This document shows, one piece after another, positions 1 through 64,000 of a stretch of 64,000 nucleotides of DNA. Under the pieces are notes generated by a model, which had not been told where the DNA came from, did no database searches, and saw only the letters and a list, made by a program, of their open reading frames with translations. The translations under genes and the position numbers were made by a program. This DNA comes from an uncultured Ruminococcus sp. Its GTDB lineage: Bacteria > Bacillota > Clostridia > Oscillospirales > Acutalibacteraceae. Each line of letters begins with the position of its first letter. Within the stretch, counting starts at the first letter, position 1. The stretch spans positions 5,926 through 69,925 of the forward strand of contig CACYWT010000005.1 in NCBI GenBank assembly GCA_902778175.1, written 5' to 3'.

Positions 1-1
1 T

Positions 2-790
2 ATAAATGTATCCTGTATTCTTGCACAGCTTGATATTGAAAGCACAGCGTTGGGTTTTACCGCAGGCTTTACCGGAGATGCGATCGAAAACGGAATTCGC
101 AGTCTTGGGATAAGATCTGATTTCATACGATTACGCGACGGAATATCAAGGATCAATATCAAAATGAAGGCTGACGAGGAAAGTGAAATAAACGGTCAGG
201 GACCGCATATTTCGCAGGAAGAACTTGCAATGCTGATGGCAAAAACAGATAATATCAGCGACGGAGATACAATCGTTCTTGCAGGCAGCATACCAAAGAC
301 AGTTTCTGATGACACTTATGAAAGAATAATAAAACGGCTTGAAGGCAGACAGGTCAGGATAGTTGTAGATGCCACGAAAAAGCTGCTGCTTAATTGTCTT
401 TCATATAAACCGTTTCTTATCAAGCCTAATCGCCAGGAGCTTTCGGAGATTTTTGATACCGAAGTGGTAAATGAGGAGCAAACCGAAAAATGTGCGAAAA
501 AGCTGATAGAGCAGGGGGCAAGAAATGTTATCGTATCTCTCGGAGGGGAAGGAGCGATCCTTTTTGCCGAAGATGGAAAAACCTATCATTCAGGAACGGT
601 CAAGGAAAAAGTTCTTAATACTGTCGGTTCAGGTGATTCAATGGTTGCCGGTTTCATTGCGGGTTATGAAAAGACCGGAGATTACGGATATGCGCTAAGA
701 CTCGGAGCAGCCTGCGGAAATGCAACGGCATTTTCACCGGGACTTGCCGACAGGAAAAAGATATATGAGATCTTTGAAAAATTATCATAA
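2..790 (+). CDS. fruK: 1-phosphofructokinase (PfkB family), 5' end cut by window edge
   Basis: The frame is open from nt 2; the track ORF 50..790 starts at an internal TTG. PfkB motifs 'NTVGSGDSMVAGF' and 'GAACGNATAF' are present. The gene lies directly upstream of the PTS fructose IIABC gene. Confidence 0.85.
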   Translation: MNVSCILAQLDIESTALGFTAGFTGDAIENGIRSLGIRSDFIRLRDGISRINIKMKADEESEINGQGPHISQEELAMLMAKTDNISDGDTIVLAGSIPKTVSDDTYERIIKRLEGRQVRIVVDATKKLLLNCLSYKPFLIKPNRQELSEIFDTEVVNEEQTEKCAKKLIEQGARNVIVSLGGEGAILFAEDGKTYHSGTVKEKVLNTVGSGDSMVAGFIAGYEKTGDYGYALRLGAACGNATAFSPGLADRKKIYEIFEKLS

Positions 791-804
791 AGGGGGTAAA
801 TAAT

Positions 805-2796
805 ATGAGAATAACGGATCTGCTTAAAAAACAGGCAATTGAGATCGGTGTATCGGTCAAGGATAAGTCAGAGGCGATCGAAAAGCTTGTATCCTTGCAT
901 GATAAATGCGGCAATCTCAAAGACAGAGAGGCATATAAGGAAGGTATCCTGAAAAGAGAGGAAATGGGTACTACGGCAATAGGTATGGAAATTGCCATAC
1001 CTCATGCAAAAAGCGAGGCAGTCAAAGCGCCGGCTCTTTCGGCAATAACAGTGCCGGACGGAGTAGATTACGGTTCGCCCGACGGTGATCCCTGCAAGCT
1101 TGTTTTCATGATAGCTGCCACAACAGACGGAGATGTTCATCTTGAAGTTCTTGCAAGAATGATGCAGATGCTGATGGATATGGATTTCACCGCAAAGCTC
1201 AAGGCAGCAAAAAATGCCGATGAATTCCTGAAACTTATTGATGAAAAGGAAACTGAGAAATTCCCGGAAGAGGCAAAGAAGGAAGAAAAGTCAGACAAGG
1301 TAGAACTCAGTAAAGATGAATCTGACGGAAGGATCCGCGTACTCGCCGTAACAGCCTGCCCTACGGGTATAGCTCATACATATATGGCGGCAGAGGCTCT
1401 GAACAAGGCTGCTGAAAAGATGGGTATAACGATAAAGGTAGAAACCAACGGCTCAGGCGGCGCAAAGAATGTACTTACCGAAAAGGATATCAAGGAATGT
1501 GACGGTATCATTATTGCAGCTGACAAGAGTGTTGAAACGGCGCGATTTGACGGAAAGCCTGTATACTCTACAAAGGTTGCTGACGGTATCCATAAACCGG
1601 AGGAGCTTATCAATAAGATAATCAATGGCGAGGCTCCCGTATTCCACGCTGATAAAAAGGCTGAGGCTGCATCATCAGACGGAGATGAAAGTTTCGGCAG
1701 AAAGCTGTACAAGCATCTTATGAACGGCGTATCGCATATGCTTCCTTTCGTTGTAGCCGGCGGTATATTCATAGCAATAGCATTCCTTATCGACGCTGCA
1801 AGCGGCGTTGAGGCTGCCGGAAACAGTGCATTCGGTACTGTAAATCCTGTTGCTGCATGGTTCAAGACTATCGGCGGATATGCATTCAATTTCATGCTTC
1901 CGCTTCTTGCCGGATTCATAGCAATGTCCATTGCGGACAGACCCGGTCTTCTTGTAGGTATAGTCGGCGGTCTGCTTGCCTCCAACGGTGCAACATTTGC
2001 TGATCCCGGCGCTGGCAAAACGATCCCTTCCGGTTTCCTCGGAGCACTTCTTGCAGGTTTCCTTGCAGGATTACTGATGAAACTCTTTGAAAAGCTCTGC
2101 GATCATCTGCCCCATGCACTGGAGGGTATAAAACCGGTACTGCTTTATCCGCTTGTCGGCTTAGGTATAGTCGGTGTAATGATGTGCGCTGTAAATCCTG
2201 TAATGGCTATTATCAATACAGGACTCAACAATGCTCTTACATGGCTGAGTGATAACAACCTCGGACTGTTTCTCGGTTGTATTCTCGGTGCAATGATGTC
2301 AATTGACATGGGCGGCCCGTTCAATAAAGCGGCATATGTATTCGGTACAGGTATGCTTACAACGGCAGCAGCAACAACTGATGCCGGCGTACAGCAGGTT
2401 TGCTATCAGGTAATGGCATCAGTAATGATCGGCGGCATGGTTCCTCCGATAGCTATTGCTCTTTCGACAACTATTTTCAAAAAATGCTGGACACCCGACG
2501 AACGTAAAAACGGCATAGTCAATTTCATTATGGGTCTTTCGTTTATTACAGAGGGTGCGATCCCATATGCAGCTTCCTATCCGCTCAAGGTCATTCCTTC
2601 CTGCGCGCTTGGTGCAGCTACAGCCGGCACACTGTCTTGGCTGTTCGGATGTACACTTATGGCTCCGCACGGAGGAATCTTCGTAATAGCTACAATAGGA
2701 AATCCGTTCATGTATCTGCTGGCACTTGTCATAGGTTCGGTAGTCGGAGCTTTGATGTTGTCGCTGCTTAAACGACCGAAAAATGCAAAAAAATAA
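805..2796 (+). CDS. fruA: PTS fructose-family transporter, fused IIA-IIB-IIC
   Basis: N-terminal IIA (Fru/Mtl type) with 'AIPHAKS'. IIB with 'VTACPTGIAHTYMAAEAL' cysteine loop. C-terminal polytopic IIC domain. RBS 'aaggggg' lies 8 nt before the ATG. Confidence 0.85.
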   Translation: MRITDLLKKQAIEIGVSVKDKSEAIEKLVSLHDKCGNLKDREAYKEGILKREEMGTTAIGMEIAIPHAKSEAVKAPALSAITVPDGVDYGSPDGDPCKLVFMIAATTDGDVHLEVLARMMQMLMDMDFTAKLKAAKNADEFLKLIDEKETEKFPEEAKKEEKSDKVELSKDESDGRIRVLAVTACPTGIAHTYMAAEALNKAAEKMGITIKVETNGSGGAKNVLTEKDIKECDGIIIAADKSVETARFDGKPVYSTKVADGIHKPEELINKIINGEAPVFHADKKAEAASSDGDESFGRKLYKHLMNGVSHMLPFVVAGGIFIAIAFLIDAASGVEAAGNSAFGTVNPVAAWFKTIGGYAFNFMLPLLAGFIAMSIADRPGLLVGIVGGLLASNGATFADPGAGKTIPSGFLGALLAGFLAGLLMKLFEKLCDHLPHALEGIKPVLLYPLVGLGIVGVMMCAVNPVMAIINTGLNNALTWLSDNNLGLFLGCILGAMMSIDMGGPFNKAAYVFGTGMLTTAAATTDAGVQQVCYQVMASVMIGGMVPPIAIALSTTIFKKCWTPDERKNGIVNFIMGLSFITEGAIPYAASYPLKVIPSCALGAATAGTLSWLFGCTLMAPHGGIFVIATIGNPFMYLLALVIGSVVGALMLSLLKRPKNAKK

Positions 2797-2836
2797 AAAT
2801 AAAACATAAATAATCAATTTGTAAAGGAGAATCATT

Positions 2837-3100
2837 ATGGTATCAAAATTTTTAACAGTTCCGAATGCACAGGGTTTTCATATGAGACCGGCTTCCGTAT
2901 TTGCAGGCGCAATGGGTAAATATCCCTGCAGTGTAACGATCAAATTCAACGGCAATTCTTATAATGCAAAAAGTACGCTGAATCTTATAGCTGCCTGCAT
3001 GAAATGCGGCAGTGATATCGAGCTTATCTGCGACGGAGATCAGGAAAACGAAGCCCTTGCCGAGGGTGCAAAAATGATCGAGGATGGTTTCGGCGAATAA
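2837..3100 (+). CDS. ptsH: phosphocarrier protein HPr
   Basis: 87 aa. His15 in 'GFHMRPAS' and Ser46 in 'NAKSTLNL' both sit at the canonical positions by my count. RBS 'aaggaga' is present. Confidence 0.85.
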   Translation: MVSKFLTVPNAQGFHMRPASVFAGAMGKYPCSVTIKFNGNSYNAKSTLNLIAACMKCGSDIELICDGDQENEALAEGAKMIEDGFGE

Positions 3101-3161
3101 TAGTTATTCTTAATAAACAGATGGGGACTGTCATACGGCAGTCCCCTGAAAATAGACGGAG

Positions 3162-4868
3162 GTGGCAGAAATGATTAAAGGAATAGGTGTATCCGCCGGA
3201 ATAGGTATAGGTAAAATACATCTTGTTGAAGAACATTCTATCGAATATACGCCGAAACAGGTCACGGATACAGATGCTGAGAAAAAGCGTTTCCATGACG
3301 CTGTAGAGCTGTTCTGTGAAAATACACGGGTTCAGGCTGAGGCGCTGAGAAAAACCGCCGGAGAGAAGGAAGCGGAGATCATGACCGGACATATCAGTAT
3401 CGTGAATGATCCGTTCCTGCTGGGTGAAGTTGATAAGCTTATTGACGGCGGACAGTGCGCAGAGGCTTCCTTTGACAGTATGTGTGATATGTTCATACAG
3501 ATATTCTCCGCAGCAGAAGATGATATGACAAGACAGAGGGCAGCAGATGTCCGTGATGTCAGGACAGGAGTACTGAGCGTACTTCTCGGAATAAGCGAAG
3601 TAAAGCTTTCTGAAGTTCCGCCGGGAACGGTCATCTGCGTAAAGGAGCTTACTCCGTCAATGATAGCTGAGATAAATAAGGACAATGTTGCCGGAATACT
3701 GACAGAAACCGGCAGCACGACATCGCACAGCGCTATTCTTGCGAGAGTACTTGAGATCCCTGCTGTAATGAGTGTTCCGGATATCATGAAGGCTGCAGGA
3801 AACGGCGAGGAAGTTATAATTGACGGCGGAAAGGGAACGGTCGTTCTTTCTCCCGATGAAGCGCAGATCAAAGAATATTCGGAAAAACGCGAAAAGCTTC
3901 TTCTTGAACGCAGGGAGCTTGAAAAATACAGAGGCAAGGTCACGGAATCCGCTGACGGAACTGTATATGAGCTTGTATGCAATATAGGAAAGCCTGATGA
4001 TGCGAAAAAGGCTCTTGATTTTGACGGCGAGGGTGTAGGTCTTTTCAGAACAGAGTTTCTCTTTATGGATAAGACATCAGTTCCGACCGAGGAAGAACAA
4101 TTTGAAGCATATAAAAAGGCTGCGATCATACTTGGCAAAAAACCTCTTATTATCAGGACGCTTGATATCGGCGGCGACAAGGATATACCTTATCTTGGAC
4201 TTGCTAAGGAAGAAAATCCTTTCATGGGCTTCAGGGCGATACGTTATTGTCTGAAAAACCGCGATCTGTTCCGTACCCAGCTTCGCGCTATACTTCGTGC
4301 AAGCGCTTTCGGAAATATAAGTATCATGTTCCCGCTTATTACCTGTGTTGAAGAGGTCAGGGAAGGCAAGGCTCTTGTTGAGGAACTGAAAGCAGAGCTG
4401 AGGAGCGAAGGAATTACATTTGATGAAAACATCAGGGTTGGTATCATGACTGAAACTGCAGCAGCCGGAATAATTGCCGATCTTCTGGCTAAGGAATCAG
4501 ACTTTTTCAGTATCGGAACAAATGACCTTACCGGATATACAATGGCTGCCGACAGAGGCAACAGCGATGTATCATATCTTTATTCTGCATTACAGCCTGC
4601 TGTTCTTAGAATGATCCGCTCTATCATCAAAGCGGCAAGAGATAATAATATTCCTGTCGGAATGTGCGGTGAGGCTGCATCTGATCCTATGATGATTCCG
4701 CTTCTTATTTCTTTCGGACTGACAGAATTCAGTGTTTCGGCTCCGAGTGTACTCAGGGTAAGAAAATGCATTTCCACCTGGACCAAGGAAAAGGCTGACG
4801 AGGTTGCCGATAAGGTAATGTCCTTAGGAACTGAAAGTGAAGTCAGAGAATATCTGCAAAATCTGTAA
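3162..4868 (+). CDS. ptsI: phosphoenolpyruvate-protein phosphotransferase (PTS Enzyme I)
   Basis: 568 aa. Phosphohistidine motif 'GSTTSHSAILAR', 'GLFRTEFLF' and 'SIGTNDLTGY', all typical of EI. Confidence 0.9.
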   Translation: MAEMIKGIGVSAGIGIGKIHLVEEHSIEYTPKQVTDTDAEKKRFHDAVELFCENTRVQAEALRKTAGEKEAEIMTGHISIVNDPFLLGEVDKLIDGGQCAEASFDSMCDMFIQIFSAAEDDMTRQRAADVRDVRTGVLSVLLGISEVKLSEVPPGTVICVKELTPSMIAEINKDNVAGILTETGSTTSHSAILARVLEIPAVMSVPDIMKAAGNGEEVIIDGGKGTVVLSPDEAQIKEYSEKREKLLLERRELEKYRGKVTESADGTVYELVCNIGKPDDAKKALDFDGEGVGLFRTEFLFMDKTSVPTEEEQFEAYKKAAIILGKKPLIIRTLDIGGDKDIPYLGLAKEENPFMGFRAIRYCLKNRDLFRTQLRAILRASAFGNISIMFPLITCVEEVREGKALVEELKAELRSEGITFDENIRVGIMTETAAAGIIADLLAKESDFFSIGTNDLTGYTMAADRGNSDVSYLYSALQPAVLRMIRSIIKAARDNNIPVGMCGEAASDPMMIPLLISFGLTEFSVSAPSVLRVRKCISTWTKEKADEVADKVMSLGTESEVREYLQNL

Positions 4869-4895
4869 TTATTATTAAAGATAATATGCAAAAAA

Positions 4896-4923
4896 CGGGA
4901 ACCTGCTGATCTGCAGGTTCCCG
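4896..4923. terminator. bidirectional intrinsic terminator between convergent ptsI and the GGDEF gene
   Basis: 11-bp GC-rich stem cgggaacctgc/gcaggttcccg. It is flanked by an A-run on the left (a T-run on the minus strand) and by AT-rich sequence on the right. Confidence 0.7.
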
Positions 4924-4933
4924 TAAATATATT

Positions 4934-6301
4934 TTATGCTTTTGCTGTTGCCGTTGTTGTATAGAAAGTATAGGTACTTTTGCCTCTCTGCTTTGATTCG
5001 TACATTGCCTCGTCAGCTTTTTCAAACAGATTTGAAGTATCCTTTACTTCTGTTCCGTGAACAACACCAACGCTTGTTGATATTGCCGGCAGACCGTCCT
5101 TGGATTCGGAGAGCTGTTTGTTGATATGCTCTATCTTTGTAGAGATAAGTTCTTTCATTTCAGGAGTTGAATGAACCATGAATACTACGAATTCATCTCC
5201 GCCTATACGGCAGATATAGTCGTCCATACGGAAATTGCTTTTGAGAGTATTCACAAGTTTTTTAAGCACGCGGTCGCCTGTTTCATGACCGAAGTTATCG
5301 TTGATACCCTTGAAATTATCAAGATCAAAAAGGATCATATGTGTAGTAGTGAGATCAACGCTGCTCAGAAGAAGTTCATATCCCGAACGGTTATATGCTC
5401 CTGTAAGCTCATCGTGTGATGCCTTGAAATTAAGACGTTCAAGACTGTTTTTATAAATGGAGTACATTTTGTTATAGGTATGGGCAAGATAACGGAATTC
5501 GTTTGCACCGATCTCTGGGATAGGAGCGCCAATTTTGATCTTTTCCACAGCCTTGAGAATAGGCTTGATGCCAAGGTTAGAGGTAAGAATCACAATAAAC
5601 AGTATCATGATCATCTGAATGATAGAAAGAATACATACGATAAACTGCTGCCTGTGCATATTGTTCATTGAATTATTCTGTTCGTTCAATGTCAGTTTTT
5701 CAAGTTCTTCAAGGCTTTCATTCATATTTTTGCGGATCTTATTTTTCTGGTCATAATAATCATCGTTGAGTACCAGGGTGTTAGCGAGCTTCATTTTCTT
5801 TTCAGATGATAGCTTTGCATCCTTTTCCTTTATCTTGATATCTTTCAGAACATCAGGATAATCATTATAGCCCATTGCATCAATAACAAGACGCATTGCA
5901 TAATATTCCTGATCCATTAGTTTGACAGAGGCATTCATAGCCTCCTGCAGCTGAGAAAATGCCGCCGTAGAGTTTGAATTGACAGACATTTTCTTAATTG
6001 CTTCATCACGGCGGTTGTTTTTGAATGCCTCGGTAAAGTAATCGTCCAAGAATCTTTTGTCGCCGTCAACTGTGAACCTCTGTACGCTTTCGGTAAGATA
6101 ATCTGATGCGTCCATAAGCTCATGCGCAGCTTTTTCAAGTTCGATATGTTCTGTTGTTGCATTTGATAAACTGTTGAATGTGGAATTGAGAAGATAAATT
6201 GAGAACAATGTAAATCCGAAAACGACTGCGGTAATTAATATGAGCCATGAATAAACCATCCGTAGAGAAACTCCTCTTTTTCTCTTTCTTTTAGATGCCA
6301 T
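4934..6301 (-). CDS. membrane-anchored diguanylate cyclase (two TM helices around a periplasmic helical sensor, C-terminal GGDEF)
   Basis: Intact 'RIGGDEF' active-site motif and 'DELTGAYNR' upstream of it. Two hydrophobic segments are present. RBS 'ggagg' precedes the ATG at 6301. Confidence 0.85.
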   Translation of the reverse strand: MASKRKRKRGVSLRMVYSWLILITAVVFGFTLFSIYLLNSTFNSLSNATTEHIELEKAAHELMDASDYLTESVQRFTVDGDKRFLDDYFTEAFKNNRRDEAIKKMSVNSNSTAAFSQLQEAMNASVKLMDQEYYAMRLVIDAMGYNDYPDVLKDIKIKEKDAKLSSEKKMKLANTLVLNDDYYDQKNKIRKNMNESLEELEKLTLNEQNNSMNNMHRQQFIVCILSIIQMIMILFIVILTSNLGIKPILKAVEKIKIGAPIPEIGANEFRYLAHTYNKMYSIYKNSLERLNFKASHDELTGAYNRSGYELLLSSVDLTTTHMILFDLDNFKGINDNFGHETGDRVLKKLVNTLKSNFRMDDYICRIGGDEFVVFMVHSTPEMKELISTKIEHINKQLSESKDGLPAISTSVGVVHGTEVKDTSNLFEKADEAMYESKQRGKSTYTFYTTTATAKA

Positions 6302-6781
6302 ATTAAAAGCCTCCGTTCAGATCCGATATTCCGCTTTAAAAAACAGATCATCAGATCACAAAAAAGTATTCTGTTTTGCCTTATTTTGCCTTTTATACCT
6401 TTTATATTATTTTGCCTTTATAAATACAATAATACTGTATTATTATATTTTATCATTATATGACCAAAAAATCAACGATTCTGTGATTTTAGACTTTGTT
6501 TTCTGTAAAAACTGTGAAAATAACAAAAAACTGCCATTTTTATTTTGCGTTTTGTTTATATTTTCTACTACATATTATTATACGGTCGGTGTAATATTCG
6601 CAGGCGGAAAAAAGTATTTTGAGTTATGACAAAAGACAGATTTTGACTGAAAAAAGAGTGTTTTTTTGATTGAAAAATGATCAGAAAAATGTTACTATAT
6701 AATAAATAACAATATACAAAAATAAAGCATATAGTTGAAATACAATGTGCATTTTAAAAGCTTTGCTTTCAACAAGCAAAG

Positions 6782-6834
6782 GCAAGCCGTAGGCTTGCTG
6801 TCGTTCAGTGGGAGATTTTTACTCCCACTGAACG
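6782..6834 (+). promoter_or_regulatory. two adjacent stem-loops in the leader of the GH2 gene
   Basis: Hairpin A is gcaagcc-gta-ggcttgc (6782-6798). Hairpin B is a 13-bp stem cgttcagtgggag/ctcccactgaacg (6802-6834). No U-run follows, and the structure ends 36 nt before the ATG at 6870. Confidence 0.4.
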
Positions 6835-6869
6835 GATATATGGCACCCGCTTCCGGAGGGCGATGGTAT

Positions 6870-9245
6870 ATGAGAACAATTATCCCCCTTAATTTCAGAT
6901 GGGAATTTACCGAAGAATACGATGATGCTTTTTGCTGCGGTGAAGGTCAGGGAAAGATCGTTGATATTCCTCATACCTGCAGGCAGACGCCTTTCAATTA
7001 TTTTGATGAATCAATTTATCAGATGAGATGTGCATACCGGAAAAAGATCAGGATCCCTGAATCAGCGGAAGGGAAACGAGTTTTTATAATTGTTGAAGGA
7101 GCGGCTCACAAGTCCCGTGTATATGTCAACGGGATACCCTGCGGAGAGGAACATTTATGCGGATATACCGCATATGAAAGGGAAATCACGGATCATGTTT
7201 CCCCGGGAGAAAGTGTTCTTGTCACAATAGAAACAGACTGCCGTGAAACACTGAATATCCCCCCGTTCGGTCATGTTGTTGATTATATGACATATGGCGG
7301 ACTTTATCGTGAGGTCAGGCTGGAAATAAGAGAAAAAAGCTATATTTCATCAGTTTTTGCAAAACCGGAGATAAGCGGAAGACTTGTTACCGAGGTCGCT
7401 GTGGAGGGCGCCTGTGAGAGAATATATCAAAAATTATATTCCGGTGATGAGCTGATATGCGAAAAATCTTTTTCTCCGGGAGAAGTATGTGAGCTGATGG
7501 TCAGTAATGTCAGACTGTGGAGCTGTGCTTTTCCTTTTCTCTACAGACTCGAAACATCACTTGTTTCCTACGGTAATATCAGCGACAGTGTTACAGTATC
7601 AATCGGATTCCGCAGTGCCGTATTCAAGGAAGACGGTTTTTATCTGAACGGAAAGAAATTCAGACTTATCGGACTGAACCGTCACCAGAGCTTTCCGTAT
7701 GTGGGATATGCAATGCCTGCGTCAATGCAAAGACTTGACGCTGAAATACTGAAAAAAGAGCTTTGTGTTAATGCGGTCCGTACATCGCATTATCCTCAGT
7801 CGCAGCATTTTATTGACCGTTGCGATGAACTCGGTTTGCTGGTTTTTACGGAAATACCCGGTTGGCAGCATATAGGCGACGAGCAGTGGAAACAGGTGTC
7901 AATTGATACCGTAAGGGAAATGGTAACGCAGTACCGCAATCATCCATCGGTGATTTTATGGGGAGTCAGGATAAATGAATCTCCTGATGATGACGACTTT
8001 TACAGAAGAACAAATGATGCTGCCCATATACTTGACCCGACCCGTCAGACCAGCGGAGTCCGCTGTCATAAGAAAAGCAGCCTGCTTGAAGATGTATACG
8101 CATATAATGATTTTCTGCATGACGGAACTAATGCAGGCTGTGAACCGAAAAAATCCGTCACCTCCGATATGAGCCGCGGATATTTAGTATCGGAATACAA
8201 CGGTCATATGTTTCCGACAAAGACATATGATGATGAAGAGCATCGGCTCGAACACGCACTGCGTCATGCACGGGTGCTTGACAGTATATGGAAAAACAAG
8301 GATATTGCCGGATCGTTCGGCTGGTGCTTTACCGATTATAATACCCATAAGGATTTCGGCAGCGGCGACCGTATCTGCTATCACGGAGTATGCGATATGT
8401 TCCGCAATAAAAAACTTGCAGCAGATGTCTATGCTTCGTTTTCTGGATTTGTTCCTGTGCTGAATGTCAGCTCGTCAATGGATATAGGCGAGCATCCGTC
8501 GGGTTACAGGGGAAGGGTATATGCATTTACCAATGCCGATTCTCTGAGGGTATATCATAATGATGTTTTTCTCAGGGAGTATACCCGTAACGACAGTAAA
8601 TACAGGCATCTTCCGCATCCTCCTTTAGAGATAGCCGATTATATCGGAGAGAAAATAAACGAAAATGAGGATTTCACCCCTAAACAGGCAGAATATATCA
8701 GAGATGTTCTCAACAGTCTGGCTCGTTTCGGCATGAATAATATGTCCGTTTCGGAAAAGTCAAAAATACTATGGCTCATGACCCGGTACGGCATGACGTT
8801 TTCACAGGCATATGCTCTTTACGGTAAATATATCGGTAATTGGGGCGGAGAGGCGTCTGTTTTCCGTTTTGATGCTGTAAAAAACGGAAAAGTTGTAAGC
8901 ACGGTAATAAAAGAACCGTTCAGAAAACTGAAATTATCTGCAGAAGCCAATACGGATACACTTACCGAGGCGGATACCTATGATGTTGCTTCGGTCAGGA
9001 TAAGAATGACCGATCAGAACGGAAATACACTTCCGTTTTTCAACGGAACAGTTTCTGTCAGTCTTTCGGGACCGGCAGAGATAATAGGAGAAGTTCCCGC
9101 GATCCTGAGGGGAGGATGCGGCGGATTATATATAAGGACAACAGGCAAAAGCGGCGATATTGTTCTTACTCTGAGCGCGCCGGGTGCGGAAGATGTAACA
9201 CTTTGCTTTGCTGCCGCAAAAGAAAAGGAGGCATACAATGACTGA
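6870..9245 (+). CDS. glycoside hydrolase family 2 beta-galactosidase-like enzyme
   Basis: GH2 motifs 'NAVRTSHYPQS', 'WGVRINES' (acid/base region) and 'LVSEYNGH' (nucleophile region). I place the start at ATG 6870, 9 nt after RBS 'ggaggg'. The upstream TTG-initiated extension (6735) covers the hairpins and looks non-coding. Confidence 0.8.
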   Translation: MRTIIPLNFRWEFTEEYDDAFCCGEGQGKIVDIPHTCRQTPFNYFDESIYQMRCAYRKKIRIPESAEGKRVFIIVEGAAHKSRVYVNGIPCGEEHLCGYTAYEREITDHVSPGESVLVTIETDCRETLNIPPFGHVVDYMTYGGLYREVRLEIREKSYISSVFAKPEISGRLVTEVAVEGACERIYQKLYSGDELICEKSFSPGEVCELMVSNVRLWSCAFPFLYRLETSLVSYGNISDSVTVSIGFRSAVFKEDGFYLNGKKFRLIGLNRHQSFPYVGYAMPASMQRLDAEILKKELCVNAVRTSHYPQSQHFIDRCDELGLLVFTEIPGWQHIGDEQWKQVSIDTVREMVTQYRNHPSVILWGVRINESPDDDDFYRRTNDAAHILDPTRQTSGVRCHKKSSLLEDVYAYNDFLHDGTNAGCEPKKSVTSDMSRGYLVSEYNGHMFPTKTYDDEEHRLEHALRHARVLDSIWKNKDIAGSFGWCFTDYNTHKDFGSGDRICYHGVCDMFRNKKLAADVYASFSGFVPVLNVSSSMDIGEHPSGYRGRVYAFTNADSLRVYHNDVFLREYTRNDSKYRHLPHPPLEIADYIGEKINENEDFTPKQAEYIRDVLNSLARFGMNNMSVSEKSKILWLMTRYGMTFSQAYALYGKYIGNWGGEASVFRFDAVKNGKVVSTVIKEPFRKLKLSAEANTDTLTEADTYDVASVRIRMTDQNGNTLPFFNGTVSVSLSGPAEIIGEVPAILRGGCGGLYIRTTGKSGDIVLTLSAPGAEDVTLCFAAAKEKEAYND

Positions 9246-10704
9246 CAGATCAAAGATCATTTTCGGAAACCGGATGAAAAAAAGCGTGATATGCAAGGCG
9301 ATCCGGAGCAAGCTTAAATACGCCCGAAAATACGGCGATGACAGCAATGCTGATTACAGCGTGAAGATCGCTGAAAACCCGAGCCTTTTTTCATCACTCG
9401 GAGTATATGATATCCGTGTTGATGAGGGAACGGGAGATATTCCGTTTGATACGGAAAAGGGTATTATAGTGGGGAATATCCGTATGGGTTTCGGTCATTA
9501 CCGGATATCAATGGCAATGGCGTCGGCAGCTCATGCAATGGGATATACTCCCTACTGGATGGATCTTAATTCCTTTCCGGGAACGACCTGTACTAAAGTT
9601 ATAAGCGCACAGAATTCGCTTTATTCCATGGGGTCGCGCCTTTCCCAGAAAAGCAGGCTGTTCAACAAAATTCTCTGGGAGCCTCTTAATTACGAGGGCT
9701 TCCGTCAGCTGAGCTATAATGCGTCGGATCAGAAAAATGCCGAGCTTATGGCTGCTGTTTTCAAAAATATTCCCAAGGATATCCCTGTTATCGGTACTCA
9801 TGTCTGGCCTGCGCAGGCGGCTATCCACGCCGGAATGAAAAATGTAGTCAATGCAATTCCTGATAACTGGCCTATGGCTCTTCATCTTGCCGAGGGCAGC
9901 CTTCATCTGATCCAGACGCACCAGTCATATATGGGTTACCGCATACTCAACGGTATGCAGAAGAACGATGTGCTTAAACCCATGCCTGCCGACAGTCTTA
10001 TTTATACAGGACATTATATCGACCATGAGCTTGTTGCAAATATAGAAACTGACTGTGACAGGAGGATCGAACGCAAGAAAAACGGCAAGCCTATGCGTTT
10101 TCTTCTGACAATAGGCGGCGCAGGAGCGCAGCGCAGACTGTTTGCTGCTGTTATCCGTCACCTTATACCTGCGATAAGCAAAAAGAAAGCCGTACTTTAT
10201 ATCAATGTCGGTGATTATATGCAGGTATGGGAGGAACTTTGTGCTGAATTCAAAGGTCTGAGCCGCGCAGCGGTCACTCATTTCAATAACTGGAACGATA
10301 CGAAAAGCTTTGCTGAATCCGCAGCAGAGTGCGAGGTTAGCGGAATACACGCATTCTGTCACGATAATATCTTTGATGCAGTTTACTGTACAAATCTGCT
10401 GATGCGTTCCTGTGATGTTCTTCTGACAAAACCGAGCGAGCTTGCATTCTATCCTCTGCCTAAGCTGTTCCTCAGGAGAATAGGCGGTCATGAAAAATGG
10501 GGAGCGATTCATTCAGCCGAAATGGGTGACGGCACTCTCGAATGTGCAGATGTTCCGCATACACTGCAGATGGTCGATCTTTTCATGAATGAATCCGAGC
10601 TGTTCACTGATATGTGCGAGCAGATAAAGCTCAATAAGACGATCGGTCTTTATGACGGAGCATATAAGGCAGTAGAGCTTGCAATGAAAATGAAAAACAG
10701 ATAA
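9238..10704 (+). CDS. conserved protein of unknown function, possibly GT-B fold (MGDG-synthase/UgtP-like)
   Basis: The ATG at 9238 follows RBS 'aaggag' and overlaps the GH2 stop by 8 nt. 'GNIRMGFGHYRIS' and 'LLTKPSELAFYPLP...GHEKWGA' resemble the N- and C-terminal motifs of GT28-type enzymes. The assignment is weak. Confidence 0.45.
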   Translation: MTDRSKIIFGNRMKKSVICKAIRSKLKYARKYGDDSNADYSVKIAENPSLFSSLGVYDIRVDEGTGDIPFDTEKGIIVGNIRMGFGHYRISMAMASAAHAMGYTPYWMDLNSFPGTTCTKVISAQNSLYSMGSRLSQKSRLFNKILWEPLNYEGFRQLSYNASDQKNAELMAAVFKNIPKDIPVIGTHVWPAQAAIHAGMKNVVNAIPDNWPMALHLAEGSLHLIQTHQSYMGYRILNGMQKNDVLKPMPADSLIYTGHYIDHELVANIETDCDRRIERKKNGKPMRFLLTIGGAGAQRRLFAAVIRHLIPAISKKKAVLYINVGDYMQVWEELCAEFKGLSRAAVTHFNNWNDTKSFAESAAECEVSGIHAFCHDNIFDAVYCTNLLMRSCDVLLTKPSELAFYPLPKLFLRRIGGHEKWGAIHSAEMGDGTLECADVPHTLQMVDLFMNESELFTDMCEQIKLNKTIGLYDGAYKAVELAMKMKNR

Positions 10705-10737
10705 ATTGATAATAATTATGACAGGAGGCGGTATATT

Positions 10738-12135
10738 ATGAAACGCTTATCAAAAAGACAAATGAGAATATTTGCGGTCGGTCAGCTGGGCTGGTCAATA
10801 CTCAGCGGTATTATCAGCGCATGGTTTGTGACCTTCTATCTGCCGACGCAGAGCGATATCGAAAGCGGAGCAGTCCAGTTTATTGCGCCTGGTCTTGTGA
10901 TCGGTGGTTTTTTGACAATACTTGGAATAATCACAGCGCTTTCCCGTGTATTTGACGCGGTTACAGATCCGCTTATCGCATCAATTTCCGACAGAAGCAA
11001 GAACAAGCGCGGCAGACGTATACCGTTTATGCAGTATGCCGCAGTACCGCTCTCACTTGTTACAGTATTGCTGTTCTGTGCTCCGATAGAAGAAATAAGC
11101 GGCTGGAATGTAGCGTGGATATCAGTATTTATTGTTCTGTTCTATTTCTTCATGACGATGTACTGTACTCCGTATAATGCGCTGATCTCCGAATTCGGTA
11201 AAACACAGGACGACAGAATGTATATCTCAACTGCGATCTCCCTGACATTTTTTGCCGGAACAATGATCGCATACCTGCCTTTTGTATTTGCTGGAATGCT
11301 TCGCGGAAGCGTCGGATATTCATGGAGCTATCGGATCTGCTTTATAGTACTTTCGGTAATTGCCTGCATTTGTATGCTGATCCCGACATTCTTCCTGAAT
11401 GAAAAGGAATTTGTCGAATCAAAGCCCTCAGATTCAAATATGCTGAAGTCGCTCGGCGCAACCTTCAGGAACAGGAATTTCCGTGTATTTGTTTTTTCGG
11501 ATATTACCTATTGGGTCGGACTTACCTTGTTCCAGACAGGACTTCCTTTCTTCGTAAAGGTATCAATGAAGCTTGACGAATCATTTACTATGATATTCCT
11601 CGGGAGCATGACGATATTATCCGCCTGTTTCTATCCTGTCGTGCCTAAGCTTGTAAAGAAATTCGGCAAGAAAAAACTGGTAATAACCGGTTTTCTCGGT
11701 CTTGCCCTCGCATATGTTGTCGCAGGATTAATAGGAATAATCGGGACTACTCTCATAACCGGCATTGTATATGGTATTGCTATATGCGTAGTAGCAGCAT
11801 TTCCGATGGCGCTGCTCGGTATTATTCCCCAGTCCATCGTTGCGGACGTTGCGGAAGCCGACAGCTATGAAACAGGTGAAAACCGTGAAGGTATGTTCTT
11901 TGCGGCAAGAACATTTGCGATGAAATTCGGTCAGTCGCTGGCTATGCTTGTATTTACGACACTTGCGATAATAGGAACGACACAGAATACCAACAGCAAT
12001 GATATCACAGCTTCTGTACTCGGAATGACCTGCGTGGGCTTTGTAGCGGTGGCATTCTGTTCGTTTGGCGCGATTATCCTCAGCTTCTATAATGAGAAAA
12101 AAGTCATGTCTGCAATAGAAAAAGGCAAAAAATAA
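10738..12135 (+). CDS. glycoside-pentoside-hexuronide (GPH) family cation symporter
   Basis: GPH signature 'DAVTDPLIASISDRSKNKRGRRIPFM'. About 12 hydrophobic segments. Confidence 0.85.
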   Translation: MKRLSKRQMRIFAVGQLGWSILSGIISAWFVTFYLPTQSDIESGAVQFIAPGLVIGGFLTILGIITALSRVFDAVTDPLIASISDRSKNKRGRRIPFMQYAAVPLSLVTVLLFCAPIEEISGWNVAWISVFIVLFYFFMTMYCTPYNALISEFGKTQDDRMYISTAISLTFFAGTMIAYLPFVFAGMLRGSVGYSWSYRICFIVLSVIACICMLIPTFFLNEKEFVESKPSDSNMLKSLGATFRNRNFRVFVFSDITYWVGLTLFQTGLPFFVKVSMKLDESFTMIFLGSMTILSACFYPVVPKLVKKFGKKKLVITGFLGLALAYVVAGLIGIIGTTLITGIVYGIAICVVAAFPMALLGIIPQSIVADVAEADSYETGENREGMFFAARTFAMKFGQSLAMLVFTTLAIIGTTQNTNSNDITASVLGMTCVGFVAVAFCSFGAIILSFYNEKKVMSAIEKGKK

Positions 12136-12149
12136 AGCAGGTGATTTAA

Positions 12150-14498
12150 ATGATCAGATATTTAACCGGTGACCGTCCGGCATTTGTTCTTGAAACGGAC
12201 AACACCTCCTATGCATTTTCGATTACGCCGTCCGGACACCCCGAGCATATCTACTATGGTAAAAGGATTAACCTATCCGGTGCTGATGAATGTGATCTGC
12301 TCAGAGAAAAGCGTGAATTTGAGTTTGGCAATTCTATTGTATATTCCAAAGAGTTTCCGACAGAAATGCCGGAGGATATGTGTCTGGAGATATCATCTCC
12401 GGGTCACGGAGATATAAGGGAGCCTTTTATTGAGCTTGTTTTTTCTGACGGGAGCCGCAGTACAGACTTCCGTTATGCAGACCACTGCATAGACGACAGC
12501 GTATCAGATCTGACTTCCCTGCCTTCATCATATGCAGAAGAGGGGAAAGCGGAGCATCTTTGTCTTACACTCAGGGATGAGGATATTTTTCTTGAGCTCC
12601 ACTACAGGGTATATCCCGGTTGCGACGTAATAACACGCAGCGCAAGAATAATCAATAAGAGTAAACATACCGTTCAGGTTGAACGTATAATGAGCGCTCA
12701 GCTCGATCTGACATCTTCCGGTTTATGCATAACATCATTCCACGGCGCATGGGCAAGAGAAATGAACAAAAGCACGGTCACACTTCCGGCAGGAAAATTT
12801 GTGGTCGAAAGCCGTACAGGCTGTTCTTCCAACAGAGCAAATCCCTTTTTTATGGTGCATGAATCATCTGCTGATGAAAACACCGGCTGCGTATACGGAT
12901 TCAATCTGATATACAGCGGAAATCATTACAGCGCAGCGGAAGTAAATTCCTTTGATAAGACCCGTATCGTAACAGGCATACAGCCGCAGGGCTTTTGTTA
13001 TATCCTTAACGAAGGGGAGAGTCTTGAAGCTCCCGAAGCCGTAATGTCATTTTCGTCCTGCGGTTTTTCCGGAATGAGCATAAATATGCATAATTTTGTC
13101 AGGGAACATATAGTCCGTGGCAAATGGAAAAAACGTCCCCGTCCGGTTCTGCTGAACAGCTGGGAGGCTTGCTATTTCAAGGTGAATAAGCACAAAATGG
13201 TCACTCTTGCGAGAATAGGCAAAAAGCTCGGCGCTGAATTATTTGTCATGGACGATGGCTGGTTCGGAAAAAGAGATGACGACAAACATTCACTCGGTGA
13301 TTGGGAGGCGGATACGGGAAAGCTTCCCGGCGGACTGAAAGCTCTCGGAAATAAGATAAGATCAATAGGAATGGATTTCGGTATCTGGGTAGAGCCGGAA
13401 ATGATAAATACAGAAAGCGAACTATACAAGATTCACCCTGAATGGGTGATGGAAATAGAGGGCAGACTTCATTCCGAGGGAAGAAACCAGAGAGTACTTG
13501 ATCTTGCCAATCCCGAGGTTCAGGAATTTATAATTAATAAAATGACAGAGGTATTTTCTTCTGCGGAAATAAGTTATGTCAAATGGGATATGAACAGGAT
13601 ATTCTCAGATGTATTTTCTCCGAGTCTGCCTGCGCAGCGTCAGGGTGAAACTGCACACAGATATATATGCGGATTATACCGTATAATGAAAACGCTTACC
13701 GAGCGTTTTCCTGACATATTGTTCGAGGGCTGTGCTTCCGGCGGAAACAGGTTCGATCTGGGAATACTGTGTTATTTTCCGCAGATCTGGGCAAGTGACA
13801 ATACCGATGCGATCTGCCGTGCAACTATTCAGGAGGGCTACAGCTACGGCTATCCTCAGTCATGTATCGGTGCGCACGTCAGCGCGGTACCGAATCATCA
13901 GACACTGCGGATCACTCCTTCAGAAACACGTTTCGGCGCAGCATCTTTCGGTATTCTCGGATACGAGCTTGATGTCCGGGAGCTTAGCTCGGAGCGCAGG
14001 AAGAAAATCAAAAAAGAAATAGAGCTTTACAAAAAATGGCGTGAGGTATTTCAGTTCGGTCAGTTTTATCGTATCAGCACATCAGGCATACATCAGTGGA
14101 TCACTGTATCGCCTGACAAAACAAAGGCGGCTGCATTGCTTTTGCAGGAGCTTGCTGTTCCGAATAAACAGTATCAGAGCTTTACTGCGGCAGGACTTGA
14201 TCCTTATAGGCAGTACCATATGTACAGTATTGCTCAGCGTCTTGATATAAAGCAGTTCGGAAGTATGATAAATACAGCCCTGCCTGTTCATATCAGACAG
14301 GATTCGCTGCTTCATAATATTATTTCAAACGTAGTTAAAATGAACGGTGACAGTGAGGATATGACGGTTTCTGGTTCTGTCCTGATGAGCGGAGGAGTAT
14401 CGCTCAAGCCTGCCTTTTCAGCGACCGGTTTCAATGAAAATGTCAGGGTTTTTCCTGATTTTTCCTCACGAATATATTTTATCGAGGCTGTAGAATGA
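12150..14498 (+). CDS. alpha-galactosidase, GH36
   Basis: 'FVMDDGWFGKRDDD', 'VKWDMNR' and 'CASGGNRFD' are typical GH36 (AgaA/MelA-type) catalytic-region motifs. Confidence 0.85.
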   Translation: MIRYLTGDRPAFVLETDNTSYAFSITPSGHPEHIYYGKRINLSGADECDLLREKREFEFGNSIVYSKEFPTEMPEDMCLEISSPGHGDIREPFIELVFSDGSRSTDFRYADHCIDDSVSDLTSLPSSYAEEGKAEHLCLTLRDEDIFLELHYRVYPGCDVITRSARIINKSKHTVQVERIMSAQLDLTSSGLCITSFHGAWAREMNKSTVTLPAGKFVVESRTGCSSNRANPFFMVHESSADENTGCVYGFNLIYSGNHYSAAEVNSFDKTRIVTGIQPQGFCYILNEGESLEAPEAVMSFSSCGFSGMSINMHNFVREHIVRGKWKKRPRPVLLNSWEACYFKVNKHKMVTLARIGKKLGAELFVMDDGWFGKRDDDKHSLGDWEADTGKLPGGLKALGNKIRSIGMDFGIWVEPEMINTESELYKIHPEWVMEIEGRLHSEGRNQRVLDLANPEVQEFIINKMTEVFSSAEISYVKWDMNRIFSDVFSPSLPAQRQGETAHRYICGLYRIMKTLTERFPDILFEGCASGGNRFDLGILCYFPQIWASDNTDAICRATIQEGYSYGYPQSCIGAHVSAVPNHQTLRITPSETRFGAASFGILGYELDVRELSSERRKKIKKEIELYKKWREVFQFGQFYRISTSGIHQWITVSPDKTKAAALLLQELAVPNKQYQSFTAAGLDPYRQYHMYSIAQRLDIKQFGSMINTALPVHIRQDSLLHNIISNVVKMNGDSEDMTVSGSVLMSGGVSLKPAFSATGFNENVRVFPDFSSRIYFIEAVE

Positions 14499-14515
14499 TT
14501 TGAGGAGGTTAAGCC

Positions 14516-15652
14516 ATGGAGAAGATATCTTTCTCCTTTGAAAAAATATTTAATAAAACGCCTGACGTTTGCTGTTTTGCACCGGGCAGGGTAAACCTTA
14601 TAGGTGAGCATACGGATTATAACGGAGGTCATGTATTCCCCTGCGCGATACATATGGGAATATATTGTGCCGCAGGAAAAAGAAACGACAATAAGCTGTG
14701 TCTGTATTCAGAGAATTTTTCTGATGAAGGGATAATTGAATTTGATCTTGCCGATCCGAATCTGCGGGGGTGCTGGGCGGACTATCCGCTCAGTGTGATA
14801 AAGGCATTGTCGGCATTCGGTTATGACCTCCCCGGCGGAGCAGATATGGTATTCCACGGTGATCTGCCTGACGGCGCAGGATTATCTTCATCTGCCGCGC
14901 TCGAAGTTGTTACAGCGGTGACGCTGAGAGAGCTTTATTCTGTTCCGATAACAAATCAGGAGGCGGCGATAATCGGTCAGTTTGCCGAGAACCGTTTTAT
15001 CGGGGTAAACTGCGGAATAATGGATCAGTTTGCAAGCGCAATGGGAAAAAAAGACAGCGCAGTTCTGCTTGATTCCGATACCCTTGCATTTGAATATGCC
15101 CCTGTCGGAAATGCAGCGGTTGTAATAGTCAACAGTGGAGTAAAACATTCCCTTGCTTCATCTGCCTATAACCAGCGTCGCAGGGAATGTGAATCCGCCT
15201 GCAGTGATCTCAGAGTCCCGACGCTGTGTTCTCTCGTTCCCGAAGAATTTGAGGAAAGAAAGCATATGATCGGTGATGAGATCTGCCTGCGCAGGGCTAT
15301 GCACGCAGTATATGAGAACCGAAGGGCAAAAGATGCGGTCGATGCATTGAAAAAAGGAGATCTTCCACTGTTCGGAAGTCTTATGAATGAATCTCATATT
15401 TCTCTGAGAGATTATTATGAAGTTTCCTGTGAGGAGCTTGATTATCTTGCGGAAGAAGCATGGAAACAACCCGGCGTATACGGTGCGAGAATGACTGGAG
15501 GAGGCTTTGGAGGCTGTACGGTCAATCTGATGCAGCCTGATGCGGTAATGAGCTTTACCCGGACGATACAGACGGGTTACGAAAAGCGTTTCGGGATAAT
15601 ACCGGAGGTCTATATAGTCAGAGCTTCGGACGGAGCCGGCAGAACGGAGTGA
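14516..15652 (+). CDS. galK: galactokinase
   Basis: 'APGRVNLIGEHTDYNGG' galactokinase signature and 'GAGLSSSAALEV' GHMP kinase motif. Confidence 0.9.
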   Translation: MEKISFSFEKIFNKTPDVCCFAPGRVNLIGEHTDYNGGHVFPCAIHMGIYCAAGKRNDNKLCLYSENFSDEGIIEFDLADPNLRGCWADYPLSVIKALSAFGYDLPGGADMVFHGDLPDGAGLSSSAALEVVTAVTLRELYSVPITNQEAAIIGQFAENRFIGVNCGIMDQFASAMGKKDSAVLLDSDTLAFEYAPVGNAAVVIVNSGVKHSLASSAYNQRRRECESACSDLRVPTLCSLVPEEFEERKHMIGDEICLRRAMHAVYENRRAKDAVDALKKGDLPLFGSLMNESHISLRDYYEVSCEELDYLAEEAWKQPGVYGARMTGGGFGGCTVNLMQPDAVMSFTRTIQTGYEKRFGIIPEVYIVRASDGAGRTE

Positions 15653-15656
15653 TATT

Positions 15657-17144
15657 ATGATAAATAAAGCTATTGCATCTCTGGCAGCTTACGGTATTGA
15701 AAAGGGGCTTATCGGAGAAAATGAAGCTGTATATACGAGAAACAGACTTCTTGATGTTATTAGGGAGGACAGTTATGAGGAAAGCGGAATACTGTCCGGA
15801 GTATCGCTGCCGGGTATTCTGAAAATACTTACCGATCACGGAGTGAAGAAAGGACTGTGCGCTGATACTGCCGAAAGCCGTGATATATTTGATACAAGGC
15901 TTATGAATTGTCTTACGCCCCGACCTTCTGAGGTCGAAAGAATGTTCAGGGAGGATTACAATAGATCGCCGCAGCTTGCCACGGATAATTTTTATAAATT
16001 CAGCTGTGACACAAATTATATCCGCAGGGACAGGATAGCCCGTGACCGCCGTTGGAAATACAGCTGCGAATACGGAGATCTTGATATTACGATAAATCTT
16101 TCCAAGCCTGAAAAGGATCCGAGAGATATTGCCTTTGCCGGAAAAACAGCATCGACAGCCTATCCTTTATGTCAGCTTTGTGCTGAAAATGTAGGTTATG
16201 CCGGAAGGATAGGACATCCTGCAAGAGCAAATCACAGGATCATTCCATTGAAATTAACGGGTGAGGACTGGTTTTTCCAGTATTCTCCGTATGTATATTA
16301 TAACGAGCACTGCATCGTATTCAACAGCCGCCATATTCCTATGAAGATAAGCCGTGAAGCCTTTGCAAAGCTGTTTGATTTTACCGAGCAGTTTCCGCAT
16401 TATTTTATCGGCTCCAATGCCGATCTGCCGATAGTCGGCGGATCTATCCTGAGTCACGATCATTTCCAGGGAGGTCATTACACCTTTGCTATGGAAAAAG
16501 CCGAAACCGAATACACCTTCAGCGTTTCAGGATATGAGGATATAAAATGCGGTATAATCAAATGGCCTTTGTCTGTCATCAGACTAAGGGGAAGGGATAA
16601 GGAGAGGATCATTTCCCTTGCTTCTGTTATACTTGAAAAATGGAGAAACTATACAGATGCTTCCGCAATGATCTTCGCAGTAACAGACGGAGTTCCCCAT
16701 AATACAATAACGCCGATCGCAAGACGCCGCGGCGAGGATTTCGAGATAGATCTTTGTCTGAGGAATAATCTGACAACCAAAGAACACCCCCTGGGGCTTT
16801 ACCATCCCCATGCACAGCGGCATCATATCAAAAAGGAAAACATCGGTCTTATCGAGGTAATGGGACTTGCAGTTCTTCCGTCAAGACTCAACAGGGAGCT
16901 TGATCTGCTCGAAAGCTGTATTATTCAGGGCAGGAATATTTCAGCCGAGGAAAGTATAGCAAAGCACAGCGAATGGGCGTCTTCCTTTGCAGGAGAGCTT
17001 GGCGGTAGATCCGCTCAGGCTGTCAGGGACAGGCTTGAGCAGGAGGTCGGAGAGGTCTTTATGCGCGTACTTGAGGATGCAGGAGTTTTCAAACGTACCG
17101 ACGACGGTAAAGCGGCATTTTTGCGTTTTATTGATACGATCTGA
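15657..17144 (+). CDS. galT: galactose-1-phosphate uridylyltransferase (long Gram-positive type)
   Basis: The 495-aa size and 'SHDHFQGG' active-site motif match the class II GalT. It starts 5 nt after galK. Confidence 0.85.
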   Translation: MINKAIASLAAYGIEKGLIGENEAVYTRNRLLDVIREDSYEESGILSGVSLPGILKILTDHGVKKGLCADTAESRDIFDTRLMNCLTPRPSEVERMFREDYNRSPQLATDNFYKFSCDTNYIRRDRIARDRRWKYSCEYGDLDITINLSKPEKDPRDIAFAGKTASTAYPLCQLCAENVGYAGRIGHPARANHRIIPLKLTGEDWFFQYSPYVYYNEHCIVFNSRHIPMKISREAFAKLFDFTEQFPHYFIGSNADLPIVGGSILSHDHFQGGHYTFAMEKAETEYTFSVSGYEDIKCGIIKWPLSVIRLRGRDKERIISLASVILEKWRNYTDASAMIFAVTDGVPHNTITPIARRRGEDFEIDLCLRNNLTTKEHPLGLYHPHAQRHHIKKENIGLIEVMGLAVLPSRLNRELDLLESCIIQGRNISAEESIAKHSEWASSFAGELGGRSAQAVRDRLEQEVGEVFMRVLEDAGVFKRTDDGKAAFLRFIDTI

Positions 17145-17167
17145 ACAGTTCGGAAAGGAATAAAGAA

Positions 17168-17722
17168 ATGATAAATTCAGAGCAGGCGCTAAAAAAGCTC
17201 ATACAGGGTAATGAAGAATATCTTAATGAAAAACGCAGCGGCAATATTTCCCTGTTGAGAAGGCAGGAAACATTACATGACGGACAGCACCCCTATGCGA
17301 TAATAATATCCTGTTCGGATTCGAGGGTGATACCCGAAAGTATTTTCAATGCAGGGATCGGTGATCTTTTTGTTATCAGGGTTGCCGGAAATGTTATGGA
17401 CGATCATCAGCTCGGTTCGGTGGAATATGCGGCGCATCATCTTGATGTAAAGCTTATAGTTGTTCTCGGACACGATCACTGCGGAGCTGTTGACGCCGCT
17501 GTTAATCACGATCCCGACGGCTATATAAAGTTCATTACCGATGAGATAAAGAAGGCGATAGGTGATGAAAAGAATGAGTACAACGCGTGTTGTCTGAATG
17601 TCAGACACAGCATTGAAATAATCGAAAACAGCTTTGAAATACATAAGGAAGAGGAACATGGTCTGAAAGTCATCGGAGCGGTTTATCATCTTGAAAGCGG
17701 AAAGGTAGATTTTGATATTTAG
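17168..17722 (+). CDS. beta-class carbonic anhydrase
   Basis: Zinc-ligand motifs 'CSDSR' and 'HDHCGA'. 184 aa. Confidence 0.8.
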   Translation: MINSEQALKKLIQGNEEYLNEKRSGNISLLRRQETLHDGQHPYAIIISCSDSRVIPESIFNAGIGDLFVIRVAGNVMDDHQLGSVEYAAHHLDVKLIVVLGHDHCGAVDAAVNHDPDGYIKFITDEIKKAIGDEKNEYNACCLNVRHSIEIIENSFEIHKEEEHGLKVIGAVYHLESGKVDFDI

Positions 17723-17752
17723 TTATCATACTATACCTGCAATAATACTATT

Positions 17753-17785
17753 TCTCCCGGATCAGCATTATCCGGGAGATTTTTG
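17753..17785 (+). terminator. intrinsic terminator ending the galactoside/Leloir cluster
   Basis: Stem tctcccggat/atccgggaga with a 7-nt loop, followed by ttttt. Confidence 0.8.
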
Positions 17786-18067
17786 TATTATAACCGCAAA
17801 TTCAAGTGTGCGGTATTGTCTGAAATCAATTTTCGTCATTGTGCAATATTTTAATGTTCGTTTTATATATTTTTGTACAAAATGCTATTTTGGTATTGAA
17901 AAAACGTGAAAAATAATGTAATATATTAATAGGTATGTATAGTGGTATAGGTATATCAATTTTTATATGCAAAATGATTATTTGTGATAAAACCTCGCGC
18001 TCTGCATTATGAAAAAGATAGGATTGTCCGATTATTTGCGGATAATTATTAAGTTAGGGTGAACCAT

Positions 18068-21040
18068 ATGGAGAAATACCAGTTTTCAGAAACTGAAAAG
18101 AAATTGATCGAGAGTATTCAGCAGCCTTTAGTTATTTATCAGTATATAAACAAGCGTGTAGTTTCCATTGCGATTTCAGACGGTTTCTGCGAATTGTTCG
18201 GATATACTGACCGCAGTGAAGCGCATCATGATATGGATCATGATATGTACAGGTATACGCATCCTGATGATACTGCGAGAATATCAGAAGCAGCCATTCG
18301 CTTTGCGAAATATGACGAGCCTTTTGATGTCGTATATCGTACAAGAAGGAACAACTGCGCTTGTTATGAGATGATTCACGCGATTGGAAAGCATTATTTC
18401 ACCGAATCAGGAGTTCGTCTTGCTCATGTATCGTATACTGATGAGGGTCCGTATTCTCAGGACGGCTGCATAAGCAAATCAAAGCTCAATACAACTATCA
18501 GCGGCGTCCTTCATGAAGAAAGTCTGGTCAAGGCAAGCCAGTTTGATTATCTGACGGGGCTGCCGAGTATGACTTATTTCTTTGAGCTTGCGGAGCTTGG
18601 CAAGGAATCTATCGAAAAAAGCGGCGGAGTTCCCGCTATGCTTTTTATGGATCTGAGCGGAATGAAATACTTTAATTCCCAATACGGTTTTACTGAGGGA
18701 GATAAACTGATCCAGCAGTTTGCGCGCTTACTTGCACATACATTCAATAGTGAAAACTGCTGTCATATCAGCGGAGATCATTTTACCGTATATACTGAGC
18801 AAAAAGGACTGTCAGACAGATTAAATAAATTTTTTGACGAATGGAAAACACTAAATGACGGCAAGACGCTTCCCGTAAGGGTGGGAATATACACAAACGA
18901 TTTACTGAATCTTCCGGCAAGTATAGCTTGTGACAGGGCTAAATTTGCCTGTGACACGATAAGGAATACATTTAAATCCGGGTTCAGTTATTACGATAAG
19001 AATCTTAGTGATGAAGCAGAAAGAAAACAGTATGTACTTACAAATCTTGATCGTGCAATAAAAGAAAAATGGATAAAGGTCTATTATCAGCCGATAGTAC
19101 GAGCTTTCAGCGGTCATGTATGCGATGAAGAGGCTCTTGCAAGATGGATCGATCCGGAAAAGGGTTTTCTGTCCCCGGGATTCTTCATTCCGTTTCTTGA
19201 AGAGTCGGGGCTTATATATAAGCTCGATATCTACATGGTAGAACAGGTTCTTGAAAAGATGAAATATCAGCTTGAGAACGGCATTAATATAGTTCCTCAT
19301 TCGATCAACTTTTCCAGATCTGATTTTGAGGCTTGTGATCTTGTCGAGGAAGTCCGCAGCAGGGTAGATGCCTCCGGGATCCCCCGCAAAATGATAACTA
19401 TAGAAATAACAGAAAGCGCTGTAGGAAATAATTTTGATTTTATGAAATCACAGATCGAGCGTTTTCAGGAGCTTGGTTTTCCTGTATGGATGGACGACTT
19501 CGGCAGCGGTTATTCTTCGATGGATGTTTTGTCGAGTATCAAATTTGACCTTATCAAGTTTGATATGGTGTTCATGAAGAAATTCGATGTTGAGGAAAGC
19601 AGAAAGATCATACTGACCGAGCTTATGCGTATGGCGACATCTCTTGGTGTTGACACTGTATGCGAGGGCGTCGAAACAGAAAATCAGGTCGTATTTCTTC
19701 AGGAGATCGGATGCGCAAAGCTTCAGGGCTTCTATTTTTCAAAGCCGATACCTCTTGAAACTATTATCGAAAAATATGAAAAAGGGATCCAGATCGGCTA
19801 TGAAAATCCTGATGATGCGAAATACTGCGAGATTATGGGAAGAGTCAATCTTTATGATCTTTCGGCTATTGCAAGTGATGATGACGGTTCACTGAATCAT
19901 TTCTTCAATATGCTTCCAATAGGAATAATAGAAATGCAGGATGACAGCGTTCGTTTTGTGCGGAGCAATCCCTCCTACAGATCGTTTATCAAGCGTTTCT
20001 TTAATTTCGATATGAATTATGCCAGTGTTAATTTTGCAAAAACAAGTAAAATATCAGGTTTTAATTATATTAATTTTCTCAGGGATTGCTGTAAATCCGG
20101 AACACGTCTTGTATATGATGAGCAAATGCCGGACGGTTCAATTGTACATTCATTAGGTAAAAAAATAGCCTATGATCCCGTCAGGAACAGAACAGCCATT
20201 GCCGTAGCCGTTCTTTCAATATCGGAACCTGATAAGGGCGCAACATATGCATCAATAGCACGGGCTCTCGCAGCCGACTATTATAATATTTATTATGTAG
20301 ATCTTAAAACGGATAAGTTTATCGAATACAGCTCGACAGTAGGCGGAGAGGAACTTGCTGTTGAAAGACACGGAGAAAAATTCTTTGAAACTGCCAGACA
20401 TGATACGATGAAACGCATTTATGAAGAAGACAGGGCTCCGTTCCTTACAGGATTTACAAAGAAAAACATTCTTAATGAGCTTGATCAAAACGGTTCATTT
20501 ACGTTTACATACCGGATTATTGATTTTGGGGAACCCACATATGTCAATATGAAGATAATGAGAATGAATCCCGATAGGAACCATATTATTATAGGTATCA
20601 GTGTTATAGATTCCCAGATGAAACAGCAGGAGCTTCACGATGCAATTCAAAGGGAAGAGATGGCTTATTCGAGGATAATGGCTTTGTCCGGCAGCTATCT
20701 TAGTCTTTATACTGTCGATCCGGAAACAAACGGTTATTACCAATATGTTTCTGCTGATGGATACAATAAATTGGATTTAAATAGAAACGGAATAGATTTT
20801 TTCAACGACGGTATTCGTGACTGCAGGAAAATTATATATGATGAGGATATAGATCTGTTCATTGATAATTTCAAAAAGGAAAAAATACTTGTTGATATCA
20901 AAGAAAACGGTGCGTTCATGTTAAAATACAGGATAATTATGGAAAATGAAATCGTACCCGTATTGTTAAAGATAGTTCCGATAACAGAGAGAAACAAAGA
21001 AAAGCTTATCGTAGGTATAAGAAGATGGAAAACAAGATGA
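18068..21040 (+). CDS. multidomain c-di-GMP phosphodiesterase: PAS, degenerate GGDEF, EAL and C-terminal PAS-like repeats
   Basis: The EAL domain looks intact ('YYQPIV', 'EEALARW', 'IEITES', 'DDFGSGYSS', 'CEGVETENQ', 'QGFYFSKP'). The GGDEF motif is degenerate ('ISGDHF'). About 400 aa after EAL contain repeated 'Y(Y/L)..Y.VD..T' PAS-like units. The start could be GTG 18059 or ATG 18068. Confidence 0.8.
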   Translation: MEKYQFSETEKKLIESIQQPLVIYQYINKRVVSIAISDGFCELFGYTDRSEAHHDMDHDMYRYTHPDDTARISEAAIRFAKYDEPFDVVYRTRRNNCACYEMIHAIGKHYFTESGVRLAHVSYTDEGPYSQDGCISKSKLNTTISGVLHEESLVKASQFDYLTGLPSMTYFFELAELGKESIEKSGGVPAMLFMDLSGMKYFNSQYGFTEGDKLIQQFARLLAHTFNSENCCHISGDHFTVYTEQKGLSDRLNKFFDEWKTLNDGKTLPVRVGIYTNDLLNLPASIACDRAKFACDTIRNTFKSGFSYYDKNLSDEAERKQYVLTNLDRAIKEKWIKVYYQPIVRAFSGHVCDEEALARWIDPEKGFLSPGFFIPFLEESGLIYKLDIYMVEQVLEKMKYQLENGINIVPHSINFSRSDFEACDLVEEVRSRVDASGIPRKMITIEITESAVGNNFDFMKSQIERFQELGFPVWMDDFGSGYSSMDVLSSIKFDLIKFDMVFMKKFDVEESRKIILTELMRMATSLGVDTVCEGVETENQVVFLQEIGCAKLQGFYFSKPIPLETIIEKYEKGIQIGYENPDDAKYCEIMGRVNLYDLSAIASDDDGSLNHFFNMLPIGIIEMQDDSVRFVRSNPSYRSFIKRFFNFDMNYASVNFAKTSKISGFNYINFLRDCCKSGTRLVYDEQMPDGSIVHSLGKKIAYDPVRNRTAIAVAVLSISEPDKGATYASIARALAADYYNIYYVDLKTDKFIEYSSTVGGEELAVERHGEKFFETARHDTMKRIYEEDRAPFLTGFTKKNILNELDQNGSFTFTYRIIDFGEPTYVNMKIMRMNPDRNHIIIGISVIDSQMKQQELHDAIQREEMAYSRIMALSGSYLSLYTVDPETNGYYQYVSADGYNKLDLNRNGIDFFNDGIRDCRKIIYDEDIDLFIDNFKKEKILVDIKENGAFMLKYRIIMENEIVPVLLKIVPITERNKEKLIVGIRRWKTR

Positions 21041-21113
21041 TATCGTTTTTTTGCAGAAAGGAGCTGTGATATATAAATAATAATATATTAATCAAGAAGG
21101 AGAAAAGCATATA

Positions 21114-21986
21114 ATGAAGGGACAACCGCGAAAAAACACTTTAATGCAGCTTCAGGTTGGTATAGTATGGAAGATCGTTGCTTCGTTTGTGATAATGCTG
21201 CTGCTGATTCTTATAGTTTATTACTGTAATATTCCGAATCCGAATATGATACTTATAGCAGGACTTGTCCTGTGCTCGGCAATGTTCGGATACGGAGGCG
21301 GAATAGTGGCGTCGGTTATCATGCTGTTCTATACTTTGTTCTTTTTCTCGACAGATAACAGTTTCATTCATTTTACCGATCAGAGTTTTCAGAAGGTGAT
21401 CGTATCCCTTTTCGGAATAACAGCAGATATGATTCTTGTATGCGCGCTGAAAAGGGCGGAGGTAAATGCTTTCAGAGAAATTGATATTCTGACAGAAAAG
21501 CTCAGAGAAGAAAACAAACATCTGCATAATCTTTCACTTACAGATGCATTGACCGGTATCAGAAATCGTCTTGCGCTGCGTCATGATTATGATCTTTATT
21601 GCAATCATGAGGTAACTGTAATGATGGTCGATCTTGATAAATTCAAAGCCATAAATGATAACTACGGTCATCAGGAGGGCGACAGGATACTGAAAGAAAC
21701 AGCAGCACTTCTTTCTGATACTTTTGGCTTGCAGCACTGCTATCGTTTCGGCGGAGATGAGTTCCTGGTTATCATTCCGGATATTGACGAAGAATTATTC
21801 AAAGAAAGGCTGGATAAAATGATGAAGTCAAGACCGGAGATCAAAGAGAACGGAAAAACTGTACAGGTAGGTTTTTCAATAGGATATGTACATGAAAAGC
21901 TCAGCGATAATGATAAACTCAGGAAAATGTTCTCCTCGGCTGACGAGCTTATGTATGAAGCGAAAATGAAAACAAAATCAGAATAA
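21114..21986 (+). CDS. membrane-anchored diguanylate cyclase (GGDEF)
   Basis: Four hydrophobic N-terminal segments. 'DALTGIRNR' and an intact 'RFGGDEF'. RBS 'aaggaga' is present. Confidence 0.85.
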   Translation: MKGQPRKNTLMQLQVGIVWKIVASFVIMLLLILIVYYCNIPNPNMILIAGLVLCSAMFGYGGGIVASVIMLFYTLFFFSTDNSFIHFTDQSFQKVIVSLFGITADMILVCALKRAEVNAFREIDILTEKLREENKHLHNLSLTDALTGIRNRLALRHDYDLYCNHEVTVMMVDLDKFKAINDNYGHQEGDRILKETAALLSDTFGLQHCYRFGGDEFLVIIPDIDEELFKERLDKMMKSRPEIKENGKTVQVGFSIGYVHEKLSDNDKLRKMFSSADELMYEAKMKTKSE

Positions 21987-22027
21987 TAAGGCAAAGTAAT
22001 AATCTAAAAAAGTATAATTGTAGTGCG

Positions 22028-22133
22028 GTATCTTCACTTATTGATACAGTGAAGATACACACTGCAAAAAACAGGCAAACAAGATACAAGGACGGTGTGT
22101 ATTTTTATGCACCATCAGGTGAAATACACACCG
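22028..22133 (+). promoter_or_regulatory. pair of strong stem-loops with reiterated ATACACAC motif upstream of the Cache/GGDEF-like gene
   Basis: Stem 1 is 11 bp (22028-22038/22048-22058). Stem 2 is 12 bp (22093-22104/22122-22133). Neither is followed by a U-run. 'atacacac' or its complement recurs four times. Confidence 0.35.
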
Positions 22134-22153
22134 CATGAATTGGGGTGTATATT

Positions 22154-23551
22154 ATGATCAGCGCAAAAAACAATGATAAAAAAGTCAGAAGCAGTAAGAA
22201 AAATTTCATACTTGCTCTTATATTGCTTTTATCTACTAATATAATTATGGGCATAGTACTGATGAGCTTGTCCAAAAATTCACTTCGCAGTCAGATCTAC
22301 AGTCATATGCTTGATGTATCAAATATGGCTGCTTATCAGCTTGACGGCGATGAAATGAGAGATATGAAAGCAGAAGATATCGGCAGCGAAAAGTATAACA
22401 AGGCTCTTAAAATACTTCGCTCATATCAGCAAACCATACAGCTTGATTATATTTATGCTGTAAGATCCGATAATGACGGAACTTTCTCTTTTATGATCGA
22501 CCCTGATCCGGATTCTCCGGGTACTTTCGGTGAATCAATAGAAACAACGCAGGCATTGATAAATGCATCAAAGGGTACTGCAGATGTTGACGATGTTCCT
22601 CATACTGACGAATGGGGCAGATTTTATTCTGCATATAGTCCGATATTTGATTCAAAAGGAAATGTTGCCGGTATCGTCGGCGTAGATTTCAATGCAGACT
22701 GGTATGACTCAAAGCTTAATTCAAACAGGGCGGTCGCAGTCATAATAACAATTGTTGCTATGACTATCGGTATAATACTTTCGTTTATTATGATGTCGAA
22801 GAACAGAAAGCGTTTTAATGAAATGCTGAGAAACCTTTCAGAGCTTGATCTGGTAACGCTGAAGCTTGATTCCATGATAATGAAAAGTTCGATCAAAAAG
22901 CTTGATTTTCTGCCGAACAGTGAAAGCAAGGTACTGAAAACACTTGCATCGGGAGAAAGTGACACAAGAGAAGTCAGGAATGAATATGATGAAGTCAGCT
23001 CGAGTATTGAAAGTGTATACGAAAAACTCAATAAATATCTTAAATATTTAGATTCTGAGGTATATACAGACAATATGACCGGCGTCAGCAATAAAGCGGC
23101 ATACAGAAAAGCTGTTAATTCCATAGGGGAGAAGATAAAAGAAGGCAAAGCTGTTTTCTCAATAGGGTATTTTGACATAAACGAGATCACAAATATATAT
23201 ACGATTTACGGATATGAAGCAGGCGATATGGTTATGTATGAAACTGCAAAGGTGCTTATGGATGTTTACGGCAAGGAAAATGTCTTTCATATTACCGGTG
23301 ATGAATATATTGTTATTGTTGAAGACGGCGACGCAGAAAAAATGGAATACTATTTCAGAAAATTTGAAGAAGGTATTGAAAAATATAATACAGAACACAA
23401 TAGTCAGAACAGGATCACAGTCGGAAAAGGGTATGTAATATACGATAAGGAAAAATACCCGGACTACCGGAGTGCTTTCATTGCAGCTAAGAAACGATGC
23501 GATGAAGATAAGGCAGAATATTTCAAAAGAAAGACTCAGCCGATCGAATAA
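22154..23551 (+). CDS. membrane sensor with extracytoplasmic Cache-like domain and degenerate GGDEF domain
   Basis: Cache-type pattern 'YIYAVRSD...DEWGRFYSAYSPIFDSKGNVAGIVGVDF' lies between two TM helices. The C-terminal GGDEF fold has 'ITGDEY' in place of GGDEF. Confidence 0.75.
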   Translation: MISAKNNDKKVRSSKKNFILALILLLSTNIIMGIVLMSLSKNSLRSQIYSHMLDVSNMAAYQLDGDEMRDMKAEDIGSEKYNKALKILRSYQQTIQLDYIYAVRSDNDGTFSFMIDPDPDSPGTFGESIETTQALINASKGTADVDDVPHTDEWGRFYSAYSPIFDSKGNVAGIVGVDFNADWYDSKLNSNRAVAVIITIVAMTIGIILSFIMMSKNRKRFNEMLRNLSELDLVTLKLDSMIMKSSIKKLDFLPNSESKVLKTLASGESDTREVRNEYDEVSSSIESVYEKLNKYLKYLDSEVYTDNMTGVSNKAAYRKAVNSIGEKIKEGKAVFSIGYFDINEITNIYTIYGYEAGDMVMYETAKVLMDVYGKENVFHITGDEYIVIVEDGDAEKMEYYFRKFEEGIEKYNTEHNSQNRITVGKGYVIYDKEKYPDYRSAFIAAKKRCDEDKAEYFKRKTQPIE

Positions 23552-23563
23552 TAATAACTGCAT

Positions 23564-23596
23564 AAAAAAACTGCCGCGCTATTGCGGCAGTTTTTT
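23564..23596. terminator. bidirectional intrinsic terminator
   Basis: Stem ctgccgc/gcggcag flanked by aaaaaaa on the left and tttttt on the right. It lies between convergent genes. Confidence 0.8.
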
Positions 23597-23598
23597 CG

Positions 23599-23835
23599 TT
23601 ATTTGAGTGAATCGAGTTTTTTCTGCAGGTCGATCATATGATTACGGCAAGCGGTGATCTCGCCGGTGTATTTATTGAACCATTCAACATCGCGTTCATC
23701 AGGAGTTTCCTGCAGAAGCACCGCCTGAACCAGAGCCGACTGTGATCTTGAACGTTTGCGCTCGATCTCGTCGATCGTCTGGCGGCAGATTTTGATTTCT
23801 TTTTTCAGTTTATGTTTTTCAAAATAGTTACCCAT
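23599..23835 (-). CDS. small coiled-coil protein, unknown function (last gene of the minus-strand operon)
   Basis: 78 aa, charged and heptad-like, with no TM helix. It starts 10 nt after the upstream gene. Confidence 0.55.
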   Translation of the reverse strand: MGNYFEKHKLKKEIKICRQTIDEIERKRSRSQSALVQAVLLQETPDERDVEWFNKYTGEITACRNHMIDLQKKLDSLK

Positions 23836-23845
23836 AGCAAATCCC

Positions 23846-24307
23846 TCAAAATCCTTTCTTGTTAATGGAATCTACGACTTTGGCTGCTTCATCATATCCT
23901 TTGTCGAGATTCTGGCTCATATCTGTAACAGCTGTTCTGATATCTTCAAGAGTATCTTTTTTTTGAATCTGTTCCGGATATTTCATCATGCAGGTCTGCA
24001 GTTCATTGACAGTACGTTTCTGGTCATCAGTCAGACCGGTCATAACGAAGGCAAAGCTGTTTGCACTGCTGTAATCGGAAAGGATCCTGCGGTATCTCAG
24101 CGGAAGATCACCCTCGGCGTCCAGATAGGAATCAATATTGGCTGATGTCTTGATAAGATAATTATTGAACTGTGCGCGATATGTTTCCTGTACCCGATGT
24201 GTTTCGTCGATGTAAAGTCCGATGAAGATCAGAAGAGCGATCAGTGTTATAACAAACAGTACGATCGCGCGGATCATACGACCTTTCATTATTTTTTCCT
24301 GTGTCAC
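23846..24307 (-). CDS. single-pass membrane protein, unknown function
   Basis: 153 aa with an N-terminal TM 'AIVLFVITLIALLIFIGLYI'. Its GTG start overlaps the stop of the upstream 1,016-aa gene (GTGA), which implies translational coupling. Confidence 0.6.
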   Translation of the reverse strand: MTQEKIMKGRMIRAIVLFVITLIALLIFIGLYIDETHRVQETYRAQFNNYLIKTSANIDSYLDAEGDLPLRYRRILSDYSSANSFAFVMTGLTDDQKRTVNELQTCMMKYPEQIQKKDTLEDIRTAVTDMSQNLDKGYDEAAKVVDSINKKGF

Positions 24308-27300
24308 TGTGCGTTCACCTCTTCATCAGACTTATTATCAACATTGCCATCATTATCAGCATTTGCATTTTCTTCGGAGGTATCATCTTCCTCTGAGGTG
24401 TCTTTTCCTTCGGAAGTATCATCATCTCCGGAGGTATCTTTTTCTTCGGAGGTATCATCATCTCCGGAGGTGTCTTTTTCTTCGGAAGTATTATCTTCTC
24501 CGGAAGTATCATCTTCTCCGGGAGGATCCTCACCGGTGTTTTCAGGCTTATAATTTTCTGCAGCAAGCCGTTTCTTTTCGGCTTCTATTGCTTCGCGCAT
24601 ACGTTTTTCATATTTTTCCTTTGCTTCTTTATCTTTGTCCTCAGATGCTTCCTTACGAGCTTGTTTGCCTATCTTTATCATAGATTTCAGCTCATAAAGC
24701 GAGATCAGAGTCAGAGGTATCATTACAAGCAGCAGGAACAGCTTGTGAGTATCGGCAAAGGATCCGAGCCACATATAGAATCCGGACTTACGGACATATA
24801 TACCGAATACATTGGACGGTTTAACGGGTATCTGATCGTTTACGGGATTAGCATCTCCTCTTGTGACGAAGGTTCCGTCTCTGCCGATCCATGCGATTCT
24901 GTGGGTGACAAGCTTGCCCTTGATATCCTCCTGATCGGAATAGAAGGAAATGATATCATCTTTTTTAAGGGTAGCCGGATCACACTTTTTAACTATAATA
25001 TAATCATTAACATGAAGTGTTGATTCCATGCTTCCGGTTTCGACCCTGAGAATACTGTATCCGAAAATATCGACCGGATGACCGATGATCGTGCAGGCAG
25101 TAACATATATAGAGAATACAACAGAAAATCCAAGCAGGAATAAAAGCAGACCGTTAAGCAAACGCTTATACAGCTTTCTGTCTGATAAATCTATCTCATC
25201 ACGCCATGCCTTATACCGTTTTGTCTCGCTTACGAACCAGCGGCGGATGTGTTCAAATATGCTTACATGATATTCTCTGTAGAGAGCGCGCATCTCTCTC
25301 TGTATCTCAGCCTGCTGCTCAGGCGTATACTTTGATTTGTATACCGGCCTTGGCTTGTTTTTGCGGTCTTTCTTGCGCTTGCGCTGGAATTTGCGATCCT
25401 GTATACTACGCATAGTGCGGTACTTGAAAGTCTGCGCATACTTTTTGTAGTATACTTCCATTCTGGTTCGTTTTTCTTTTTCTTTTGCTTTCTTTTCGCG
25501 CTTGTCAATAATTTGCTGACGGCGCTCCTTGAAATCCGGACGGTCCGTGTCTTCCGGTATGATTCCGAAAACCATAGCCAGAATATACCTGATAAGACGA
25601 ATGAGCATCCAGAAAGGATTTCTTGAATATTCGCGGCGGATCTGTTTAAAGGGCTTGCTTTCAAAGTACTTGCGCTCTGCTTTAAGCCGCTGTGCGCGTT
25701 CCGTTTCGGCGCGTTCCTTTTCACGCTGCTGCTGTTCCCGTTTCATACGGGCTGCAACCTCTGCCGGAGATTCGTTTTCGGGAAGTTTCTTTGCTGCGGC
25801 AACCTCCGGGGGAGATTCCTTCGCTTTGATATCGGAAGCAGTACCCAGTTCGGAGCGGACACGTTTCTTTTCTTCTGCGATGCGTATTCGTTCGCGTTCC
25901 TTAGCCTCTTCAGCCTCACGCTGCTTCCGTTCTTCCTCGAGTCTGGCTTTTTCTTCCTCTTCCTTTTTGCGTTTTTCCTCGAGAAGCCGCAGACGTTCCT
26001 GCTCCATACGTTCGCGTTCGCGTTCTGCTTCTTCCTGTTCTCTTCGTTTCTGCTCGAGCATTTCCTGGATAAGCCGTTCCTGTTCGGCTTTTTCCGCTTC
26101 AATGCGTTCAAGCTCAGCCTGACGTTCTGCTTCAATGCGTTCTTCTTCAAGCCGCCTGCGTTCCATTTCCTCGGCAAGTCTTTGTTCTTCCAGTTCCTTT
26201 GCCCTGAGTTCTTCCTGATAGTTTTGTTCTATCTGAATAGCAAGTTCGATCTGCTGAAGTATCTCATCTGCATTTTCGGGGACGGATTGCCTGAGCTGCA
26301 TATCGCTTGTCTGTGTGATATAGCCCGAACCGCCTTTTGACGTAGAGTCAAATCTTGTACTGACATCTTCAAACAGTTTAACTATCTTCGGAGCAACAGG
26401 CTCAAGCTGTCTTACTTCCATCAGTTCCTGATCCGGAGAAACAGAGGATCTGAAAAGCAGCAGATGCAGACCGATCAGTTCATAGAAATCATTAATGAAG
26501 TTTTCATTCGGCTGGACAGCCGAATCCTCAATATTGATCTCATAACCGACTTTATCATAGCTTTCGATATACTGCCAAAGTGTAAGGCAGGCTTTGAGGT
26601 CAACATTTTTCATAATTGCGTTGGTACGCATTACCGGGGGACGGATATATGTGCTGCCGAGTGTCTGGCATAATTCAGACCCCTTATAACCTTCAATGAC
26701 CTTTTTAAGCTTTTCGACTCTCTGCCATATCGTATAGCCGCTCCGGTCCCTGGTTTCAAGACTGTGTTCATTTTCAATATGAACTTCAATCTTCATTTTG
26801 CCGCCGTTGCGGTCGTCGATCGAGGTATTGAAACCGAGTGTGAATACTTCCTCGTCCTTTGACACCTTTGCGAGCTTTTCATAACGCATGGTTATGAAGA
26901 TATAAAGTCTGTCGATGAGCGTATTTACAAATTTATTTTCATATGTCATAAGGCTTTCTTCCTTATGAACATTAAGTATTTTCGACGGAGTTATCTTACC
27001 GGTTTTTTTATCAATGCTTTGTATCAGGTCTGTATGCTGAGCCAGATGCTTTACAGATTCTACGGTAATTTTTTTCGATAGTGCTATAGGAACAATCTCT
27101 TCAACGTCCTCGATCGTTCTTCTCGGATTACGCAGGACATTGTCTACATGAATAAGTCCCTTTTCGATCGCCTCGACCCAGGAAGAGTCAATGACCTTCT
27201 GCATTACAATGCGGTTAAGAGCAAAAGATCCTTCCGTGCCTTTGAGAATGTTCATCAGCGATTTGAATTGCGGATCATCTTTATACAGATCCATTACTTC

Positions 27301-27354
27301 ATTGTGTTCCTGATCATATTCGTCACGGTATGGATTTTTTTCTTCATCGCTCAC
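24304..27354 (-). CDS. fusion protein: McrC/DUF2357-like N-domain, E/R/K-rich long helix, TM, SipW-type (S26, Ser/His) signal peptidase, TM and acidic repeat tail
   Basis: The N-terminal ~310 aa are soluble and carry 'TYENKFVNTLIDRL'. Residues ~365-565 are almost only E/R/K/A/Q/L. A TM helix follows ('LLNGLLLFLLGFSVVFSIYVTACTIIG'). The S26 motifs are 'GSMESTL', 'THRI' and 'RGDANPVND'. A second TM helix is 'LFLLLVMIPLTLISLY'. The tail carries DTS-rich repeats. Confidence 0.7.
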   Translation of the reverse strand: MSDEEKNPYRDEYDQEHNEVMDLYKDDPQFKSLMNILKGTEGSFALNRIVMQKVIDSSWVEAIEKGLIHVDNVLRNPRRTIEDVEEIVPIALSKKITVESVKHLAQHTDLIQSIDKKTGKITPSKILNVHKEESLMTYENKFVNTLIDRLYIFITMRYEKLAKVSKDEEVFTLGFNTSIDDRNGGKMKIEVHIENEHSLETRDRSGYTIWQRVEKLKKVIEGYKGSELCQTLGSTYIRPPVMRTNAIMKNVDLKACLTLWQYIESYDKVGYEINIEDSAVQPNENFINDFYELIGLHLLLFRSSVSPDQELMEVRQLEPVAPKIVKLFEDVSTRFDSTSKGGSGYITQTSDMQLRQSVPENADEILQQIELAIQIEQNYQEELRAKELEEQRLAEEMERRRLEEERIEAERQAELERIEAEKAEQERLIQEMLEQKRREQEEAERERERMEQERLRLLEEKRKKEEEEKARLEEERKQREAEEAKERERIRIAEEKKRVRSELGTASDIKAKESPPEVAAAKKLPENESPAEVAARMKREQQQREKERAETERAQRLKAERKYFESKPFKQIRREYSRNPFWMLIRLIRYILAMVFGIIPEDTDRPDFKERRQQIIDKREKKAKEKEKRTRMEVYYKKYAQTFKYRTMRSIQDRKFQRKRKKDRKNKPRPVYKSKYTPEQQAEIQREMRALYREYHVSIFEHIRRWFVSETKRYKAWRDEIDLSDRKLYKRLLNGLLLFLLGFSVVFSIYVTACTIIGHPVDIFGYSILRVETGSMESTLHVNDYIIVKKCDPATLKKDDIISFYSDQEDIKGKLVTHRIAWIGRDGTFVTRGDANPVNDQIPVKPSNVFGIYVRKSGFYMWLGSFADTHKLFLLLVMIPLTLISLYELKSMIKIGKQARKEASEDKDKEAKEKYEKRMREAIEAEKKRLAAENYKPENTGEDPPGEDDTSGEDNTSEEKDTSGDDDTSEEKDTSGDDDTSEGKDTSEEDDTSEENANADNDGNVDNKSDEEVNAQ
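24355..24543 (-). repeat. in-frame 36-nt tandem repeat encoding (EEKDTSGDDDTS)n acidic tail
   Basis: There are two exact 12-aa units (aa 958-969 and 970-981), flanked by degenerate units. The repeat is visible on the plus strand as ggtatcatcatctccggaggt(a/g)tctttttcttcgga. Confidence 0.85.
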
Positions 27355-27444
27355 TTCATTCTCACCTGCCGATCATTATTATTTCGGGATATATCTCATC
27401 TGTTCACAGCATTAAGCTCAGACAGACAAATATCCCATTGAAAG

Positions 27445-27473
27445 TTTGTCCTGCCCCTTTGGAGCAGGACAAA
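27445..27473 (-). promoter_or_regulatory. intercistronic stem-loop between the McrB-like and McrC-like genes
   Basis: 10-bp stem tttgtcctgc/gcaggacaaa with a 9-nt loop, inside the 149-nt gap. No clear U-run follows on the minus strand. Confidence 0.4.
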
Positions 27474-27503
27474 GCTGAACCTGAAATAATGAGGAAAATA
27501 GCC

Positions 27504-29081
27504 TCAGAATAGTTTTTGCAGTCTTTGAAGGTAAGCGATGGATTCGCCCATTTTATTCTTACCGAAGAGTTTTTGCAGATAAACGCAAAGCTCTTTCAGT
27601 TCTTCACGGAGCATTGCAAGGTTCAGAGATTCAAACTTACGGAAAATTTTTGTAGCGAGCACATAGTCAATACCATCAAGTTCATCGCCGCCGCAGGCAA
27701 CATAAACAGGAACAAACAGTCCCATCTGCTTAAGAATACGGTTACCGAAAGCGACACGGAGCTTTTCAATTACCCACAGGTCGAGCTGATGGATTTTCTT
27801 GAGGTTTTCCTGAGAAATAGGATACATCTTAAAGGCTTCCTCAAACATAGCGTTAAGATGAGAAAAGCTGAGCCGCAGGGGAGGAGTATCCGGAGCTTCA
27901 AATGCGATACCTTTTTCATCAAGGTTGATAGGCTGAGCACGGTCGTAAACCTTATCAGAAATAGCAAATGTGGAGTCGTCGTTATTTGCAGTACCGATAT
28001 ACCATATATTCTGCGGAATATGGATCTTGCCGTGATCGAGCTTGACAGGGTCAGTACTCCATGCATTTGGCACGATATCGAGTTCCCATTCATCTGCATT
28101 GGGCATTTCAAGAATGGAGAGCATTTCTGCGAAATAGTACTCAATACGCGCAATGTTCATTTCGTCGAGGAGTATCAGGTTGACGTCATCATTGTAGCCT
28201 GATGAATAAATACGTTTAAGAACCTCTGTTTCGTTGAAGTTCTTTGTAAATTCGTTGAAGTAACCGAAAAGCTCGGTACGGTCACGCCATGAAGGCTGAA
28301 CAGATGCGATAGTAGTATCGACCTGCAGGAATTTACCGAATGAATAGGGAAGAGATGTTTTACCTGTACCGGAAATACCCTGGAGAATAATAAGCTTTGT
28401 CGAAGCCATACCAGCAAGGAAAAGTCTGATAGTTTTCTGGTCGTAGAACAGGTGCATTCTTGAGCAGGCAAAATTGCGATACCGCTCTACAATACCTTCG
28501 AGAGTGATCTCATTGTCATACTCAGGCGGTATGAAGTTGGAATAGAAATTGTCCACTTCCATGAGCTTTGAGAAACGCCGCTCGGTGGTCTTGACAATAC
28601 CTGCCTCGAGCTCCTGCGGAGCGCCCTCTTCGCCTTCTGCGGGAATACCGTCCGGGGAATAAGTTCCGCCGGAAGCAAGAGAAAGCCTTGCGCTTCCGGG
28701 GACGCCGATCTGAGCGACCTTCATAGCCATGATCTCGTCTTTTTCCTTGACCATTTTTATAACGCGCTGCTGGAGAATAGCGATCTCCTCCAGAAGGTCT
28801 TCATTGCTTACAATGGAATGACGGAAACGGATATATTTCCGTATTGCAAGAATGATGATGAATATGACAAGCAAAAAGATAGCAATGACTATTATGATCG
28901 CCAGAACGGAAAGGATCCATTCCAAAGCGCCGAACTTAGTCGAATATTCCTTGAATAAGTCTACATATTTTCCTATATTGAAAATTTGTTGTATTCCTGC
29001 CCATAATCCGATGAACATCTGCGCAAAGCCCTGCAGTATCTCGGATATGAAGGCGAAAAACCATTTCAAAAAATTATCCAT
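27504..29081 (-). CDS. membrane-anchored McrB-like AAA+ (AAA_5-type) NTPase
   Basis: TM helix 'WILSVLAIIIVIAIFLLVIFIIILAI' at aa ~55-80. Walker A 'GISGTGKT' (nt 28356-28379), Walker B 'LILLDEMN' and 'NIWYIGTANNDDS'. RBS 'aggagga' is present. Confidence 0.7.
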   Translation of the reverse strand: MDNFLKWFFAFISEILQGFAQMFIGLWAGIQQIFNIGKYVDLFKEYSTKFGALEWILSVLAIIIVIAIFLLVIFIIILAIRKYIRFRHSIVSNEDLLEEIAILQQRVIKMVKEKDEIMAMKVAQIGVPGSARLSLASGGTYSPDGIPAEGEEGAPQELEAGIVKTTERRFSKLMEVDNFYSNFIPPEYDNEITLEGIVERYRNFACSRMHLFYDQKTIRLFLAGMASTKLIILQGISGTGKTSLPYSFGKFLQVDTTIASVQPSWRDRTELFGYFNEFTKNFNETEVLKRIYSSGYNDDVNLILLDEMNIARIEYYFAEMLSILEMPNADEWELDIVPNAWSTDPVKLDHGKIHIPQNIWYIGTANNDDSTFAISDKVYDRAQPINLDEKGIAFEAPDTPPLRLSFSHLNAMFEEAFKMYPISQENLKKIHQLDLWVIEKLRVAFGNRILKQMGLFVPVYVACGGDELDGIDYVLATKIFRKFESLNLAMLREELKELCVYLQKLFGKNKMGESIAYLQRLQKLF

Positions 29082-29111
29082 AGCATTTCCTCCTATTGCG
29101 GAGAATAGAGT

Positions 29112-29882
29112 TTATTTTTTATCGTCCTGAGAATCAGATTGTTTTTCTTCTTGTTTTTCTTCGCTCGGAGGAGCTTCTTCCTCCGGCTTTTTTTCCTGAT
29201 CTGTCTTATCGGGTCCCGTTTCATCAGCAGGATTTGTATCTGCTTTGTTTTCAGCCTCTTTTTCCTTTTGTGCAGCAAGGTATTCCTCAATAGCGCGGCG
29301 TTTTATTTCTTCCTCGTCAAGCTGGGGTTCGGGCTGCGGATTCTTTACCTTTATGACAGTAACGATAAATTTGTACAGCTCGAACAGGAAGAACAGAGCC
29401 ATAGGAATAAGTATGCAGACAAAGAAACCTACCTTTGTGCGCAGGAAAGCCATGATATTTCCGGCGCCGGTCAGTTTGATATTAGTCCATTTACCGATAA
29501 GCTCAGCCTGATATGCCGGCAGATCATCGTCGATGGGGTTATTGTCGCCTCGGGTGATAAAGCTGAGGCTGTTGCCGGTATCGTTGATACTTACGATACG
29601 GTGGGTATTTTTAACTTTTTTTCCGTCGATAAGCGTCCAGAATGTGATGACGTCATCGACCTTTAAGCTTTTCGCGTCGTCGATCTGTTTACAGATGATA
29701 AGGTCGCCCTCGTTGAAGGTCGGGCTCATTGACTGAGATTCGACTGTCAGGGGAATGAATCCGAAGATATTCGGAACACCACCGCTGTTTGACGAAGAGA
29801 AAACGAGGATAGTAACAAGCAGCGCCAGAATGACAATTAACCATAGAACTACATTGCCGATAATTTTAAGTGCCTTTTTCAT
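29112..29882 (-). CDS. sipW: signal peptidase I, SipW/archaeal-ER type, with acidic C-terminal tail
   Basis: Architecture is TM, 'SQSMSPTF' (Ser), 'THRI' (His), 'RGDNNPIDD', a second TM and a K/E/D-rich tail. RBS 'aaggaga' is present. Confidence 0.8.
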   Translation of the reverse strand: MKKALKIIGNVVLWLIVILALLVTILVFSSSNSGGVPNIFGFIPLTVESQSMSPTFNEGDLIICKQIDDAKSLKVDDVITFWTLIDGKKVKNTHRIVSINDTGNSLSFITRGDNNPIDDDLPAYQAELIGKWTNIKLTGAGNIMAFLRTKVGFFVCILIPMALFFLFELYKFIVTVIKVKNPQPEPQLDEEEIKRRAIEEYLAAQKEKEAENKADTNPADETGPDKTDQEKKPEEEAPPSEEKQEEKQSDSQDDKK

Positions 29883-29903
29883 GATCAGGTTCTCCTTTAA
29901 TTT

Positions 29904-30707
29904 TTACGTTGATTCAGTTATATGGAAATTCATTCCAAATTTGATGGTTCCACCGACGATATCGTCAATACAGTCGGGGTCATTACCCTCGAGCCATATC
30001 ACGACGGTATATTTGTCTTTTGCTTTTGCTTTAAATCCATCGGCTTTGGTTTTCATTACTATAGTAGAGGAGAGAAATGTTTCGTTGCAGTCGCTTTCCT
30101 TACCGCCGCCGTTGGATTTTGTTTTTCCGTAGACAGTTTTATTGCCGTTTTTATAAACTGCAACACGGATAGCCTCATCGACATTTTTTGTAACATTCTC
30201 GATATTTAGTTCGCCCTCATAAGAAATAGTGTCATCGCCGGAGTTTATCAAATAGAATGTATAGGCGATATAATTATCACTGTTATGGGCGCCGTTGATC
30301 TGGTCTACGTTTGCAGGGATATCATTACCGCTGATATTTGTCATATTATAGACGATATCGGCATTGAGTACGGACTGAGAAATATCGTAGTCGGGAGTTT
30401 CCGATAGGGTAAGACCCTGCTTGACCATATCGTATTTGTCGATACGGACGGTAAAGCTGCCGAATTTGGAGTAGAAGTAAGAAATAGCGTAAGCGGCGGC
30501 TACTACCATGATAAGGATAAGGGTTATAAGAGCGAGGATACGGATAAGGATCTTGTATCGTTTAGTTTCTTTTGCGGTACGCCGCAGTTCAAGGACATCC
30601 CTGATATCGGTATCATTGCTTTTACCTTCTTTATTTTTCTTTTTCTTTTTCTTTTCGTTAGGTTCTTCTTTAGTTTCTTCTTTTACCTCTTTTACCTCAT
30701 CAGCCAC
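29904..30707 (-). CDS. TasA-like beta-sandwich protein with Lys/Glu-rich cytoplasmic N-tail and signal-anchor (TapA-like position)
   Basis: 'AAAYAISYFYSKF' follows the TM helix. 'AIRVAVYKNG' and 'IWLEGNDPDC...IKFGMNF' are shared with the 31881..33077 product. RBS 'ggaggtg' is present. Confidence 0.6.
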   Translation of the reverse strand: MADEVKEVKEETKEEPNEKKKKKKNKEGKSNDTDIRDVLELRRTAKETKRYKILIRILALITLILIMVVAAAYAISYFYSKFGSFTVRIDKYDMVKQGLTLSETPDYDISQSVLNADIVYNMTNISGNDIPANVDQINGAHNSDNYIAYTFYLINSGDDTISYEGELNIENVTKNVDEAIRVAVYKNGNKTVYGKTKSNGGGKESDCNETFLSSTIVMKTKADGFKAKAKDKYTVVIWLEGNDPDCIDDIVGGTIKFGMNFHITEST

Positions 30708-30742
30708 ATGAAAACACCTCCGTTCGTTCAGGATGAATAATA

Positions 30743-30776
30743 TACAGATGTAAAGAATATATATTTACAGTCTGTA
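30743..30776. promoter_or_regulatory. imperfect palindrome 36-69 nt upstream of the operon's first structural gene
   Basis: tacagatgtaaa-N9-tttacagtctgta, matching at 12 of 13 positions with a 1-nt bulge. It could be an operator or a 5'-leader hairpin. Confidence 0.45.
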
Positions 30777-30855
30777 CAAAAGCGAGGATAGATCAAGAAA
30801 AATACGATCAACAATTGTAAATGTATTCACTTAACGAAGAAATATTCATAATAAT

Positions 30856-31596
30856 TTATTCAAGCAGCTCGGAAAGCTGCACATAATCGCCCGAAAGTGG
30901 GCCGGCGCAGTAATTGCAGCCGAATTCATAGAAAGCCTCTGCCTGGGTACTGTTTTGCACGCCGTCAGCGATAGGCTCCATACCGAGGTCGTTAATAAAG
31001 GTTATGATAGAATTAACAGCCTGATCGGTACGTTCCTTTTTACCCACGGAATAGGTAATAGACGGGCTGAGCATAACGTAGTCAACGGAAAGCTCGGAAA
31101 GTCTGATATAGGGGCAGCTTATCTCACCGAAATTTTCGAGGATAATATGGTAACCTCTGCGGCGGAGCCTTGCGGTATTATCTGCGGCGACGGAATCGGA
31201 CTGATAGAGAGTCTGTTCCGGAATTTTAAAGCATATAATGTTAGGGGTAATTTTGCTCTGTTCGCAGATCTTATCAGCGAGGGCGGAAGCCGTGCTGTCC
31301 CTGAGGATACTGAGCGGCATATCAATGCAGATCCAGTTAAAGAAGCGTCCTGATTCTTTCAGATTGCGCAGAGCCTCAGCGAGCTGCAGCAGTTCAAGGT
31401 GGAACAGATCTGAGCTTTTGTTGTTTTGTTCTGCGACAGGGCGGAAAGATTCAGGCATAAGGATACCGAGCCCGGGGGTATTAAGGTGTGTACGCGCGAG
31501 GTAGCAGACAGTTCTGCCGCTTGCGATATCGCGCAGAGGGCGGTAATTAAGCTCAATTGCGCGCAGACCGCCGACGTTAGTACGGGTTTCGGGCAT
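30856..31596 (-). CDS. stand-alone degenerate EAL-domain protein (predicted catalytically inactive)
   Basis: EAL-fold pattern 'YRPL..(x)..GILMPESFRPVAE'. The catalytic motifs are replaced: EAL to 'YLA', DDFG(T/S)G to 'ENFGE', K to M in 'VDYVMLS', EGVE to 'DGVQ' and QG to 'AG'. Confidence 0.7.
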   Translation of the reverse strand: MPETRTNVGGLRAIELNYRPLRDIASGRTVCYLARTHLNTPGLGILMPESFRPVAEQNNKSSDLFHLELLQLAEALRNLKESGRFFNWICIDMPLSILRDSTASALADKICEQSKITPNIICFKIPEQTLYQSDSVAADNTARLRRRGYHIILENFGEISCPYIRLSELSVDYVMLSPSITYSVGKKERTDQAVNSIITFINDLGMEPIADGVQNSTQAEAFYEFGCNYCAGPLSGDYVQLSELLE

Positions 31597-31650
31597 GAGC
31601 GCACACTCCTTTCGGGGGAAAAATACACAAATTTAAAGACATATATAAGT

Positions 31651-31679
31651 ATTCTACCATATATTACTACAAAAGTCAA
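31651..31679 (-). promoter_or_regulatory. sigma-A-type promoter for the EAL gene and operon
   Basis: Minus-strand TTGACT-17 nt-TAGAAT with an extended -10 TG. It lies about 55 nt upstream of the ATG at 31596. Confidence 0.6.
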
Positions 31680-31745
31680 ACCAAAGAGAGGGGTATATGA
31701 AAAAAATTAAAACAATAATTATTTCTGAATTTTCTTATAAATGTA

Positions 31746-31774
31746 TTGACAAAATTATATAAAACTGGTACAAT
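31746..31774 (+). promoter_or_regulatory. near-consensus sigma-A promoter for the TasA-like gene
   Basis: TTGACA-17 nt-TACAAT with an extended -10 TGn. It diverges from the minus-strand promoter about 70 bp away. Confidence 0.65.
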
Positions 31775-31880
31775 ATAATCAATAGTATAGCAGCATTGCG
31801 ACTACGGTGCTTAGTGAGGAGCAAAGCTCCCGACAACTACATTAAACTAACTATATTAATACGAGAAAGGAAAATGCTTT

Positions 31881-33077
31881 ATGAAAAAGACAGAAAACAA
31901 AAAAAGCAGAAGCAGCGCGAAGAAAAAGCTAATACCGGCAACGTGTATGCTTTTGGTTTCCGCTACTATGCTCGCAAGCTCAACGTATGCTTGGTTCACC
32001 ATGAATAAGGAAGTTACTCTTACCGGTATGGAAGTAAAGGCAACAGTTGGTGATTCACTGTTGATTGCAAATTCTACAAAGGGTACAGCTCACGCAGCTG
32101 AAAACACATTTGCAAAGGGAACGAATTTTGCTATTACTGGTATGCTTCAACCTGTGTCAACAGTAAATGCAGCAAACAATTCATACTTTTACACATACGA
32201 TGCAAAGGCGGATGGTAGCAAAGCATCAGATACTGCTCAGATTGCATATACTGCAGTAACATATGGTGAAAATGCAAATGCATACAAGGTTTCTACTGAT
32301 GGTGGTACTAATTATGATTATGATGCATTTGTTGATTATGTTGTAGAGTTGAAGGCCATTAACTCTGATTCAGCTAATGCAAAAGAGCTTAGATTGACTA
32401 ATTTGAACCTTTTATATGATGGAGTAGTTCTTCAGGATCATGCTTATCGTGTAGCTATTTTCCAGCAAGATGGAGATAATTCTTCTAATATTATTAATCC
32501 TACCTACACAGCTATAGCTGATACAGCTGGAGCCAACAATATTTTTGCTTATACAGATTTCGATTATTTCGGAACTGATGACAATGCGGAAGGCGTTGCT
32601 TCAACAACAACTAAGGGAGCGATTGTTCCTGATGTAAATAATGAGGCTTGGACAAAGGTTATTCCTGCAGGAAAAACTGATTACACTAAGTTAACGATCA
32701 GGCTTTGGCTTGAAGGCGAAGATACAGACTGCTATTCATCCAAGTTCCTTACTCTAAGCAAGGAATGGACATTAGATCTTAAGTTTGAGCTTGCTGATGG
32801 AGCTTCAGATACCACAACAACAGCTGCGACTACAGCTATTAATAGCGGAATAAAGGCTTCTGCAACAGATGCTGGTGTAGCTTCACTCTCCAGTCCTCAC
32901 ACAAGTGCTCAGGCAGTTTCTTATCAGTGGTACAAGGATAACCTTGGTGCATTGCCTGATACCGAAGTTTCTGGTCAGACCTCCGGTACTTATTCCGGTA
33001 CGGCTGGAAATGTTTACTGCGTAATCACTACTGAGAGAGGAACCAAGTATAGGACCAATACTATTACAGTTTCGTAA
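31881..33077 (+). CDS. secreted TasA/camelysin-like protein with SipW-cognate-type signal peptide and C-terminal Ig-like domain
   Basis: N-terminus 'KKKLIPATCMLLVSATMLASSTYAWFTMNKE' has the A-x-F motif right after the h-region. 'AYRVAIFQQDG' and 'LWLEGEDTDC...LDLKFEL' are shared with the 29904..30707 product. The C-terminal ~55 aa ('YQWYKDN...GNVYCVITT') look Ig-like. Confidence 0.7.
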   Translation: MKKTENKKSRSSAKKKLIPATCMLLVSATMLASSTYAWFTMNKEVTLTGMEVKATVGDSLLIANSTKGTAHAAENTFAKGTNFAITGMLQPVSTVNAANNSYFYTYDAKADGSKASDTAQIAYTAVTYGENANAYKVSTDGGTNYDYDAFVDYVVELKAINSDSANAKELRLTNLNLLYDGVVLQDHAYRVAIFQQDGDNSSNIINPTYTAIADTAGANNIFAYTDFDYFGTDDNAEGVASTTTKGAIVPDVNNEAWTKVIPAGKTDYTKLTIRLWLEGEDTDCYSSKFLTLSKEWTLDLKFELADGASDTTTTAATTAINSGIKASATDAGVASLSSPHTSAQAVSYQWYKDNLGALPDTEVSGQTSGTYSGTAGNVYCVITTERGTKYRTNTITVS

Positions 33078-33117
33078 TCCAAGCGTAAAACAATAACAAC
33101 TAACTAAACACCCACGT

Positions 33118-33148
33118 CCCCCGGATCACAAGTCCGGGGGATTTTTTT
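33118..33148 (+). terminator. intrinsic terminator
   Basis: Stem cccccgga/tccggggg followed by attttttt. Confidence 0.8.
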
Positions 33149-33164
33149 CTTGACTGCGACTGGG

Positions 33165-33177
33165 CGGGGTGGTTTTT
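33165..33177 (+). repeat. left copy of 13-nt direct repeat cggggtggttttt flanking the PIN cassette
   Basis: Identical to 34112-34124. This copy lacks the 5' hairpin arm that the right copy has. Confidence 0.6.
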
Positions 33178-33191
33178 GCGGTAAAATGCGC

Positions 33192-33221
33192 TTGACGGAA
33201 AATAAACTTGTATTGTATAAT
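33192..33221 (+). promoter_or_regulatory. promoter of the antitoxin/PIN cassette
   Basis: TTGACG-18 nt-TATAAT, 20 nt upstream of the first ATG. Confidence 0.55.
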
Positions 33222-33241
33222 ATAGAAAAGGGGGTATCGCT

Positions 33242-33424
33242 ATGAGTACAAAAGAATTATTGCATAATGCAGTCGATGAAATGACGGAAGATAACAAGAC
33301 GGAAGCTCAGAAAGCATTTGAAGAACTTGAAAGATTAAGAAAGCCTTTTACAACTATAGAAGATGGTGATGAAAAAGAATTGTTCTACAAATACCTTGAA
33401 GAAAAGTACAATAGTCTTGGGTAA
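33242..33424 (+). CDS. small antitoxin-like protein (paralogue of the next gene)
   Basis: 60 aa. It shares the 'MST(K/R)E' start, the 'EKEL..Y..EKY' end and the RBS context aaaag(a)ggggt with 33442..33675. Confidence 0.55.
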   Translation: MSTKELLHNAVDEMTEDNKTEAQKAFEELERLRKPFTTIEDGDEKELFYKYLEEKYNSLG

Positions 33425-33441
33425 AAAGAGGGGGTGTTTTT

Positions 33442-33675
33442 ATGAGCACAAGAGAAATAGCATACAACATTTTTCAACAGCTTACAGAAGAACAGCTTAA
33501 AGGCTTTATCGCTATGTTTAAGGACTATTTTGTACAAACTCAAAATAACGAACAGTGTGAAATTAATGAACGAAGGGAAATTCTTGAGTCGATTCAAGAG
33601 TTGTTTAGACCAATGCCTGACCTTGATTATGAAAAAGAACTTGAACGATATAGAAAGGAGAAGTATGGCGTATGA
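33442..33675 (+). CDS. putative antitoxin of the PIN toxin
   Basis: 77 aa, acidic. Its stop overlaps the PIN gene start by 4 nt (ATGA). Confidence 0.6.
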   Translation: MSTREIAYNIFQQLTEEQLKGFIAMFKDYFVQTQNNEQCEINERREILESIQELFRPMPDLDYEKELERYRKEKYGV

Positions 33676-34082
33676 AAATTTTAATTGATACGAATGTCAT
33701 ACTTGATCTTATATCTGTCAGAGAGCCATTTGTAAATGATTCCCGAAAAATCATAGAACTGTGTACCGATCAGCAATCCGAGGGTTTTATTGCTGCTCAT
33801 TCCGTTATGAATATGTTCTACATTCTGCGTCATGAACTTCCGTTGCAGGATAGAAGAAAGGTACTGCTCGGTTTTTGTAAATTGCTCACCGTAGTCGGCA
33901 TAGACGAAAAATTGATAATTTCTGCTCTTACAAATGAAGATTTTTCCGATGTTGAGGACTGCTTGCAGATAGAATGTGCCAAAAGCTGCGGCGCACAATA
34001 TATCGTTACAAGAAATATCAAGGATTACACAAACAGCACCGTCCCAGCTATCACACCCGATGAGTTTTTGAAATTGATTTGA
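33672..34082 (+). CDS. PIN-domain (VapC-like) toxin
   Basis: 136 aa. 'MKILIDTNVILD' carries the first acidic PIN residue. Later acidic residues are in 'DFSDVEDCLQ' and 'IVTRNIKD'. Confidence 0.75.
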   Translation: MKILIDTNVILDLISVREPFVNDSRKIIELCTDQQSEGFIAAHSVMNMFYILRHELPLQDRRKVLLGFCKLLTVVGIDEKLIISALTNEDFSDVEDCLQIECAKSCGAQYIVTRNIKDYTNSTVPAITPDEFLKLI

Positions 34083-34090
34083 TACCCCCA

Positions 34091-34125
34091 CCCCGTCAGG
34101 CTCCGGCTTGACGGGGTGGTTTTTA
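34091..34125 (+). terminator. intrinsic terminator; includes the right copy of the direct repeat (34112-34124)
   Basis: Stem ccccgtca/tgacgggg followed by tggttttta. Confidence 0.65.
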
Positions 34126-34445
34126 CTCCCACCGTCATATGCGCTGCCGTCCCCTTCGGAGAGGGGGATATCTTTTTCTGTACAAAAAAATAACTACGGC
34201 AAATATAAGCCCTCAATATGAATTATTATATTGTATGTAAAGAAAAAAACTTTATATTAATTCCAGTGTCATAAAGTAATACACTTTACAAAATTACTCT
34301 TTGACCTTTCTGTATTTTCGATAATTCTATCTCATTTCAAGTGATAATAACCTTATAAAATCTTATACGATATGACAAAAAAACATATTTTTATTTGTCA
34401 TAATTAATAAAATATTTTTTTGGCTATAATAATACCTCATTAAAG

Positions 34446-34475
34446 TTGACAATCAGCATCATTTTATACTATAAT
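34446..34475 (+). promoter_or_regulatory. candidate promoter of the giant adhesin gene
   Basis: TTGACA-18 nt-TATAAT in a ~430-bp AT-rich spacer. Confidence 0.45.
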
Positions 34476-34556
34476 TAATATATATATATCTAATACAAAT
34501 ATAATCCCGTTTTATGTCATTAAGACAGTATAGATTACACAAAAAAATGTGGGGTA

Positions 34557-37500
34557 ATGATTATGAAAAACATATTTACTAAATGGAGGAAAGCTACAGC
34601 GTCACTGCTTGCAGTGATCATGATTTTTGCGTCTATTCCGCTGAATCTTATAGTCGACGCAGGCGACCAAACTCCTTCTGATAACGGTATCGGCGTTATT
34701 AATAATGCATATGCGGAAAATACCGATCACAACTGCTATAAAGTCGAGTTTTTCAAGGCAGACAGCAACACTGCAGTTTCTCATTCCGAGTTTTCTTTCG
34801 GTACTGGGGCAAATGCTGTCTATATCGGCGCTAACGGTATGTTTGACGTTAATAAAGGCGCCTATGTTGATCTTCTTCAATGCGATGATATCAAAGAATT
34901 TATTGATAGTCAAAACATTACCAAGGTCAAGATCTCGTTTATTGCCTCCGGTATTTCTTCTAATCCGAAGGATTATCAGCTTTATTCCGTGACATCGTCT
35001 GCACCTTCTTCTGTTATAGAAAATAATGTTGCGGTATATAATATCACCAAGAAAAAACAGGCTACCGACAGCTCCGGCAATCCGATCTTTGAAAATATTG
35101 TAGACCAGAACACAGGAGAAATAACCGGAACCAGACCTGTACTTGTCGATGTAAATGTCGATTCATCTGATTACAAGCTTTTTACCTTTACATCAACCGA
35201 GATCATAGATCATGAAGTTGTTGTCAACTGGCGTGATACCGATCCTTTGGTTCGTCCCGATCTGTCTTTCGACATTACACGGTCATATTCTTCGGTTACT
35301 TCCGAGGCTGTTACAGTTTCTTCCCCGACAATTGTTTCGGATAGCAGCAATAAATCTGTTTATAATTATTCTGTTCCTAAATACAATGAAAACAATGTAG
35401 AATATAATTATACCTCTGCTGTTTCATCTTCTGTCAATCTGTCTCAAAAGGGAAAAGAATACAGATATGAAGCTACGAAAGATGAACATAATAATACAAT
35501 TGAAAATAGTTTTACATTTTACGGTAAGAAGAGTTTCGACTGCAGCATAAAATGGCTTCAGGGTAAAAACAATAAATCTGTCCCGACCGTAGAAGAAATA
35601 AGGAATTATATTAATATATATTTTGATCTATATAATGAAACTGTTCTTGACAATCAGGGAAATCCTACGACCGTGACGATTTCGCCTGATAAAATAACCA
35701 TAACGAGAGATGAAACGACAGGCACAGCTCATGTCAGCATTTCCGGTCTTGATGAAATAACGAGTGATGGCAAGGCGCAGGTTTATTATTTAAAAAGAAA
35801 AGATAATACAGACATACCTCTTGGTGATAGCAGCGGAGATGTATGGAAGGTCACAGCTGAAAACCTCGGTGTCAATTCCTCTGATGTAGAAAAAGTATAT
35901 CAGGGTGCTACTATCAATAATTTAAAAAGCAATACAGTAAGCTTTACTGCAAATATAAACTGGACTGATGAATCTAATCAGACTCAAAGACAAGGTCTGC
36001 AAGACGCCGAAAAACCCGTTCTTGATCTCTGGCGTTATGCCGCTACGGGGGATAGCAATGAAAAAGATCGCTCTGCGCCCGTTATGACCGGTAAAGTACC
36101 CGTAACAGGTACTAATGACTTCGTTAGATTTAATAATCTCCCTAAATATGACAGAAACGGCGACCCGTATGTTTATTATGCGAAAGAAAAATTTACATCT
36201 GCTCTTTCATCTTACGAAGCCGTTTATGATCCTGTTTCTCCAAGTGGTAATATCCCATCCGGATCGGTCGACAGCGGCGGTACGATCACAAATAAATTAT
36301 CAGGCACAAGGGTATTTACTGTAGAAGCAGAATGGAAAGCCGCAGCCCGTCAAGGCGGCGACGCGACCGTCACATATCAGGTTCTGTATAAGAACAGCAA
36401 TAATGAATGGGTTCATGTTGAGCTGGATGATGTTGACGACAACGGTAATCATCTTGACGCAAACGGTAATGTTACTACAAATACTGCTCAATACAGCAAA
36501 ACAGGCAAGCTTACGATCAAGAATTTCAAAGCGGAAACAATGTCCAAAACCGCTCAGTTTGCTGCACTTCCGCAATATGACGCTAACGGTAAAGCAATAG
36601 AGTACCGTGTTGTACAGACGAGCGTATCAAGAACTGATAATAGTATTACTTCAACTCCGATCACAAATGAAATTGCTTCGGGTACCACGACGGTTACCAT
36701 GAACGGTGATGAATATGACATTATTGTTTCAAATAGCGGGGATAAATATCATTTCACATATCAGCTGACCGGCACGATGCCGCTGAAAATAGTTAAAGTA
36801 TGGAATGATGATCCATATGCCGCAAAACATCCCGGTGAACAAATTCCCGATCATCATAGTGACACCGTACAGGCACTTGTTAAGCAATTTGATTTTGATA
36901 CAAATGCTTATGTTGACTATTCTTCACAGGATTCCCATTATAATGAAGATGGTACTTTCCATATAACAAATACTGATAATCCGAATATTTCTGGTAACAC
37001 ACAAACGTGGTGGATCAATCTTGATGTTCCGATCTATGACGAAAATGGTCACCAGTATCAATATACTGTTACCGAAAAAAATACATTCCCGCATTATGAT
37101 ATGACTGTCGGGTATCAAAGAGTACCTAATTCAGAAACTAATAAAAATGAAGAAGTATATACAATTACCAACAAGTACTCTCCCGATGAAGGAGCTAATA
37201 TCGTCCTGAAAAAAGAATGGCAGGACGATGGCGACCTTCTGCACAGAAAGGATATGACTATCCATTATAATGAGCATTTAAACGGTACGGCAGGCAGTTC
37301 GACATTAACCGAAGAAAATGTCTGGGAAACCCATCCCGGCAGATATAAGTATTATACCTATGATTCTGATCATTTTACTGAGCGCAACACAGGAGGAACA
37401 TACACATCTGTCGCTCATATACATTATGATTATTCAATTACAGCTACATTCACGGATCTTGAAGCCGGCACATATAAACTGCTGCAGAAGCAAGAAGACG

Positions 37501-40500
37501 GAACATGGACAGAACTTCAGAATAAAACTATTACCTCAGCGACTGACAGTTTTTCTCAAATTCTGAATAATTCCAAACAGCCGTTAAAGCTGCAAAAACA
37601 GGTTCCTGACAGTAACGATCCTCCTGCTACAACATGGCAGAATATTACCGCACTAACCGATAGCAATATTACATTCAATGAAACAGCAACCTTTAATGTT
37701 GACACAAGCGGAGATACAGCAGGCGAAATAAATATTAATTATTCCGGCAAAAAGAACAGTAATGTTAACCCAAAAGGCTGGATGATTGATGCTATTCTTT
37801 CGCACTATCCTTCTTCTTCTACAGATCAAGATCTGAAAACGAGTAATTTCATAGGATTTGATGATCTGGTAGGTGTATATAAGGACGATGATCACTATTA
37901 TGCTGTTGAACAAAAATTCGACGGCGGCAATACCGTTACCTTTACCAACACCCGAATCGGTGTTGTCAGCTACAAGGTCGAGCTTGAATGGCTTCTCGGA
38001 GATTGGATCACAAATAATCCCAATAAAAATGTAAGAGTAAAACTGATCCCAAAGGTAAACGGTGTCCCCCTGAAAAACGACAATGATCAGGACATTTCTA
38101 TAGAAAAGGATATACCGATATCATCTGCTGTCAGTGAATATTACCTGACCAATCTTCCGAAATACAATGACAAGGGTGTAATAATAGATTGGGTATTGGA
38201 AGAAATATCTGTGGCCGATCAACCTGTTTCTTCGGGACATTGTACACTTAACGGTCATAACTGTGACGTAACAGTTTCTCATCCTGCTTATTCTTACGGA
38301 ACTGATTCTCATTCAGATGACCTCATAACCGTAAAGCTTACCAATAAGTTTTCTGAACCAACAACGGCAACGATAAATAAGGTATGGTTTGATGACTCCG
38401 ACATTCTCAATTTGCGAAGCGATACCTATATCAAGTTATATCGCAGACACAAAGGCACTTCGGATGATTTTATCCCACACGACAATGTTGAATATGCCTG
38501 GTCGGGTCAAGGAGATAATTGGACCTATACCTTCACCGGACTTCCGAAATATGATGATGCTGGTTATGAATACGAGTATGCTATTTTAGAGCTTCCGATT
38601 CAGGACTATTCTACAACAAGATATTCTCATTATAACGAACAAGGTAATAATGACGAATTATCTTCTCTTGGACAGAATCTTGTTCCCTCGGGCGGATGTT
38701 TTGTTGATACTCTTTTTGGCAAGGTAGTTATCAAAGGTGAAAAGCTCTGGAATAATATTCTTGATGATTTCTCTCATTCGCATTATCCTATTGCAAAGAT
38801 CAAACTTTTCAAACGTGATAAATACCAAAAAGACGCCAACGGTGCATATATTTTAGACAACAATAGTAATAAACAGCTTACAACGGATTCTGATAATACA
38901 GAAATAGGTCATACAACGATCTATAAGGGCGACAATAAATATGTTTTCAAGCCCAATGAGATCGATTCCCCCTATTATCTTCTTTCTGGAACCACTCCGT
39001 TAACTGAAAGTGTTACATTTGGTTCTGATACTATTTCTTCTTTGGTGCTTCCTAAGTTTGACGAATACGGTTCTCTTATTTACTATAGTCTTGACGAGGA
39101 GAGTATAAACGGTTATACCTTCAAGATCAGCAATGATGAGATCGTCAATGAATTTAACGGCGGTCGTCCCGTTGAGATAACAGTAACCAAGAAGTGGGAG
39201 AATATGAACTCTGATTCGATCTATCCCACAATAAAGCTGGTTCTTCATCAGATATTGTTTGCTAAGGTTACGAATGACAATGGCGAAATACTCCAGAATG
39301 ATGGCACTTATGTTTCTGAACCTCAATCTACCGCCCCTAAGCTTACCCCCGTTGAATATGCAACCTACGAGAAGATCCTTACAAAGGATATTATGGCAGG
39401 TGCATCATCGGATCAGACTTTATCTGTTGAGTCCAACGGAGATTGGGTCTATACCTTCGGTAAGATCAGCTCGATCGGAGCCGACGGAAAAGTATACAGG
39501 TACAATTCCAAGGAGAATCTCAGGGAGATCGCTCCTGACGGTTCATATTTTCAGTATTATATCACAGAGGAGCTTTCAACTTATGAGGGCGGTCAGCCTG
39601 TAGAGCTTAATGCTCTGGACAATGGTGATAATACCAAAACATTCCTTGGTAATTTTTACGCAAGAAATGACATACAAACTACCATAATACAAACTAATGA
39701 TACAAATAATTGCAGTAATCTTGATGATAAATACGGAACCGGTTTTACTATAAGATCTGAAATTGACGGTTTCAAAGTCAAGGAATTTACACAGCCGGCC
39801 CAAATCAATGGCAGCGAAGCATCAGGAGTTGATATAATCCAGAGAAATGCTTCTATCAAGAACAGCTACGAGCCGGAGGTAATGTCATATCAGGGAACTA
39901 TCGATGTCAGCAAAAGCTGGGTGAACTATACCGGAAATGATGAAAACCCTCTTAACGTAGAGTTTACGGATGTAAAAGACTATGCGGTAATTATAAGCCG
40001 AAAGACTGCCAAAATCGGCGAAGAAAAACTTTTCAAGGTCAATACCAAAAATTCAAGTACTGGTAAACCTGCTGTAAGCATTGAAATACCCTCTGAACAT
40101 CAAAGCGAATTTAATATTACCGAAGGTGAAATGACGGCTTATAAATCAAATGGTTCAATTGCCTCTTCCGGCGACACAATAGCTTATTATGAGGAAACTA
40201 TCCATTTCAAAAAGACGGTATATACCGGTTTTAATGATACTATTCCTGTAAAATTCAGAATTTACAAAAGGGAAAAAACGGACGACGATTATCAGACAAT
40301 GCATAATAAGATCGAAATACACGGTCTTGCGATTTATGCACAGGACGCAACGAAGTATACATATGTAATTACAGAATATACTCCGGAGGCAAATACAACC
40401 GATCCGATGAATTCCTATATTCCGAAATATCAGACTGCTTCCGATACATGGAGTAAAAATCCAGTAGGCAAGAAGATGGATGACTACAATCAAGCCGATT

Positions 40501-43500
40501 TCAGTTTAAGAAATGAGCTGAAAGTATTCACTCTTAATCTTTATAAGGTTTTCGGTAAGAAGTATGAGGAAAACAATACTACTCAACGAGCAATTCTTGA
40601 TCCCGCGGACTATTCTCAGTATTTCAATGATGAATTTGTAGATCAGCTGCGTTTTGAGATCTACCGTAAAAAGGGAACTGACGGAGAATTTGAAAAGTAT
40701 TATTATGCAGATGGCAAAGACGCCAATGATCAGTATTCCGTAAAAAAAAGTGGTGAAAAATACATCAAGCAATTCAAAGATCTTCCTGCATACAGCCCCG
40801 AAGGAATACTTTATTATTACCAGATCCGTGAAGTAGGTCGTCCTGAAAATGCTCAATACACAATTAAATATACAAATAATAATAATTCATTTGGTACTGA
40901 TCCATACACATATGTATACTGTAGCGATAACAGTTCTTCCAAGAATACCTATGTCCGCAACGTATTTAATGCAAAACAGATCAAAGTAAACAAGTATTGG
41001 CAGGATAACAATAATTCAGACGGTATGCGTCCGTCAAATGTTCTTGTTACGATAAAAGAAAAAGTTCCTGCGGACAATGATCATAGTTTTAATGGCACAA
41101 ATGTTGATATCTATAAAGTTCTGAAAAACGATACCTCTCCCAAGTGGCAGCAGACAGTTGAATTGCCGAATTATTATTATAACGGAGCAGATCCGGTATT
41201 TGGTCTTGAGTACGGTATTGAAGAAACAAGGAATCTTACCAGCAGTCAGCACGGTGCTTATATTTATAATCTGACTGAAAAAGGTTATAAGACTCCTGTT
41301 TGCAAATACAAACTATCTGATAATACAGAGTCGGAGTTTGACGATACTACAACAAGAATTGCAGTATCAGGGGGGACACATGATCTTAAAGAACTGAATG
41401 TCTATAACTCCAAAGACCCGGTAAACTGCAAACTGAACTTTGACAAGGTATGGGACGACATCAGTAATCAATGGGATCTCCGTCCCGATACGATCTATGT
41501 CAAGCTCCTGAGAAACTCTAAGGAAGTTTTTACTGTCAGCTCAACGAATAATATAATGATCCCGGGAAGTAAAGCCACAGGCGGAATTCTTACTGCCGAG
41601 ATCAGGAATCTTGATAATGATGCTGAATATCAGGTTGTCCGCAGTGTAGTAGACAGCAATGATCCTACCAAAATAAACTGGGATGTTGTCAATTCACAGA
41701 AAAGCGAAGATGATTACACTGAATTCAGTTCAAGTGCTGATACAGGAACAGTAACAAAAATCGCCAAGGTAACATTTACCCTCTCTGACGTGAACAGCAC
41801 AGTTACCGAGATCGTTAAGCTGCAAAAGAAAAATGGGGAAGATTGGGTCGATGTTTCTTTAGACAGAGATTCTCAGAAACTCAGGGCTATAATATCAGGA
41901 ACTGCTTATACTGATGAAGTTGTCACAAGAAACAATTCAGGTCAGACCCTCGGCATAAAGTCAAACGATACTTTCACTGTTGACGGTTCCGGTAATATAA
42001 TACTGCCGAAAACACAAGCTGTAGACGGGAAGATCAGCGTTCTTATGACCGGACTTCACAAGACCGACGGCAATTCGGCATATACTTATAAGGTATATAA
42101 CGGCAGCGCCGTGGTCACATCCGAAACACGCAGTACGGGGGATAATACGGTTGATGTTCTTGCAACTGTGGATGTCGGTGAAAATGATATCACTCTGGTA
42201 TTGAAACGATCTACTGACAATAGTACTTGGACAAATGTACCGAGTATCACAGCAAAAAGATTCTTTGCCGCAGATTCTGTAACAGGCGTTGTTGCGATCC
42301 CGGTAAATTCAAGCGGAGATACAAATAATCCGCAAGTTGTTTTCGAGGATCTCTCCTATGGTAAAAATGTCGACGGCAGCGAACAGAATAACGGCACATG
42401 GTATCCGTATTATTACACCACAGTTGAGTGTGATAAATTCGGCAATGATTATAATGCCAATTGGACATATAAGACCAAAGATGATGCTGGTACTGAGAAT
42501 GTTTCCAGTAAAGTTGCTTTCTCGATTGATCTTAACGGATTCAACGAGAAAAAGACTTACCTTAATCTCCGTGTTGTAAAAAATGGCGTTACTACCAATA
42601 ATGATGATGATCTTATAAAAAAAGATCTCACAGGATCTCCTATTAAAGTAACTCATCTGAAAATTAATGACGTGGAATTGACAGGTGATGAATATTATGC
42701 AAGCGAAAACTACCAAATAGGAGATATTACATCAGAGAGTATTCTCCGTGAAGGTGTTATTGTAATTCCTATACCCGAAACAATACCCAGAGATGAGAAT
42801 AATGCAATAATTGGTCCTGCGGTTATTAATGGAACTATTGATAATCTTCCTTATTTATCGAGCGGAGTATATACTGTCCAGAGAAGTAAGGCAGGTGGTG
42901 CTTATCATTCGAACCGAGTTACGATAACTAATAATACAACACCAAATACTGATTATTCCACAACAACTTTCGAAGTCAAAAAGAGATGGAGTAATGATCC
43001 ATCATCATTAAAGCTTCGTCCGGCACAAATCTATTATAAGATCTTCCGCATAACTGATGCTGATGCTGTTCCGGAATGTGTAACAACATTAGGAGTAAGC
43101 GGACTGATTACCGCAAATGTAACAGGTAATGAGTATAGTGCAAGCTATCCAAATCTGCAGTATGGTAAGTTTGTAACTGTCAATGGTTCAGATAAAGTCT
43201 GGAAGAAGTATCATTACTTTGTTCAGGAATGTGACAGCAGCGGAAATGTGATTCAGTCTGTTACTAATTACACCAACGAACAGACAAAGGGAACAGATAA
43301 GTCATTTGTTTTGTCATCTGATAATAAAAATGCGGCAATTTCTGAGGGGATCAAGAATACAATTGAAACCAGAGATTTCTCCTTTGACAAAACATGGGAT
43401 GACGAAAACAATGAATACAAAAGCCGTGATATTCTGGAACTGAAATTACAGTATAAGTCTTTGAACTCAAATACATGGGATGATGTTCCTACAAATTATA

Positions 43501-46500
43501 TGAGCACTCTGACCTGTAAAAAAAGCTTTGCAGAAGGTATAGACGGAACTTTTGGTACAGAATCTGAAATATCTATTACCTCGAATCCTTTCCAGGTTGA
43601 TTCCACAAATGCTTCCGGTCTGTTCAATACAGGTGCTGTTTCTCCTGAGTACGACAGAATAAATATAGACTTTTCCGGTCTTCCTAAGATTGACAAGGAC
43701 GGTGTTGAATACGAATACCGCGTTGTTGAAACAAAAATCGGAACACAGACTATCGAAAATAACAAAAAATACTTATTTACTATCCCTAAACCGGATGATC
43801 CTGAAGACACTCCGGAAGGCCAAAAGTGGGAAACCTCATATGCTACAAGAGTACATGATGGTGTATATAATTACTATGTTGATCATACTGATACCGCAGC
43901 AAAAACAAGCATCAAAAATAAAAATGTAACCAATGCTGTATCATATGTTCATGTAAAGGCACAGAAGATCTGGGACGATGAATTCAATATTTACGGAAAA
44001 CGTCCGGAAAAGATAAAATTCAAGCTTACCAGACAATACCGTACAGTTACTGTTACTCAAAATTCGTCAACCCAAAAAGATGAAATAAGTTACTCTCCAT
44101 GGACCGATGATAGTAGTTTCGGTTCTGAGAAAACTGTCGGTGAGGCAGAAAGATGGACTGTATTGTGGTCACATTGTGCAGCGTATGAGAGTACCGGTAA
44201 AGAATACCAATATATAGTTAACGAGTTGACTGATAATCTTACCGGGTATAATTCTGCCGCCGATTATCCTCAAAAAGCTGAAAGTATGTACATGGAACAA
44301 AACAGCGATATAACAAAGCTTGTTGTGTTTACCAATAAGTATGAGCCGGAGAAAAAATCGCTTACACTTTCAAAAATATGGGACGATATGGATGATAATT
44401 ATAAGCTTCGTCCGGACAGTGTCAAGTTTGAGCTGAGATGCAGATATGATACATATTCATATTCAAGTAATGGAAAAACTGACCTGACTCCCACAAAGGT
44501 AACAACATACGACGGTCTGTTCTATAATTCCGAGGCATACAACACACTTACTGCTGCTCAGAAAACTGGCTTTGAAGAACTTGATAAAATGAATGATGGC
44601 GATACAGCTGATGGCAGATTCCTGCTCAACATAAGCAAAAATGACAGTAGTTATACTGATCCACAGAAGGATAAGTGGAAGGTTACACTGAATAATCTTC
44701 CTGCTTATATCAATGTTGCAGCAAGCAGTGATAATGCCAAGTATGATGGTAATTCCATCAAAAACGGAATATCCGTTCCTGTAACTTATTATGTCAGAGA
44801 GTATCTGCCTTCTGTAAATAGCGGTACAGGCTATAACTACAATGATTATGTAGAGTATAAAGATCTGACAAAATATCCGTATGTTGCTTCCGCTGACACA
44901 AATACAGACAAAACGACTGCCCATGTGATTCCTGTATGTATCGGTAATCTTCCGAGGAAAACCGGCACAGATAGCAATGCAAAGGAATATGATTATAAGC
45001 TTTATACCTGCGATTCTGATGGCAATAATGAAACGGAAGTAAATGAAAAGGATATTCAGATCTCCGGTACTGTTGTCACGATATTTGCCAATATTACAAC
45101 AACAGCGGGTACAGATAATACCTTTATCAAGGTCAAAAGAAAGATTCCTGCCGATGCTGATTATACACTTGTTACTTCTGATAAGGATAATCATTCGATA
45201 AAAGCCATGACCTATGAGATAATGCCTGCTAAAAAAAGCGATTCTAATTACAGTAAAAGAGAATATACCGCATCAGAAGGCATTATCAGCATACCGAATA
45301 CCGACCCTGTTGAAAAGTCACCTACATCAAGAGGAGTTTTTCTGCTCAATAATTCAACCGCTGCAGTACCCGAGCTTGCAATAGGCAATAAGCTCGACAC
45401 CCGTAATATCACCGTAGCCCTCGACTGGAATGATAACGGCTATATGGCTATCCCTGAAAATATTACGGATAGTAATTATACAGCAGATAAGAACAACAAG
45501 CTTCATTACAATACGGAAATAAAACTCAGCTGTAATTCACTTCCTGTTAAAGATAATACAGATCCGAATAAAAAATACAGCGAAACAAAGAGTATTTCCG
45601 TAAAGAATAAAGAAGGATCGCATACCGACTATGTTACGAAGTATGGTGTTGTATTCACTAATCTGCCGAAATATAATTCAGACGGAACTGTTTTTGAATA
45701 TTCGATAGAGCAGAAGATCAAATCCGGAGATCTGACAAATTATGATTACAATGAACAGGTAGTCAATGCTTACGATGATATTGTAACCAGATCGACCGGC
45801 GCAAATGCTGATTCTAAGGTTCTGTCCGATAATTCCAGACATCTCGGAACTGATATAGACGAAAGCGAAACAGGAACTCTTCTTACTGTCGCTGACGGCA
45901 ACGGAACCGAGGGCAGAAAGTATAATTATGCATCTTCCTATACATCTTACACAGATAATATTGACGGTGCTGATTATGTAACGCAGTACAATATCAAGAA
46001 TACTTTGCCGCTTACTGCGGTCGAAGTAGTAAAAGAATGGGAAGATCAGAGCAATGCTTTCAAGCTCAGACCTTCTGCTCCGACAGGCAGTCAGCCTGAT
46101 CCTCTTGCACTGGTGCTTGAAACAAAGGATGTTGCCGAAACTAATCTGACCAATACTACTTATACAGGTGTTGATTCCGGCAGTTGGGCTGTACCGTATT
46201 ATTCCATTAAGTCACAGCCTGATACAAGCACTGATGATCAGTGGAAATATACTTACACCAAACTGCTTAAATATGCCGAAGACAACGATCCGTATGTTTT
46301 CAAAATATCAGAAACAATATCTGAGAATAAAACTCACCTTAACGGATATAAAGATCCGACTTATGTTCGTAATGAGGAAAATAATACCGTAGGTCAGATA
46401 GTTGATGATGTATTGAATGATTCTCACCTTACATCGGGTGAGAAATGGGACGGTACACACGCACTTACCGAAAAAATCTATATTCAGAATGAGCTTGATA

Positions 46501-49500
46501 CCATAGACGTTTATGTTGCAAAGAAGTGGAATGATAACGATTATGGCAGTACTCTGACCACAGAGCAGCAAACTGCAATTTTCAATAATCTGCATTATAA
46601 TGTTGAGGTCACGCTGACGAGTAGCCAGTTCCCGGGTAATACCACACGCAAGTTACCAAGCGGCACTTACAGCAGTTATAAATACGGCGAAAAACATATT
46701 ATCCCGAAAGGAAATACCCATGCTGTTAAGTTTGCTGATCTGCCAAAATATGACGCAAATGGGGTAGAGGTAATCTATAAGGTCTGGGAAACTAACACAG
46801 ATTCAACAGAAGCTCAATCGGCTATAGACGATAGTATATCCTATTCCAACAGCGGAACAGATGTAACCAATGTAAGTCAGTCTGACAGTACCAAAAAGTA
46901 CTTTGAGGTGGTAGGGAAGAAGTACGGTTATACAGGAAGCTGCAAGTTTCTGACCCATACAGCTTCCGGTACGGGTACGGATTTAAAGAATTATTTACAG
47001 TATAATATTCTCAACACCCTGCCGCTTACTGCATTGAAGGTCAATAAGCACTGGGACGATCAAAACAATATATTTGGTTTAAGACCGTCATATGTCAAAG
47101 ATCTAAACAAGGGTGCTGCTGCGACCGATGCCATAGATCTGACTCTTTCAAGGAAGATCGCTTCAGCAAGTGATTATACCGATCTTGTCAGTGCCGACAG
47201 TACCATCACAACTAACTTTAAAGATTGGTATACCACTACTGCGCTTAACAAATCTGGGAATGAGTGGACATTTGAGTATCGAAAGCTCTTGAAATATAAC
47301 GAGAATAATAAAGCGTATCATTTCAAGATAACAGAAACTCAGGATAGTAACGATCATGTAAATGCTTATAAGCCTCCGCGTTATTGTGCTGTAAGCGCTT
47401 ATGATACTACATCGGATAAGGCAGGCACAAAGCAGACGATCACTACTCCGGATGTCAACAATTCCGGTGCAGCTCAATATGATTGGGACGGCACACATCC
47501 GCTTGTTGATGAATTTGAGATCACCAACAAGCTCGACACCCGTGATATTGTAGTTGCTAAGAAATGGGACGACAACGAGTACACAGGGTCAACCCCGTCG
47601 ACATCTGATTTGCATTATAATATCGATGTAACTCTTTACTGCAAAGATCTCTATTGTACTGTGTCAGAAAGAAACTACAACGGAAAATATCAGGAGATCA
47701 GAATGATCCCCAAGCAGACAAATAGCGTTGAAAACGGCGTAGTATTCCGTGATCTTCCGAGATTTGATAAAAACGGTACCGAGTATGTCTATAGTGTCAG
47801 GGAAGCTGTTGCGAATAATAATACCAATAGCGTTTCTGACGATACTGTTACAGCTAATTTCGGTAATTACAGTTCTGTTTCTGTCACTTATCCTACCACA
47901 CCCGCAACTACTACCGTAAATACTGATATTTTGGAAAAGACAAAACCCGTAGAATTTACCTTCACGGTAGACAGCAGGAAATATGGTTATAACGGGTCAT
48001 GCAAGCTATATAAAGCTTCTTCGGAAAACACGATGGATTTCTGCGAGATCACTAACGAGCTTCCGGTAGTTGACATTACAGCGGAATCTCTGTGGAATGA
48101 TGACGGCAACAGAGACGGCATCCGTCCGGAAGTTGTTCGGCTCTCACTATACTGTGATGATGCTCTTGTTACATCCTCGCAAAAGGATACTGTCAGACCT
48201 GATGAAAGCAAACAGGGTACTGATGGTTGGCAAAAAGAGTATGACGATAGTTGGAAAGCTGATTTTGGTCGTTATCCGAAATATAAGGAAAATAACGATC
48301 CGCATACATATAGGGTTGAAAATTCAGCTTACAAAATGGATTATTCCGCTGCTGATTATGTCAAAAATAATCAGAATGAGTACGTTAAAACAATTAACAA
48401 CTATACTTCCATTCCCTCAAACGCAGTGACTATGCTTGCAATCGAAGCGGCTGGAGTTGACGGAAAAAAATATCCGGATTCCAAATCAGCAGGAGATAAA
48501 AAGTTCACTGTTGGAGAAGATGATCTGTTCTGGTCTACGCTGACTGATCCGAATAATGCAGGAACACCTGCACAGCTTAATTTTACAGTGCTGAATGAGC
48601 ATACACCGGCAAAAGGAAATCTCGATTATCAGAAGAAATGGGTAGATTCTGCTAACGGTATAGACTACAGAAACTTATATCGTGGTAGCCTTACCAGTGT
48701 TAATTTTGGTGAAATAGGTGTAACTGGTGATTCTACAAAAACCACTTGGACGCGCAATGGTGCCCGAACTGATCTTTATACAAACGAGAATCTAACTGGT
48801 GATCGTAAGAAAAACGGACAGAAGTCTATTATTACATATTCTGTATCAGAAAGCTCTGTTCCTGCCGGTTATTCTTCATCCGGAACAGCGTCGGGAAAAA
48901 CCGGAGATACTTTGACTATTACTAATACTGTTCAGACAGCTGATCTTATAGTTTATAAAAAATGGGAGGATCATGATTATCCGGATAATCTGCATTATAA
49001 TATTTCGTTTACCTTGACATCAGATTGTACCGAATTATATTCAATATCAGGAACACCGTTGAAAAAGTATAATATTAATACAGATACTGCCGTTGAGCAT
49101 ACTGTTGGTGAGGGAGCGCAGGCTGTAAAATATAAGGCTTATAAAATTGAGGGTCTTCCTATTTATAAACCGGACGGTACGACAAGGATAACTTATACAG
49201 TCACGGAGAATACAATAGGTAATGCAGCAGATGAAAAGCCGCAGTATAACTATACTCCGTCAACACCCACTAATGTAAAGCTGAACGCAAACGGACAAGA
49301 ATCTGTCGTTGAGATCGGCAATGAACTTACGCTGACGAATTATACTGTGACAAAGATCTGGGCTGATACAAACGATTATTATAATCTCAGACCTGATTCT
49401 ATCACTGTTACGCTGTACAGAACAACAAATGTTACTCACAGCGCTGATCTTCCGAAAGATGTAAAAGACGCTGCAATTACTGGTGATGAATCCACGGGCT

Positions 49501-52500
49501 GGAAAAAGGTTAAAACACAAACTATTTCCAGTTCAGACAATTGGACTTATACGTTCAATACACTTCTTGCTTATGCACAGGACAATACCCCCTACACCTA
49601 TATTGCAGTAGAGAACAGCGTTCCGGGCTATACAACAGCTTATTCTTCAAATGTATCTGACCCCACAGGTAGTAATAATGGAATAACTGTAACCAATACC
49701 CTTGACACCCGTGATATTATCGTTACTAAGACATGGAATGATAACGGATATGATTCTGAAAAAGCAGCAAATCTGCATTATAACCTTGCTGTAACTATGA
49801 AAGGTACGATCAAGGGAGTGGGAGAAACGCCGGATGGACAGCTTAAAGTTCGTAATGGTAATAATACAGAGGATTTAAGTATCAGCAAGGTTCTTGGCAA
49901 AGATGCAAAGGACAATACTGACCCGAATAATCCGGTAAAGCAGAACCTTATCTTCAAAGGTCTGCCAAAGTACGATAAAAACGGTAATGTTATTGTCTAT
50001 AATATCACCGAGGCTGCAACAGACAATAGTGCTTCTACAGGTGTTAACGATCTTACAACTGTCACTTTAACAACCGATGGAACCCGTACTTCAGAATCTG
50101 CCACAGCGAATTTCAATGACTTATTACATAGGTATGGTTATGAAGGCACCTGTCAAAAGATAGTCAACTATGATAGTGACAGCAACAAAAAGTATGTTGA
50201 GCAGTTTGACATTACGAATACGCTTCCGCTGACAACCGTTAAGGTTGAAAAGCATTGGCAAACAGATACTTTCCATTCCTACAGCGGCGATGATAAGCGA
50301 AGGATTTCGTTTACACTCACAAGAACTCCGGAAGATGCTAATGACAGTGAAAAGTCATTTTCATCTGTCAATAATGTTCCTTGCAGCAGTGGTACGACTG
50401 CTACCCAGACGATTGAAAAGCTGCTTGTGCAAAACTATGCTAATGAGTATTATACCTATAGTGTAGAAGAAACTTTGCTGAAAGGTTATCAGACCGATTA
50501 CCCGTCAGATCCGACACATGATACTCAGGGTACAGTTACAGCAAAAACTGCTCTGGCTGTCAAAAATGGGACAGAAACATTAAAGATTAGGAACACACAG
50601 ATAACTCAGAATGTCAAACTACAGAAGATCGACTATACCTACTATGCAAATCACAGTACTGAAACAGGTTATACCAACCATGGAATAGATAATGTATACT
50701 TTAAGCTGTACATTAAAAATGGTAGTACTAATGTACCTGTACCTGTACCTGTCGATCTGCAGTCCGGTGGTTATTACAGCTATAATATTTTAAACAAGGA
50801 TAATTCAGACTGCAATATCGTCAAATCACAGACTGTAGACGGTGTAAAAGGTATAATTGATATCCACGGTCTGCCGCTGAACACATATTATTTAAAGGAG
50901 TTGGTTGATAATTCGGGACATCCGATGCCCGAGGGATTTACTAAGAATACCACAGAATTTGTGTTTAAACTCGATGTTAATTCTTCAAATGCGGAAGATA
51001 AAACCTTTACGTCAGCCGATGCCGATCCGAGTAATCCTGCTATCAAACAGAATACAGGTTTCCTTGGTGCTAATGTTAGTACGGATGCTATAGAAAACAG
51101 GATAGGCAACGCTGAGATTCCGCGTACCCTCAAACTGACGAAGGTTGATAAAGAAGCAGATACAAATGGTCTTTCCGGTGCAACATATTATCTGCTCTAT
51201 CTAATTCCATATGAAGTCAGAACCAAAAGAGATATTAACAATGAGCCGGATTATCAAGATGCTGCTAAAGATGCTATTACCCAAAGCAACGGTTCATATT
51301 CGGCGACAGTTGATGATTTCTGGCGTATAATAGGAACTTATTCAACTGATTCCTATGGTAAGATCAATACTGATTCTCTTTCGCACGGGATCTACACATT
51401 CCTTGAGGTTCAGGCACCTGTCGGTTATAAAGTCAGCAACAACGGCTTTGATAATTTTTCTTATACTACATTGAGCGGAGGCACTTCTCCAACTGATAAC
51501 GTTATGTTGAAATTGGACGATTATAACATTCGTTGTGAAGTTACCCACAAAGACCCCCGCAAAGATGCTCATGTCAAGGTCAATAAAACCGATGAAAATG
51601 GCAACGGTCTGAACGACGCCGTATTTGAGCTGTACTACAGACCGCCGGGATATTTACCTGATACTGTACCGACCAAGCCGACGGAAACCCCGACTATAGT
51701 TACCCCACGCACCGACCATGGTTATATCTACTTTACGGATAATAATTATAATAATGAAGGCGTCTGGGCAACCTTCACTACAGATGAAAATGGTAGGATC
51801 AGTATAACAAACGGTAATGTTTGTGTTCGATTCTACAGCAGTGTGAACAATACTTATTCTGACTGGGAAGAAATGACCCAAAGGTATCTGAATGAATTTG
51901 ACCAGATCGTTTTCAAGATCGAACCGCCGAGTGGTTATGATCAGGTTCAATTCGGAAACAAGATCGGTGAAAATATTATAAAATCTACAGTGGTATTTCC
52001 TTTTAGTGTTGGTCAGGGTTACTTCAAAAACGGCAAGTCCGGTAATGATTATACCGTTGGCACATGGATGCTTGATACCAATGACGGACCGCCGTCATCG
52101 CCGGCTGTGTCGTATGAATCAAGCGGACACAAGCTTGTTGTTACTCTTGACAATTCATCCGACGCTCGCGCATGGGACGATCTTCATGTTATGTTCTTTG
52201 ACGAGAACAAAAATACTATCGGTCAGCCTTCACCGGGTTATATTCTTGAATTTTTCTCAGGTGAAGCTAATATTGGTAATGATCTTGCTCATTTTGAGAT
52301 CATGATCCCGAAGGGCGCAGCCTATTTCCAGCTTAATAACGGCACAAAAATTGACAGTTGTACCAATAAGTATCAGTCAGAGATCAAAGCCCTGAGTGAT
52401 GCAAACGACAATTACTACAAATTTGTTGATTCAAATCCGTCAGATCGTCTTAATTTCCAGTTTGAGAAGTGGGATATAAACAAGATCGGGTCAATAGATA

Positions 52501-55046
52501 CCGCACCTGATCTCACCCTGTCCGATTATGATTACATTTATTTCACAGATAAATATGACTGGAACAGCTCAGGTGATGGTTTACGGGCGTATTATTTCAG
52601 TGCCGAAGACGACCAATACTATTCAGCATGGCCGGGCAGTGTCGAACCAGACGGGTACTATTTAAATGAATATTCTCAAAAAGTATACCGTTTCCGTTAT
52701 CCTCGTGCTTATTATAATACAGTTATTTTCACGAATGGTTCAAAACAGACGGTAAATATAACCTATGATAAAGGAAAAGGTTATTATCTAACTGATGAGC
52801 TTGACGGTTCACATTATAAATGTGGCTATTGGGATGTAAATACCACCGCTACAACTCCAATTATCCCTGTTACGAATGTCGAAGACAAGTTTATTTACAT
52901 CATTGACAGCAGTTCGACAAAGTGGACAGATGTACACGTCAATTTCTTTGACAGCGGTAATAACCAGATCCAGCCCGATCACGGATATGTGCCGTACTAT
53001 ATGGGAGAATCCGGCGGTAAAAAATGGTATAAGGTCGTTCTTCCGTATAATGCAGCTAAGTTCAGTGTTAATAACGGTATTAACTCTCAAAATAATAACT
53101 TATATAAAGAAACAACCGAAATAACAGGAACAGATGTTGTTGCCGGCGGCATTTACCAATTCGATGGTACTAAAACTGGTACAAACTATGATCTGTTAAA
53201 GATTTATCCGTCAACACATACTCCCGGTATAGATGCCGACCTGCTTCTTGCAACTATCACAACGGGTTACGACGGTATGAACAATACGGTTGCGCTGGCG
53301 GATGGAGTATCGGATTATGTTGATGTTGGTTTTGATCATTCGGTTATTCTGAAAAAATGGAATGAATCGGGTAGCTACTATTTCAAAGAGATAAAGGCTC
53401 CCGAGGGATATACCGCTCGTCCTTTTATTAATGGTGACCTATTCCAGATTGACGCGGAAAAAGCTGATATGACTGTCTATATCGCTCCTGAATTTAAGAA
53501 TCCCAAAAAGAAGGGCTCTGTTGTCCTTACTAAAACTTCCAAGGAACAGACTGTCAGCAAGGTTATCGGAAGTACTCTTCCTAATGCGAAATTTAATCTG
53601 TACAGTATTTCCGAAGACGGAACCGAAACAATGCTTTATGTTACTCTTGCTTCAGGTAAATATACTCCAACCGGAAACAGTAATTATGATCTTATTACCA
53701 ATGCCGACGGTAAAATAATGATCGAGGATCTTGACTGGGGCAGATACTGTCTTAAAGAGATCAATGCTCCTGCCGGTTATGTAAATACTGATTCAAATCA
53801 GTCAAAAAGAGTATATTTCAGCGTTGGCAGCAATAACTGTGAAACAACTCAGCAGCTTTCCTGTACTGATGAGATTCAGAAAGCACAGATCATTATTAAA
53901 AAGGTAATTGATCAGCAGCCTGTTGCAGCATGGGGCGACCCGACATTCATATTCAAGATCCGCCAGACTAAGTTTAAAAATACCTATGGCGAGCTTGTGG
54001 ATATTGTTGGTTCAAAACCCGAGCGCACGATCAGCATGACTTTCAGTTCAACTGATACTGTACAAAGCACTTCTCCTATTGATATCGAACCCGGACAATA
54101 TGAGGTCAGTGAGATCAGCGTATCTCGTTACGCTCTTGATACAAACGGCTGTAAATGGAAGGTCGATGACGGTTTAGAGTCTACTTCAAATGATAAAGCC
54201 ACCCTGACGGTTGAAGCAAATCAGACGGGATATGTTGAATTTGATAACTATATTGAGTACTACGACAAATTCAGCCACGTTGATACGGAGATCAACCATT
54301 TCGGCGGTTACAAGGGTATACGGGTCGAGTATAAAGATCTGATAGGTGTTGCTACCGATCCTGCCGTGATAGCTAAGTCCGCGTTGAAATATTACAAGAT
54401 CAACAGCGATGGAAGCGAAACAGAAATAACCGATGCTGCGCAAAAGAACGCACTGACGATTTCATATGTTCCTCAGACAGGCGATGATACTCAATTCAGT
54501 ACTGATTTTTCTGTTGATTCCGCGAATAATCAGATCAGGATAGCTAATCCATCTCGCTACACAAGCGGAGTGTACAGGCTGAAAGCAACGAATACCGATG
54601 GTTTCAAGTGTGAATTCAACATAAGCTTTGTACCTAAGGACAGTACTCCCAAGGCATATGAAAAGACATTTGTATTCAAAGCTGACGATAGTAATATGAC
54701 TTACTTCAATGACGGCGGTACAAAAACCTCACAGTATGCATTTACCTTTACTATGGTTAGTGATGGCTTAAGCGGTTATAAGGTCTATTCCGTAAAGCAT
54801 AACGGTACTGTCATTGCCGAAGGCGATAACATTGCTGCTACTATGGAAACGAAATTGAACCAAATGCAGTCCGCTCTGACACCAAACGAGGCTTATATCA
54901 GTAAGAAAGAATTTGATTATTGGCTTAAAGACAGTGATCAATATAGCCCCATCACTTATGATGCTCTGAAAACGATCGCTGAAACTAATAATCCTCCGTA
55001 TTCGGTTGAATACAAGGCTGTACTGAAAGACAAATCAAGTTCATAG
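34557..55046 (+). CDS. giant (6,829 aa) secreted cell-surface adhesin built from Cna-B-type and SpaA/prealbumin-like repeat domains
   Basis: The ORF is uninterrupted for 20,490 nt. Signal peptide 'KATASLLAVIMIFASIPLNLIVDAG'. I count about 28 modules seeded by '(K/N)xWxD...(L/M)RP(D/S)..' or 'KKW(N/D)DN.Y...LHYN'. Several 'Y(Y/T/C)(L/F)KE..AP.GY' domains are present. ATG 34563 is better spaced from RBS 'gtggggt' than ATG 34557. There is no LPXTG and no C-terminal hydrophobic tail. Confidence 0.85.
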   Translation: MIMKNIFTKWRKATASLLAVIMIFASIPLNLIVDAGDQTPSDNGIGVINNAYAENTDHNCYKVEFFKADSNTAVSHSEFSFGTGANAVYIGANGMFDVNKGAYVDLLQCDDIKEFIDSQNITKVKISFIASGISSNPKDYQLYSVTSSAPSSVIENNVAVYNITKKKQATDSSGNPIFENIVDQNTGEITGTRPVLVDVNVDSSDYKLFTFTSTEIIDHEVVVNWRDTDPLVRPDLSFDITRSYSSVTSEAVTVSSPTIVSDSSNKSVYNYSVPKYNENNVEYNYTSAVSSSVNLSQKGKEYRYEATKDEHNNTIENSFTFYGKKSFDCSIKWLQGKNNKSVPTVEEIRNYINIYFDLYNETVLDNQGNPTTVTISPDKITITRDETTGTAHVSISGLDEITSDGKAQVYYLKRKDNTDIPLGDSSGDVWKVTAENLGVNSSDVEKVYQGATINNLKSNTVSFTANINWTDESNQTQRQGLQDAEKPVLDLWRYAATGDSNEKDRSAPVMTGKVPVTGTNDFVRFNNLPKYDRNGDPYVYYAKEKFTSALSSYEAVYDPVSPSGNIPSGSVDSGGTITNKLSGTRVFTVEAEWKAAARQGGDATVTYQVLYKNSNNEWVHVELDDVDDNGNHLDANGNVTTNTAQYSKTGKLTIKNFKAETMSKTAQFAALPQYDANGKAIEYRVVQTSVSRTDNSITSTPITNEIASGTTTVTMNGDEYDIIVSNSGDKYHFTYQLTGTMPLKIVKVWNDDPYAAKHPGEQIPDHHSDTVQALVKQFDFDTNAYVDYSSQDSHYNEDGTFHITNTDNPNISGNTQTWWINLDVPIYDENGHQYQYTVTEKNTFPHYDMTVGYQRVPNSETNKNEEVYTITNKYSPDEGANIVLKKEWQDDGDLLHRKDMTIHYNEHLNGTAGSSTLTEENVWETHPGRYKYYTYDSDHFTERNTGGTYTSVAHIHYDYSITATFTDLEAGTYKLLQKQEDGTWTELQNKTITSATDSFSQILNNSKQPLKLQKQVPDSNDPPATTWQNITALTDSNITFNETATFNVDTSGDTAGEININYSGKKNSNVNPKGWMIDAILSHYPSSSTDQDLKTSNFIGFDDLVGVYKDDDHYYAVEQKFDGGNTVTFTNTRIGVVSYKVELEWLLGDWITNNPNKNVRVKLIPKVNGVPLKNDNDQDISIEKDIPISSAVSEYYLTNLPKYNDKGVIIDWVLEEISVADQPVSSGHCTLNGHNCDVTVSHPAYSYGTDSHSDDLITVKLTNKFSEPTTATINKVWFDDSDILNLRSDTYIKLYRRHKGTSDDFIPHDNVEYAWSGQGDNWTYTFTGLPKYDDAGYEYEYAILELPIQDYSTTRYSHYNEQGNNDELSSLGQNLVPSGGCFVDTLFGKVVIKGEKLWNNILDDFSHSHYPIAKIKLFKRDKYQKDANGAYILDNNSNKQLTTDSDNTEIGHTTIYKGDNKYVFKPNEIDSPYYLLSGTTPLTESVTFGSDTISSLVLPKFDEYGSLIYYSLDEESINGYTFKISNDEIVNEFNGGRPVEITVTKKWENMNSDSIYPTIKLVLHQILFAKVTNDNGEILQNDGTYVSEPQSTAPKLTPVEYATYEKILTKDIMAGASSDQTLSVESNGDWVYTFGKISSIGADGKVYRYNSKENLREIAPDGSYFQYYITEELSTYEGGQPVELNALDNGDNTKTFLGNFYARNDIQTTIIQTNDTNNCSNLDDKYGTGFTIRSEIDGFKVKEFTQPAQINGSEASGVDIIQRNASIKNSYEPEVMSYQGTIDVSKSWVNYTGNDENPLNVEFTDVKDYAVIISRKTAKIGEEKLFKVNTKNSSTGKPAVSIEIPSEHQSEFNITEGEMTAYKSNGSIASSGDTIAYYEETIHFKKTVYTGFNDTIPVKFRIYKREKTDDDYQTMHNKIEIHGLAIYAQDATKYTYVITEYTPEANTTDPMNSYIPKYQTASDTWSKNPVGKKMDDYNQADFSLRNELKVFTLNLYKVFGKKYEENNTTQRAILDPADYSQYFNDEFVDQLRFEIYRKKGTDGEFEKYYYADGKDANDQYSVKKSGEKYIKQFKDLPAYSPEGILYYYQIREVGRPENAQYTIKYTNNNNSFGTDPYTYVYCSDNSSSKNTYVRNVFNAKQIKVNKYWQDNNNSDGMRPSNVLVTIKEKVPADNDHSFNGTNVDIYKVLKNDTSPKWQQTVELPNYYYNGADPVFGLEYGIEETRNLTSSQHGAYIYNLTEKGYKTPVCKYKLSDNTESEFDDTTTRIAVSGGTHDLKELNVYNSKDPVNCKLNFDKVWDDISNQWDLRPDTIYVKLLRNSKEVFTVSSTNNIMIPGSKATGGILTAEIRNLDNDAEYQVVRSVVDSNDPTKINWDVVNSQKSEDDYTEFSSSADTGTVTKIAKVTFTLSDVNSTVTEIVKLQKKNGEDWVDVSLDRDSQKLRAIISGTAYTDEVVTRNNSGQTLGIKSNDTFTVDGSGNIILPKTQAVDGKISVLMTGLHKTDGNSAYTYKVYNGSAVVTSETRSTGDNTVDVLATVDVGENDITLVLKRSTDNSTWTNVPSITAKRFFAADSVTGVVAIPVNSSGDTNNPQVVFEDLSYGKNVDGSEQNNGTWYPYYYTTVECDKFGNDYNANWTYKTKDDAGTENVSSKVAFSIDLNGFNEKKTYLNLRVVKNGVTTNNDDDLIKKDLTGSPIKVTHLKINDVELTGDEYYASENYQIGDITSESILREGVIVIPIPETIPRDENNAIIGPAVINGTIDNLPYLSSGVYTVQRSKAGGAYHSNRVTITNNTTPNTDYSTTTFEVKKRWSNDPSSLKLRPAQIYYKIFRITDADAVPECVTTLGVSGLITANVTGNEYSASYPNLQYGKFVTVNGSDKVWKKYHYFVQECDSSGNVIQSVTNYTNEQTKGTDKSFVLSSDNKNAAISEGIKNTIETRDFSFDKTWDDENNEYKSRDILELKLQYKSLNSNTWDDVPTNYMSTLTCKKSFAEGIDGTFGTESEISITSNPFQVDSTNASGLFNTGAVSPEYDRINIDFSGLPKIDKDGVEYEYRVVETKIGTQTIENNKKYLFTIPKPDDPEDTPEGQKWETSYATRVHDGVYNYYVDHTDTAAKTSIKNKNVTNAVSYVHVKAQKIWDDEFNIYGKRPEKIKFKLTRQYRTVTVTQNSSTQKDEISYSPWTDDSSFGSEKTVGEAERWTVLWSHCAAYESTGKEYQYIVNELTDNLTGYNSAADYPQKAESMYMEQNSDITKLVVFTNKYEPEKKSLTLSKIWDDMDDNYKLRPDSVKFELRCRYDTYSYSSNGKTDLTPTKVTTYDGLFYNSEAYNTLTAAQKTGFEELDKMNDGDTADGRFLLNISKNDSSYTDPQKDKWKVTLNNLPAYINVAASSDNAKYDGNSIKNGISVPVTYYVREYLPSVNSGTGYNYNDYVEYKDLTKYPYVASADTNTDKTTAHVIPVCIGNLPRKTGTDSNAKEYDYKLYTCDSDGNNETEVNEKDIQISGTVVTIFANITTTAGTDNTFIKVKRKIPADADYTLVTSDKDNHSIKAMTYEIMPAKKSDSNYSKREYTASEGIISIPNTDPVEKSPTSRGVFLLNNSTAAVPELAIGNKLDTRNITVALDWNDNGYMAIPENITDSNYTADKNNKLHYNTEIKLSCNSLPVKDNTDPNKKYSETKSISVKNKEGSHTDYVTKYGVVFTNLPKYNSDGTVFEYSIEQKIKSGDLTNYDYNEQVVNAYDDIVTRSTGANADSKVLSDNSRHLGTDIDESETGTLLTVADGNGTEGRKYNYASSYTSYTDNIDGADYVTQYNIKNTLPLTAVEVVKEWEDQSNAFKLRPSAPTGSQPDPLALVLETKDVAETNLTNTTYTGVDSGSWAVPYYSIKSQPDTSTDDQWKYTYTKLLKYAEDNDPYVFKISETISENKTHLNGYKDPTYVRNEENNTVGQIVDDVLNDSHLTSGEKWDGTHALTEKIYIQNELDTIDVYVAKKWNDNDYGSTLTTEQQTAIFNNLHYNVEVTLTSSQFPGNTTRKLPSGTYSSYKYGEKHIIPKGNTHAVKFADLPKYDANGVEVIYKVWETNTDSTEAQSAIDDSISYSNSGTDVTNVSQSDSTKKYFEVVGKKYGYTGSCKFLTHTASGTGTDLKNYLQYNILNTLPLTALKVNKHWDDQNNIFGLRPSYVKDLNKGAAATDAIDLTLSRKIASASDYTDLVSADSTITTNFKDWYTTTALNKSGNEWTFEYRKLLKYNENNKAYHFKITETQDSNDHVNAYKPPRYCAVSAYDTTSDKAGTKQTITTPDVNNSGAAQYDWDGTHPLVDEFEITNKLDTRDIVVAKKWDDNEYTGSTPSTSDLHYNIDVTLYCKDLYCTVSERNYNGKYQEIRMIPKQTNSVENGVVFRDLPRFDKNGTEYVYSVREAVANNNTNSVSDDTVTANFGNYSSVSVTYPTTPATTTVNTDILEKTKPVEFTFTVDSRKYGYNGSCKLYKASSENTMDFCEITNELPVVDITAESLWNDDGNRDGIRPEVVRLSLYCDDALVTSSQKDTVRPDESKQGTDGWQKEYDDSWKADFGRYPKYKENNDPHTYRVENSAYKMDYSAADYVKNNQNEYVKTINNYTSIPSNAVTMLAIEAAGVDGKKYPDSKSAGDKKFTVGEDDLFWSTLTDPNNAGTPAQLNFTVLNEHTPAKGNLDYQKKWVDSANGIDYRNLYRGSLTSVNFGEIGVTGDSTKTTWTRNGARTDLYTNENLTGDRKKNGQKSIITYSVSESSVPAGYSSSGTASGKTGDTLTITNTVQTADLIVYKKWEDHDYPDNLHYNISFTLTSDCTELYSISGTPLKKYNINTDTAVEHTVGEGAQAVKYKAYKIEGLPIYKPDGTTRITYTVTENTIGNAADEKPQYNYTPSTPTNVKLNANGQESVVEIGNELTLTNYTVTKIWADTNDYYNLRPDSITVTLYRTTNVTHSADLPKDVKDAAITGDESTGWKKVKTQTISSSDNWTYTFNTLLAYAQDNTPYTYIAVENSVPGYTTAYSSNVSDPTGSNNGITVTNTLDTRDIIVTKTWNDNGYDSEKAANLHYNLAVTMKGTIKGVGETPDGQLKVRNGNNTEDLSISKVLGKDAKDNTDPNNPVKQNLIFKGLPKYDKNGNVIVYNITEAATDNSASTGVNDLTTVTLTTDGTRTSESATANFNDLLHRYGYEGTCQKIVNYDSDSNKKYVEQFDITNTLPLTTVKVEKHWQTDTFHSYSGDDKRRISFTLTRTPEDANDSEKSFSSVNNVPCSSGTTATQTIEKLLVQNYANEYYTYSVEETLLKGYQTDYPSDPTHDTQGTVTAKTALAVKNGTETLKIRNTQITQNVKLQKIDYTYYANHSTETGYTNHGIDNVYFKLYIKNGSTNVPVPVPVDLQSGGYYSYNILNKDNSDCNIVKSQTVDGVKGIIDIHGLPLNTYYLKELVDNSGHPMPEGFTKNTTEFVFKLDVNSSNAEDKTFTSADADPSNPAIKQNTGFLGANVSTDAIENRIGNAEIPRTLKLTKVDKEADTNGLSGATYYLLYLIPYEVRTKRDINNEPDYQDAAKDAITQSNGSYSATVDDFWRIIGTYSTDSYGKINTDSLSHGIYTFLEVQAPVGYKVSNNGFDNFSYTTLSGGTSPTDNVMLKLDDYNIRCEVTHKDPRKDAHVKVNKTDENGNGLNDAVFELYYRPPGYLPDTVPTKPTETPTIVTPRTDHGYIYFTDNNYNNEGVWATFTTDENGRISITNGNVCVRFYSSVNNTYSDWEEMTQRYLNEFDQIVFKIEPPSGYDQVQFGNKIGENIIKSTVVFPFSVGQGYFKNGKSGNDYTVGTWMLDTNDGPPSSPAVSYESSGHKLVVTLDNSSDARAWDDLHVMFFDENKNTIGQPSPGYILEFFSGEANIGNDLAHFEIMIPKGAAYFQLNNGTKIDSCTNKYQSEIKALSDANDNYYKFVDSNPSDRLNFQFEKWDINKIGSIDTAPDLTLSDYDYIYFTDKYDWNSSGDGLRAYYFSAEDDQYYSAWPGSVEPDGYYLNEYSQKVYRFRYPRAYYNTVIFTNGSKQTVNITYDKGKGYYLTDELDGSHYKCGYWDVNTTATTPIIPVTNVEDKFIYIIDSSSTKWTDVHVNFFDSGNNQIQPDHGYVPYYMGESGGKKWYKVVLPYNAAKFSVNNGINSQNNNLYKETTEITGTDVVAGGIYQFDGTKTGTNYDLLKIYPSTHTPGIDADLLLATITTGYDGMNNTVALADGVSDYVDVGFDHSVILKKWNESGSYYFKEIKAPEGYTARPFINGDLFQIDAEKADMTVYIAPEFKNPKKKGSVVLTKTSKEQTVSKVIGSTLPNAKFNLYSISEDGTETMLYVTLASGKYTPTGNSNYDLITNADGKIMIEDLDWGRYCLKEINAPAGYVNTDSNQSKRVYFSVGSNNCETTQQLSCTDEIQKAQIIIKKVIDQQPVAAWGDPTFIFKIRQTKFKNTYGELVDIVGSKPERTISMTFSSTDTVQSTSPIDIEPGQYEVSEISVSRYALDTNGCKWKVDDGLESTSNDKATLTVEANQTGYVEFDNYIEYYDKFSHVDTEINHFGGYKGIRVEYKDLIGVATDPAVIAKSALKYYKINSDGSETEITDAAQKNALTISYVPQTGDDTQFSTDFSVDSANNQIRIANPSRYTSGVYRLKATNTDGFKCEFNISFVPKDSTPKAYEKTFVFKADDSNMTYFNDGGTKTSQYAFTFTMVSDGLSGYKVYSVKHNGTVIAEGDNIAATMETKLNQMQSALTPNEAYISKKEFDYWLKDSDQYSPITYDALKTIAETNNPPYSVEYKAVLKDKSSS
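45390..50600 (+). repeat. five-fold super-repeat inside the adhesin gene (alternating A-type and B-type Cna-B-like modules)
   Basis: A-type seeds ('(K/T)LDTR(D/N)I.V.K.W(N/D)DN.Y') start near 45390, 46491, 47529, 48934 and 49700. B-type seeds ('NTLPLT..V.K.W.DQ.N.F.LRPS' or variants) start near 46000, 47013, 48054, 49331 and 50217. Confidence 0.75.
51715..53100 (+). repeat. four tandem carbohydrate-binding-module-like units (CBM25/26-like pattern) inside the adhesin
   Basis: The pattern repeats four times: '(Y/F)IY(F/I).D...W..(L/V)(R/H)(A/V).(Y/F)F ... (WPG) ... (V/F).(F)(T/N)NG'. The clearest copy is 'YIYFTDKYDWNSSGDGLRAYYFSAEDDQYYSAWPGSVEPDGYY...YNTVIFTNGSKQTVNITY'. Confidence 0.45.
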
Positions 55047-55100
55047 AAATTATGTTTAAGCTTTGTCTGATTCACCCGGTATAAACCGGACAACACAAAT

Positions 55101-55144
55101 AATCCCCCGATATTATCGCACTATTGATGATTTATCGGGGGATT
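55101..55144 (+). terminator. possible terminator or attenuator after the adhesin gene
   Basis: 12-bp stem aatcccccgata/tatcgggggatt with a 20-nt loop, followed by an AT-rich tract. Confidence 0.4.
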
Positions 55145-55275
55145 ATAAATTTAATCGGGATATTTTTACAAATATACTTGTCTTTTTCTAAAAAAAGTGT
55201 ATAATAGTAAGTAAGATTGTATAATATAGTATTTTGGGATATATTGTGATATTTCATATAAAGGAGGAACACCTG

Positions 55276-56169
55276 ATGAAAACAGGTAAGAAAAAAATAA
55301 TACCCGTTTTCATTATGGTATTTCTGTATATATTTGCAAATATCACATTAGCTGTAAATGCAGAACAACTCAAGGTCGGTTCTGTCAAAGGTTTGCCGGA
55401 GAAACTTGTTGTTCTGGACGATAACGGTCAGAGCGTCAGCGAAAACGGAGAATATTTCTTCTCCGTGGAAAATATGCAGGCTGCAACTACTTATTCCAAG
55501 AAGATACAGATAATGAATCTCAGGGAGGACGCCTCTTATATTATAACTCTTCGCGCACAGCCTCTTACCAATACCGGAGAGATCGACCTCGAAAACGAAT
55601 GTAAGTGTTCAATCTATCTTGACAATAAGATGGTTTACTATGGAAAGGTAAGCGGAGAGGGCGAGCCTGATATCAGGAATGACGCCGTAAGTCTTGGAAT
55701 TTATTCTCCCGGCGAGAGCCGTATAATGACCGTATATATCCGCTGGAACGGTACAGACGCAGGCGGCGAGATTGATAACGGCGCAAGAATAGTTGATCGC
55801 AACGGAACATCTGTCGTAAGAGAAAAAAGCGGTCAGTCGCAGATTTCCGGGGAAACTACCTTCAAATGGATATTCTACGCTGAAGTTAAGCACTCCGGTG
55901 CAGATGAAAGCAAAGGAACGATCAGTGAGATCAGCACTTATGAATCGGATATTCCCGGAAATACAAGTGATTCCGAATCCGGTGGGAGCGGCGAGGGCAC
56001 ATCAGAACGTCCTGATCCGACGGACCGCCATGATGATCCCAATAATCCCATAGCAACAGGCGAAACAATAGCATATGTTGCGATCGGCGTCATAATGACG
56101 GGAACACTTCTTCTTGCTGTCCTTGTTCTTGGCAGGAAAAAGAAGAAAGAAAAGAAGAAACAAAAGTGA
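55276..56169 (+). CDS. surface protein with beta-sandwich (TasA/camelysin-like?) domain and C-terminal sorting-signal-like anchor
   Basis: The ATG at 55276 lies 7 nt after RBS 'aaggagga'. A signal peptide is present. 'IMTVYIRWNGTDAGGEID' and 'TTFKWIFYAE' form strand patterns. The C-terminus is 'NPIATGE', a hydrophobic stretch, then 'GRKKKKEKKKQK'. Confidence 0.6.
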   Translation: MKTGKKKIIPVFIMVFLYIFANITLAVNAEQLKVGSVKGLPEKLVVLDDNGQSVSENGEYFFSVENMQAATTYSKKIQIMNLREDASYIITLRAQPLTNTGEIDLENECKCSIYLDNKMVYYGKVSGEGEPDIRNDAVSLGIYSPGESRIMTVYIRWNGTDAGGEIDNGARIVDRNGTSVVREKSGQSQISGETTFKWIFYAEVKHSGADESKGTISEISTYESDIPGNTSDSESGGSGEGTSERPDPTDRHDDPNNPIATGETIAYVAIGVIMTGTLLLAVLVLGRKKKKEKKKQK

Positions 56170-56174
56170 TACTA

Positions 56175-56205
56175 ACAGCCTTCTTGATCGAAGGCTGTTT
56201 TTTTG
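56175..56205 (+). terminator. intrinsic terminator
   Basis: Stem acagccttc/gaaggctgt followed by a T7 run. Confidence 0.8.
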
Positions 56206-56340
56206 TAATAAAACTGTGATTTTATGCATAATGTTAACAATATGTTCATATTTTTGGTTCGTATATATGATATAATCAAATGTATTGGTGTTTCTGTCTG
56301 ATGATCGGACGGAAATAATAAATTTTAAGGAGAAATTAAA

Positions 56341-57129
56341 ATGAGAAAAATGAAAAAAGCACTTGCATTTACCGCAGCTGTAACAATAGCTGCATGCTCA
56401 ATGGCAGCCTGCTCAAAGACTGAAACAAAGAAGATCGAAAAGACTGACGACCTTAAGGGCGCAAAGATCGGCGTTCAGCTCGGCACAACAGGCGCGATCT
56501 ATGCTAAAGATGTAGAGAATGCCGATGTTCAGGAATTCAATAAGGGCGCAGATGCAGTAATGGCTCTGACACAGGGCAAGGTTGACTGCGTAATTATCGA
56601 CGAACAGCCTGCGAAGGTATTTGTTTCCCAGAATAACGGACTTTCGATCCTCGGAGAAGAATTTGCTAATGAGGATTATGCAGCTGTTATCAAAAAGGAT
56701 AACACACAGCTTCTTGATGATGTAAACAAGGCTCTCAAAGAGCTTAAGGAGGACGGAACGCTTGATAAGATCATTTCCTCCTATATTCCTGCCGAGGGTG
56801 AGGAAAAGGGCAGCTATCATTATACTCAGACCGTAACAGACGGCGATAAGTTTGTAATGGCAACAAATGCTCAGTTCCCGCCTTATGAGTATTATGAATC
56901 AAATGAGATCATCGGTATTGATGTCGAGATCGGCAGAGCTATCGCAGACAAGCTCGGCAAGGTTCTTTCAATTGAGGATATGGAATTTGATTCAATTATC
57001 AATGCTGTAAGCGCAGGTAAGGCTGATATCGGTCTTGCAGGCTTTACTGTAACAGAGGACAGAAAGAAACAGATCAACTTCTCCGAAAGCTATACAAATT
57101 CTAAGCAGGTAATTATCATCAAGAAATAA
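56341..57129 (+). CDS. amino-acid ABC transporter substrate-binding lipoprotein (family 3), circularly permuted
   Basis: Lipobox 'IAAC/MAAC'. The C-terminal-half motifs of the family ('[14 protein letters not shown]', '[10 protein letters not shown]', 'YAAVIKKDN') come before the N-terminal-half motifs ('[11 protein letters not shown]', 'GIDVEIGRAIADKLG', '[18 protein letters not shown]'). Confidence 0.75.
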   Translation: MRKMKKALAFTAAVTIAACSMAACSKTETKKIEKTDDLKGAKIGVQLGTTGAIYAKDVENADVQEFNKGADAVMALTQGKVDCVIIDEQPAKVFVSQNNGLSILGEEFANEDYAAVIKKDNTQLLDDVNKALKELKEDGTLDKIISSYIPAEGEEKGSYHYTQTVTDGDKFVMATNAQFPPYEYYESNEIIGIDVEIGRAIADKLGKVLSIEDMEFDSIINAVSAGKADIGLAGFTVTEDRKKQINFSESYTNSKQVIIIKK

Positions 57130-57156
57130 TTCTGCTTATGGAGGCAGTACAAAGCT

Positions 57157-58752
57157 ATGAAGTTGATAAAAAAATGGGCAGCTTTTTTATTGATATCGGC
57201 TGTCCTGATGAGTATATTTACAATTTGCGTTTATGCATCTGAAAACGAAGATGTTTCCTCGGATAAGGAGGCGTCTTCCGCTCAGGTGGATTCCGTATCA
57301 GGTATAAAAACCGTAAACGATCTTACCGGCAAGCGCATAGGCGTACAGCTCGGAACTACGGGAGCCGTATACGCAAGAGATGTTGAAAATGCAGCAATAC
57401 AGGAATTCAATAAGGGCGCAGATGCAGTAATGGCTCTTACTCAGGATAAGGTGGACTGCGTTATCATAGATGAGCAGACTGCCAAAGCCTTTGTTGCCTC
57501 GAATAAAAAGGGACTTGCTATTATTGATGACCGTTTTACCGATGAGGAATATGCCGCTGTTATTTCAAAATCCAATAAAGAGCTTCTTGCATCTGTAAAT
57601 ACTGCGATCTCGGAATTGAAGAAAGACGGAACGCTTGATCAGATAATAAAAAGCTATATCCCTGAAAAAGAGAGCGATCGCGGAAATTTCCATTATAAGC
57701 AGGTCGTAACACATGGTAAAGTGCTTCGCATGGCAACAAATGCCCAGTTTCCGCCTTATGAATACTACGAATCGAATAAGATCGTCGGTATTGATGCGGA
57801 GATAGGCAAAGCTATTGCCGATAAGCTTGGCATGGTACTTAAAATAGAGGATATGGAATTTGATTCCATTATCGCTGCTGTCAAGTCAGGCAAGTCCGAT
57901 ATCGGTCTTGCAGGCTTTACCGTTACCGAGGACAGAAAAAAGGAGATCGATTTCTCCGATAGCTATGCAAGATCAAGTCAGGTAATAATAGTTCATGTAA
58001 AGTCGTCAGCAGAAAGCGCTGCGGCTTCCTCGTCGGTTTCTGACAGCGGAGATGACGAAGGCGAGCCGACTTTCATTGACAGGCTTTACACCAATTTCAT
58101 CAAAGATGACAGATGGCGTTATCTTGTTTCGGGTCTTGAAAATACACTGATAATTACTGTTTTTGCAATGCTTATCGGACTTGTTCTTGGTTTTATCCTT
58201 GCAGTCATACGCGTTGCACATGACAAGAACGGTTCACTTCCGGTCATGAATGTAATAGCAAAGCTGTATGTTACCGTCATCAGGGGAACGCCTGTAATGG
58301 TACAGCTTCTTATAATCTATTATGTAATTTTTGCATCGGTAGATATCAACAAGATACTTGTTGCAATAATCGCCTTTGGTTTTAACTCTGCGGCATATGT
58401 TTCAGAGGTTGTCCGTTCCGGAATAATGTCGATTGATAACGGTCAGTTTGAGGCAGGAAAAAGCCTCGGTCTGCGTTTTTCGACAACAATGATCCATGTT
58501 ATTCTTCCGCAGGCGTTCAAAAATATCCTTCCCGCACTTGGAAATGAACTTATTTCCCTGCTGAAGGAAACATCAATTTCCGGTTATATCGGACTTATCG
58601 ACCTTACACGCGGCGGAGATATTATCCGTAGCCTGACATATGAGGCATTTATTCCCCTCATTGCCGTTGCGCTTATCTATCTGATAATAGTAGTTGCGCT
58701 TTCGGCAGGCGTATCCCGTCTTGAGAGGAGGCTGAAAAAGAATGAGCGGTAA
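57157..58752 (+). CDS. fusion of a second permuted substrate-binding domain to an amino-acid ABC permease (His/Glu/Gln/Arg/opine family)
   Basis: Residues ~40-280 are paralogous to the 56341 product, with identical nucleotide runs (for example 56531-56568 versus 57401-57438). A Ser-rich linker follows, then a 5-TM permease with an 'EAGKSLGL' EAA-loop region. Confidence 0.8.
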
Positions 58753-59563
58753 ATCAGAAAAAGTTGAGCTTGAAAAGAAGGAAGAAGCTTCCGCTAAAGC
58801 TGATATTTCCGGAAAGGAAAGCAGTGAAAAGGGAGAGATACTGATAAAGGTAGAGGATCTTTGCAAATCCTTCGGGGACAATGTGGTTCTTGACGGGATC
58901 AATATTGAGATCCGCAAGGGTGAGGTCATATCCGTTATCGGTCCGTCCGGCTGCGGCAAATCGACCTTTATACGCTCGCTCAATCTTCTTGAAGAGCCTA
59001 CCGGCGGCAGGATATTTTTTGAAGGTCAGGATATTACCGAGCGCGGCACAGACCGCCGCCTCGTAAGAGAAAAGATAGGAATGGTATTTCAGCAGTTCAA
59101 TCTTTTCGACAATATGACGGTAAAGAAAAATATCATGCTTGCGCCCGTCAAGCTGAAGCTTATGACAAAAGAAGAGGCAGAGGAAAAGGCAATGGAGCTT
59201 CTGACAAGAGTAGGACTTGCCGAGCATGCTGATAAATACCCGTCACAGCTTTCCGGCGGACAAAAACAGCGTGTTGCGATCGCCCGTTCTCTTGCAATGA
59301 ATCCCGATGTAATGCTTTTTGACGAGCCGACCTCCGCGCTTGACCCGGAAATGGTAAACGAGGTTCTTACAATTATGAACCAGCTTGCGCAGGCTGGCAT
59401 GACAATGGTAGTCGTTACTCATGAGATGGGCTTTGCAAGGGGAGTATCTTCACGAGTAATATTCATTGACGGCGGCAATATCCGTGAGGACAGCACTCCG
59501 GAAGAGATATTTACGAATCCGAAAAATGAAAGGCTTCGTGATTTTCTCGGAAAAATTTTGTGA
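58742..59563 (+). CDS. amino-acid ABC transporter ATP-binding protein with ~35-aa charged N-extension
   Basis: Walker A 'GPSGCGKST', signature '[15 protein letters not shown]' and Walker B '[12 protein letters not shown]'. The start overlaps the permease stop by 11 nt. Confidence 0.85.
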
Positions 59564-59871
59564 TACGTTCATAGAACTTTTTGTCAATGACAATACGTTC
59601 GGATATATTGATATTTTAATAACTGAACGCTATAATATGATTATCCGATATCTGTAAAGATATTTTTTAAATCCCCTGAATATCGTCCGGCTTTGTGCCG
59701 GGCAATATTCTTTTTTTGATTTATTAACAATTTGTTAATAAAATATTAACTGCAATGAAAAGATATCAGCAGTATGAATATGATATAATTAACTATAAAT
59801 GGATTATTATGTTCATTTTTTGTATTCGTTTTACCGAAAGGCTAAGTATTAATTTAAAGGAGGAAAATTCA

Positions 59872-62800
59872 ATGAGTAAATTGATTAAAAAAGTATTATC
59901 TGTTTCGCTTTGCGCAGCAATGCTTACAGGTACAGCAGCTCTTGGCAGTTTGTCCGTAAGTGCGACTAACGGCCCGATGAAACCGTTTGAGAAGGTAGAG
60001 GTTTACGATGACGGTGAGGAAACCTATCATATCGGCGGAGGATCGATCGCATTTTATCCGCTTAACGAGAATGGCTATTATAAATGGAACTGGATGTCAT
60101 TCACCACTGAGGTAAATTATCTTTATGACGAAGGAAAAGTTTATAACAGCGAAAAACCGTATGAAGACAAATACATTGAATCCATGTATTACGGCGGAAT
60201 AAAGGGTGCATATTATGATCTCGCATCAAATACTCTTTATCTTCGCAATGTCGATCAGCCATTGATGGGTCTTGAAATTACAGCAATGGGCAAGGATTTC
60301 AAGATAAATGTTGCAGGAGAGTGTAAGCTTGCGTTCATCATGCTCAACGGATATTATGAAAATGATCCGGAATGTGCAGGTCTGACGATCACAGGAAACG
60401 GTGTTCTTACGCTGGATACTTCAAACTTCGGTTCAACATATAATCCGATATCTGCATATGTAAGCGCTGGCGAAAATGGTCTGTATGATGTTGACAGCGA
60501 TGTCAGGATCAGATTTGACAAGAATGTTTCTCTGAACATTCGCGGCAAAGACGGAAGAAAACTCGTTTCAATAGAAGGAACTACCTGCAATGATCCCAAG
60601 CTTGCGATAGAAGCAGGTAACGGACAGAATATCAATGTAGAATCCGAAAATGTCAGCTATGAAGAAAGCCTTGATAAGACAGGCGTTTATATGACTTATG
60701 GCGGCACATATGTATATGATTACATCGCTTCAAAAAAGTCCGACCCCAACGGTATATATTCCGTTTATTCAAATAATTGGAATGATTCCCGTGAAGAAGA
60801 TGAAGCAATTTTTTATCAGCCAAGAAAATATAAATACATTCAGCGTTTTGATGCATATATACAGGATGATTCCTTTGAATCGGAAAAAATGACTCCCAAG
60901 GAATTTGCTGCAGCCGATTATACGATCCAGACGATAAACACTCCTGAGATCGTAAATTATAATTCAGAGGAAGAGCCTCAGGCAAACTGGCGTTATGTGG
61001 GTTACAGAGTTACTAATGACGAAGATGTTGATTCGGATTATATTTATGTTACCGGAACATATGCATACGGAAAAACTGAATCCGAAAAGCACACAAATTA
61101 CAGTGTATATGAGCTTAATTATGATCCTGAAAACGATTCCTATTCAAGAGCGTCCGAGGATGCTGTTTTTACACTTAACGACGAGACCTTTGAGCAGGGC
61201 GGTTTCAGTATGATAATGGAGGAAGGCTCAGATATCAAAGCAAAAGAGGTCAGGATCCCTGTTCCTGATGAGCCGAACACATATTATGTATATGATCTTA
61301 TCAACAATCCCGATGATCCCAATGGTATCTACGGTATAGCCAGCAGTTTCTACAAGCCATTTGATCCCACGGCAAATATTTACATTAAACGCGTCAGATA
61401 TAATGATGAATATGAAAGATATATAGAGGATGAGGATTTCTCCGAAAGCATGCTTGTATCTGAATTTTTACAGTCAAAATATAAGTATGTATATATAGAC
61501 GAGCCGGTCGGAATGCAGGCGTATAATACATTCTATGCAAATGATGTATATAAAGACGTCAATGGCAATAAGTATCTCTATTATAAGAGTTGGGACAAGG
61601 ATTATGTATTCACATACTCAGAAGATGATCTTGTTGAATTGGATCGTGGACGTGTTTACTATGCGCTTACTCCGATCGACGACATATCAGCCGATCAGCT
61701 AACAGAATCAATTATTGTAAGAGATGATCTGTTTAATTATCGTATTTCGGGAACAGAACTGAAATACGGCAGCGGCACCGCAGGTTTTGCAAATACATCA
61801 TATCTCAGCACATATGAAACAGTTGTCGGCAATAATGTTACTCTGAATGCTGCTTCAGTCGGCGGCACAGGCGACAAGACATATGCTCTCATGTACAGAA
61901 AGAGCGGAGAAACGACATTTAAAAAGATCGGTACAAAATACGGCACTGCTTCAACAGGCAGCTTCAAACCCGACAGTACCGGCACATATGAAGTAATGAT
62001 CAATGTCAAGGACAGCACAGGCAAGATAGTATCGGCATCATTTAACGTAGATGTTGTTTCTGAATTGAAAAATACTTCTACCATAAATACAGATGAGATA
62101 ATTGTCGGTCAGGAAGTTAAGCTTGCCGGTAACGCCGAAGGCGGTCTTGCACCTTACAAATTCATATTCTATTATAAGAAGAGTAAGAATACAGACTGGA
62201 TCGCAATTAAGGATAACGCGATCGAAGATGATGTAGCGACATTTGTTCCCTCGTCAAAGGTAGCATATGATTTCAAGGTCGTCGCAATTGACAGGGACGG
62301 AAGACAAGATGAAACCGTATTCAAGGCAGAACCTGCCGGTCCTCTCCAGAATCTGTCCACGATCAGTTCGGAGAATATATCCCTTGGTGAATCTGTCTAT
62401 ATCCATGCTCAGGCAAAGGGCGGCGCAGGCGGATATACCTATGCGCTTCTCTATAAGAAGAGTTCTTCATCAACATGGCTCAAGATCGGCACAAAATACG
62501 GAACAAATCCTGACGGCAGCTTCAAGCCGGGCAAGGCAGTTCCTTATGACGTAATGGTAAATATCAAAGACAGCAAGGGTACGGTTAAATCAAAGACTTT
62601 CAAGGTAACTGTTTCAAATGCTCTTGTAAATAAATCCACGATCAACGCACAGAGCGTCAAGGTAGGGGAAAAGGTTGTAATGAAGGGTGTTGCAACAGGC
62701 GGCTCAGGGCCATACACATATTCCTTCTTCTACAAAAAGAGCAAGAATTCAACATGGGTCACGATAAGTGAAGATACAGCAAAATACGGTTCGTTCAAGC

Positions 62801-62895
62801 CCACAGCCGCTACAGAATATGATGCGAAGGTAGTTGCTAAGGACAGCACGGGCAAAACGGTCGAAAAGAACTTTAAGGTTACGGTTACGAAATAA
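59872..62895 (+). CDS. secreted protein: ~640-aa unassigned N-region plus four Ig-like (Y_Y_Y-type) repeats
   Basis: The ATG at 59872 lies 8 nt after RBS 'aaaggagg'. Signal peptide 'SLCAAMLTGTAALGSLSVSA'. The upstream extension to 59755 lacks an RBS. Confidence 0.75.
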   Translation: MSKLIKKVLSVSLCAAMLTGTAALGSLSVSATNGPMKPFEKVEVYDDGEETYHIGGGSIAFYPLNENGYYKWNWMSFTTEVNYLYDEGKVYNSEKPYEDKYIESMYYGGIKGAYYDLASNTLYLRNVDQPLMGLEITAMGKDFKINVAGECKLAFIMLNGYYENDPECAGLTITGNGVLTLDTSNFGSTYNPISAYVSAGENGLYDVDSDVRIRFDKNVSLNIRGKDGRKLVSIEGTTCNDPKLAIEAGNGQNINVESENVSYEESLDKTGVYMTYGGTYVYDYIASKKSDPNGIYSVYSNNWNDSREEDEAIFYQPRKYKYIQRFDAYIQDDSFESEKMTPKEFAAADYTIQTINTPEIVNYNSEEEPQANWRYVGYRVTNDEDVDSDYIYVTGTYAYGKTESEKHTNYSVYELNYDPENDSYSRASEDAVFTLNDETFEQGGFSMIMEEGSDIKAKEVRIPVPDEPNTYYVYDLINNPDDPNGIYGIASSFYKPFDPTANIYIKRVRYNDEYERYIEDEDFSESMLVSEFLQSKYKYVYIDEPVGMQAYNTFYANDVYKDVNGNKYLYYKSWDKDYVFTYSEDDLVELDRGRVYYALTPIDDISADQLTESIIVRDDLFNYRISGTELKYGSGTAGFANTSYLSTYETVVGNNVTLNAASVGGTGDKTYALMYRKSGETTFKKIGTKYGTASTGSFKPDSTGTYEVMINVKDSTGKIVSASFNVDVVSELKNTSTINTDEIIVGQEVKLAGNAEGGLAPYKFIFYYKKSKNTDWIAIKDNAIEDDVATFVPSSKVAYDFKVVAIDRDGRQDETVFKAEPAGPLQNLSTISSENISLGESVYIHAQAKGGAGGYTYALLYKKSSSSTWLKIGTKYGTNPDGSFKPGKAVPYDVMVNIKDSKGTVKSKTFKVTVSNALVNKSTINAQSVKVGEKVVMKGVATGGSGPYTYSFFYKKSKNSTWVTISEDTAKYGSFKPTAATEYDAKVVAKDSTGKTVEKNFKVTVTK
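61792..62892 (+). repeat. four tandem 279-nt (93-aa) Ig-like repeats
   Basis: Units start at 61792, 62071, 62350 and 62629. Shared pattern: 'N.S(T/Y)I......G..V.....A.GG.G.Y.Y...YKKS....W..I......G.FKP.....Y...V..KD..G......F.V'. Confidence 0.85.
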
Positions 62896-62950
62896 ATAAT
62901 AGGTTCAAAAATATAATGATCTGTTAATCATTTAATAATGCAATAATCGG

Positions 62951-62979
62951 ATACTCCCGGAAAACATCTCCGGGAGTAT
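62951..62979 (+). terminator. possible terminator
   Basis: 11-bp stem atactcccgga/tccgggagtat. The downstream U-tract is weak. Confidence 0.45.
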
Positions 62980-63005
62980 TCAGAATAATAAGGATGTGAT
63001 CTGAT

Positions 63006-64000
63006 ATGAAATTGAGAAAAATACTTACAGTTATGCTTGTTGCGGCAGCGTTTGCACCGGCAGCCTTTGCATTGAACGTGAATGCGGCAGAACAGGGCGA
63101 TCCGGTTTCTATTATTGAAATACTATACGGTGAAAACGGACAGGAAATAAAAACAATAGTTTTTGATACCGACAAAGAGATAACAGGCTACGGTGTGGTT
63201 TCCGTTTCAATTCCGATTGATCTCAACGGGTACAAAATTATTGTTGACGGCGACCTTGTACAGAGTGCCGATATCAATGTTGGCAGCGGCGAGCTGATCG
63301 TCACAGGTAATTATTACCAGAAAGGCGGATCTCTTTCCTTTGGTGAAGGCGGAAAGCTTACCGTACAGGGCAATTTTTCTCATACAAAAGCCGTAAATGT
63401 CAGCGGCGGTACAATGAAGGTTGATGGTGAGTATTACCAGTCAAACGGTAAGCTGACAATAGGCAGCGGTACTCTGACTGTCGGCGGAGATTATCTCAAT
63501 GCCTATAAAAATTCAACCAATGAAGACGGCAGCATCAATTATACAGGTTCCTACGGCATACTGAATATGACAGATGACGATGGTTATTTCTGTGTCGGAG
63601 GCAATGTTCTTTTTTACAGTGTGCAGAATAATTCCGAAACAAGTAACTGCATTACCGCAGGTACGCTTGAGCTTAAAGGCGATTTTAAGCAGGGACAGGC
63701 ATCAAACTGCTTTGATGCAAAGGGTACTCACAAGCTTATCCTTTCGGGAACAAAAAAGCAGACTATTGTATTTACTGGAACGGGCAATTCCGGTTTCAAT
63801 ATCCTGCAAGCCACCCCGAATACCGATACTGATATCAAGGGACGCATCAGCACTGTCAGCGGCAATGTCACGGTTGGAAAATTCGAGCAGTACCAGACGC
63901 TTGATCTTAACGGTAATACCCTTAATGTTACGGGAGATATGGATTCTCACGGAACAGTATCGCTTAACAAAGGTAATCTGAATGTCGGCGGAGATTTTGT
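63006..64000 (+). CDS. secreted repeat protein (beta-helix-like G-x-L-x-V-x-G-(D/N) repeats), 3' end beyond window
   Basis: My own translation from ATG 63006 gives 'MKLRKILTVMLVAAAFAPAAFALNVNAAEQG...'. The frame stays open to the window end, which is why it is absent from the ORF track. Repeats include 'GELIVTGNYYQ', 'GKLTVQGNF', 'GTMKVDGEYYQ', 'GTLTVGGDY' and 'GNLNVGGDF'. Confidence 0.6.
   Translation, partial: MKLRKILTVMLVAAAFAPAAFALNVNAAEQGDPVSIIEILYGENGQEIKTIVFDTDKEITGYGVVSVSIPIDLNGYKIIVDGDLVQSADINVGSGELIVTGNYYQKGGSLSFGEGGKLTVQGNFSHTKAVNVSGGTMKVDGEYYQSNGKLTIGSGTLTVGGDYLNAYKNSTNEDGSINYTGSYGILNMTDDDGYFCVGGNVLFYSVQNNSETSNCITAGTLELKGDFKQGQASNCFDAKGTHKLILSGTKKQTIVFTGTGNSGFNILQATPNTDTDIKGRISTVSGNVTVGKFEQYQTLDLNGNTLNVTGDMDSHGTVSLNKGNLNVGGDF

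Follow-up and report, generated by a model that had tools for sequence, protein, structure and literature searches.

The window analysed here is a stretch of 64,000 nucleotides from an uncultured Ruminococcus sp. Near its middle lie seven genes read from the minus strand, in the order EAL-like protein, 267-aa protein, signal peptidase SipW1, McrB-like NTPase, DUF2357-SipW2 fusion, 153-aa protein and 78-aa protein, and a divergent gene for a 398-aa secreted protein. The features, by position in the window, are as follows.

23565..23596, both strands: bidirectional intrinsic-terminator-like hairpin, AAAAAACTGCCGCG-CTAT-TGCGGCAGTTTTTT, 14-bp stem flanked by an A-run and, on the opposite side, a T-run
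23599..23835, minus: 78-aa protein, soluble, helical, no TM helix; last operon gene
23846..24307, minus: 153-aa protein; one TM helix near the N-terminus (aa 15-33), helical domain predicted outside the membrane
24304..27354, minus: DUF2357-SipW2 fusion, 1016 aa (PF09823 34.7 bits, cut-off 23.3, aa 70-169; TIGR02228 62 bits)
27504..29081, minus: McrB-like AAA+ NTPase, 525 aa; N-terminal membrane anchor (TM aa 62-80), short coiled-coil-like stretch
29112..29882, minus: SipW1, ER/archaeal-type signal peptidase I (TIGR02228 97 bits, cut-off 51.85; NF046067 SipW 112 bits)
29904..30707, minus: 267-aa protein; charged N-terminus in the cytoplasm, one TM helix (aa 53-71), beta-rich domain on the outside ending WLEGNDPDC
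30856..31596, minus: stand-alone EAL-fold protein, 246 aa, catalytically degenerate (Pfam EAL 123 bits); operon gene 1
31651..31679, minus: promoter-like site of the seven-gene operon, TTGACT-17-TAGAAT with TG, upstream of the EAL start at 31596; consensus match only
31746..31774, plus: promoter-like site of the 398-aa gene, TTGACA-17-TACAAT with TG, 11/12 matches; consensus match only
31881..33077, plus: 398-aa secreted beta-sandwich protein with a leader ending TYAWFT, a conserved post-leader segment and a C-terminal Ig-like domain
33116..33142, plus: terminator-like hairpin 3' of the 398-aa gene, 11-bp stem with 7 G-C pairs, T-run

All eight open reading frames of the initial annotation were found at the coordinates it gave, each start codon being preceded, as it had also reported, by a Shine-Dalgarno-like sequence. 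The intergenic gaps calculated from these coordinates are, in operon order, 148, 21, 30 and 149 nt, then a 4-nt GTGA overlap and a last gap of 10 nt; the annotation had the overlap and gaps of 21, 30, 149 and 10 nt right but omitted one of the two gaps of about 149 nt. The divergent extended -10 promoters that it proposed are both present, with 67 bp between their -35 boxes, but they are to be taken as consensus matches only, because the regional count of promoter-like sites was no higher than in shuffled sequences. The 398-aa gene has, 3' of its promoter-like site, a leader about 100 nt long that had no match in Rfam. The proposed bidirectional terminator was also found, and it ends both the operon and a convergent GGDEF gene. 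A giant adhesin does lie downstream, as had been noted, and is a Cna_B/SpaA protein of 6829 aa, but it is not part of the system: it has a promoter-like site of its own, and terminators and a toxin-antitoxin pair lie between it and the locus. It showed no homology to the giant proteins adjoining other loci, and it is a separate unit.

Conservation of the operon in Clostridia

The NTPase is encoded in at least 383 species genomes, and the gene order of the operon is kept in 80 species-level loci, which is more than chance. For the synteny counts we used the 47 loci with enough flanking sequence and counted genes on the NTPase strand. Downstream of the NTPase, the DUF2357 gene and SipW2 were present in 47/47, while upstream of it SipW1 and the 267-aa protein were each found in 46 and the small EAL gene in 41. 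The 153-aa protein was detected at BLAST level in 28 of the 47, invariably after SipW2, and the 78-aa protein in 30. With 41 to 47 of 47 loci for the EAL, 267-aa, SipW1, DUF2357 and SipW2 genes, the single operon claimed initially is borne out as a co-conserved unit, and we conclude that the locus is a real operon, widely conserved in gut and rumen Clostridia. The 153-aa family alignment disclosed a conserved KYPEQ...DKGY motif, and the 78-aa protein is very strongly conserved (71-92% identity in the Ruminococcus/Lachnospiraceae group, 43-54% at distant loci); the PDB holds no sequence relative of either.

It is scarcely credible that an ordinary sipW-substrate operon, an unrelated McrBC pair and an EAL gene came to lie together by chance. 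Although the two gaps of about 149 nt (EAL/267-aa gene and NTPase/fusion) could house internal promoters, gene order and strand are shared across the informative loci (n=47), DUF2357 is fused to SipW, and both the NTPase and the McrC-like protein have a membrane tether. Synteny and gene fusion effectively refute this explanation.

The NTPase and the two signal peptidases

The NTPase matched the E. coli McrB structure 6hz4 with E=5.7e-5 over 173 residues that cover Walker A and Walker B, and the McrB structures 6hz4, 6ut6 and 7vsr together with E-values of 6e-5 to 1.4e-4. Its Walker A (GISGTGKT), Walker B (LDEMN) and NNDD motifs were invariant in 78/78 homologues, and its sequence is 77-80% identical between Ruminococcus species and 52-59% identical across Clostridia. 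Homology of its N-terminus to FtsB was not confirmed by Pfam. Its nearest relatives are predicted restriction or defence GTPases, an observation that runs against a fibre reading of the locus.

In the fusion, DUF2357 (the McrC N-terminal domain) is followed by an E/R/K-rich helix (about aa 375-500, nt 25855-26232), a hydrophobic helix (aa 581-599), a basic linker, SipW2 (aa 737-886, nt 24697-25146), a C-terminal TM helix and an acidic repeat tail; a Pfam domain search found no nuclease domain in it. The McrC-like/SipW fusion described at the outset is real and recurs: in most lineages DUF2357 and SipW2 are encoded by two neighbouring genes, and 13 species loci of the Ruminococcus group, among them those of the isolates R. 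flavefaciens MC2020 and Y1, have them fused (973-1053 aa), which is Rosetta-stone evidence of a physical link. SipW1 has TM helices at its N- and C-terminus and a charged cytoplasmic tail. Among its homologues (n=86), Ser51 and His94 are present in all and Asp113 in 83, and among those of SipW2 the Ser and His occur in 63/63 and the Asp in 60/63; the Ser/His/Asp triad is intact in both peptidases. Both active sites are predicted to lie on the outer side: by TM helices and the positive-inside rule, the NTPase, DUF2357 and EAL are in the cytoplasm and the peptidase domains are external.

An McrBC-derived conflict or defence system was also considered, in which the NTPase would sense an invader and trigger the peptidases or secreted proteins as effectors, for instance to remodel the surface against phage adsorption. 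The NTPase scores 2.5e-37 against PADLOC PDC-M26A, a phage-defence candidate, and groups with CoCoNuT-like GTPases, which are predicted type IV restriction systems. However, no nuclease or other toxic effector domain was found, and it is with c-di-GMP genes and surface proteins that the locus associates, not with defence islands. Defence systems are usually more patchily distributed and evolve faster, whereas here the NTPase is highly similar between species and at least 47 species in several Clostridia families have the genes in one fixed order. We regard a defence role as very improbable.

The EAL-like protein and the link to c-di-GMP

Aligned with the active EAL protein TBD1265 (2r6o), the EAL-like protein shows the changes EAL to LAR, R to H, N to P, DDFG to ENFG, K to M, EGIE to DGVQ and QG to AG, and the same positions are unconserved across the aligned family members (n=21); the loss of catalytic residues agrees with the degenerate EAL noted initially. 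The residues that the family does conserve (N39, G44, C122, G148, G157, P162, D172 and A210) are not classic c-di-GMP contacts, and because of this difference the protein may not bind c-di-GMP at all. Among degenerate EAL-fold regulators, LapD and FimX are c-di-GMP receptors and YdiV does not bind c-di-GMP. Like these three, the locus protein has an EAL fold without the catalytic residues and is encoded with a surface-structure system, but it is a stand-alone 246-aa domain and only a candidate receptor.

The three neighbouring c-di-GMP turnover genes claimed earlier were all found adjoining the operon in the window (PAS-GGDEF-EAL, TM-GGDEF and Cache-GGDEF). Elsewhere, a canonical GGDEF-EAL gene closes the operon in distant lineages and an HD-EAL gene takes the place of the small EAL at two loci; such genes inside the operon independently reinforce the c-di-GMP link.

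The putative substrates and the proposed mechanism

The substrate leader is class-specific, a hydrophobic region followed by AW[F/L/Y], and the family core conserves E-G-x-D-x-x-C, with WLEG in most members; the core motif of the 398-aa protein is REGxDxxC, with WLEGEDTDC in the window copy. The C-terminal half of the 398-aa family is homologous to the 267-aa family (hhalign probability 97.7%, E=2.3e-12), and by sequence the 267-aa protein is a conserved membrane-anchored paralogue of the 398-aa protein. It matched no Pfam family, its identity is 60-78% in the Ruminococcus group and 33-48% to distant Clostridia, and by analogy it is a candidate membrane anchor or nucleator. The 398-aa protein, a candidate major fibre subunit, has more than 1388 homologues, none with a Pfam family for the core, and outside the N-terminus its family evolves fast (21-35% identity). 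In its AlphaFold2 model (pLDDT 83.5), residues 34-53 fall below 50, and these are the best-conserved stretch of the family; the core-only model reached pLDDT 84.3 and pTM 0.86. A conserved post-leader segment that is disordered in an otherwise confident model hints at a donor strand. In relatives, several more AW[FLY]-leader proteins (219-2047 aa) adjoin the operon, which resembles a set of major and minor subunits plus adhesins; the window lacks the minor-subunit genes found there, which speaks against the fibre reading.

Both proteins had been called TasA-like, and the 398-aa protein had been given a SipW-cognate-type signal peptide; neither description was supported. No member of the two families matched Pfam Peptidase_M73, profile searches of PDB sequences returned no TasA, and Foldseek with the confident model gave TM-scores of at most 0.27 for TasA. 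The 398-aa leader matched no NCBIfam model, in a search that would have covered whatever SipW-cognate signal model the library contains. Foldseek scores against donor-strand pilins were at most 0.39, intermixed with lectins and CBMs, and the top matches for the core were lectin, flocculin and CBM32 folds and also pilins. Since no TasA homology was found and the pilin matches are low-scoring and mixed, polymerisation is proposed by analogy.

The same results bear on a rather unlikely, though serious, alternative, namely maturation and display and not a fibre. The SipWs and the NTPase would then process proteins with the AW[FLY] leader, very large adhesins among them, and help them to cross the envelope or attach to it as single molecules, the 398-aa protein being lectin- or adhesin-like at the surface. 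Large same-leader proteins (580-2047 aa) beside the operon in at least 13 loci favour it, as do the lectin, flocculin and CBM32 folds found besides pilins and the failure of Pfam to find TasA homology. However, the post-cleavage N-terminal segment is conserved, has an alternating pattern, recurs in several paralogues and comes out disordered when the monomer is modelled, features that fit strand exchange better than a monomeric protein, and one anchor with variable subunits resembles pilus operons.

With modest confidence, we lean towards a membrane machine of the CoCoPALM type (see below) that processes a dedicated class of secreted proteins and, probably, polymerises them or puts them on display under the control of nucleotide in the cytoplasm; we infer that its most likely function is NTP- and c-di-GMP-gated surface-fibre assembly. 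SipW cleavage would expose the conserved N-terminal segment of the 398-aa protein, which might act as a donor strand and chain subunits into a fibre, while the 267-aa paralogue would nucleate or anchor it by analogy with TapA. As in McrBC, DUF2357 may dock into a hexameric NTPase and stimulate hydrolysis; the conformational change could pass via the E/R/K-rich helix to the peptidase and assembly site, where it would gate or drive both processing and extrusion across the cell wall. This step may in turn be tied by the EAL-like protein to c-di-GMP status or to the neighbouring cyclases/phosphodiesterases.

Comparison with known systems

The architecture of the locus matches CoCoPALM, and the class itself had already appeared in the literature: Bell et al. 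(eLife 2024) named it in one paragraph that defers a fuller description, predicting pilus assembly for a clade that belongs with CoCoNuT-like GTPases, predicted type IV restriction systems. Of the expanded tapA-sipW-tasA analogue proposed initially, the SipW-dependent fibre or pilus idea with an McrBC-type NTPase thus stands, being that of this class, but TasA homology does not. As that paragraph describes the class, it shares with the locus a McrB-like GTPase extended at its N-terminus by a TM and coiled-coil region, adjacent signal-peptidase genes and a nuclease-free McrC (DUF2357) homologue with a long helical/coiled-coil region, and its signature NxD(D/E) is compatible with NNDD. Beyond what the paragraph lists, the locus has EAL as first gene, two distinct SipW paralogues, the DUF2357-SipW fusion, the AW[FLY]-leader substrate family and the 153-aa and 78-aa genes. 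No experimental study of a CoCoPALM-type system was found in the literature searched.

As in the tapA-sipW-tasA operon of Bacillus subtilis, where TasA forms donor-strand fibres (8aur), a dedicated ER-type SipW adjoins a secreted beta-sandwich substrate, there is a second related accessory protein, and assembly through an N-terminal strand is proposed. The aromatic-rich leader end of the 398-aa protein, TYAWFT, presumably resembles the TasA leader. In contrast, the locus substrates have no TasA homology detectable by Pfam, PDB profile or Foldseek, and only the locus has two peptidases and integral NTPase, McrC-like and EAL-fold genes. With E. coli McrBC (6hz4, 6ut6, 7vsr) the locus shares the AAA+ core with Walker A, Walker B and N..D motif and a McrC N-terminal (DUF2357) partner encoded directly downstream. 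No sign of nucleic-acid targeting was found in the locus: whereas McrB has a DNA-binding N-domain, its NTPase has a membrane anchor, and in place of the PD-(D/E)xK nuclease of McrC the fusion carries the E/R/K-rich helix and a signal peptidase.

Results

Gene order and signals of the locus

Every ORF that the initial annotation had listed was found in the window, with its coordinates unchanged, and the four genes below could be identified by database matches.

Operon genes identified by profile or structure matches (coordinates, strand, identity)
31596-30856, minus strand: EAL gene (Pfam EAL, 123 bits)
29882-29112, minus strand: SipW1 gene, first SipW-type peptidase (TIGR02228, 97 bits against a cut-off of 51.85)
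29081-27504, minus strand: NTPase gene (E. coli McrB structures, E=6e-5; PADLOC PDC-M26A, 2.5e-37)
27354-24304, minus strand: gene of a 1016-aa fusion (DUF2357, 34.7 bits against 23.3; SipW2, second SipW-type peptidase, at aa 737-886, 62 bits)

The intergenic distances in the operon are 148, 21, 30 and 149 nt, a 4-nt overlap and 10 nt; a Shine-Dalgarno-like sequence precedes each start codon, as had been proposed, and the expected bidirectional terminator was recovered by a scan as a hairpin at 23565-23596. The divergent extended -10 promoters described for the operon and for the plus-strand gene of a 398-aa protein are present as TG-extended promoter-like sites at 31746-31774 (plus) and 31679-31651 (minus). 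Since such sites are not over-represented in the region, we regard these two as consensus matches and nothing more. Between the plus-strand site and the start codon of the 398-aa gene lies a leader of about 100 nt (31775-31880), which matched no Rfam family. A c-di-GMP riboswitch, considered as a candidate for this leader, was dropped because it had no Rfam match at gathering thresholds; at the same thresholds no RNA family was found in the entire window, the sole match being a chance one to CPEB3 (E=0.17).

Conservation of the gene block

The neighbourhoods of DUF2357-domain homologues carry the same gene string as the window. When an alignment of the NTPase was used to scan one genome per GTDB species, relatives were found in at least 383 species, and 80 loci were fetched from these for a comparison of gene order. 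They belong to Ruminococcus (including R. flavefaciens MC2020 and Y1), Eubacterium ruminantium, Acutalibacteraceae, Christensenellales-like MAGs and others. ORF calling and BLASTP gave one order throughout, namely EAL, 267-aa protein, (398-like protein), SipW1, NTPase, DUF2357, SipW2, 153-aa protein and 78-aa protein. Components were counted in those 47 loci whose sequence extends at least 3.5 kb upstream and at least 5.5 kb downstream.

Occurrence of the components in the 47 loci
DUF2357: 47/47
SipW2: 47/47
SipW1: 46/47
267-aa protein: 46/47
Small upstream EAL: 41/47
398-like protein: 35/47
78-aa protein: 30/47
153-aa protein: 28/47

All components share the strand of the NTPase, with the exception of some 398-like genes, which like the one in the window are divergent. 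In the more distant lineages, 398-like genes belong to the operon itself and come after the 267-aa gene and before SipW1. The proposal of a single operon is thus supported by comparative genomics, the gene string and its order being conserved across species, and a chance juxtaposition of the genes is refuted. DUF2357 and SipW2 are separate neighbouring genes in most lineages and are fused (973-1053 aa) in 13 loci of Ruminococcus-group species, a recurrence from which it follows that the fusion in the window is genuine. The fusion also indicates a physical cooperation of the two proteins.

Peptidases, NTPase and the DUF2357 fusion

SipW1 and SipW2 both exceed the curated cut-off of TIGR02228, and in both paralogues (86 and 63 homologues, respectively) the catalytic Ser and His are kept in 100% and the Asp in 95-97%. 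Their scores with the Bacillus SipW equivalog model NF046067 (112 and 70 bits) are under its cut-off of 190, and therefore they are SipW-type peptidases and not orthologues of Bacillus SipW. SipW1 ends in a long, charged, low-complexity tail.

The NTPase aligned to E. coli McrB PDB chains over 173 residues that include Walker A and Walker B, and its GISGTGKT, LDEMN and NNDD motifs are kept in 78 of 78 homologues. NNDD (aa 366-369) can be read as NxD plus D, the form that Bell et al. (eLife 2024) describe, or as NxxD, the HMMER alignment to the E. coli NTAD being ungapped. Conservation of this protein is unusually high, its identity being 77-80% from one Ruminococcus species to another and 52-59% across Clostridia. 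Its N-terminus comprises a TM helix (aa 62-80) followed by a conserved helical stretch, and a Pfam search of the first 100 aa detected no FtsB/DivIC homology. The DUF2357 score of the fusion (PF09823) was obtained with the low-complexity middle of the 1016-aa protein removed, and a search of this protein for a nuclease domain found none. A canonical McrBC restriction system was rejected, because the NTPase has a membrane anchor instead of the DNA-binding N-domain and the PD-(D/E)xK nuclease of McrC was not found in the fusion. That the locus is a defence system is brought to mind by the PADLOC model, a 'phage defence candidate' that the NTPase matches with 126.8 bits; nevertheless, with no effector nuclease, a fixed gene order and high conservation, we consider defence unlikely. 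Given this match, a defence annotation pipeline might flag part of an operon that does not look like a defence one.

Residues ~375-500 of the fusion (25855-26232), about 125 in number, are nearly all E, R, K, A, L or Q, and by composition this run resembles an ER/K single alpha-helix or coiled coil. It could act as a rigid spacer of roughly 19 nm from the DUF2357 domain to the membrane. The hydrophobic helix that comes after it (aa 581-599) contains an arginine and probably associates with the membrane without crossing it. Within the 3' end of the gene, a tandem repeat of 18/36 nt (24366-24532, about 4.6-8.7 copies) encodes an acidic tail of D/E-T-S repeats (DDTSGEDNTSEEKDTSGDDDTSEEK...). On the basis of hydropathy and charge distribution, the NTPase, DUF2357, the E/R/K-rich helix, a basic linker, the EAL protein and the 78-aa protein are predicted to be cytoplasmic, and both peptidase domains, the 267-aa ectodomain and the 153-aa C-terminal domain to lie outside. 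PDB profile searches with the 78-aa and 153-aa proteins gave no significant relatives.

Candidate substrates and the TasA question

The families of the 398-aa and 267-aa proteins, the candidate SipW substrates, show homology in their C-terminal halves (hhalign probability 97.7%, E=2.3e-12) and have in common an E-G-x-D-x-x-C core, mostly within W-L-E-G, with a Gly that never varies and a Cys that hardly does. The 267-aa protein, conserved and with one copy per locus, carries a TM helix besides a charged N-terminus in the cytoplasm. The 398-aa family is fast-evolving, save for the leader and some 20 residues beyond it (AWFTMNxxVxxTG). In related loci, several more genes adjoining the operon begin with the same leader, which consists of a hydrophobic region and then AW[F/L/Y]; they encode proteins of 219-422 aa plus large ones of 580-2047 aa. 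The 398-aa protein is the only one in the window to have this leader. The large ones in related loci include two clusters, cluster 11 (loci L021, L044, L057, L067, L068, L074, L075 and L078) and cluster 16 (L049, L059, L066 and L081). The common leader suggests that these large proteins are matured by the same peptidases, or built in as adhesins.

The substrates had been called TasA-like, and this could not be upheld by Pfam, NCBIfam, PDB profile searches or Foldseek. Peptidase_M73 (TasA/camelysin) had no Pfam match among the window's proteins, nor at E<=0.1 in 20 + 24 = 44 members of the substrate families, and profile searches with these families did not find TasA among PDB sequences. Neither was the proposed SipW-cognate-type signal peptide recognized, the leaders having no NCBIfam match even at E<=10; the model for that class is, we presume, TIGR04088. 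The likeness of the TYAWFT leader to such a signal is one seen by eye. AlphaFold2 models of the 398-aa protein were beta-rich and confident (full length, pLDDT 83.5; core, pLDDT 84.3 and pTM 0.86), with the conserved post-leader segment (aa 34-53) scoring below 50. With both the full-length and the core-only models, Foldseek returned nothing at E<=1e-3. The TasA fibre 8aur gave a TM of 0.24-0.26 and a probability of 0.21-0.23, and the best pilin-type matches a TM of at most 0.39; TM-scores of 0.2-0.4 were spread over the TasA fibre, archaeal bundling pili, the Saci_0406 thread, CS20, EcpA and type 1 pilins, and lectins and CBMs were interleaved with all these matches. The models thus indicate a generic beta-sandwich and nothing more specific. 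We therefore set aside membership of the TasA family, which no search supported, and consider the substrates to be SipW-associated beta-sandwich proteins that form a family of their own.

EAL protein and c-di-GMP context

The EAL protein had been described as degenerate, and alignment to the active enzyme TBD1265 (2r6o) bears this out, since 8 of the 9 positions checked are substituted: EAL to LAR, R to H, N to P, DDFG to ENFG, K to M, EGIE to DGVQ and QG to AG. The catalytic and metal-binding positions checked are unconserved across 21 members of the family. An active c-di-GMP phosphodiesterase was accordingly rejected: the fold matches that of EAL proteins, the catalytic positions are lost, and the protein is therefore not a phosphodiesterase.

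The three c-di-GMP genes reported upstream of the operon are indeed there and abut it. In distant lineages the 3' end of the operon has large EAL-containing genes (755-841 aa; L044, L048, L052, L053, L060, L070-L073, L075 and L079), and the five of them scanned with Pfam were all canonical GGDEF-EAL, with EAL scores of 183-227 bits. At the operon 5' end of L066 and L081, HD_5-EAL proteins (441-448 aa, EAL 172-177 bits) take the place of the small EAL. The contextual tie of the operon to c-di-GMP is strong, and it is this context, the enzymes in or beside the operon, that makes the EAL protein a possible c-di-GMP receptor.

Flanking genes

The giant adhesin placed downstream is a 6829-aa Cna_B/SpaA protein (gene at 34557-55046) with Cna_B/SpaA repeats and no obvious C-terminal sorting motif. 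Its gene has a sigma-70-like promoter-like site at 34446-34475 (12/12 match). We rejected the giant as a core part of the system on account of its standard signal peptide, its own promoter-like site and the terminators upstream. The giant proteins that come after the system in other Ruminococcus loci are not homologous to it at BLAST level: a BLASTP search of 85 loci with its ends as queries found no match, nor did tblastn of the giant and minor-subunit proteins of other loci against the window. Thus, unrelated giant surface proteins recur beside these loci.

Downstream of the 398-aa gene there is a toxin-antitoxin group, in a position where the closest relatives, L001 and L040, have three minor-subunit-like genes. 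It consists of a PIN-domain toxin gene (33672-34082; PF13470, 70 bits) and, ahead of it, two small antitoxin-like ORFs that look alike (33242-33424 and 33442-33675), and it has a terminator-like hairpin on either side (33116-33142 and 34088-34119).

Discussion

In outline, the initial annotation was largely right in reading the locus as a tapA-sipW-tasA analogue expanded by a second peptidase, an AAA+ motor and a probable c-di-GMP receptor, and it was too specific where TasA and the giant adhesin are concerned. To the observed domain identities, conserved catalytic motifs, topology, fusion and synteny we add a conditional mechanism. By analogy with McrBC, DUF2357 would sit in the NTPase ring and boost hydrolysis, and the E/R/K-rich helix and the membrane segments would relay this to the outward-facing SipW2 and the assembly site. 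Cleavage by SipW would release the N-terminal strand of the subunits, which would then polymerise, the 267-aa paralogue might nucleate or anchor the fibre, and the EAL-like protein might tie the system to c-di-GMP. The idea of a fibre stems from the logic of the operon, the conserved disordered N-terminal strand and the many paralogues with one leader. A system that matures and displays adhesins without forming a filament is a plausible alternative.

The fibre reading, taken in full, would make this a third nucleotide-powered surface-fibre machine of monoderms, besides type IV and sortase pili, in which an McrBC GTPase ring and an McrC-derived shaft joined to a signal peptidase couple NTP hydrolysis and c-di-GMP status to the cleavage-triggered donor-strand polymerisation of an unclassified subunit family outside the membrane. 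We offer it tentatively, as a possibility that we hold to be somewhat more doubtful than probable. Should the proposed mechanism hold, a motor of restriction-enzyme origin would have been taken over for building or gating a surface structure in hundreds of gut and rumen Clostridia, fibre-degrading Ruminococcus among them; Gram-positive surface filaments would have a new assembly principle, a large protein family with no Pfam entry a function, and c-di-GMP signalling in Clostridia a concrete output. Several carriers (R. flavefaciens MC2020 and Y1, and Eubacterium ruminantium ATCC 17233) can be grown in culture, which makes these ideas directly testable.

Our literature search found no experimental work and no SipW/McrB/pilus paper. 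The nearest known system is CoCoPALM, a large clade of NxD-motif McrB GTPases to which one paragraph is devoted by Bell, Makarova, Wolf and Koonin (eLife 2024, PMC11090510). In that paragraph, the GTPases are fused to an FtsB-like TM and coiled-coil domain, their signature is NxD and not NxxD, the McrC homologue (DUF2357) has a coiled-coil region, and signal-peptidase family genes are associated; the authors name the clade and postpone its description to a later paper, a follow-up that our search did not find. Similarly, the window has an NTPase with an McrB-like GTPase domain whose motifs are invariant in 78 homologues, a fusion in which DUF2357 is followed by the E/R/K-rich helix of about 125 aa, and two SipW-type genes flanking the NTPase, an arrangement found across the loci compared (46/47 and 47/47). 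In these three features the architecture fits the CoCoPALM description, and on its terms the class has already been named and the locus in the window is one more member of it.

Follow-up and report, generated by a model that had tools for sequence, protein, structure and literature searches.

Two adjacent genes in the 64,000-nucleotide stretch of DNA analysed here (the window) form the central part of a system of the CoCoPALM type, a class outlined in the single paragraph devoted to it by Bell et al., eLife 2024 (PMC11090510, section 7); the system derives from McrBC, but it is bound to the membrane and has no nuclease. The best reading of the locus is a membrane machine, conjecturally driven by GTP, that would control SipW-dependent maturation or assembly of surface fibres; most likely, the system helps to build cell-surface fibres rather than to cut foreign DNA. 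Both ORFs, all the motifs quoted for them and the domain order were recovered exactly where a preliminary description of this DNA had placed them (ORF list and motif scan). Homologues of the 525-aa and 1016-aa products number in the thousands, so neither is a chance ORF, and an independent Logan assembly contains the locus in identical form, the 1016-aa gene being called there in the same way. The features of the locus are:

31881..33077, + strand: p398, secreted, divergently transcribed, with a SipW-type signal peptide (…SSTYAWFT)
31651-31782: divergent promoter-like sites
30856..31596, - strand: EAL-domain protein, first gene of the operon (Pfam EAL, 1.6e-35)
29904..30707, - strand: p267, membrane-anchored; basic N-tail, one span, extracellular domain ending in WLEGNDPDC
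29112..29882, - strand: SipW1, separately encoded signal peptidase of the SipW type (256 aa), whose gene lies immediately upstream of that for the NTPase
27504..29081, - strand: McrB-like AAA+ NTPase, 525 aa, NxD branch (ORF and homology)
28821..28943, - strand: membrane span of the NTPase, aa 47-87 (Kyte-Doolittle scan; one strong hydrophobic span)
28356..28379, - strand: Walker A, GISGTGKT, aa 235-242 of the NTPase
aa 302-309 of the NTPase: Walker B, LILLDEMN
27978..27986, - strand: NxD signature (sensor-1), N366-N367-D368 in GTANNDDS (starting at aa 363)
24304..27354, - strand: McrC-like–SipW2 fusion, 1016 aa, comprising DUF2357, coiled coil, basic linker, SipW-type peptidase between two spans, and acidic tail
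26320..27354, - strand: DUF2357 (McrC N-terminal-type) domain, aa 1-345, with a conserved YENxF motif
25855..26292, - strand: E/R/K-rich predicted coiled-coil stalk, about aa 355-500 (composition profile)
25165..25854, - strand: basic linker, aa 501-730, with a weaker amphipathic hydrophobic helix at aa 580-601
24676..25164, - strand: SipW2 module: span 731-759, S26 peptidase (Ser775/His818/Asp834), span 866-893
24307..24675, - strand: cytoplasmic C-terminal tail, an acidic D/E/T/S repeat
23846..24307, - strand: p153, small membrane protein with a single span; a 4-nt overlap joins its start to the stop of the 1016-aa gene
23599..23835, - strand: p78, a short, conserved helical protein whose gene closes the operon
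23565-23596: terminator-like hairpin 3' of the p78 gene

The NTPase and its McrC-like partner

From its sequence, the 525-aa protein belongs to the McrB family of AAA+ NTPases and, within it, to the NxD branch. The preliminary assignment to the McrB type is borne out by profile searches, the only significant PDB matches being to E. coli McrB (E=5.7e-5); the NCBIfam McrB model matched at 1.1e-4, and alignment of the family profile to EcMcrB with hhalign gave a probability of 96.6% (E=6.3e-10). AAA_5 was matched by all 22 family members (best 4.6e-8), the window protein on its own matching it weakly (E 0.15-0.23). G235, G238, G240, K241, T242, D306 and N309 are invariant in the alignment. The McrB motif set described earlier has thus to be amended at one point: the core is of McrB type, but the signature is the NxD variant and not the canonical NxxD. 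Among the best-scoring 50%-cluster representatives, the signature Asn and the Asp two positions on never vary, while the next residue is D, E, Q, G or A, which fits the NxD definition of Bell et al. 2024. The protein starts with a membrane anchor, which a short helical stalk and then a low-complexity linker connect to the NTPase domain. Hydropathy and domain searches agree with the earlier claim that an anchor takes the place of a DNA reader, and the nearest 50%-cluster representatives likewise have one or two N-terminal membrane spans. Since the basic stretch RKYIRFRH follows the span, the NTPase domain would be cytoplasmic according to the positive-inside rule.

For the partner, the proposed DUF2357 N-domain was confirmed by Pfam PF09823 (E=1.3e-8, 34.9 bits against a cutoff of 23.3, a score obtained with the coiled coil removed from the query). 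The same family was matched by 34 of 35 diverse homologues (best 1.2e-13). The motif noticed at the outset, TYENKFVNTLIDRL, occupies aa 137-150 (nt 26905-26946). No nuclease family was matched in the 1016-aa protein or in the 35 homologues, in keeping with the absence of a nuclease that had been proposed, and beyond aa 160 no acidic residue reaches 95% conservation among 76 homologues. Comparisons with McrC proper were negative for the McrC-like domain: hhalign against E. coli McrC found nothing, profile searches of the PDB returned no McrC among their matches, and neither did Foldseek with an AF2 model, a poor one (pLDDT 65.6) in which aa 79-133, the most conserved segment of the domain, are unmodelled.

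The E/R/K helix that follows is present, yet its composition profile puts its length nearer to 150 aa than to the ~200 aa initially estimated. E, R and K make up as much as 74% of a 50-aa window, the PDB matches of this region are coiled-coil proteins only, and on its composition we infer that aa ~355-500 form a coiled coil. In the SipW2 module, GSMES begins at aa 774, THRI at aa 817 and GDAN at aa 833. The view that the S26 Ser/His peptidase is intact holds, with scores of 62 bits for NCBIfam TIGR02228 (cutoff 51.85), 2.4e-19 for the SipW model and 1.6e-5 for Pfam Peptidase_S26, and with both the Ser and the His kept in 52 of 52 SipW2-type homologues. SipW1 scored 2.2e-32 (NCBIfam SipW) and 97 bits (TIGR02228), and its homologues keep the Ser and the His in 83-84 of 89 cases. 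Both peptidases are therefore active-looking, as judged from their conserved Ser and His. Both also carry long cytoplasmic extensions; in the acidic tail of SipW2, Tandem Repeats Finder identified a true tandem repeat at nt 24366-24532, with a period of 18/36 nt.

Conservation of the locus and its neighbourhood

The operon runs in the order EAL protein, p267, SipW1, NTPase, McrC-SipW2, p153 and p78. In 80 related genomes, the cluster is fixed: it comprises a degenerate-looking EAL protein, a conserved beta-sandwich protein of the p267 type that is anchored in the membrane, then SipW1, the NTPase, the McrC-like protein and SipW2, plus small proteins. Usually a secreted, hypervariable protein, its signal peptide of the SipW type, is encoded nearby. 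Synteny of the central pair is strict: the DUF2357 gene lies downstream of the NTPase gene at all 75 testable loci, in several families of Bacillota. A SipW gene precedes the NTPase gene at 59 of 61 related loci, with p267 and EAL homologues at 49 and 36 of the 61, respectively. In Ruminococcus loci a p153 homologue comes after SipW2, and a p78 homologue lies at L001:13262-13489. The NTPase has 8150 homologous cluster representatives in the library and relatives in at least 594 stretches of a one-genome-per-species collection.

The fusion itself is infrequent. SipW is fused to the McrC homologue at 7 of 65 loci and is a separate gene directly downstream of it at 42; fused or right after, it is thus found at 49, and the remaining 16 have no SipW gene directly behind the McrC homologue. 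In the 7 related genomes, which include the isolate R. flavefaciens MC2020, the fusion is ~990 aa long. A frame change splits the McrC homologue of R. bicirculans-like genomes, in which the basic linker constitutes a separate 242-aa ORF. Colinearity of the 1016-aa fusion with the separate genes of other genomes, together with its presence in an isolate genome (L018) and in the independent assembly, supports a physical link between the two halves.

The operon is flanked by sugar-metabolism genes and not by a defence island. Besides the EAL protein, whose catalytic motifs appear, when read by eye, degenerate (YLA for EAL, ENFG for DDFG), the window holds four GGDEF genes. Among Ruminococcus loci, identity is 78% for the NTPase, 69% (median) for p267, 64% for the McrC N-domain and ~27% for p398, a gradient that looks typical of a surface-appendage machine. 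The A-W-F motif, located after a hydrophobic region, is invariant across the p398 family, and WLEGNDPDC, the C-terminal motif of p267, is common to that family. The AF2 model of p398 (pLDDT 81.7) has a beta-sandwich plus an Ig-like fold, preceded by a disordered N-terminal segment as in donor-strand-exchange subunits. We regard p398 as a candidate hypervariable major fibre subunit and p267 as a candidate fibre base or minor subunit. Neither gave a significant match, in sequence or in fold, to TasA or any pilin (Foldseek best 2.2e-3, TasA 4e-2), and the label 'TasA-like' given to them previously could not be substantiated: the searches yielded a signal-peptide motif of the SipW type and fold matches that were weak and not significant.

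Proposed function and competing explanations

The DUF2357 domain of McrC plugs into the McrB ring. By analogy, a cytoplasmic NTPase ring may dock the McrC-like domain, and nucleotide hydrolysis, by pure conjecture of GTP, might then be relayed through the coiled-coil stalk to the membrane peptidase. Such a relay could time or gate signal-anchor cleavage of p398 and p267 and thus control how they are set free to enter a fibre at the surface or a pilus-like polymer, with a logic like that of an assembly ATPase and a prepilin peptidase, and with an output probably tuned by c-di-GMP. That the CoCoPALM-type core acts in this way in SipW-dependent fibre maturation or assembly seems to us reasonably probable.

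One could also imagine that the McrBC-derived sensor-motor uses the membrane protease as an anti-phage or anti-plasmid effector, which would kill or arrest the infected cell or cleave a phage protein. An ancestry in Type IV restriction would suit this proposal, which the preliminary description had entertained, as would the match of the NTPase domain to the PADLOC candidate-defence model PDC-M26A (2.5e-37) and the prediction, in PMC11090510, that the sister clade CoCoNuTs is defensive. Yet the genomic context disfavours it. The PADLOC match is confined to the shared NTPase domain, the other operon proteins having none; the flanking genes are housekeeping ones; and many Ruminococcus species have NTPases of 76-80% identity, in a gene order that is constant across families, a pattern unlike that of patchy, fast-turnover defence islands. 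Moreover, the system is devoid of nucleic-acid reader and nuclease, and secreted substrates of the SipW type and c-di-GMP genes are conserved along with it. A defence role is therefore unlikely, and in our estimate markedly so.

Somewhat less improbable, though still doubtful, is a role in transmembrane signalling or quality control, where the state of the extracellular peptidase, with its substrate engaged or cleaved, would be signalled inward, by way of the coiled coil, to both the McrC-like domain and the NTPase. The NTPase would then serve as a timer or switch for matrix gene expression or c-di-GMP signalling, or as an extractor of cleaved signal peptides. In its favour are the long cytoplasmic extensions of both SipW paralogues, one of them an acidic repeat tail, the degenerate-looking EAL protein in the operon and the several GGDEF genes nearby. 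B. subtilis SipW is reported to act also as a regulator, by way of its C-terminal tail. However, Pfam and NCBIfam revealed no DNA-binding or known output domain in the operon, and a biogenesis machine would explain at least as well why motor, two peptidases and putative subunits are so strictly conserved together. It could finally be argued, from the rarity of the fusion and from the split McrC homologue of R. bicirculans-like genomes, that there is no functional coupling at all, the pair being a degenerate relic beside a sipW/fibre operon and the fusion an accidental loss of a stop codon. This is very improbable given that the catalytic motifs of the NTPase are invariant family-wide, that no other protein of the cluster is as well conserved, that the pair is adjacent at every testable locus in several Bacillota families and that the NTPase is so widely distributed.

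Comparison with known systems

With E. coli EcoKMcrBC, a Type IV restriction system, the window system shares a homologous AAA+ core with Walker A, DExN Walker B and sensor-1 Asn, and an adjoining partner with an McrC-type N-domain. It differs in having a membrane anchor instead of the N-terminal DNA-binding domain, NxD instead of NxxD, and a partner that is fused to a membrane peptidase, lacks the PD-(D/E)xK nuclease and shows no detectable similarity to E. coli McrC. The likeness to CoCoNuTs (CnuB/CnuC), the predicted defensive sister clade in the NxD branch, lies in NxD NTPase domains that are 35-45% identical, in long coiled coils and in McrC homologues often without active nuclease; but CoCoNuT NTPases lack a membrane span and invariably come with HEPN or other nucleases, whereas the window system combines membrane anchors and peptidases with secreted proteins and is free of nucleases.

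From the side of the substrates, the B. subtilis tapA-sipW-tasA and C. perfringens sipW-bsaA-bsaB-bsaC operons (PMC11580942) resemble the window in their dedicated SipW-type peptidase beside secreted beta-sandwich proteins and in signal peptides ending in a SipW-type motif; however, they have one SipW only and neither NTPase nor McrC-like partner, and their TasA and BsaA are not significantly similar to p398 or p267. To the Type IV pilus there would be a functional analogy only, a cytoplasmic hexameric NTPase with a dedicated membrane peptidase that removes the leader by which fibre subunits are anchored in the membrane. The families are unrelated (AAA+ McrB versus PilB/GspE; S26 serine versus aspartic prepilin peptidase) and no platform protein was identified.

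The architecture had been thought undescribed, but the class was already named CoCoPALM in PMC11090510, in a paragraph that reports no experiments, defers the analysis to a future publication and is the source of the 'pilus assembly' inference. What it lists is found in the window: an NxD McrB NTPase with an N-terminal span and a coiled-coil segment, a DUF2357 McrC homologue with a coiled coil, signal-peptidase-family partners, and Bacillota as hosts. The N-terminal FtsB homology given for the class was not reproduced with Pfam, where 1 of 22 members matched DivIC (E=0.012). Whereas that short description mentions no fusion, in the window the McrC homologue and one of the peptidases form a single 1016-aa polypeptide.

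Organisation and conservation of the gene cluster

The two genes of interest, which encode a 525-aa NTPase and a 1016-aa protein (McrC-SipW2), have the coordinates and contain the motifs quoted in the preliminary description. They belong to a minus-strand operon in the order EAL, p267, SipW1, NTPase, McrC-SipW2, p153 and p78, followed by a hairpin, and promoter-like sites are found within the divergent region between this operon and p398 (the p names give the length of each product in residues).

31881-33077, plus strand: p398, divergent
30856-31596, minus strand: EAL protein, opens the operon
29904-30707, minus strand: p267
29112-29882, minus strand: SipW1, stand-alone SipW-type peptidase
27504..29081, minus strand: NTPase, McrB-type AAA+ protein of 525 aa
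24304..27354, minus strand: McrC-SipW2, 1016 aa
23846-24307, minus strand: p153, 4-nt overlap with the stop of the McrC-SipW2 gene
23599-23835, minus strand: p78, conserved 78-aa helical protein, closes the operon (homologue at L001:13262-13489, in a related locus of another genome)
23565-23596: strong, terminator-like, bidirectional hairpin with a 14-bp stem, common to the operon and a convergent GGDEF gene

In a collection holding a single genome for each GTDB species, at least 594 stretches encode a relative of the NTPase, and the best 80 of these constitute our census. Their records are named Ruminococcus (including the isolate R. flavefaciens MC2020), Oscillospiraceae, Christensenellaceae, Acutalibacteraceae, Erysipelotrichaceae, Bacilli and 'Tenericutes'. 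Almost all are metagenome assemblies, often with an isolate name that indicates a rumen or gut sample. The pair is syntenic in other genomes: a DUF2357 homologue lies downstream of the NTPase in 75/75 loci, adjacent in 73 and with an intervening SipW gene in 2. A SipW module or gene is fused to, or directly downstream of, the McrC homologue in 49/65 loci.

Table. Other neighbours of the NTPase and McrC genes among the best 80 loci
SipW gene directly upstream of the NTPase: 59/61
p267 homologue upstream: 49/61
EAL protein upstream: 36/61
p398-like protein upstream: 31/61
SipW fused to the McrC homologue: 7/65, all Ruminococcus-type
Separate SipW gene directly after the McrC homologue: 42/65
No SipW directly after the McrC homologue: 16/65

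Among the Ruminococcus loci, median identity to the window protein declines from 78% for the NTPase through 69% for p267, 64% for the McrC N-domain, 61% for SipW1 and 46% for SipW2 to 27% for p398. Conservation is thus high in the motor and very low in the hypervariable secreted protein, and this gradient suggests a role in a surface appendage. The system is real and well conserved, and it belongs to a class that is barely explored.

The fused form could have been an assembly or frameshift artefact. This was rejected because the locus, including the 1016-aa gene call, is identical in an independent Logan assembly, and because fusions of about 990 aa occur in 7 other genomes. The fusion point is the exact gene boundary of the unfused genomes. 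Two other forms of the McrC homologue were noted. In R. bicirculans-like genomes (L001:9983-12114; also L002 and L003) it shifts frame within the coiled-coil region, so that the called product of 576 aa has an out-of-frame, K/R/S-rich end and homology continues in a 242-aa ORF in another frame. As 426 blocks of the collection are indexed with the 576-aa product, the split is fixed, or possibly a programmed frameshift, and not an assembly error. At nine loci from records titled Bacilli, Erysipelotrichaceae or Tenericutes (L068, L070, L072, L074-L076, L078, L080 and L081), the homologue has only about 370 aa, with DUF2357 but neither coiled coil nor linker, and lies near a cluster of as many as five SipW paralogues, apparently a minimal form of the system.

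The NTPase and its McrC-like partner

The NTPase was proposed to be of the McrB type rather than of the MoxR/RavA type, and the searches bear this out. E. coli McrB was its sole significant PDB relative (E=5.7e-5, aa 210-382), the NCBIfam McrB model matched it at 1.1e-4, and an alignment of 22 family members matched E. coli McrB with an hhalign probability of 96.6% (E=6.3e-10). AAA_5 was matched by 22/22 of these members (best 4.6e-8), the window protein alone giving weak, generic AAA matches in Pfam. The MoxR/RavA assignment was dropped because not a single match of that type appeared. At E<=1e-3 the homologues number 8150 cluster representatives, of which 762 remain at E<=1e-30. The three motifs are GISGTGKT (aa 235), LILLDEMN (aa 302) and GTANNDDS (aa 363). 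The last opens a family signature which, among the best-scoring representatives, reads GTAN-x-D-[D/E/Q/G/A]-STF…DKVYDRA; in these representatives the Asn and the Asp two positions on are invariant and the residue after the Asp varies. The window protein has N366-N-D368-D369 and, judged by its sequence, is an NxD variant and not a canonical NxxD protein.

It had also been claimed that a membrane anchor occupies the place of a DNA reader at the N-terminus. Indeed, the Pfam scan found no domain in the N-terminal 183 aa, where a strong membrane span is present; the hydropathy profile has a single strong hydrophobic span, aa 47-87, after which a helical, heptad-like stretch can be read by eye at about aa 90-125. 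Homology of this region to FtsB/DivIC was not reproduced with HMMER: the window N-terminus had no such Pfam match and 1/22 family members had a weak one (E=0.012). The nearest representatives also have 1-2 N-terminal spans; distant ones have 4-5 spans, or are spanless with a coiled coil of 400-500 aa, as in CnuB of the sister clade CoCoNuT.

For the 1016-aa partner, the proposed DUF2357/McrC N-domain stood at the level of the family profile and found no echo in comparisons with McrC itself. When aa 1-342 were searched with the coiled coil removed, Pfam DUF2357 (PF09823) matched aa 70-169 with E=1.3e-8 and 34.9 bits, the gathering threshold being 23.3 bits; this match surrounds the YENxF motif of the protein, in the segment TYENKFVNTLIDRL at nt 26905-26946. 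The full-length Pfam scan returned the S26 peptidase alone and missed DUF2357, which we attribute to the composition of the coiled coil. DUF2357 was matched individually by 34/35 diverse homologues with identity down to 24% (best 1.2e-13), and NCBI names homologues 'DUF2357 domain-containing protein'. Two N-domain alignments used as profile queries against the PDB returned coiled-coil noise or nothing and did not find McrC, and hhalign of the N-domain family with E. coli McrC gave no match. As E. coli McrC belongs to a Pfam family other than DUF2357, this miss does not argue against DUF2357 membership. The AF2 model of the N-domain, built from an 18-sequence alignment, is too poor for use (pLDDT 65.6, aa 79-133 below 50) and leaves the most conserved segment unmodelled; Foldseek of this model against the PDB had no match at E<=1e-3, and the matches that it did give (e.g. 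actin-capping protein, TolC) were meaningless.

The partner had been described as nuclease-less, and no nuclease family was matched by it or by 35 homologues. Across 76 homologues, the residues at least 95% conserved past aa 160 are R212, P240, T244, N245, K249, L259 and W260. None is acidic, and therefore a PD-(D/E)xK active site is absent. The E/R/K-rich helix that was reported to follow is present, at about aa 355-500, but with a length of about 150 aa instead of 200; it matches coiled-coil proteins only. Two spans, 731-759 and 866-893, flank the peptidase, and there is a weaker amphipathic segment at 580-601.

SipW peptidases, candidate substrates and c-di-GMP genes

The Ser/His S26 peptidase at the end of the fusion is intact, as had been stated. 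SipW2 scored 62 bits and SipW1 97 bits against TIGR02228 (archaeal/ER-type signal peptidase I, cutoff 51.85), and the SipW2 module matched the SipW model at 2.4e-19. Its catalytic positions are Ser775 in GSMES and His818 in THRI, with GDAN at aa 833; the Ser and His are kept in 52/52 orthologous copies, and their equivalents are present and conserved in SipW1. Both enzymes score below the 190-bit equivalog cutoff for B. subtilis SipW and are thus SipW-like but not its orthologues. The acidic tail of the fusion is a true tandem repeat (nt 24366-24532). Both paralogues have long, charged C-terminal tails predicted to be cytoplasmic, K/E/Q-rich in SipW1 (gene at 29112-29882, minus strand) and with the acidic repeat in SipW2 (tail at 24307-24675, minus strand). 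Tail length differs greatly between genomes, the SipW ORFs ranging from 173 to 409 aa.

As to what these peptidases might cleave, p398 and p267 are the candidates, and their description as TasA-like is unproven. The p398 family has, at the end of a hydrophobic leader, the motif '(S/A)TYAWF(T/S)' with A-W-F invariant, in the style of SipW-cognate proteins. TIGR04088 was marginal (0.021, 2/18 family members), p398 itself had no match in Pfam or NCBIfam, and p267 had only sub-threshold matches to unrelated families. The AF2 model of p398 is good (pLDDT 81.7, pTM 0.78), with a leader helix (aa 17-31), a disordered stretch (31-53), a beta-sandwich (59-305) and a C-terminal Ig-like domain. Against the PDB it had no significant Foldseek match; the weak ones, at E of 1e-2 to 1e-1, included several donor-strand-exchange fibre subunits, namely Sulfolobus threads 7pnb, CS20, CanA, the TasA fibre 8aur (E=4e-2) and FimG. 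A PDB profile search also gave nothing, and for want of a significant TasA match we do not adopt the label. Common to both proteins is a C-terminal 'WLEG(N/E)D..C' motif, and p267 retains a membrane span and a basic tail predicted to be cytoplasmic. That p398 and p267 are fibre subunits is a reasoned hypothesis.

The EAL protein of the operon matches Pfam EAL strongly (1.6e-35). Its motifs, however, when read by eye, are YLA (CYLART) for EAL and ENFG for DDFG, with the same degeneracy in the L001 homologue, and it probably acts as a c-di-GMP receptor without catalytic activity. There are four apparent diguanylate-cyclase genes in the window. The product of one matched Pfam GGDEF; those of the three genes at the 3′ end of the operon were identified by reading their translations, and one of these also reads as EAL-bearing. 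Together they suggest that the region is under heavy c-di-GMP control.

4934-6301, minus strand: apparent diguanylate cyclase, Pfam GGDEF match
18059-21040, plus strand: apparent diguanylate cyclase
21114-21986, plus strand: apparent diguanylate cyclase
22145-23551, plus strand: apparent diguanylate cyclase
33672-34082, plus strand: PIN_3-domain protein (2.9e-19), VapC-like toxin candidate, between p398 and the giant adhesin-type gene
34557-55046, plus strand: secreted protein of 6829 aa with Cna_B and SpaA (prealbumin-like) domains and a weak CBM26 match

The last of these is a giant adhesin-type protein. At L001 a giant gene (>3242 aa) also adjoins the cluster, in a different arrangement, and because such a gene is near the cluster in both genomes the linkage may be functional.

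Proposed mechanism, alternatives and known systems

The domain order, the obligate adjacency of the NTPase and McrC genes and the natural fusion are established, and the catalytic motifs are conserved in the NTPase and both peptidases. From hydropathy and the positive-inside rule we infer that the NTPase and the DUF2357 domain, coiled coil, basic linker and acidic tail of its partner are cytoplasmic, and that the peptidase domain is extracellular. By analogy with McrBC architecture, the DUF2357 domain would dock into the NTPase ring, and the stalk would relay hydrolysis to the timing of SipW cleavage of membrane-anchored subunits. Cleavage could free these for a growing fibre, by analogy with SipW/TasA-type systems, of which the C. 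perfringens BsaA model (PMC11580942) is the example used; c-di-GMP, via the degenerate-looking EAL protein, would be the regulatory input. Our boldest reading, a tentative one, is that a McrBC-derived NTPase ring may power or gate SipW-dependent surface fibres of a kind not recognised before, which would be widespread among Bacillota of the gut and rumen.

The same parts might instead make up an outside-in signalling or quality-control device, which we consider unlikely. A defence module with the protease as effector seems more doubtful still. Annotators such as PADLOC will mark these NTPases as defence through PDC-M26A, and the genomic context argues otherwise: the window flanks encode PTS components, Enzyme I, GH2, GH36, galK, galT and several GGDEF proteins, without mobile or defence genes. 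PDC-M26A matches the shared NTPase domain only (best stretch 120/724 profile positions), and the other operon proteins did not match the PDC-M26 models. Least probable, given how constantly the genes are paired, is that NTPase, McrC homologue and SipW work without any coupling.

If the fibre reading is true, a McrBC-family machine would, for the first time, be seen to work on a membrane protease and on proteins as substrates and not on nucleic acids, and the natural McrC-SipW fusion of the R. flavefaciens group would expose the physical coupling. If the coupling is right, a restriction-enzyme motor would have been exapted to cell-surface assembly, broadening the known roles of McrBC-type AAA+ rings, and an unstudied fibre or pilus system would exist in Ruminococcus and in its relatives among the Clostridia and Bacilli of gut and rumen, for whose ecology attachment to plant fibre and mucus is central. 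The hypothesis can be tested directly, since the fusion is a single polypeptide and isolates such as R. flavefaciens MC2020 are available.

Among known systems, PDC-M26 differs in that its full subunit set is not present in the window operon; we found no literature on 'PDC-M26', none on CoCoPALM after Bell et al. 2024 (eLife, PMC11090510) and, other than that paper, none tying SipW or TasA to McrBC. Canonical McrBC differs in three respects: the window NTPase has an NxD signature in place of NxxD and a membrane span in place of a detectable N-terminal DNA-binding domain, and its McrC homologue has no detectable PD-(D/E)xK nuclease. As far as sequence can tell, the system is made of McrBC-like parts, yet is not a restriction enzyme. 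The reading of the preliminary description was largely right in this and its anatomy correct, but the architecture is not undescribed, because Bell et al. 2024 already name the class CoCoPALM and describe it in one paragraph, deferring its analysis to a future paper. There, the NxD variant defines a major non-canonical McrB branch, its signature usually continuing with D or E, and the CoCoPALM GTPase carries an FtsB-like domain, i.e. a membrane span and a coiled coil. As far as that paragraph goes, the window system resembles CoCoPALM in its NxD motif, in the N-terminal span and helical stretch of the NTPase (short of the FtsB homology itself), in the coiled coil of the McrC homologue and in the association with two SipW-type peptidases, one of them fused. 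To this the present locus adds the fused McrC-SipW form, the conservation gradient described above and a quantified census of synteny.

Follow-up and report, generated by a model that had tools for sequence, protein, structure and literature searches.

Two unannotated proteins of an uncultured rumen Ruminococcus sp., here called A (267 amino acids) and B (398 amino acids), are, as judged by profile comparison, real and very distant paralogues with a common β-sandwich core. They are encoded in the 64,000-nucleotide stretch of DNA that was analysed (the window), as part of a gene cluster that is widespread and combines a membrane GTPase of McrBC-like type with two signal peptidases of the SipW type. 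The reading that we put forward, and to which we give an even chance, is that B, once processed by SipW, serves as a donor-strand subunit of a cell-surface fibre, with A as its membrane-anchored base.

Locus layout and predicted topology of A and B

A is encoded by the second gene of an operon that begins with an EAL gene. It starts with GTG, 9 nt downstream of a putative ribosome-binding site (GGAGG), and the SipW gene begins 21 nt past its stop codon. B forms a single-gene unit, divergently transcribed from the operon. The features of the locus are as follows.

24304..27354, minus strand: McrC-like protein, 1016 aa, with a fused second SipW-type peptidase domain
27504..29081, minus strand: AAA+ NTPase resembling McrB, 525 aa, with hydrophobic helices at its N terminus (NCBIfam McrB, 1.1e-4)
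29112..29882, minus strand: SipW-type (ER/archaeal-type) signal peptidase I, 256 aa (NCBIfam SipW, 2.2e-32; TIGR02228, 9.7e-28)
29904-30707, minus strand: gene A, unannotated open reading frame of 267 aa
29970..29996, minus strand: motif WLEGNDPDC of A, residues 238-246 (translation)
30483..30551, minus strand: single hydrophobic helix of A, residues 53-75, ILIRILALITLILIMVVAAAYAI (hydropathy and AF2 model)
30552..30707, minus strand: predicted cytoplasmic tail of A, residues 1-52 (translation)
30856..31596, minus strand: stand-alone EAL-domain protein, 246 aa (Pfam EAL, 1.6e-35)
31746..31774, plus strand: promoter-like TTGACA-17-TACAAT with TG extension, 11/12 matches (consensus match only)
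31881-33077, plus strand: gene B, unannotated open reading frame of 398 aa
31881..31991, plus strand: predicted signal peptide of B, residues 1-37, ending STYA (hydropathy, hhalign against TasA)
31992..32042, plus strand: candidate N-terminal donor strand of B, residues 38-54, WFTMNKEVTLTGMEVKA (conservation and AF2 model)
32700..32732, plus strand: motif RLWLEGEDTDC of B, residues 274-284
32838..33074, plus strand: C-terminal Ig-like domain of B, residues 320-398
33116..33142, plus strand: hairpin of 11 pairs resembling an intrinsic terminator and followed by a T run, 39 nt past the B stop codon

Both SipW-type peptidases retain the SM..P, HR and GD motifs in translation, and their linkage to A and B is preserved across dozens of genomes. 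The second occupies residues about 731-912 of the McrC-like protein (NCBIfam SipW, 2.4e-19) and is either fused or split in related loci; orthologues of this protein carry Pfam DUF2357, the McrC-type domain. Nearby there are also two genes for GGDEF proteins and one for an EAL protein. The promoter-like site stands ~105 nt ahead of the B start codon, such sites being no more frequent in the region than in shuffled sequence, and terminator-like sites number 28 against 9.2 expected. A and B are transcribed in rumen samples: RNA contigs from rumen metatranscriptome assemblies, at low depth and possibly including DNA, cover A, the A/SipW junction and B.

A is a predicted type II membrane protein with a β-sandwich ectodomain. 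Its AF2 model (pLDDT 89) consists of a helix at residues 32-81 followed by 11 strands, the sandwich beginning ~8 residues past the membrane helix. Hydropathy peaks at 2.97 at residue 53, and an [YF]xx[SA] pattern is conserved at the outer end of the helix, which is a predicted signal anchor, as the first-pass annotation had proposed. The Lys/Glu-rich cytoplasmic tail described there stands in part. The string KEEPNEKKKKKKNKEGK is present in the translation at residues 13-29, and the tail is basic (pI 9.4, 35% K+R), but the Lys/Glu-rich part extends over only ~30 residues (1-30), is variable and is absent in most relatives, which are 237 aa long. The juxtamembrane segment at residues 36-52, RDVLELRRTAKETKRY, is conserved and partly retained family-wide, with L39, L41, R42, R43, E47 and K49 invariant in 24 relatives.

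B also looks as it had been described, a secreted protein with an extra C-terminal domain, judging from its basic n-region, hydropathy and AF2 model (pLDDT 78, pTM 0.76). Mature B has a pI of 4.45, and the ectodomains of both proteins are acidic. The hydrophobic core of its leader ends in S-T-Y-A|W-F, and hhalign places B 13-39 on TasA 3-29 such that this site lines up with G-T-W-A|A-F of TasA, a protein with a signal ending in GTWA and a mature chain that begins at A28 (8aur_A); by analogy, cleavage of B is predicted before W38. Residues 38-54 then form the most conserved block of the family, with a mean top-residue frequency of 0.81 and 7 of the 23 invariant residues (W38, F39, N42, V45, T48, G49 and M50), yet have pLDDT below 50 and are unstructured in the monomer model, a combination that we count in favour of a donor strand. 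In the monomer model of A, the first strand (85-89) belongs to its own sandwich, so A may not exchange strands. AWF-type leaders with the adjoining N terminus occur on otherwise different proteins, of 234 aa and 737 aa in one related locus (L003) and of two more families, one seen in at least 13 loci and the other in at least 12, as expected for heteropolymeric pili. No Pfam domain was found in the core of B among the 31 relatives tested. The Ig-like domain corresponds to model strands at 326-397 and to Pfam Ig_2 in 4 of the 31 (best E 2.9e-4), and is missing or replaced in about a third of the relatives.

Homology of A and B and their shared motif

Searches gave 1,677 homologues and 1,028 cluster representatives for A, and 1,388 homologues for B. 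The first-pass annotation had called A and B divergent paralogues that align at four places, and profile comparisons bear this out. The strings on which it relied are confirmed in A (YAISYFYSKF 73-82, AIRVAVYKNG 179-188, VIWLEGNDPDC 236-246, IKFGMNF 255-261) and in B (STYAWFTMNK 34-43, AYRVAIFQQDG 188-198, RLWLEGEDTDC 274-284, LDLKFEL 298-304). BLASTP of A against B recovers the motif only (9/15 identical, E 3e-4). When profiles built from 89 diverse A relatives and 31 B relatives are compared by hhalign, the probability is 95% (E 3.6e-8). Under permissive settings, A 42-267 and B 2-308 are joined in one alignment (probability 94%, P 1e-7; P 0.53 for a column-reversed control), which covers all four places by pairing the transmembrane helix with the signal peptide, YAISYF with TYAWF, RVAVY with RVAIF, WLEG with WLEG, and the last strands with each other. 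The first of these places is the weakest, 'YAISYFY' being conserved only in a Ruminococcus-type subset, with only [YF]xx[SA]...GxFT[IV] kept family-wide. Retrieval works in both directions: in a set of 4,711 open reading frames, the A profile retrieves 25 of 49 B-type frames (best 1.8e-8) and the B profile 18 of 84 A-type frames (best 8e-4). Strand order in the shared region is identical between the two AF2 models.

Unrelated β-rich proteins that came to share a short acidic motif by convergence or chance would account for a pairwise match of 15 residues and for local hhalign matches of just 41-47 columns at once. However, two separate local matches, one in the YxxYxFxL..RVAvF region and one from WLEG to the C terminus, are collinear, the permissive alignment joins both far more significantly than its reversed control, retrieval is reciprocal and the two genes are neighbours in distant lineages, all of which makes coincidence barely credible.

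The W-x-E-G-x-D-x-x-C motif reads R..W.EGEDxxC in 31/31 B relatives that had not been selected for it, with R274, E278, G279, D281 and C284 invariant, and [WFY]-hydrophobic-EGxDxxC in 112 of 136 unselected A cluster representatives, about 10 of which have Thr in place of the Cys. In A, it begins where the penultimate long strand ends and continues into the first part of the loop that leads to the last strand; in B, the seven residues T282-K288 (TDCYSSK) have pLDDT below 50. A disulfide, one of the roles suggested at first for the motif Cys, was rejected as a general explanation in its intramolecular form, because this is often the only Cys (in 26/31 B cores and 35/89 A ectodomains) and is Thr in some A relatives. 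Most likely, the motif is a structural or cation-binding site that serves the fold or a strand-accepting groove.

Alternative readings of the two families

Membership of the TasA/camelysin family, which the first-pass annotation had proposed, is not supported by sequence. Pfam Peptidase_M73 matches none of 120 members (31 B and 89 A), and the SipW-cognate signal-peptide model TIGR04088, whose use had been suggested, is silent on A and B while its TasA control scores 8.9e-11. Against the TasA family alignment, hhalign gives P 0.026 for B, in a match confined to the signal peptide, and P 0.09 for A; past the signal peptide, no profile similarity to TasA was found. Nor was any similarity of A or B to TapA found. 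The accompanying proposal of a major subunit with an anchor or nucleator fits the rates of change described below, whereas the comparison with TapA is an analogy only.

Structural searches with Foldseek point in more than one direction. For A they are led by PA14-type sandwiches, the top matches being PA14 inserts of GH3/GH31 enzymes (E 1.2e-3 to 4.5e-3, probability up to 0.96, TM-scores at most 0.41), and one TasA-superfamily donor-strand fibre, the thread protein, appears at rank 22. For B, the first match is the PA14 lectin Cea1A, followed by several PA14/Flo-type lectins and CBM32, and the top nine include the Sulfolobus thread Saci_0406 (7PNB, probability 0.69), CanA cannulae twice (7UII, 9HDI) and the TasA fibre (8AUR, 0.47), at E 3e-3 to 3e-2 and with low TM-scores; chaperone-usher and Gram-positive pilins follow further down. 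All B matches are weak (E 2.5e-3 or worse, TM at most 0.31), those to the fibres falling short of the customary significance level (E 3e-3 or worse). These results, the acidic ectodomains and an organism group of rumen cellulolytic Clostridia would suit calcium-dependent PA14-like or lectin-like domains that bind carbohydrate in plant-fibre adhesion or sensing with no polymerisation, the acidic EGxDxxC loop, which could hold a cation as in PA14 domains (Flo/Epa/Cea1 lectins, GH3/GH31 inserts), being the cation or sugar site. We consider this distinctly unlikely. Pfam PA14 and CBM matches are 0 in 120 members, and the genomic context and membrane position of A are ill fitted to a lectin: its sandwich, ~8 residues from the helix, would lie under the cell wall with plant polymers out of reach. 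Nor does this reading account for the strictly linked NTPase and pair of signal peptidases, for the conserved unstructured N-terminal strand of B or for the AWF-type leader that it shares with other proteins.

Gene order suggests another role, in which A would not be a fibre subunit but would assist the ER-type signal peptidase encoded next to it as an accessory subunit, its sandwich packing on SipW, and B would be a substrate that shares its ancestry; SPC22/23 (Spc3) of the eukaryotic signal peptidase complex, or the DUF5305 accessory proteins known from the vicinity of TasA-superfamily loci, would be the analogue. A lies immediately upstream of SipW in 48/50 long loci, combines one N-terminal helix with a sandwich at the membrane surface and changes at a rate as low as that of the peptidase and of the NTPase. 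Furthermore, 10.64898/2026.01.04.697558 reports accessory sandwich proteins beside or fused with SPase I in AbpX and Tafi loci. Yet neither Pfam nor NCBIfam links A to SPC22 or DUF5305, no signal-peptidase-complex chain is among its top 50 structural matches, and homology of A to its putative substrate over the whole sandwich, motif included, is not predicted, which leaves this an unlikely account. An anti-phage or conflict system built on the McrBC-like NTPase, with A and B as membrane or envelope effectors or sensors, is very improbable. The NTPase is McrB-like and matches the PADLOC phage-defence candidate PDC-M26A (2.5e-37), and DUF2357 is found on orthologues of its McrC-like partner, but no nuclease domain was found, and PADLOC gives no match for A, B, SipW or McrC. 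The cluster lies on chromosomes, no copy having been found on a phage or plasmid, and c-di-GMP genes flank it. A scan of ~186,000 species representative genomes shows the arrangement in at least 589 of them, in a stable order; defence islands tend to be patchier. In addition, the authors who named this class of cluster predict pilus assembly, in the accessible passages of PMC11090510.

A candidate fibre and its proposed membrane base

Of 50 related loci that span 15 kb or more, 48 have the order EAL-A-SipW-McrB-like-McrC-like(+SipW). A gene for B is present within 10 kb of A in 31 of these 50 and not in the other 19, several R. flavefaciens isolates included; in four loci (L001-L004), A is immediately upstream of B. 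Median identity to the window's proteins across related loci is 77% for McrB, 68% for A, 60% for SipW and 30% for B, A and B being compared over the same genome pairs, and a slow A beside a fast B fits the contrast between a component of a machine and a subunit that is exposed.

For B as fibre subunit and A as its base, we propose the following mechanism. A SipW-type peptidase would probably cut the signal peptide of B after ...STYA and thereby expose the highly conserved strand WFTMNKEVTLTGMEV, which would insert into the sandwich of the next subunit. Such donor-strand exchange is known for TasA, BsaA, CanA and archaeal threads. The polymer would be an acidic fibre decorated by the C-terminal Ig-like domain. 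A would remain in, or start from, the membrane, with its basic juxtamembrane segment inside, one membrane helix and the homologous sandwich on the outer face. There it may act as base or nucleator for B polymerisation, and may connect the assembly of the fibre with two other products of its operon, the membrane-embedded McrB/McrC-like NTPase and the second of the peptidases, the whole system being under putative c-di-GMP control.

This arrangement is reminiscent of TasA of Bacillus subtilis (Peptidase_M73/camelysin; fibre 8AUR; SipW, TapA), which, like B, is a secreted acidic β-rich protein beside an ER-type SipW. Both have a signal peptide ending T-[YW]-A before an aromatic-Phe pair, a conserved N-terminal segment as candidate donor strand and a second, minor partner encoded alongside, and the TasA fibre is among the top structural matches of B. 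Unlike TasA, B is all-β with an extra Ig-like domain, and A and B lack any HMM, profile-profile or TIGR04088 match to that family; unlike TapA, A is a true paralogue of the subunit, with a cytoplasmic tail and transmembrane helix, and its operon adds an McrBC-like NTPase and a second peptidase.

Parallels are also offered by BsaA and BsaB of Clostridium perfringens (sipW-bsa operon), which are also clostridial and accompanied by SipW, and are two paralogous TasA-like proteins of which one forms long polymers and the other does not (10.1101/2024.11.04.621531). The N-terminal strand of BsaA is likewise disordered in monomer models, and Bsa polymers are attached to the membrane rather than the wall (10.1101/2024.11.04.621531), as proposed for A and B. 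The invariant residues N42 (strand), K158 and E278 (core) of B are of the residue types of the BsaA N-E-K lock, their spatial proximity in B being unsupported. BsaA is reported to be reachable from TasA by iterative profile searches (10.1101/2024.11.04.621531), whereas A and B were not linked to TasA in profile tests, and the bsa operon has no McrBC-like genes. Among archaeal and bacterial donor-strand fibres of the TasA superfamily, namely Saci_0406 threads, CanA cannulae and AbpA/AbpX (10.64898/2026.01.04.697558), the subunits are acidic, as is B, and the loci encode an SPase I of their own together with minor subunits, anchors in the membrane and enzymes of c-di-GMP metabolism, as here; WxEGxDxxC is not described for these families in the accessible text. 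Unlike in those loci, the peptidases here are of the short SipW type, one of them fused to the McrC-like protein.

The cluster belongs to the same class as CoCoPALM, which the accessible passages of PMC11090510 define by an McrB-type GTPase with membrane and coiled-coil parts, an McrC homologue and signal-peptidase-family proteins. They name it, as predicted to be pilus-linked, in a few sentences that leave its analysis for a future paper and make no mention of the families of A and B. In the literature searched, no experimental study of the cluster was found. New relative to that naming is that A is a near-constant member of this widespread cluster, and B its frequent neighbour.

Two paralogous β-sandwich families

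A, a 267-aa protein predicted to be a membrane-anchored β-sandwich, and B, a 398-aa protein predicted to be a secreted β-sandwich with an additional C-terminal Ig-like domain, are encoded on opposite strands of the window. A is the second gene of an operon that reads EAL, A, SipW, McrB-like, McrC-like, and the pair is set among the following features.

21114–23551: two GGDEF genes, just past the operon
24304–27354, minus: 1016-aa McrC-like protein, its C-terminal part a second SipW-type peptidase (SipW, 2.4e-19)
27504–29081, minus: McrB-like AAA+ protein, downstream of A
29112–29882, minus: SipW-type signal peptidase, downstream of A (NCBIfam SipW, 2.2e-32)
29904–30707, minus: gene A, 267 aa; GTG start 9 nt 3′ of GGAGG
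30856–31596, minus: stand-alone EAL gene, between A and B
31746–31774: near-consensus promoter-like TTGACA-17-TACAAT with TG extension, upstream of B
31881–33077, plus: gene B, 398 aa
33116–33142: strong hairpin terminator, 3′ of B
34557–55046, plus: 6829-aa repetitive surface protein, adjoining B

The 6829-aa protein is apparently an unrelated neighbour, since a phmmer search with its N-terminal 600 residues turned up no relative in 84 related loci. Gut metagenomes from cattle and goats contain the DNA of the window, and named homologues point to an organism in or near Ruminococcus flavefaciens. Assembled RNA contigs from a bovine rumen metatranscriptome cover the McrC-like gene, the McrB-like gene and the SipW/A junction at no more than 2 mismatches, and A and B at 7–10 mismatches; at low depth, and with DNA carry-over possible, they show that this strain or a near-identical one is transcribed. 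One 311-nt contig (29674–29984, with 2 mismatches) runs from the end of A into the start of SipW, consistent with co-transcription of the two genes.

The first-pass annotation had read A and B as divergent paralogues that correspond at four sites, and every peptide string it quoted was found in A or B by translation. BLASTP between the two proteins detected the shared motif alone (WLEGNDPDC in A, RLWLEGEDTDC in B; 9/15 identical, E 3e-4), and it was family profiles that settled the question. We gathered 1,388 relatives for B and 1,677 for A, and an exhaustive search added 1,028 cluster representatives of A (the best 150 of the 1,028 listed). Using a shallow A alignment, hhalign placed YVDYVFELKAIN...AYRVAVF on YIAYTFYLIN...AVRVAVY (probability 70%, E 3.9e-5); with 89 diverse A sequences the match shifted to the WLEG motif and the last strand (probability 95%, E 3.6e-8), and a permissive run yielded one alignment spanning A 42–267 and B 2–308 (probability 94%, P 1e-7), in which all four proposed correspondences were reproduced. 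A control with the B alignment columns reversed gave P 0.53, and a likeness due to chance is in our view barely credible. Among 4,711 ORFs from related loci, the profile of each family recovers the other: that of A finds 25 of 49 B-type ORFs (best 1.8e-8) and that of B finds 18 of 84 A-type ORFs (best 8e-4). Furthermore, the strand order is identical across the shared region of the two AF2 models:

A strands: 146–155, 161–172, 180–186, 189–194, 216–225, 230–240, 255–266
B strands: 151–161, 168–179, 188–197, 220–223, 258–261, 265–278, 296–305

We regard the paralogy of A and B as established. Of the four sites, the first, just after the hydrophobic region, has the least support: YAISYFY is kept in Ruminococcus-type A proteins and not family-wide, where only [YF]xx[SA]...GxFT[IV] persists.

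The shared motif is conserved across both families. In B relatives, which were not selected by motif, R274, E278, G279, D281 and C284 are invariant (31/31) and W276 is kept in 30/31. Because members of the diverse A alignment (A3) were motif-selected, their invariance was discounted and the frequency was re-measured on unselected representatives, of which 112 of the 136 that reach the C-terminus carry [WFY]-hydrophobic-EGxDxxC; the remainder differ slightly, about ten of them having Thr in place of Cys. Of the two roles suggested earlier for the motif, a disulfide or a metal site, an intramolecular disulfide was rejected as a general function, since the motif Cys is the sole Cys in 26/31 B cores and 35/89 A ectodomains and is a Thr in some A proteins; the second Cys of the A in the window, C207, is restricted to close relatives. 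The motif lies at the end of the penultimate long strand, and seven residues of B, T282–K288, are poorly predicted in the AF2 model. The motif could plausibly be a cation site or a contact surface.

Relationship to TasA-type fibre proteins

The AF2 model of B (pLDDT 78, pTM 0.76) gave only Foldseek matches at E 2.5e-3 or worse and with low TM-scores, which are due in part to the floppy N-terminus and the extra domain. TasA-superfamily entries make up four of the top nine, weakly (TM-scores 0.31 or lower), and chaperone-usher and Gram-positive pilins stand lower in the list. The Sulfolobus 0406 thread (7pnb; E 3.3e-3, probability 0.69), the CanA cannulae (7uii, 5.6e-3; 9hdi, 3.1e-2) and the TasA fibre (8aur; 3.1e-2, probability 0.47) are classed as a TasA superfamily of donor-strand fibres in a recent preprint (10.64898/2026.01.04.697558).

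At the sequence level, the proposed membership of the TasA/camelysin family was not supported. Neither Peptidase_M73 (PF12389) nor NCBIfam TasA matched A or B at E < 0.1, and a Pfam scan of 31 B and 89 A relatives found no Peptidase_M73 at E < 0.05; every TasA homologue collected for comparison carries PF12389. Against a purpose-built TasA family alignment (32 relatives, the query verified against 8AUR), hhalign gave probability 1.9% and P 0.026 for the B family, over signal-peptide residues 13–39 only, and P 0.09 for the A family, with reversed controls at P 0.18–0.28. Searches of the PDB by sequence with both family profiles (E up to 10) returned chance matches only. The suggestion of a TapA-like partner fared similarly: no TapA/YqxM model of NCBIfam matched A, whose sole NCBIfam match at E < 0.1 was a weak one to MacP (E 0.0054) over the N-terminal tail and membrane helix (residues 7–72), and any likeness to TapA is one of functional analogy only.

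The end of the signal peptide offers a further comparison. The AWF-type N-terminus of B, that is, the signal-peptide end and the start of the mature protein with cleavage predicted before W38, aligns as ...LaTSTYA/WFtMN with ...LVGGGTWA/AFND of TasA (mature end A28; the slash marks cleavage), and the regions GTWA/AF and STYA/WF are similar in form. The SipW-dependent-type signal model TIGR04088 nevertheless gave no match to any of four N-termini of AWF type with E allowed up to 10, the TasA N-terminus scoring 8.9e-11 in the same search. As for the TasA family, there is linkage to SipW-type peptidases, the operon encoding two such domains. Motif residues are kept in both copies, namely Ser (SMSPT / SMEST), His (THRI) and Asp (RGDNN / RGDAN), so both are probably active, which would permit two substrate classes, AWF-type proteins and A. 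With no TasA match by sequence and no more than weak ones by fold, we filed A and B as proteins that work like those of the TasA superfamily, and not as TasA family members.

Predicted membrane anchor, N-terminal module and gene cluster

The first ~30 residues of A are Lys/Glu-rich and variable, and most relatives, at 237 aa, lack them. Residues 36–52 (RDVLELRRTAKETKRY) are conserved, in part family-wide, and this conservation argues for a cytoplasmic contact. One membrane-crossing helix is predicted at 53–75, and the first strand (GSFTVRI, 83–89), which belongs to A's own sandwich in the model, lies about eight residues past it, placing the sandwich at the membrane surface. In Ruminococcus-type A proteins, A-Y-A/I resembles the T-Y-A/W of B, a likeness that is not conserved family-wide.

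Residues 38–54 of B (WFTMNKEVTLTGMEVKA) form the most conserved block of its family, with a mean top-residue frequency of 0.81 against 0.40–0.69 elsewhere and 7 of the 23 invariant residues, and the stretch 28–54 is unstructured in the monomer model (pLDDT < 50). We propose 38–54 as a candidate N-terminal donor strand that would complete a neighbouring subunit. By analogy, the N-terminal strand of BsaA from Clostridium perfringens is likewise unstructured in monomer models, and multimer models place it inside the next subunit, with supportive mutagenesis (10.1101/2024.11.04.621531). In B relatives N42, in the putative donor strand, and K158 and E278, in the core, are invariant; these are the residue types of the reported Asn-Glu-Lys isopeptide lock of BsaA.

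The presence of one N-terminal module on different bodies is a hallmark of heteropolymeric pili, and the AWF-type signal and N-terminus also heads dissimilar proteins in related loci. At L003:9255–14090, and likewise in L004, an A-type gene and a B-type gene precede 234-aa and 737-aa proteins with the ...[FY]AW[FL] signal-end motif of B (...TTCAFAWFSL... and ...SITYAWLTL...); no SipW or McrBC-like gene was recognised near this locus. Adjoining it, the 237-kb contig that carries L003 also encodes DNA polymerase III beta subunit, RecA, ClpP, a clamp loader, ribosomal protein S21 and Lon. Two further AWF-type families occur in at least 13 and at least 12 related loci and in none of the 64 kb of the window. 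The first is about 225–290 aa long (INSP...AHTTN...KETD.VY.TA) and the second about 330–430 aa (AWFT..REVEGS.M.M), and only the second repeats the longer strand-like stretch after AWF. They usually adjoin one another, close to B or to the operon, for example at:

L008:18620–20622
L012:18675–20702
L034:6364–8310
L045:12013–13701
L063:14975–16685

In a scan of one genome per species, A relatives were found in at least 589 genomes, among them R. flavefaciens, R. albus, Eubacterium ruminantium, E. uniforme, E. xylanophilum and numerous MAGs from the rumen. All related genomes that we examined belong to Clostridia of the gut or rumen, and searches of phage and plasmid collections turned up no copies of the A/B cluster. 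The order EAL, A, SipW, McrB-like, McrC-like is nearly invariant in 80 fetched loci (48 of the 50 that are at least 15 kb long), the second peptidase being fused to the McrC-like protein or encoded by the next gene. Of the 50 long loci, 31 have B-type genes at most 10 kb from the operon, placed upstream, on one strand or the other, or else downstream of the second peptidase, and some loci, such as L042, have more than one copy; in the other 19 none lies within 10 kb of A. In four loci from more distant lineages reached via B (L001–L004), an A-type gene is directly upstream of B.

Where both genes are present, median identity to the window proteins is 77% for the McrB-like protein, 68% for A, 60% for SipW, 41% for EAL and 30% for B, a pattern in which A resembles a component of the machinery and B a rapidly diverging, exposed subunit. 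A of Ruminococcus (Oscillospiraceae) is 64–73% identical to that of Lachnospiraceae isolates (L019; L032, Eubacterium ruminantium; L062, E. uniforme; L081; L082), and their adjoining B genes, where found, are only 25–28% identical to the B of the window, which implies either that A and the NTPase are very strongly constrained or that the operon has been transferred among rumen Clostridia.

The operon fits the published description of CoCoPALM clusters, with a protein that is McrB-like by its NCBIfam and PADLOC matches, DUF2357 in orthologues of the 1016-aa protein, SipW domains and conserved order. The paper in question names the class, predicts it to be pilus-linked and explicitly defers its analysis (PMC11090510; Bell et al. 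2024).

A proposed fibre assembly system and its alternatives

In the reading we favour, held at about even confidence, the signal peptide of B would be removed by a SipW-type peptidase and mature B would polymerise by donor-strand exchange; A, the membrane-anchored paralogue, would serve as base or nucleator for B and probably couple assembly to the McrBC-like NTPase.

Other readings take up parts of the same evidence. Encoded directly before SipW, A might instead be an accessory subunit of the signal peptidase, which we think unlikely; A shares its β-sandwich with B. For A and B as PA14-like lectin domains there is the AF2 model of A (pLDDT 89), matched best by PA14-type sandwiches, with 7pnb only at rank 22; these structural matches of A and B are all at E 1e-3 or worse, Pfam PA14 (PF07691) matched neither A, B nor 120 relatives, and we consider the reading improbable. 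That the cluster is a defence system draws on the McrB-like NTPase, which matches the PADLOC phage-defence-candidate model PDC-M26A (2.5e-37), but nothing else fits, PADLOC matching no other operon gene, and we give this very little weight. A small remainder of our confidence is kept for explanations other than those named here.

TasA-type fibres are thought to self-assemble extracellularly without energy input. Extending the favoured reading, A and B may form a new, unannotated branch of donor-strand fibres in which A physically ties the growth of the fibre to a McrBC-like GTPase embedded in the membrane and to a McrC-fused peptidase, giving an NTP-driven, c-di-GMP-gated assembly machine of TasA type. 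In such a machine either the EGxDxx[C/T] site or the invariant N42/K158/E278 trio of B could serve as a covalent or cation-dependent inter-subunit lock; we put this forward tentatively and regard it as doubtful.

The kind of system, SipW with a TasA-like fibre, is already known, and the cluster class is already named. What is new is that these two families are identified as paralogues and A as a core gene constantly present in the cluster, together with the proposal that a paralogue of the subunit, anchored in the membrane, is linked to an NTPase. Each family has well over a thousand database members, all entered as 'hypothetical protein', and Pfam, NCBIfam, PHROGs and PADLOC hold no name for either and returned nothing meaningful for A and B. 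The two would supply the missing structural components of CoCoPALM clusters, a class that has so far only been named. Should B form fibres with A as their anchor, the clusters would be a matrix or pilus system, one common to major plant-fibre degraders such as R. flavefaciens, R. albus and Eubacterium ruminantium, and would bear on the colonisation of feed particles. A subunit paralogue tied to a putative McrBC-type membrane GTPase, through conserved gene order and a conserved cytoplasmic segment, makes testable the role of a restriction-enzyme-like motor in cell-envelope assembly.
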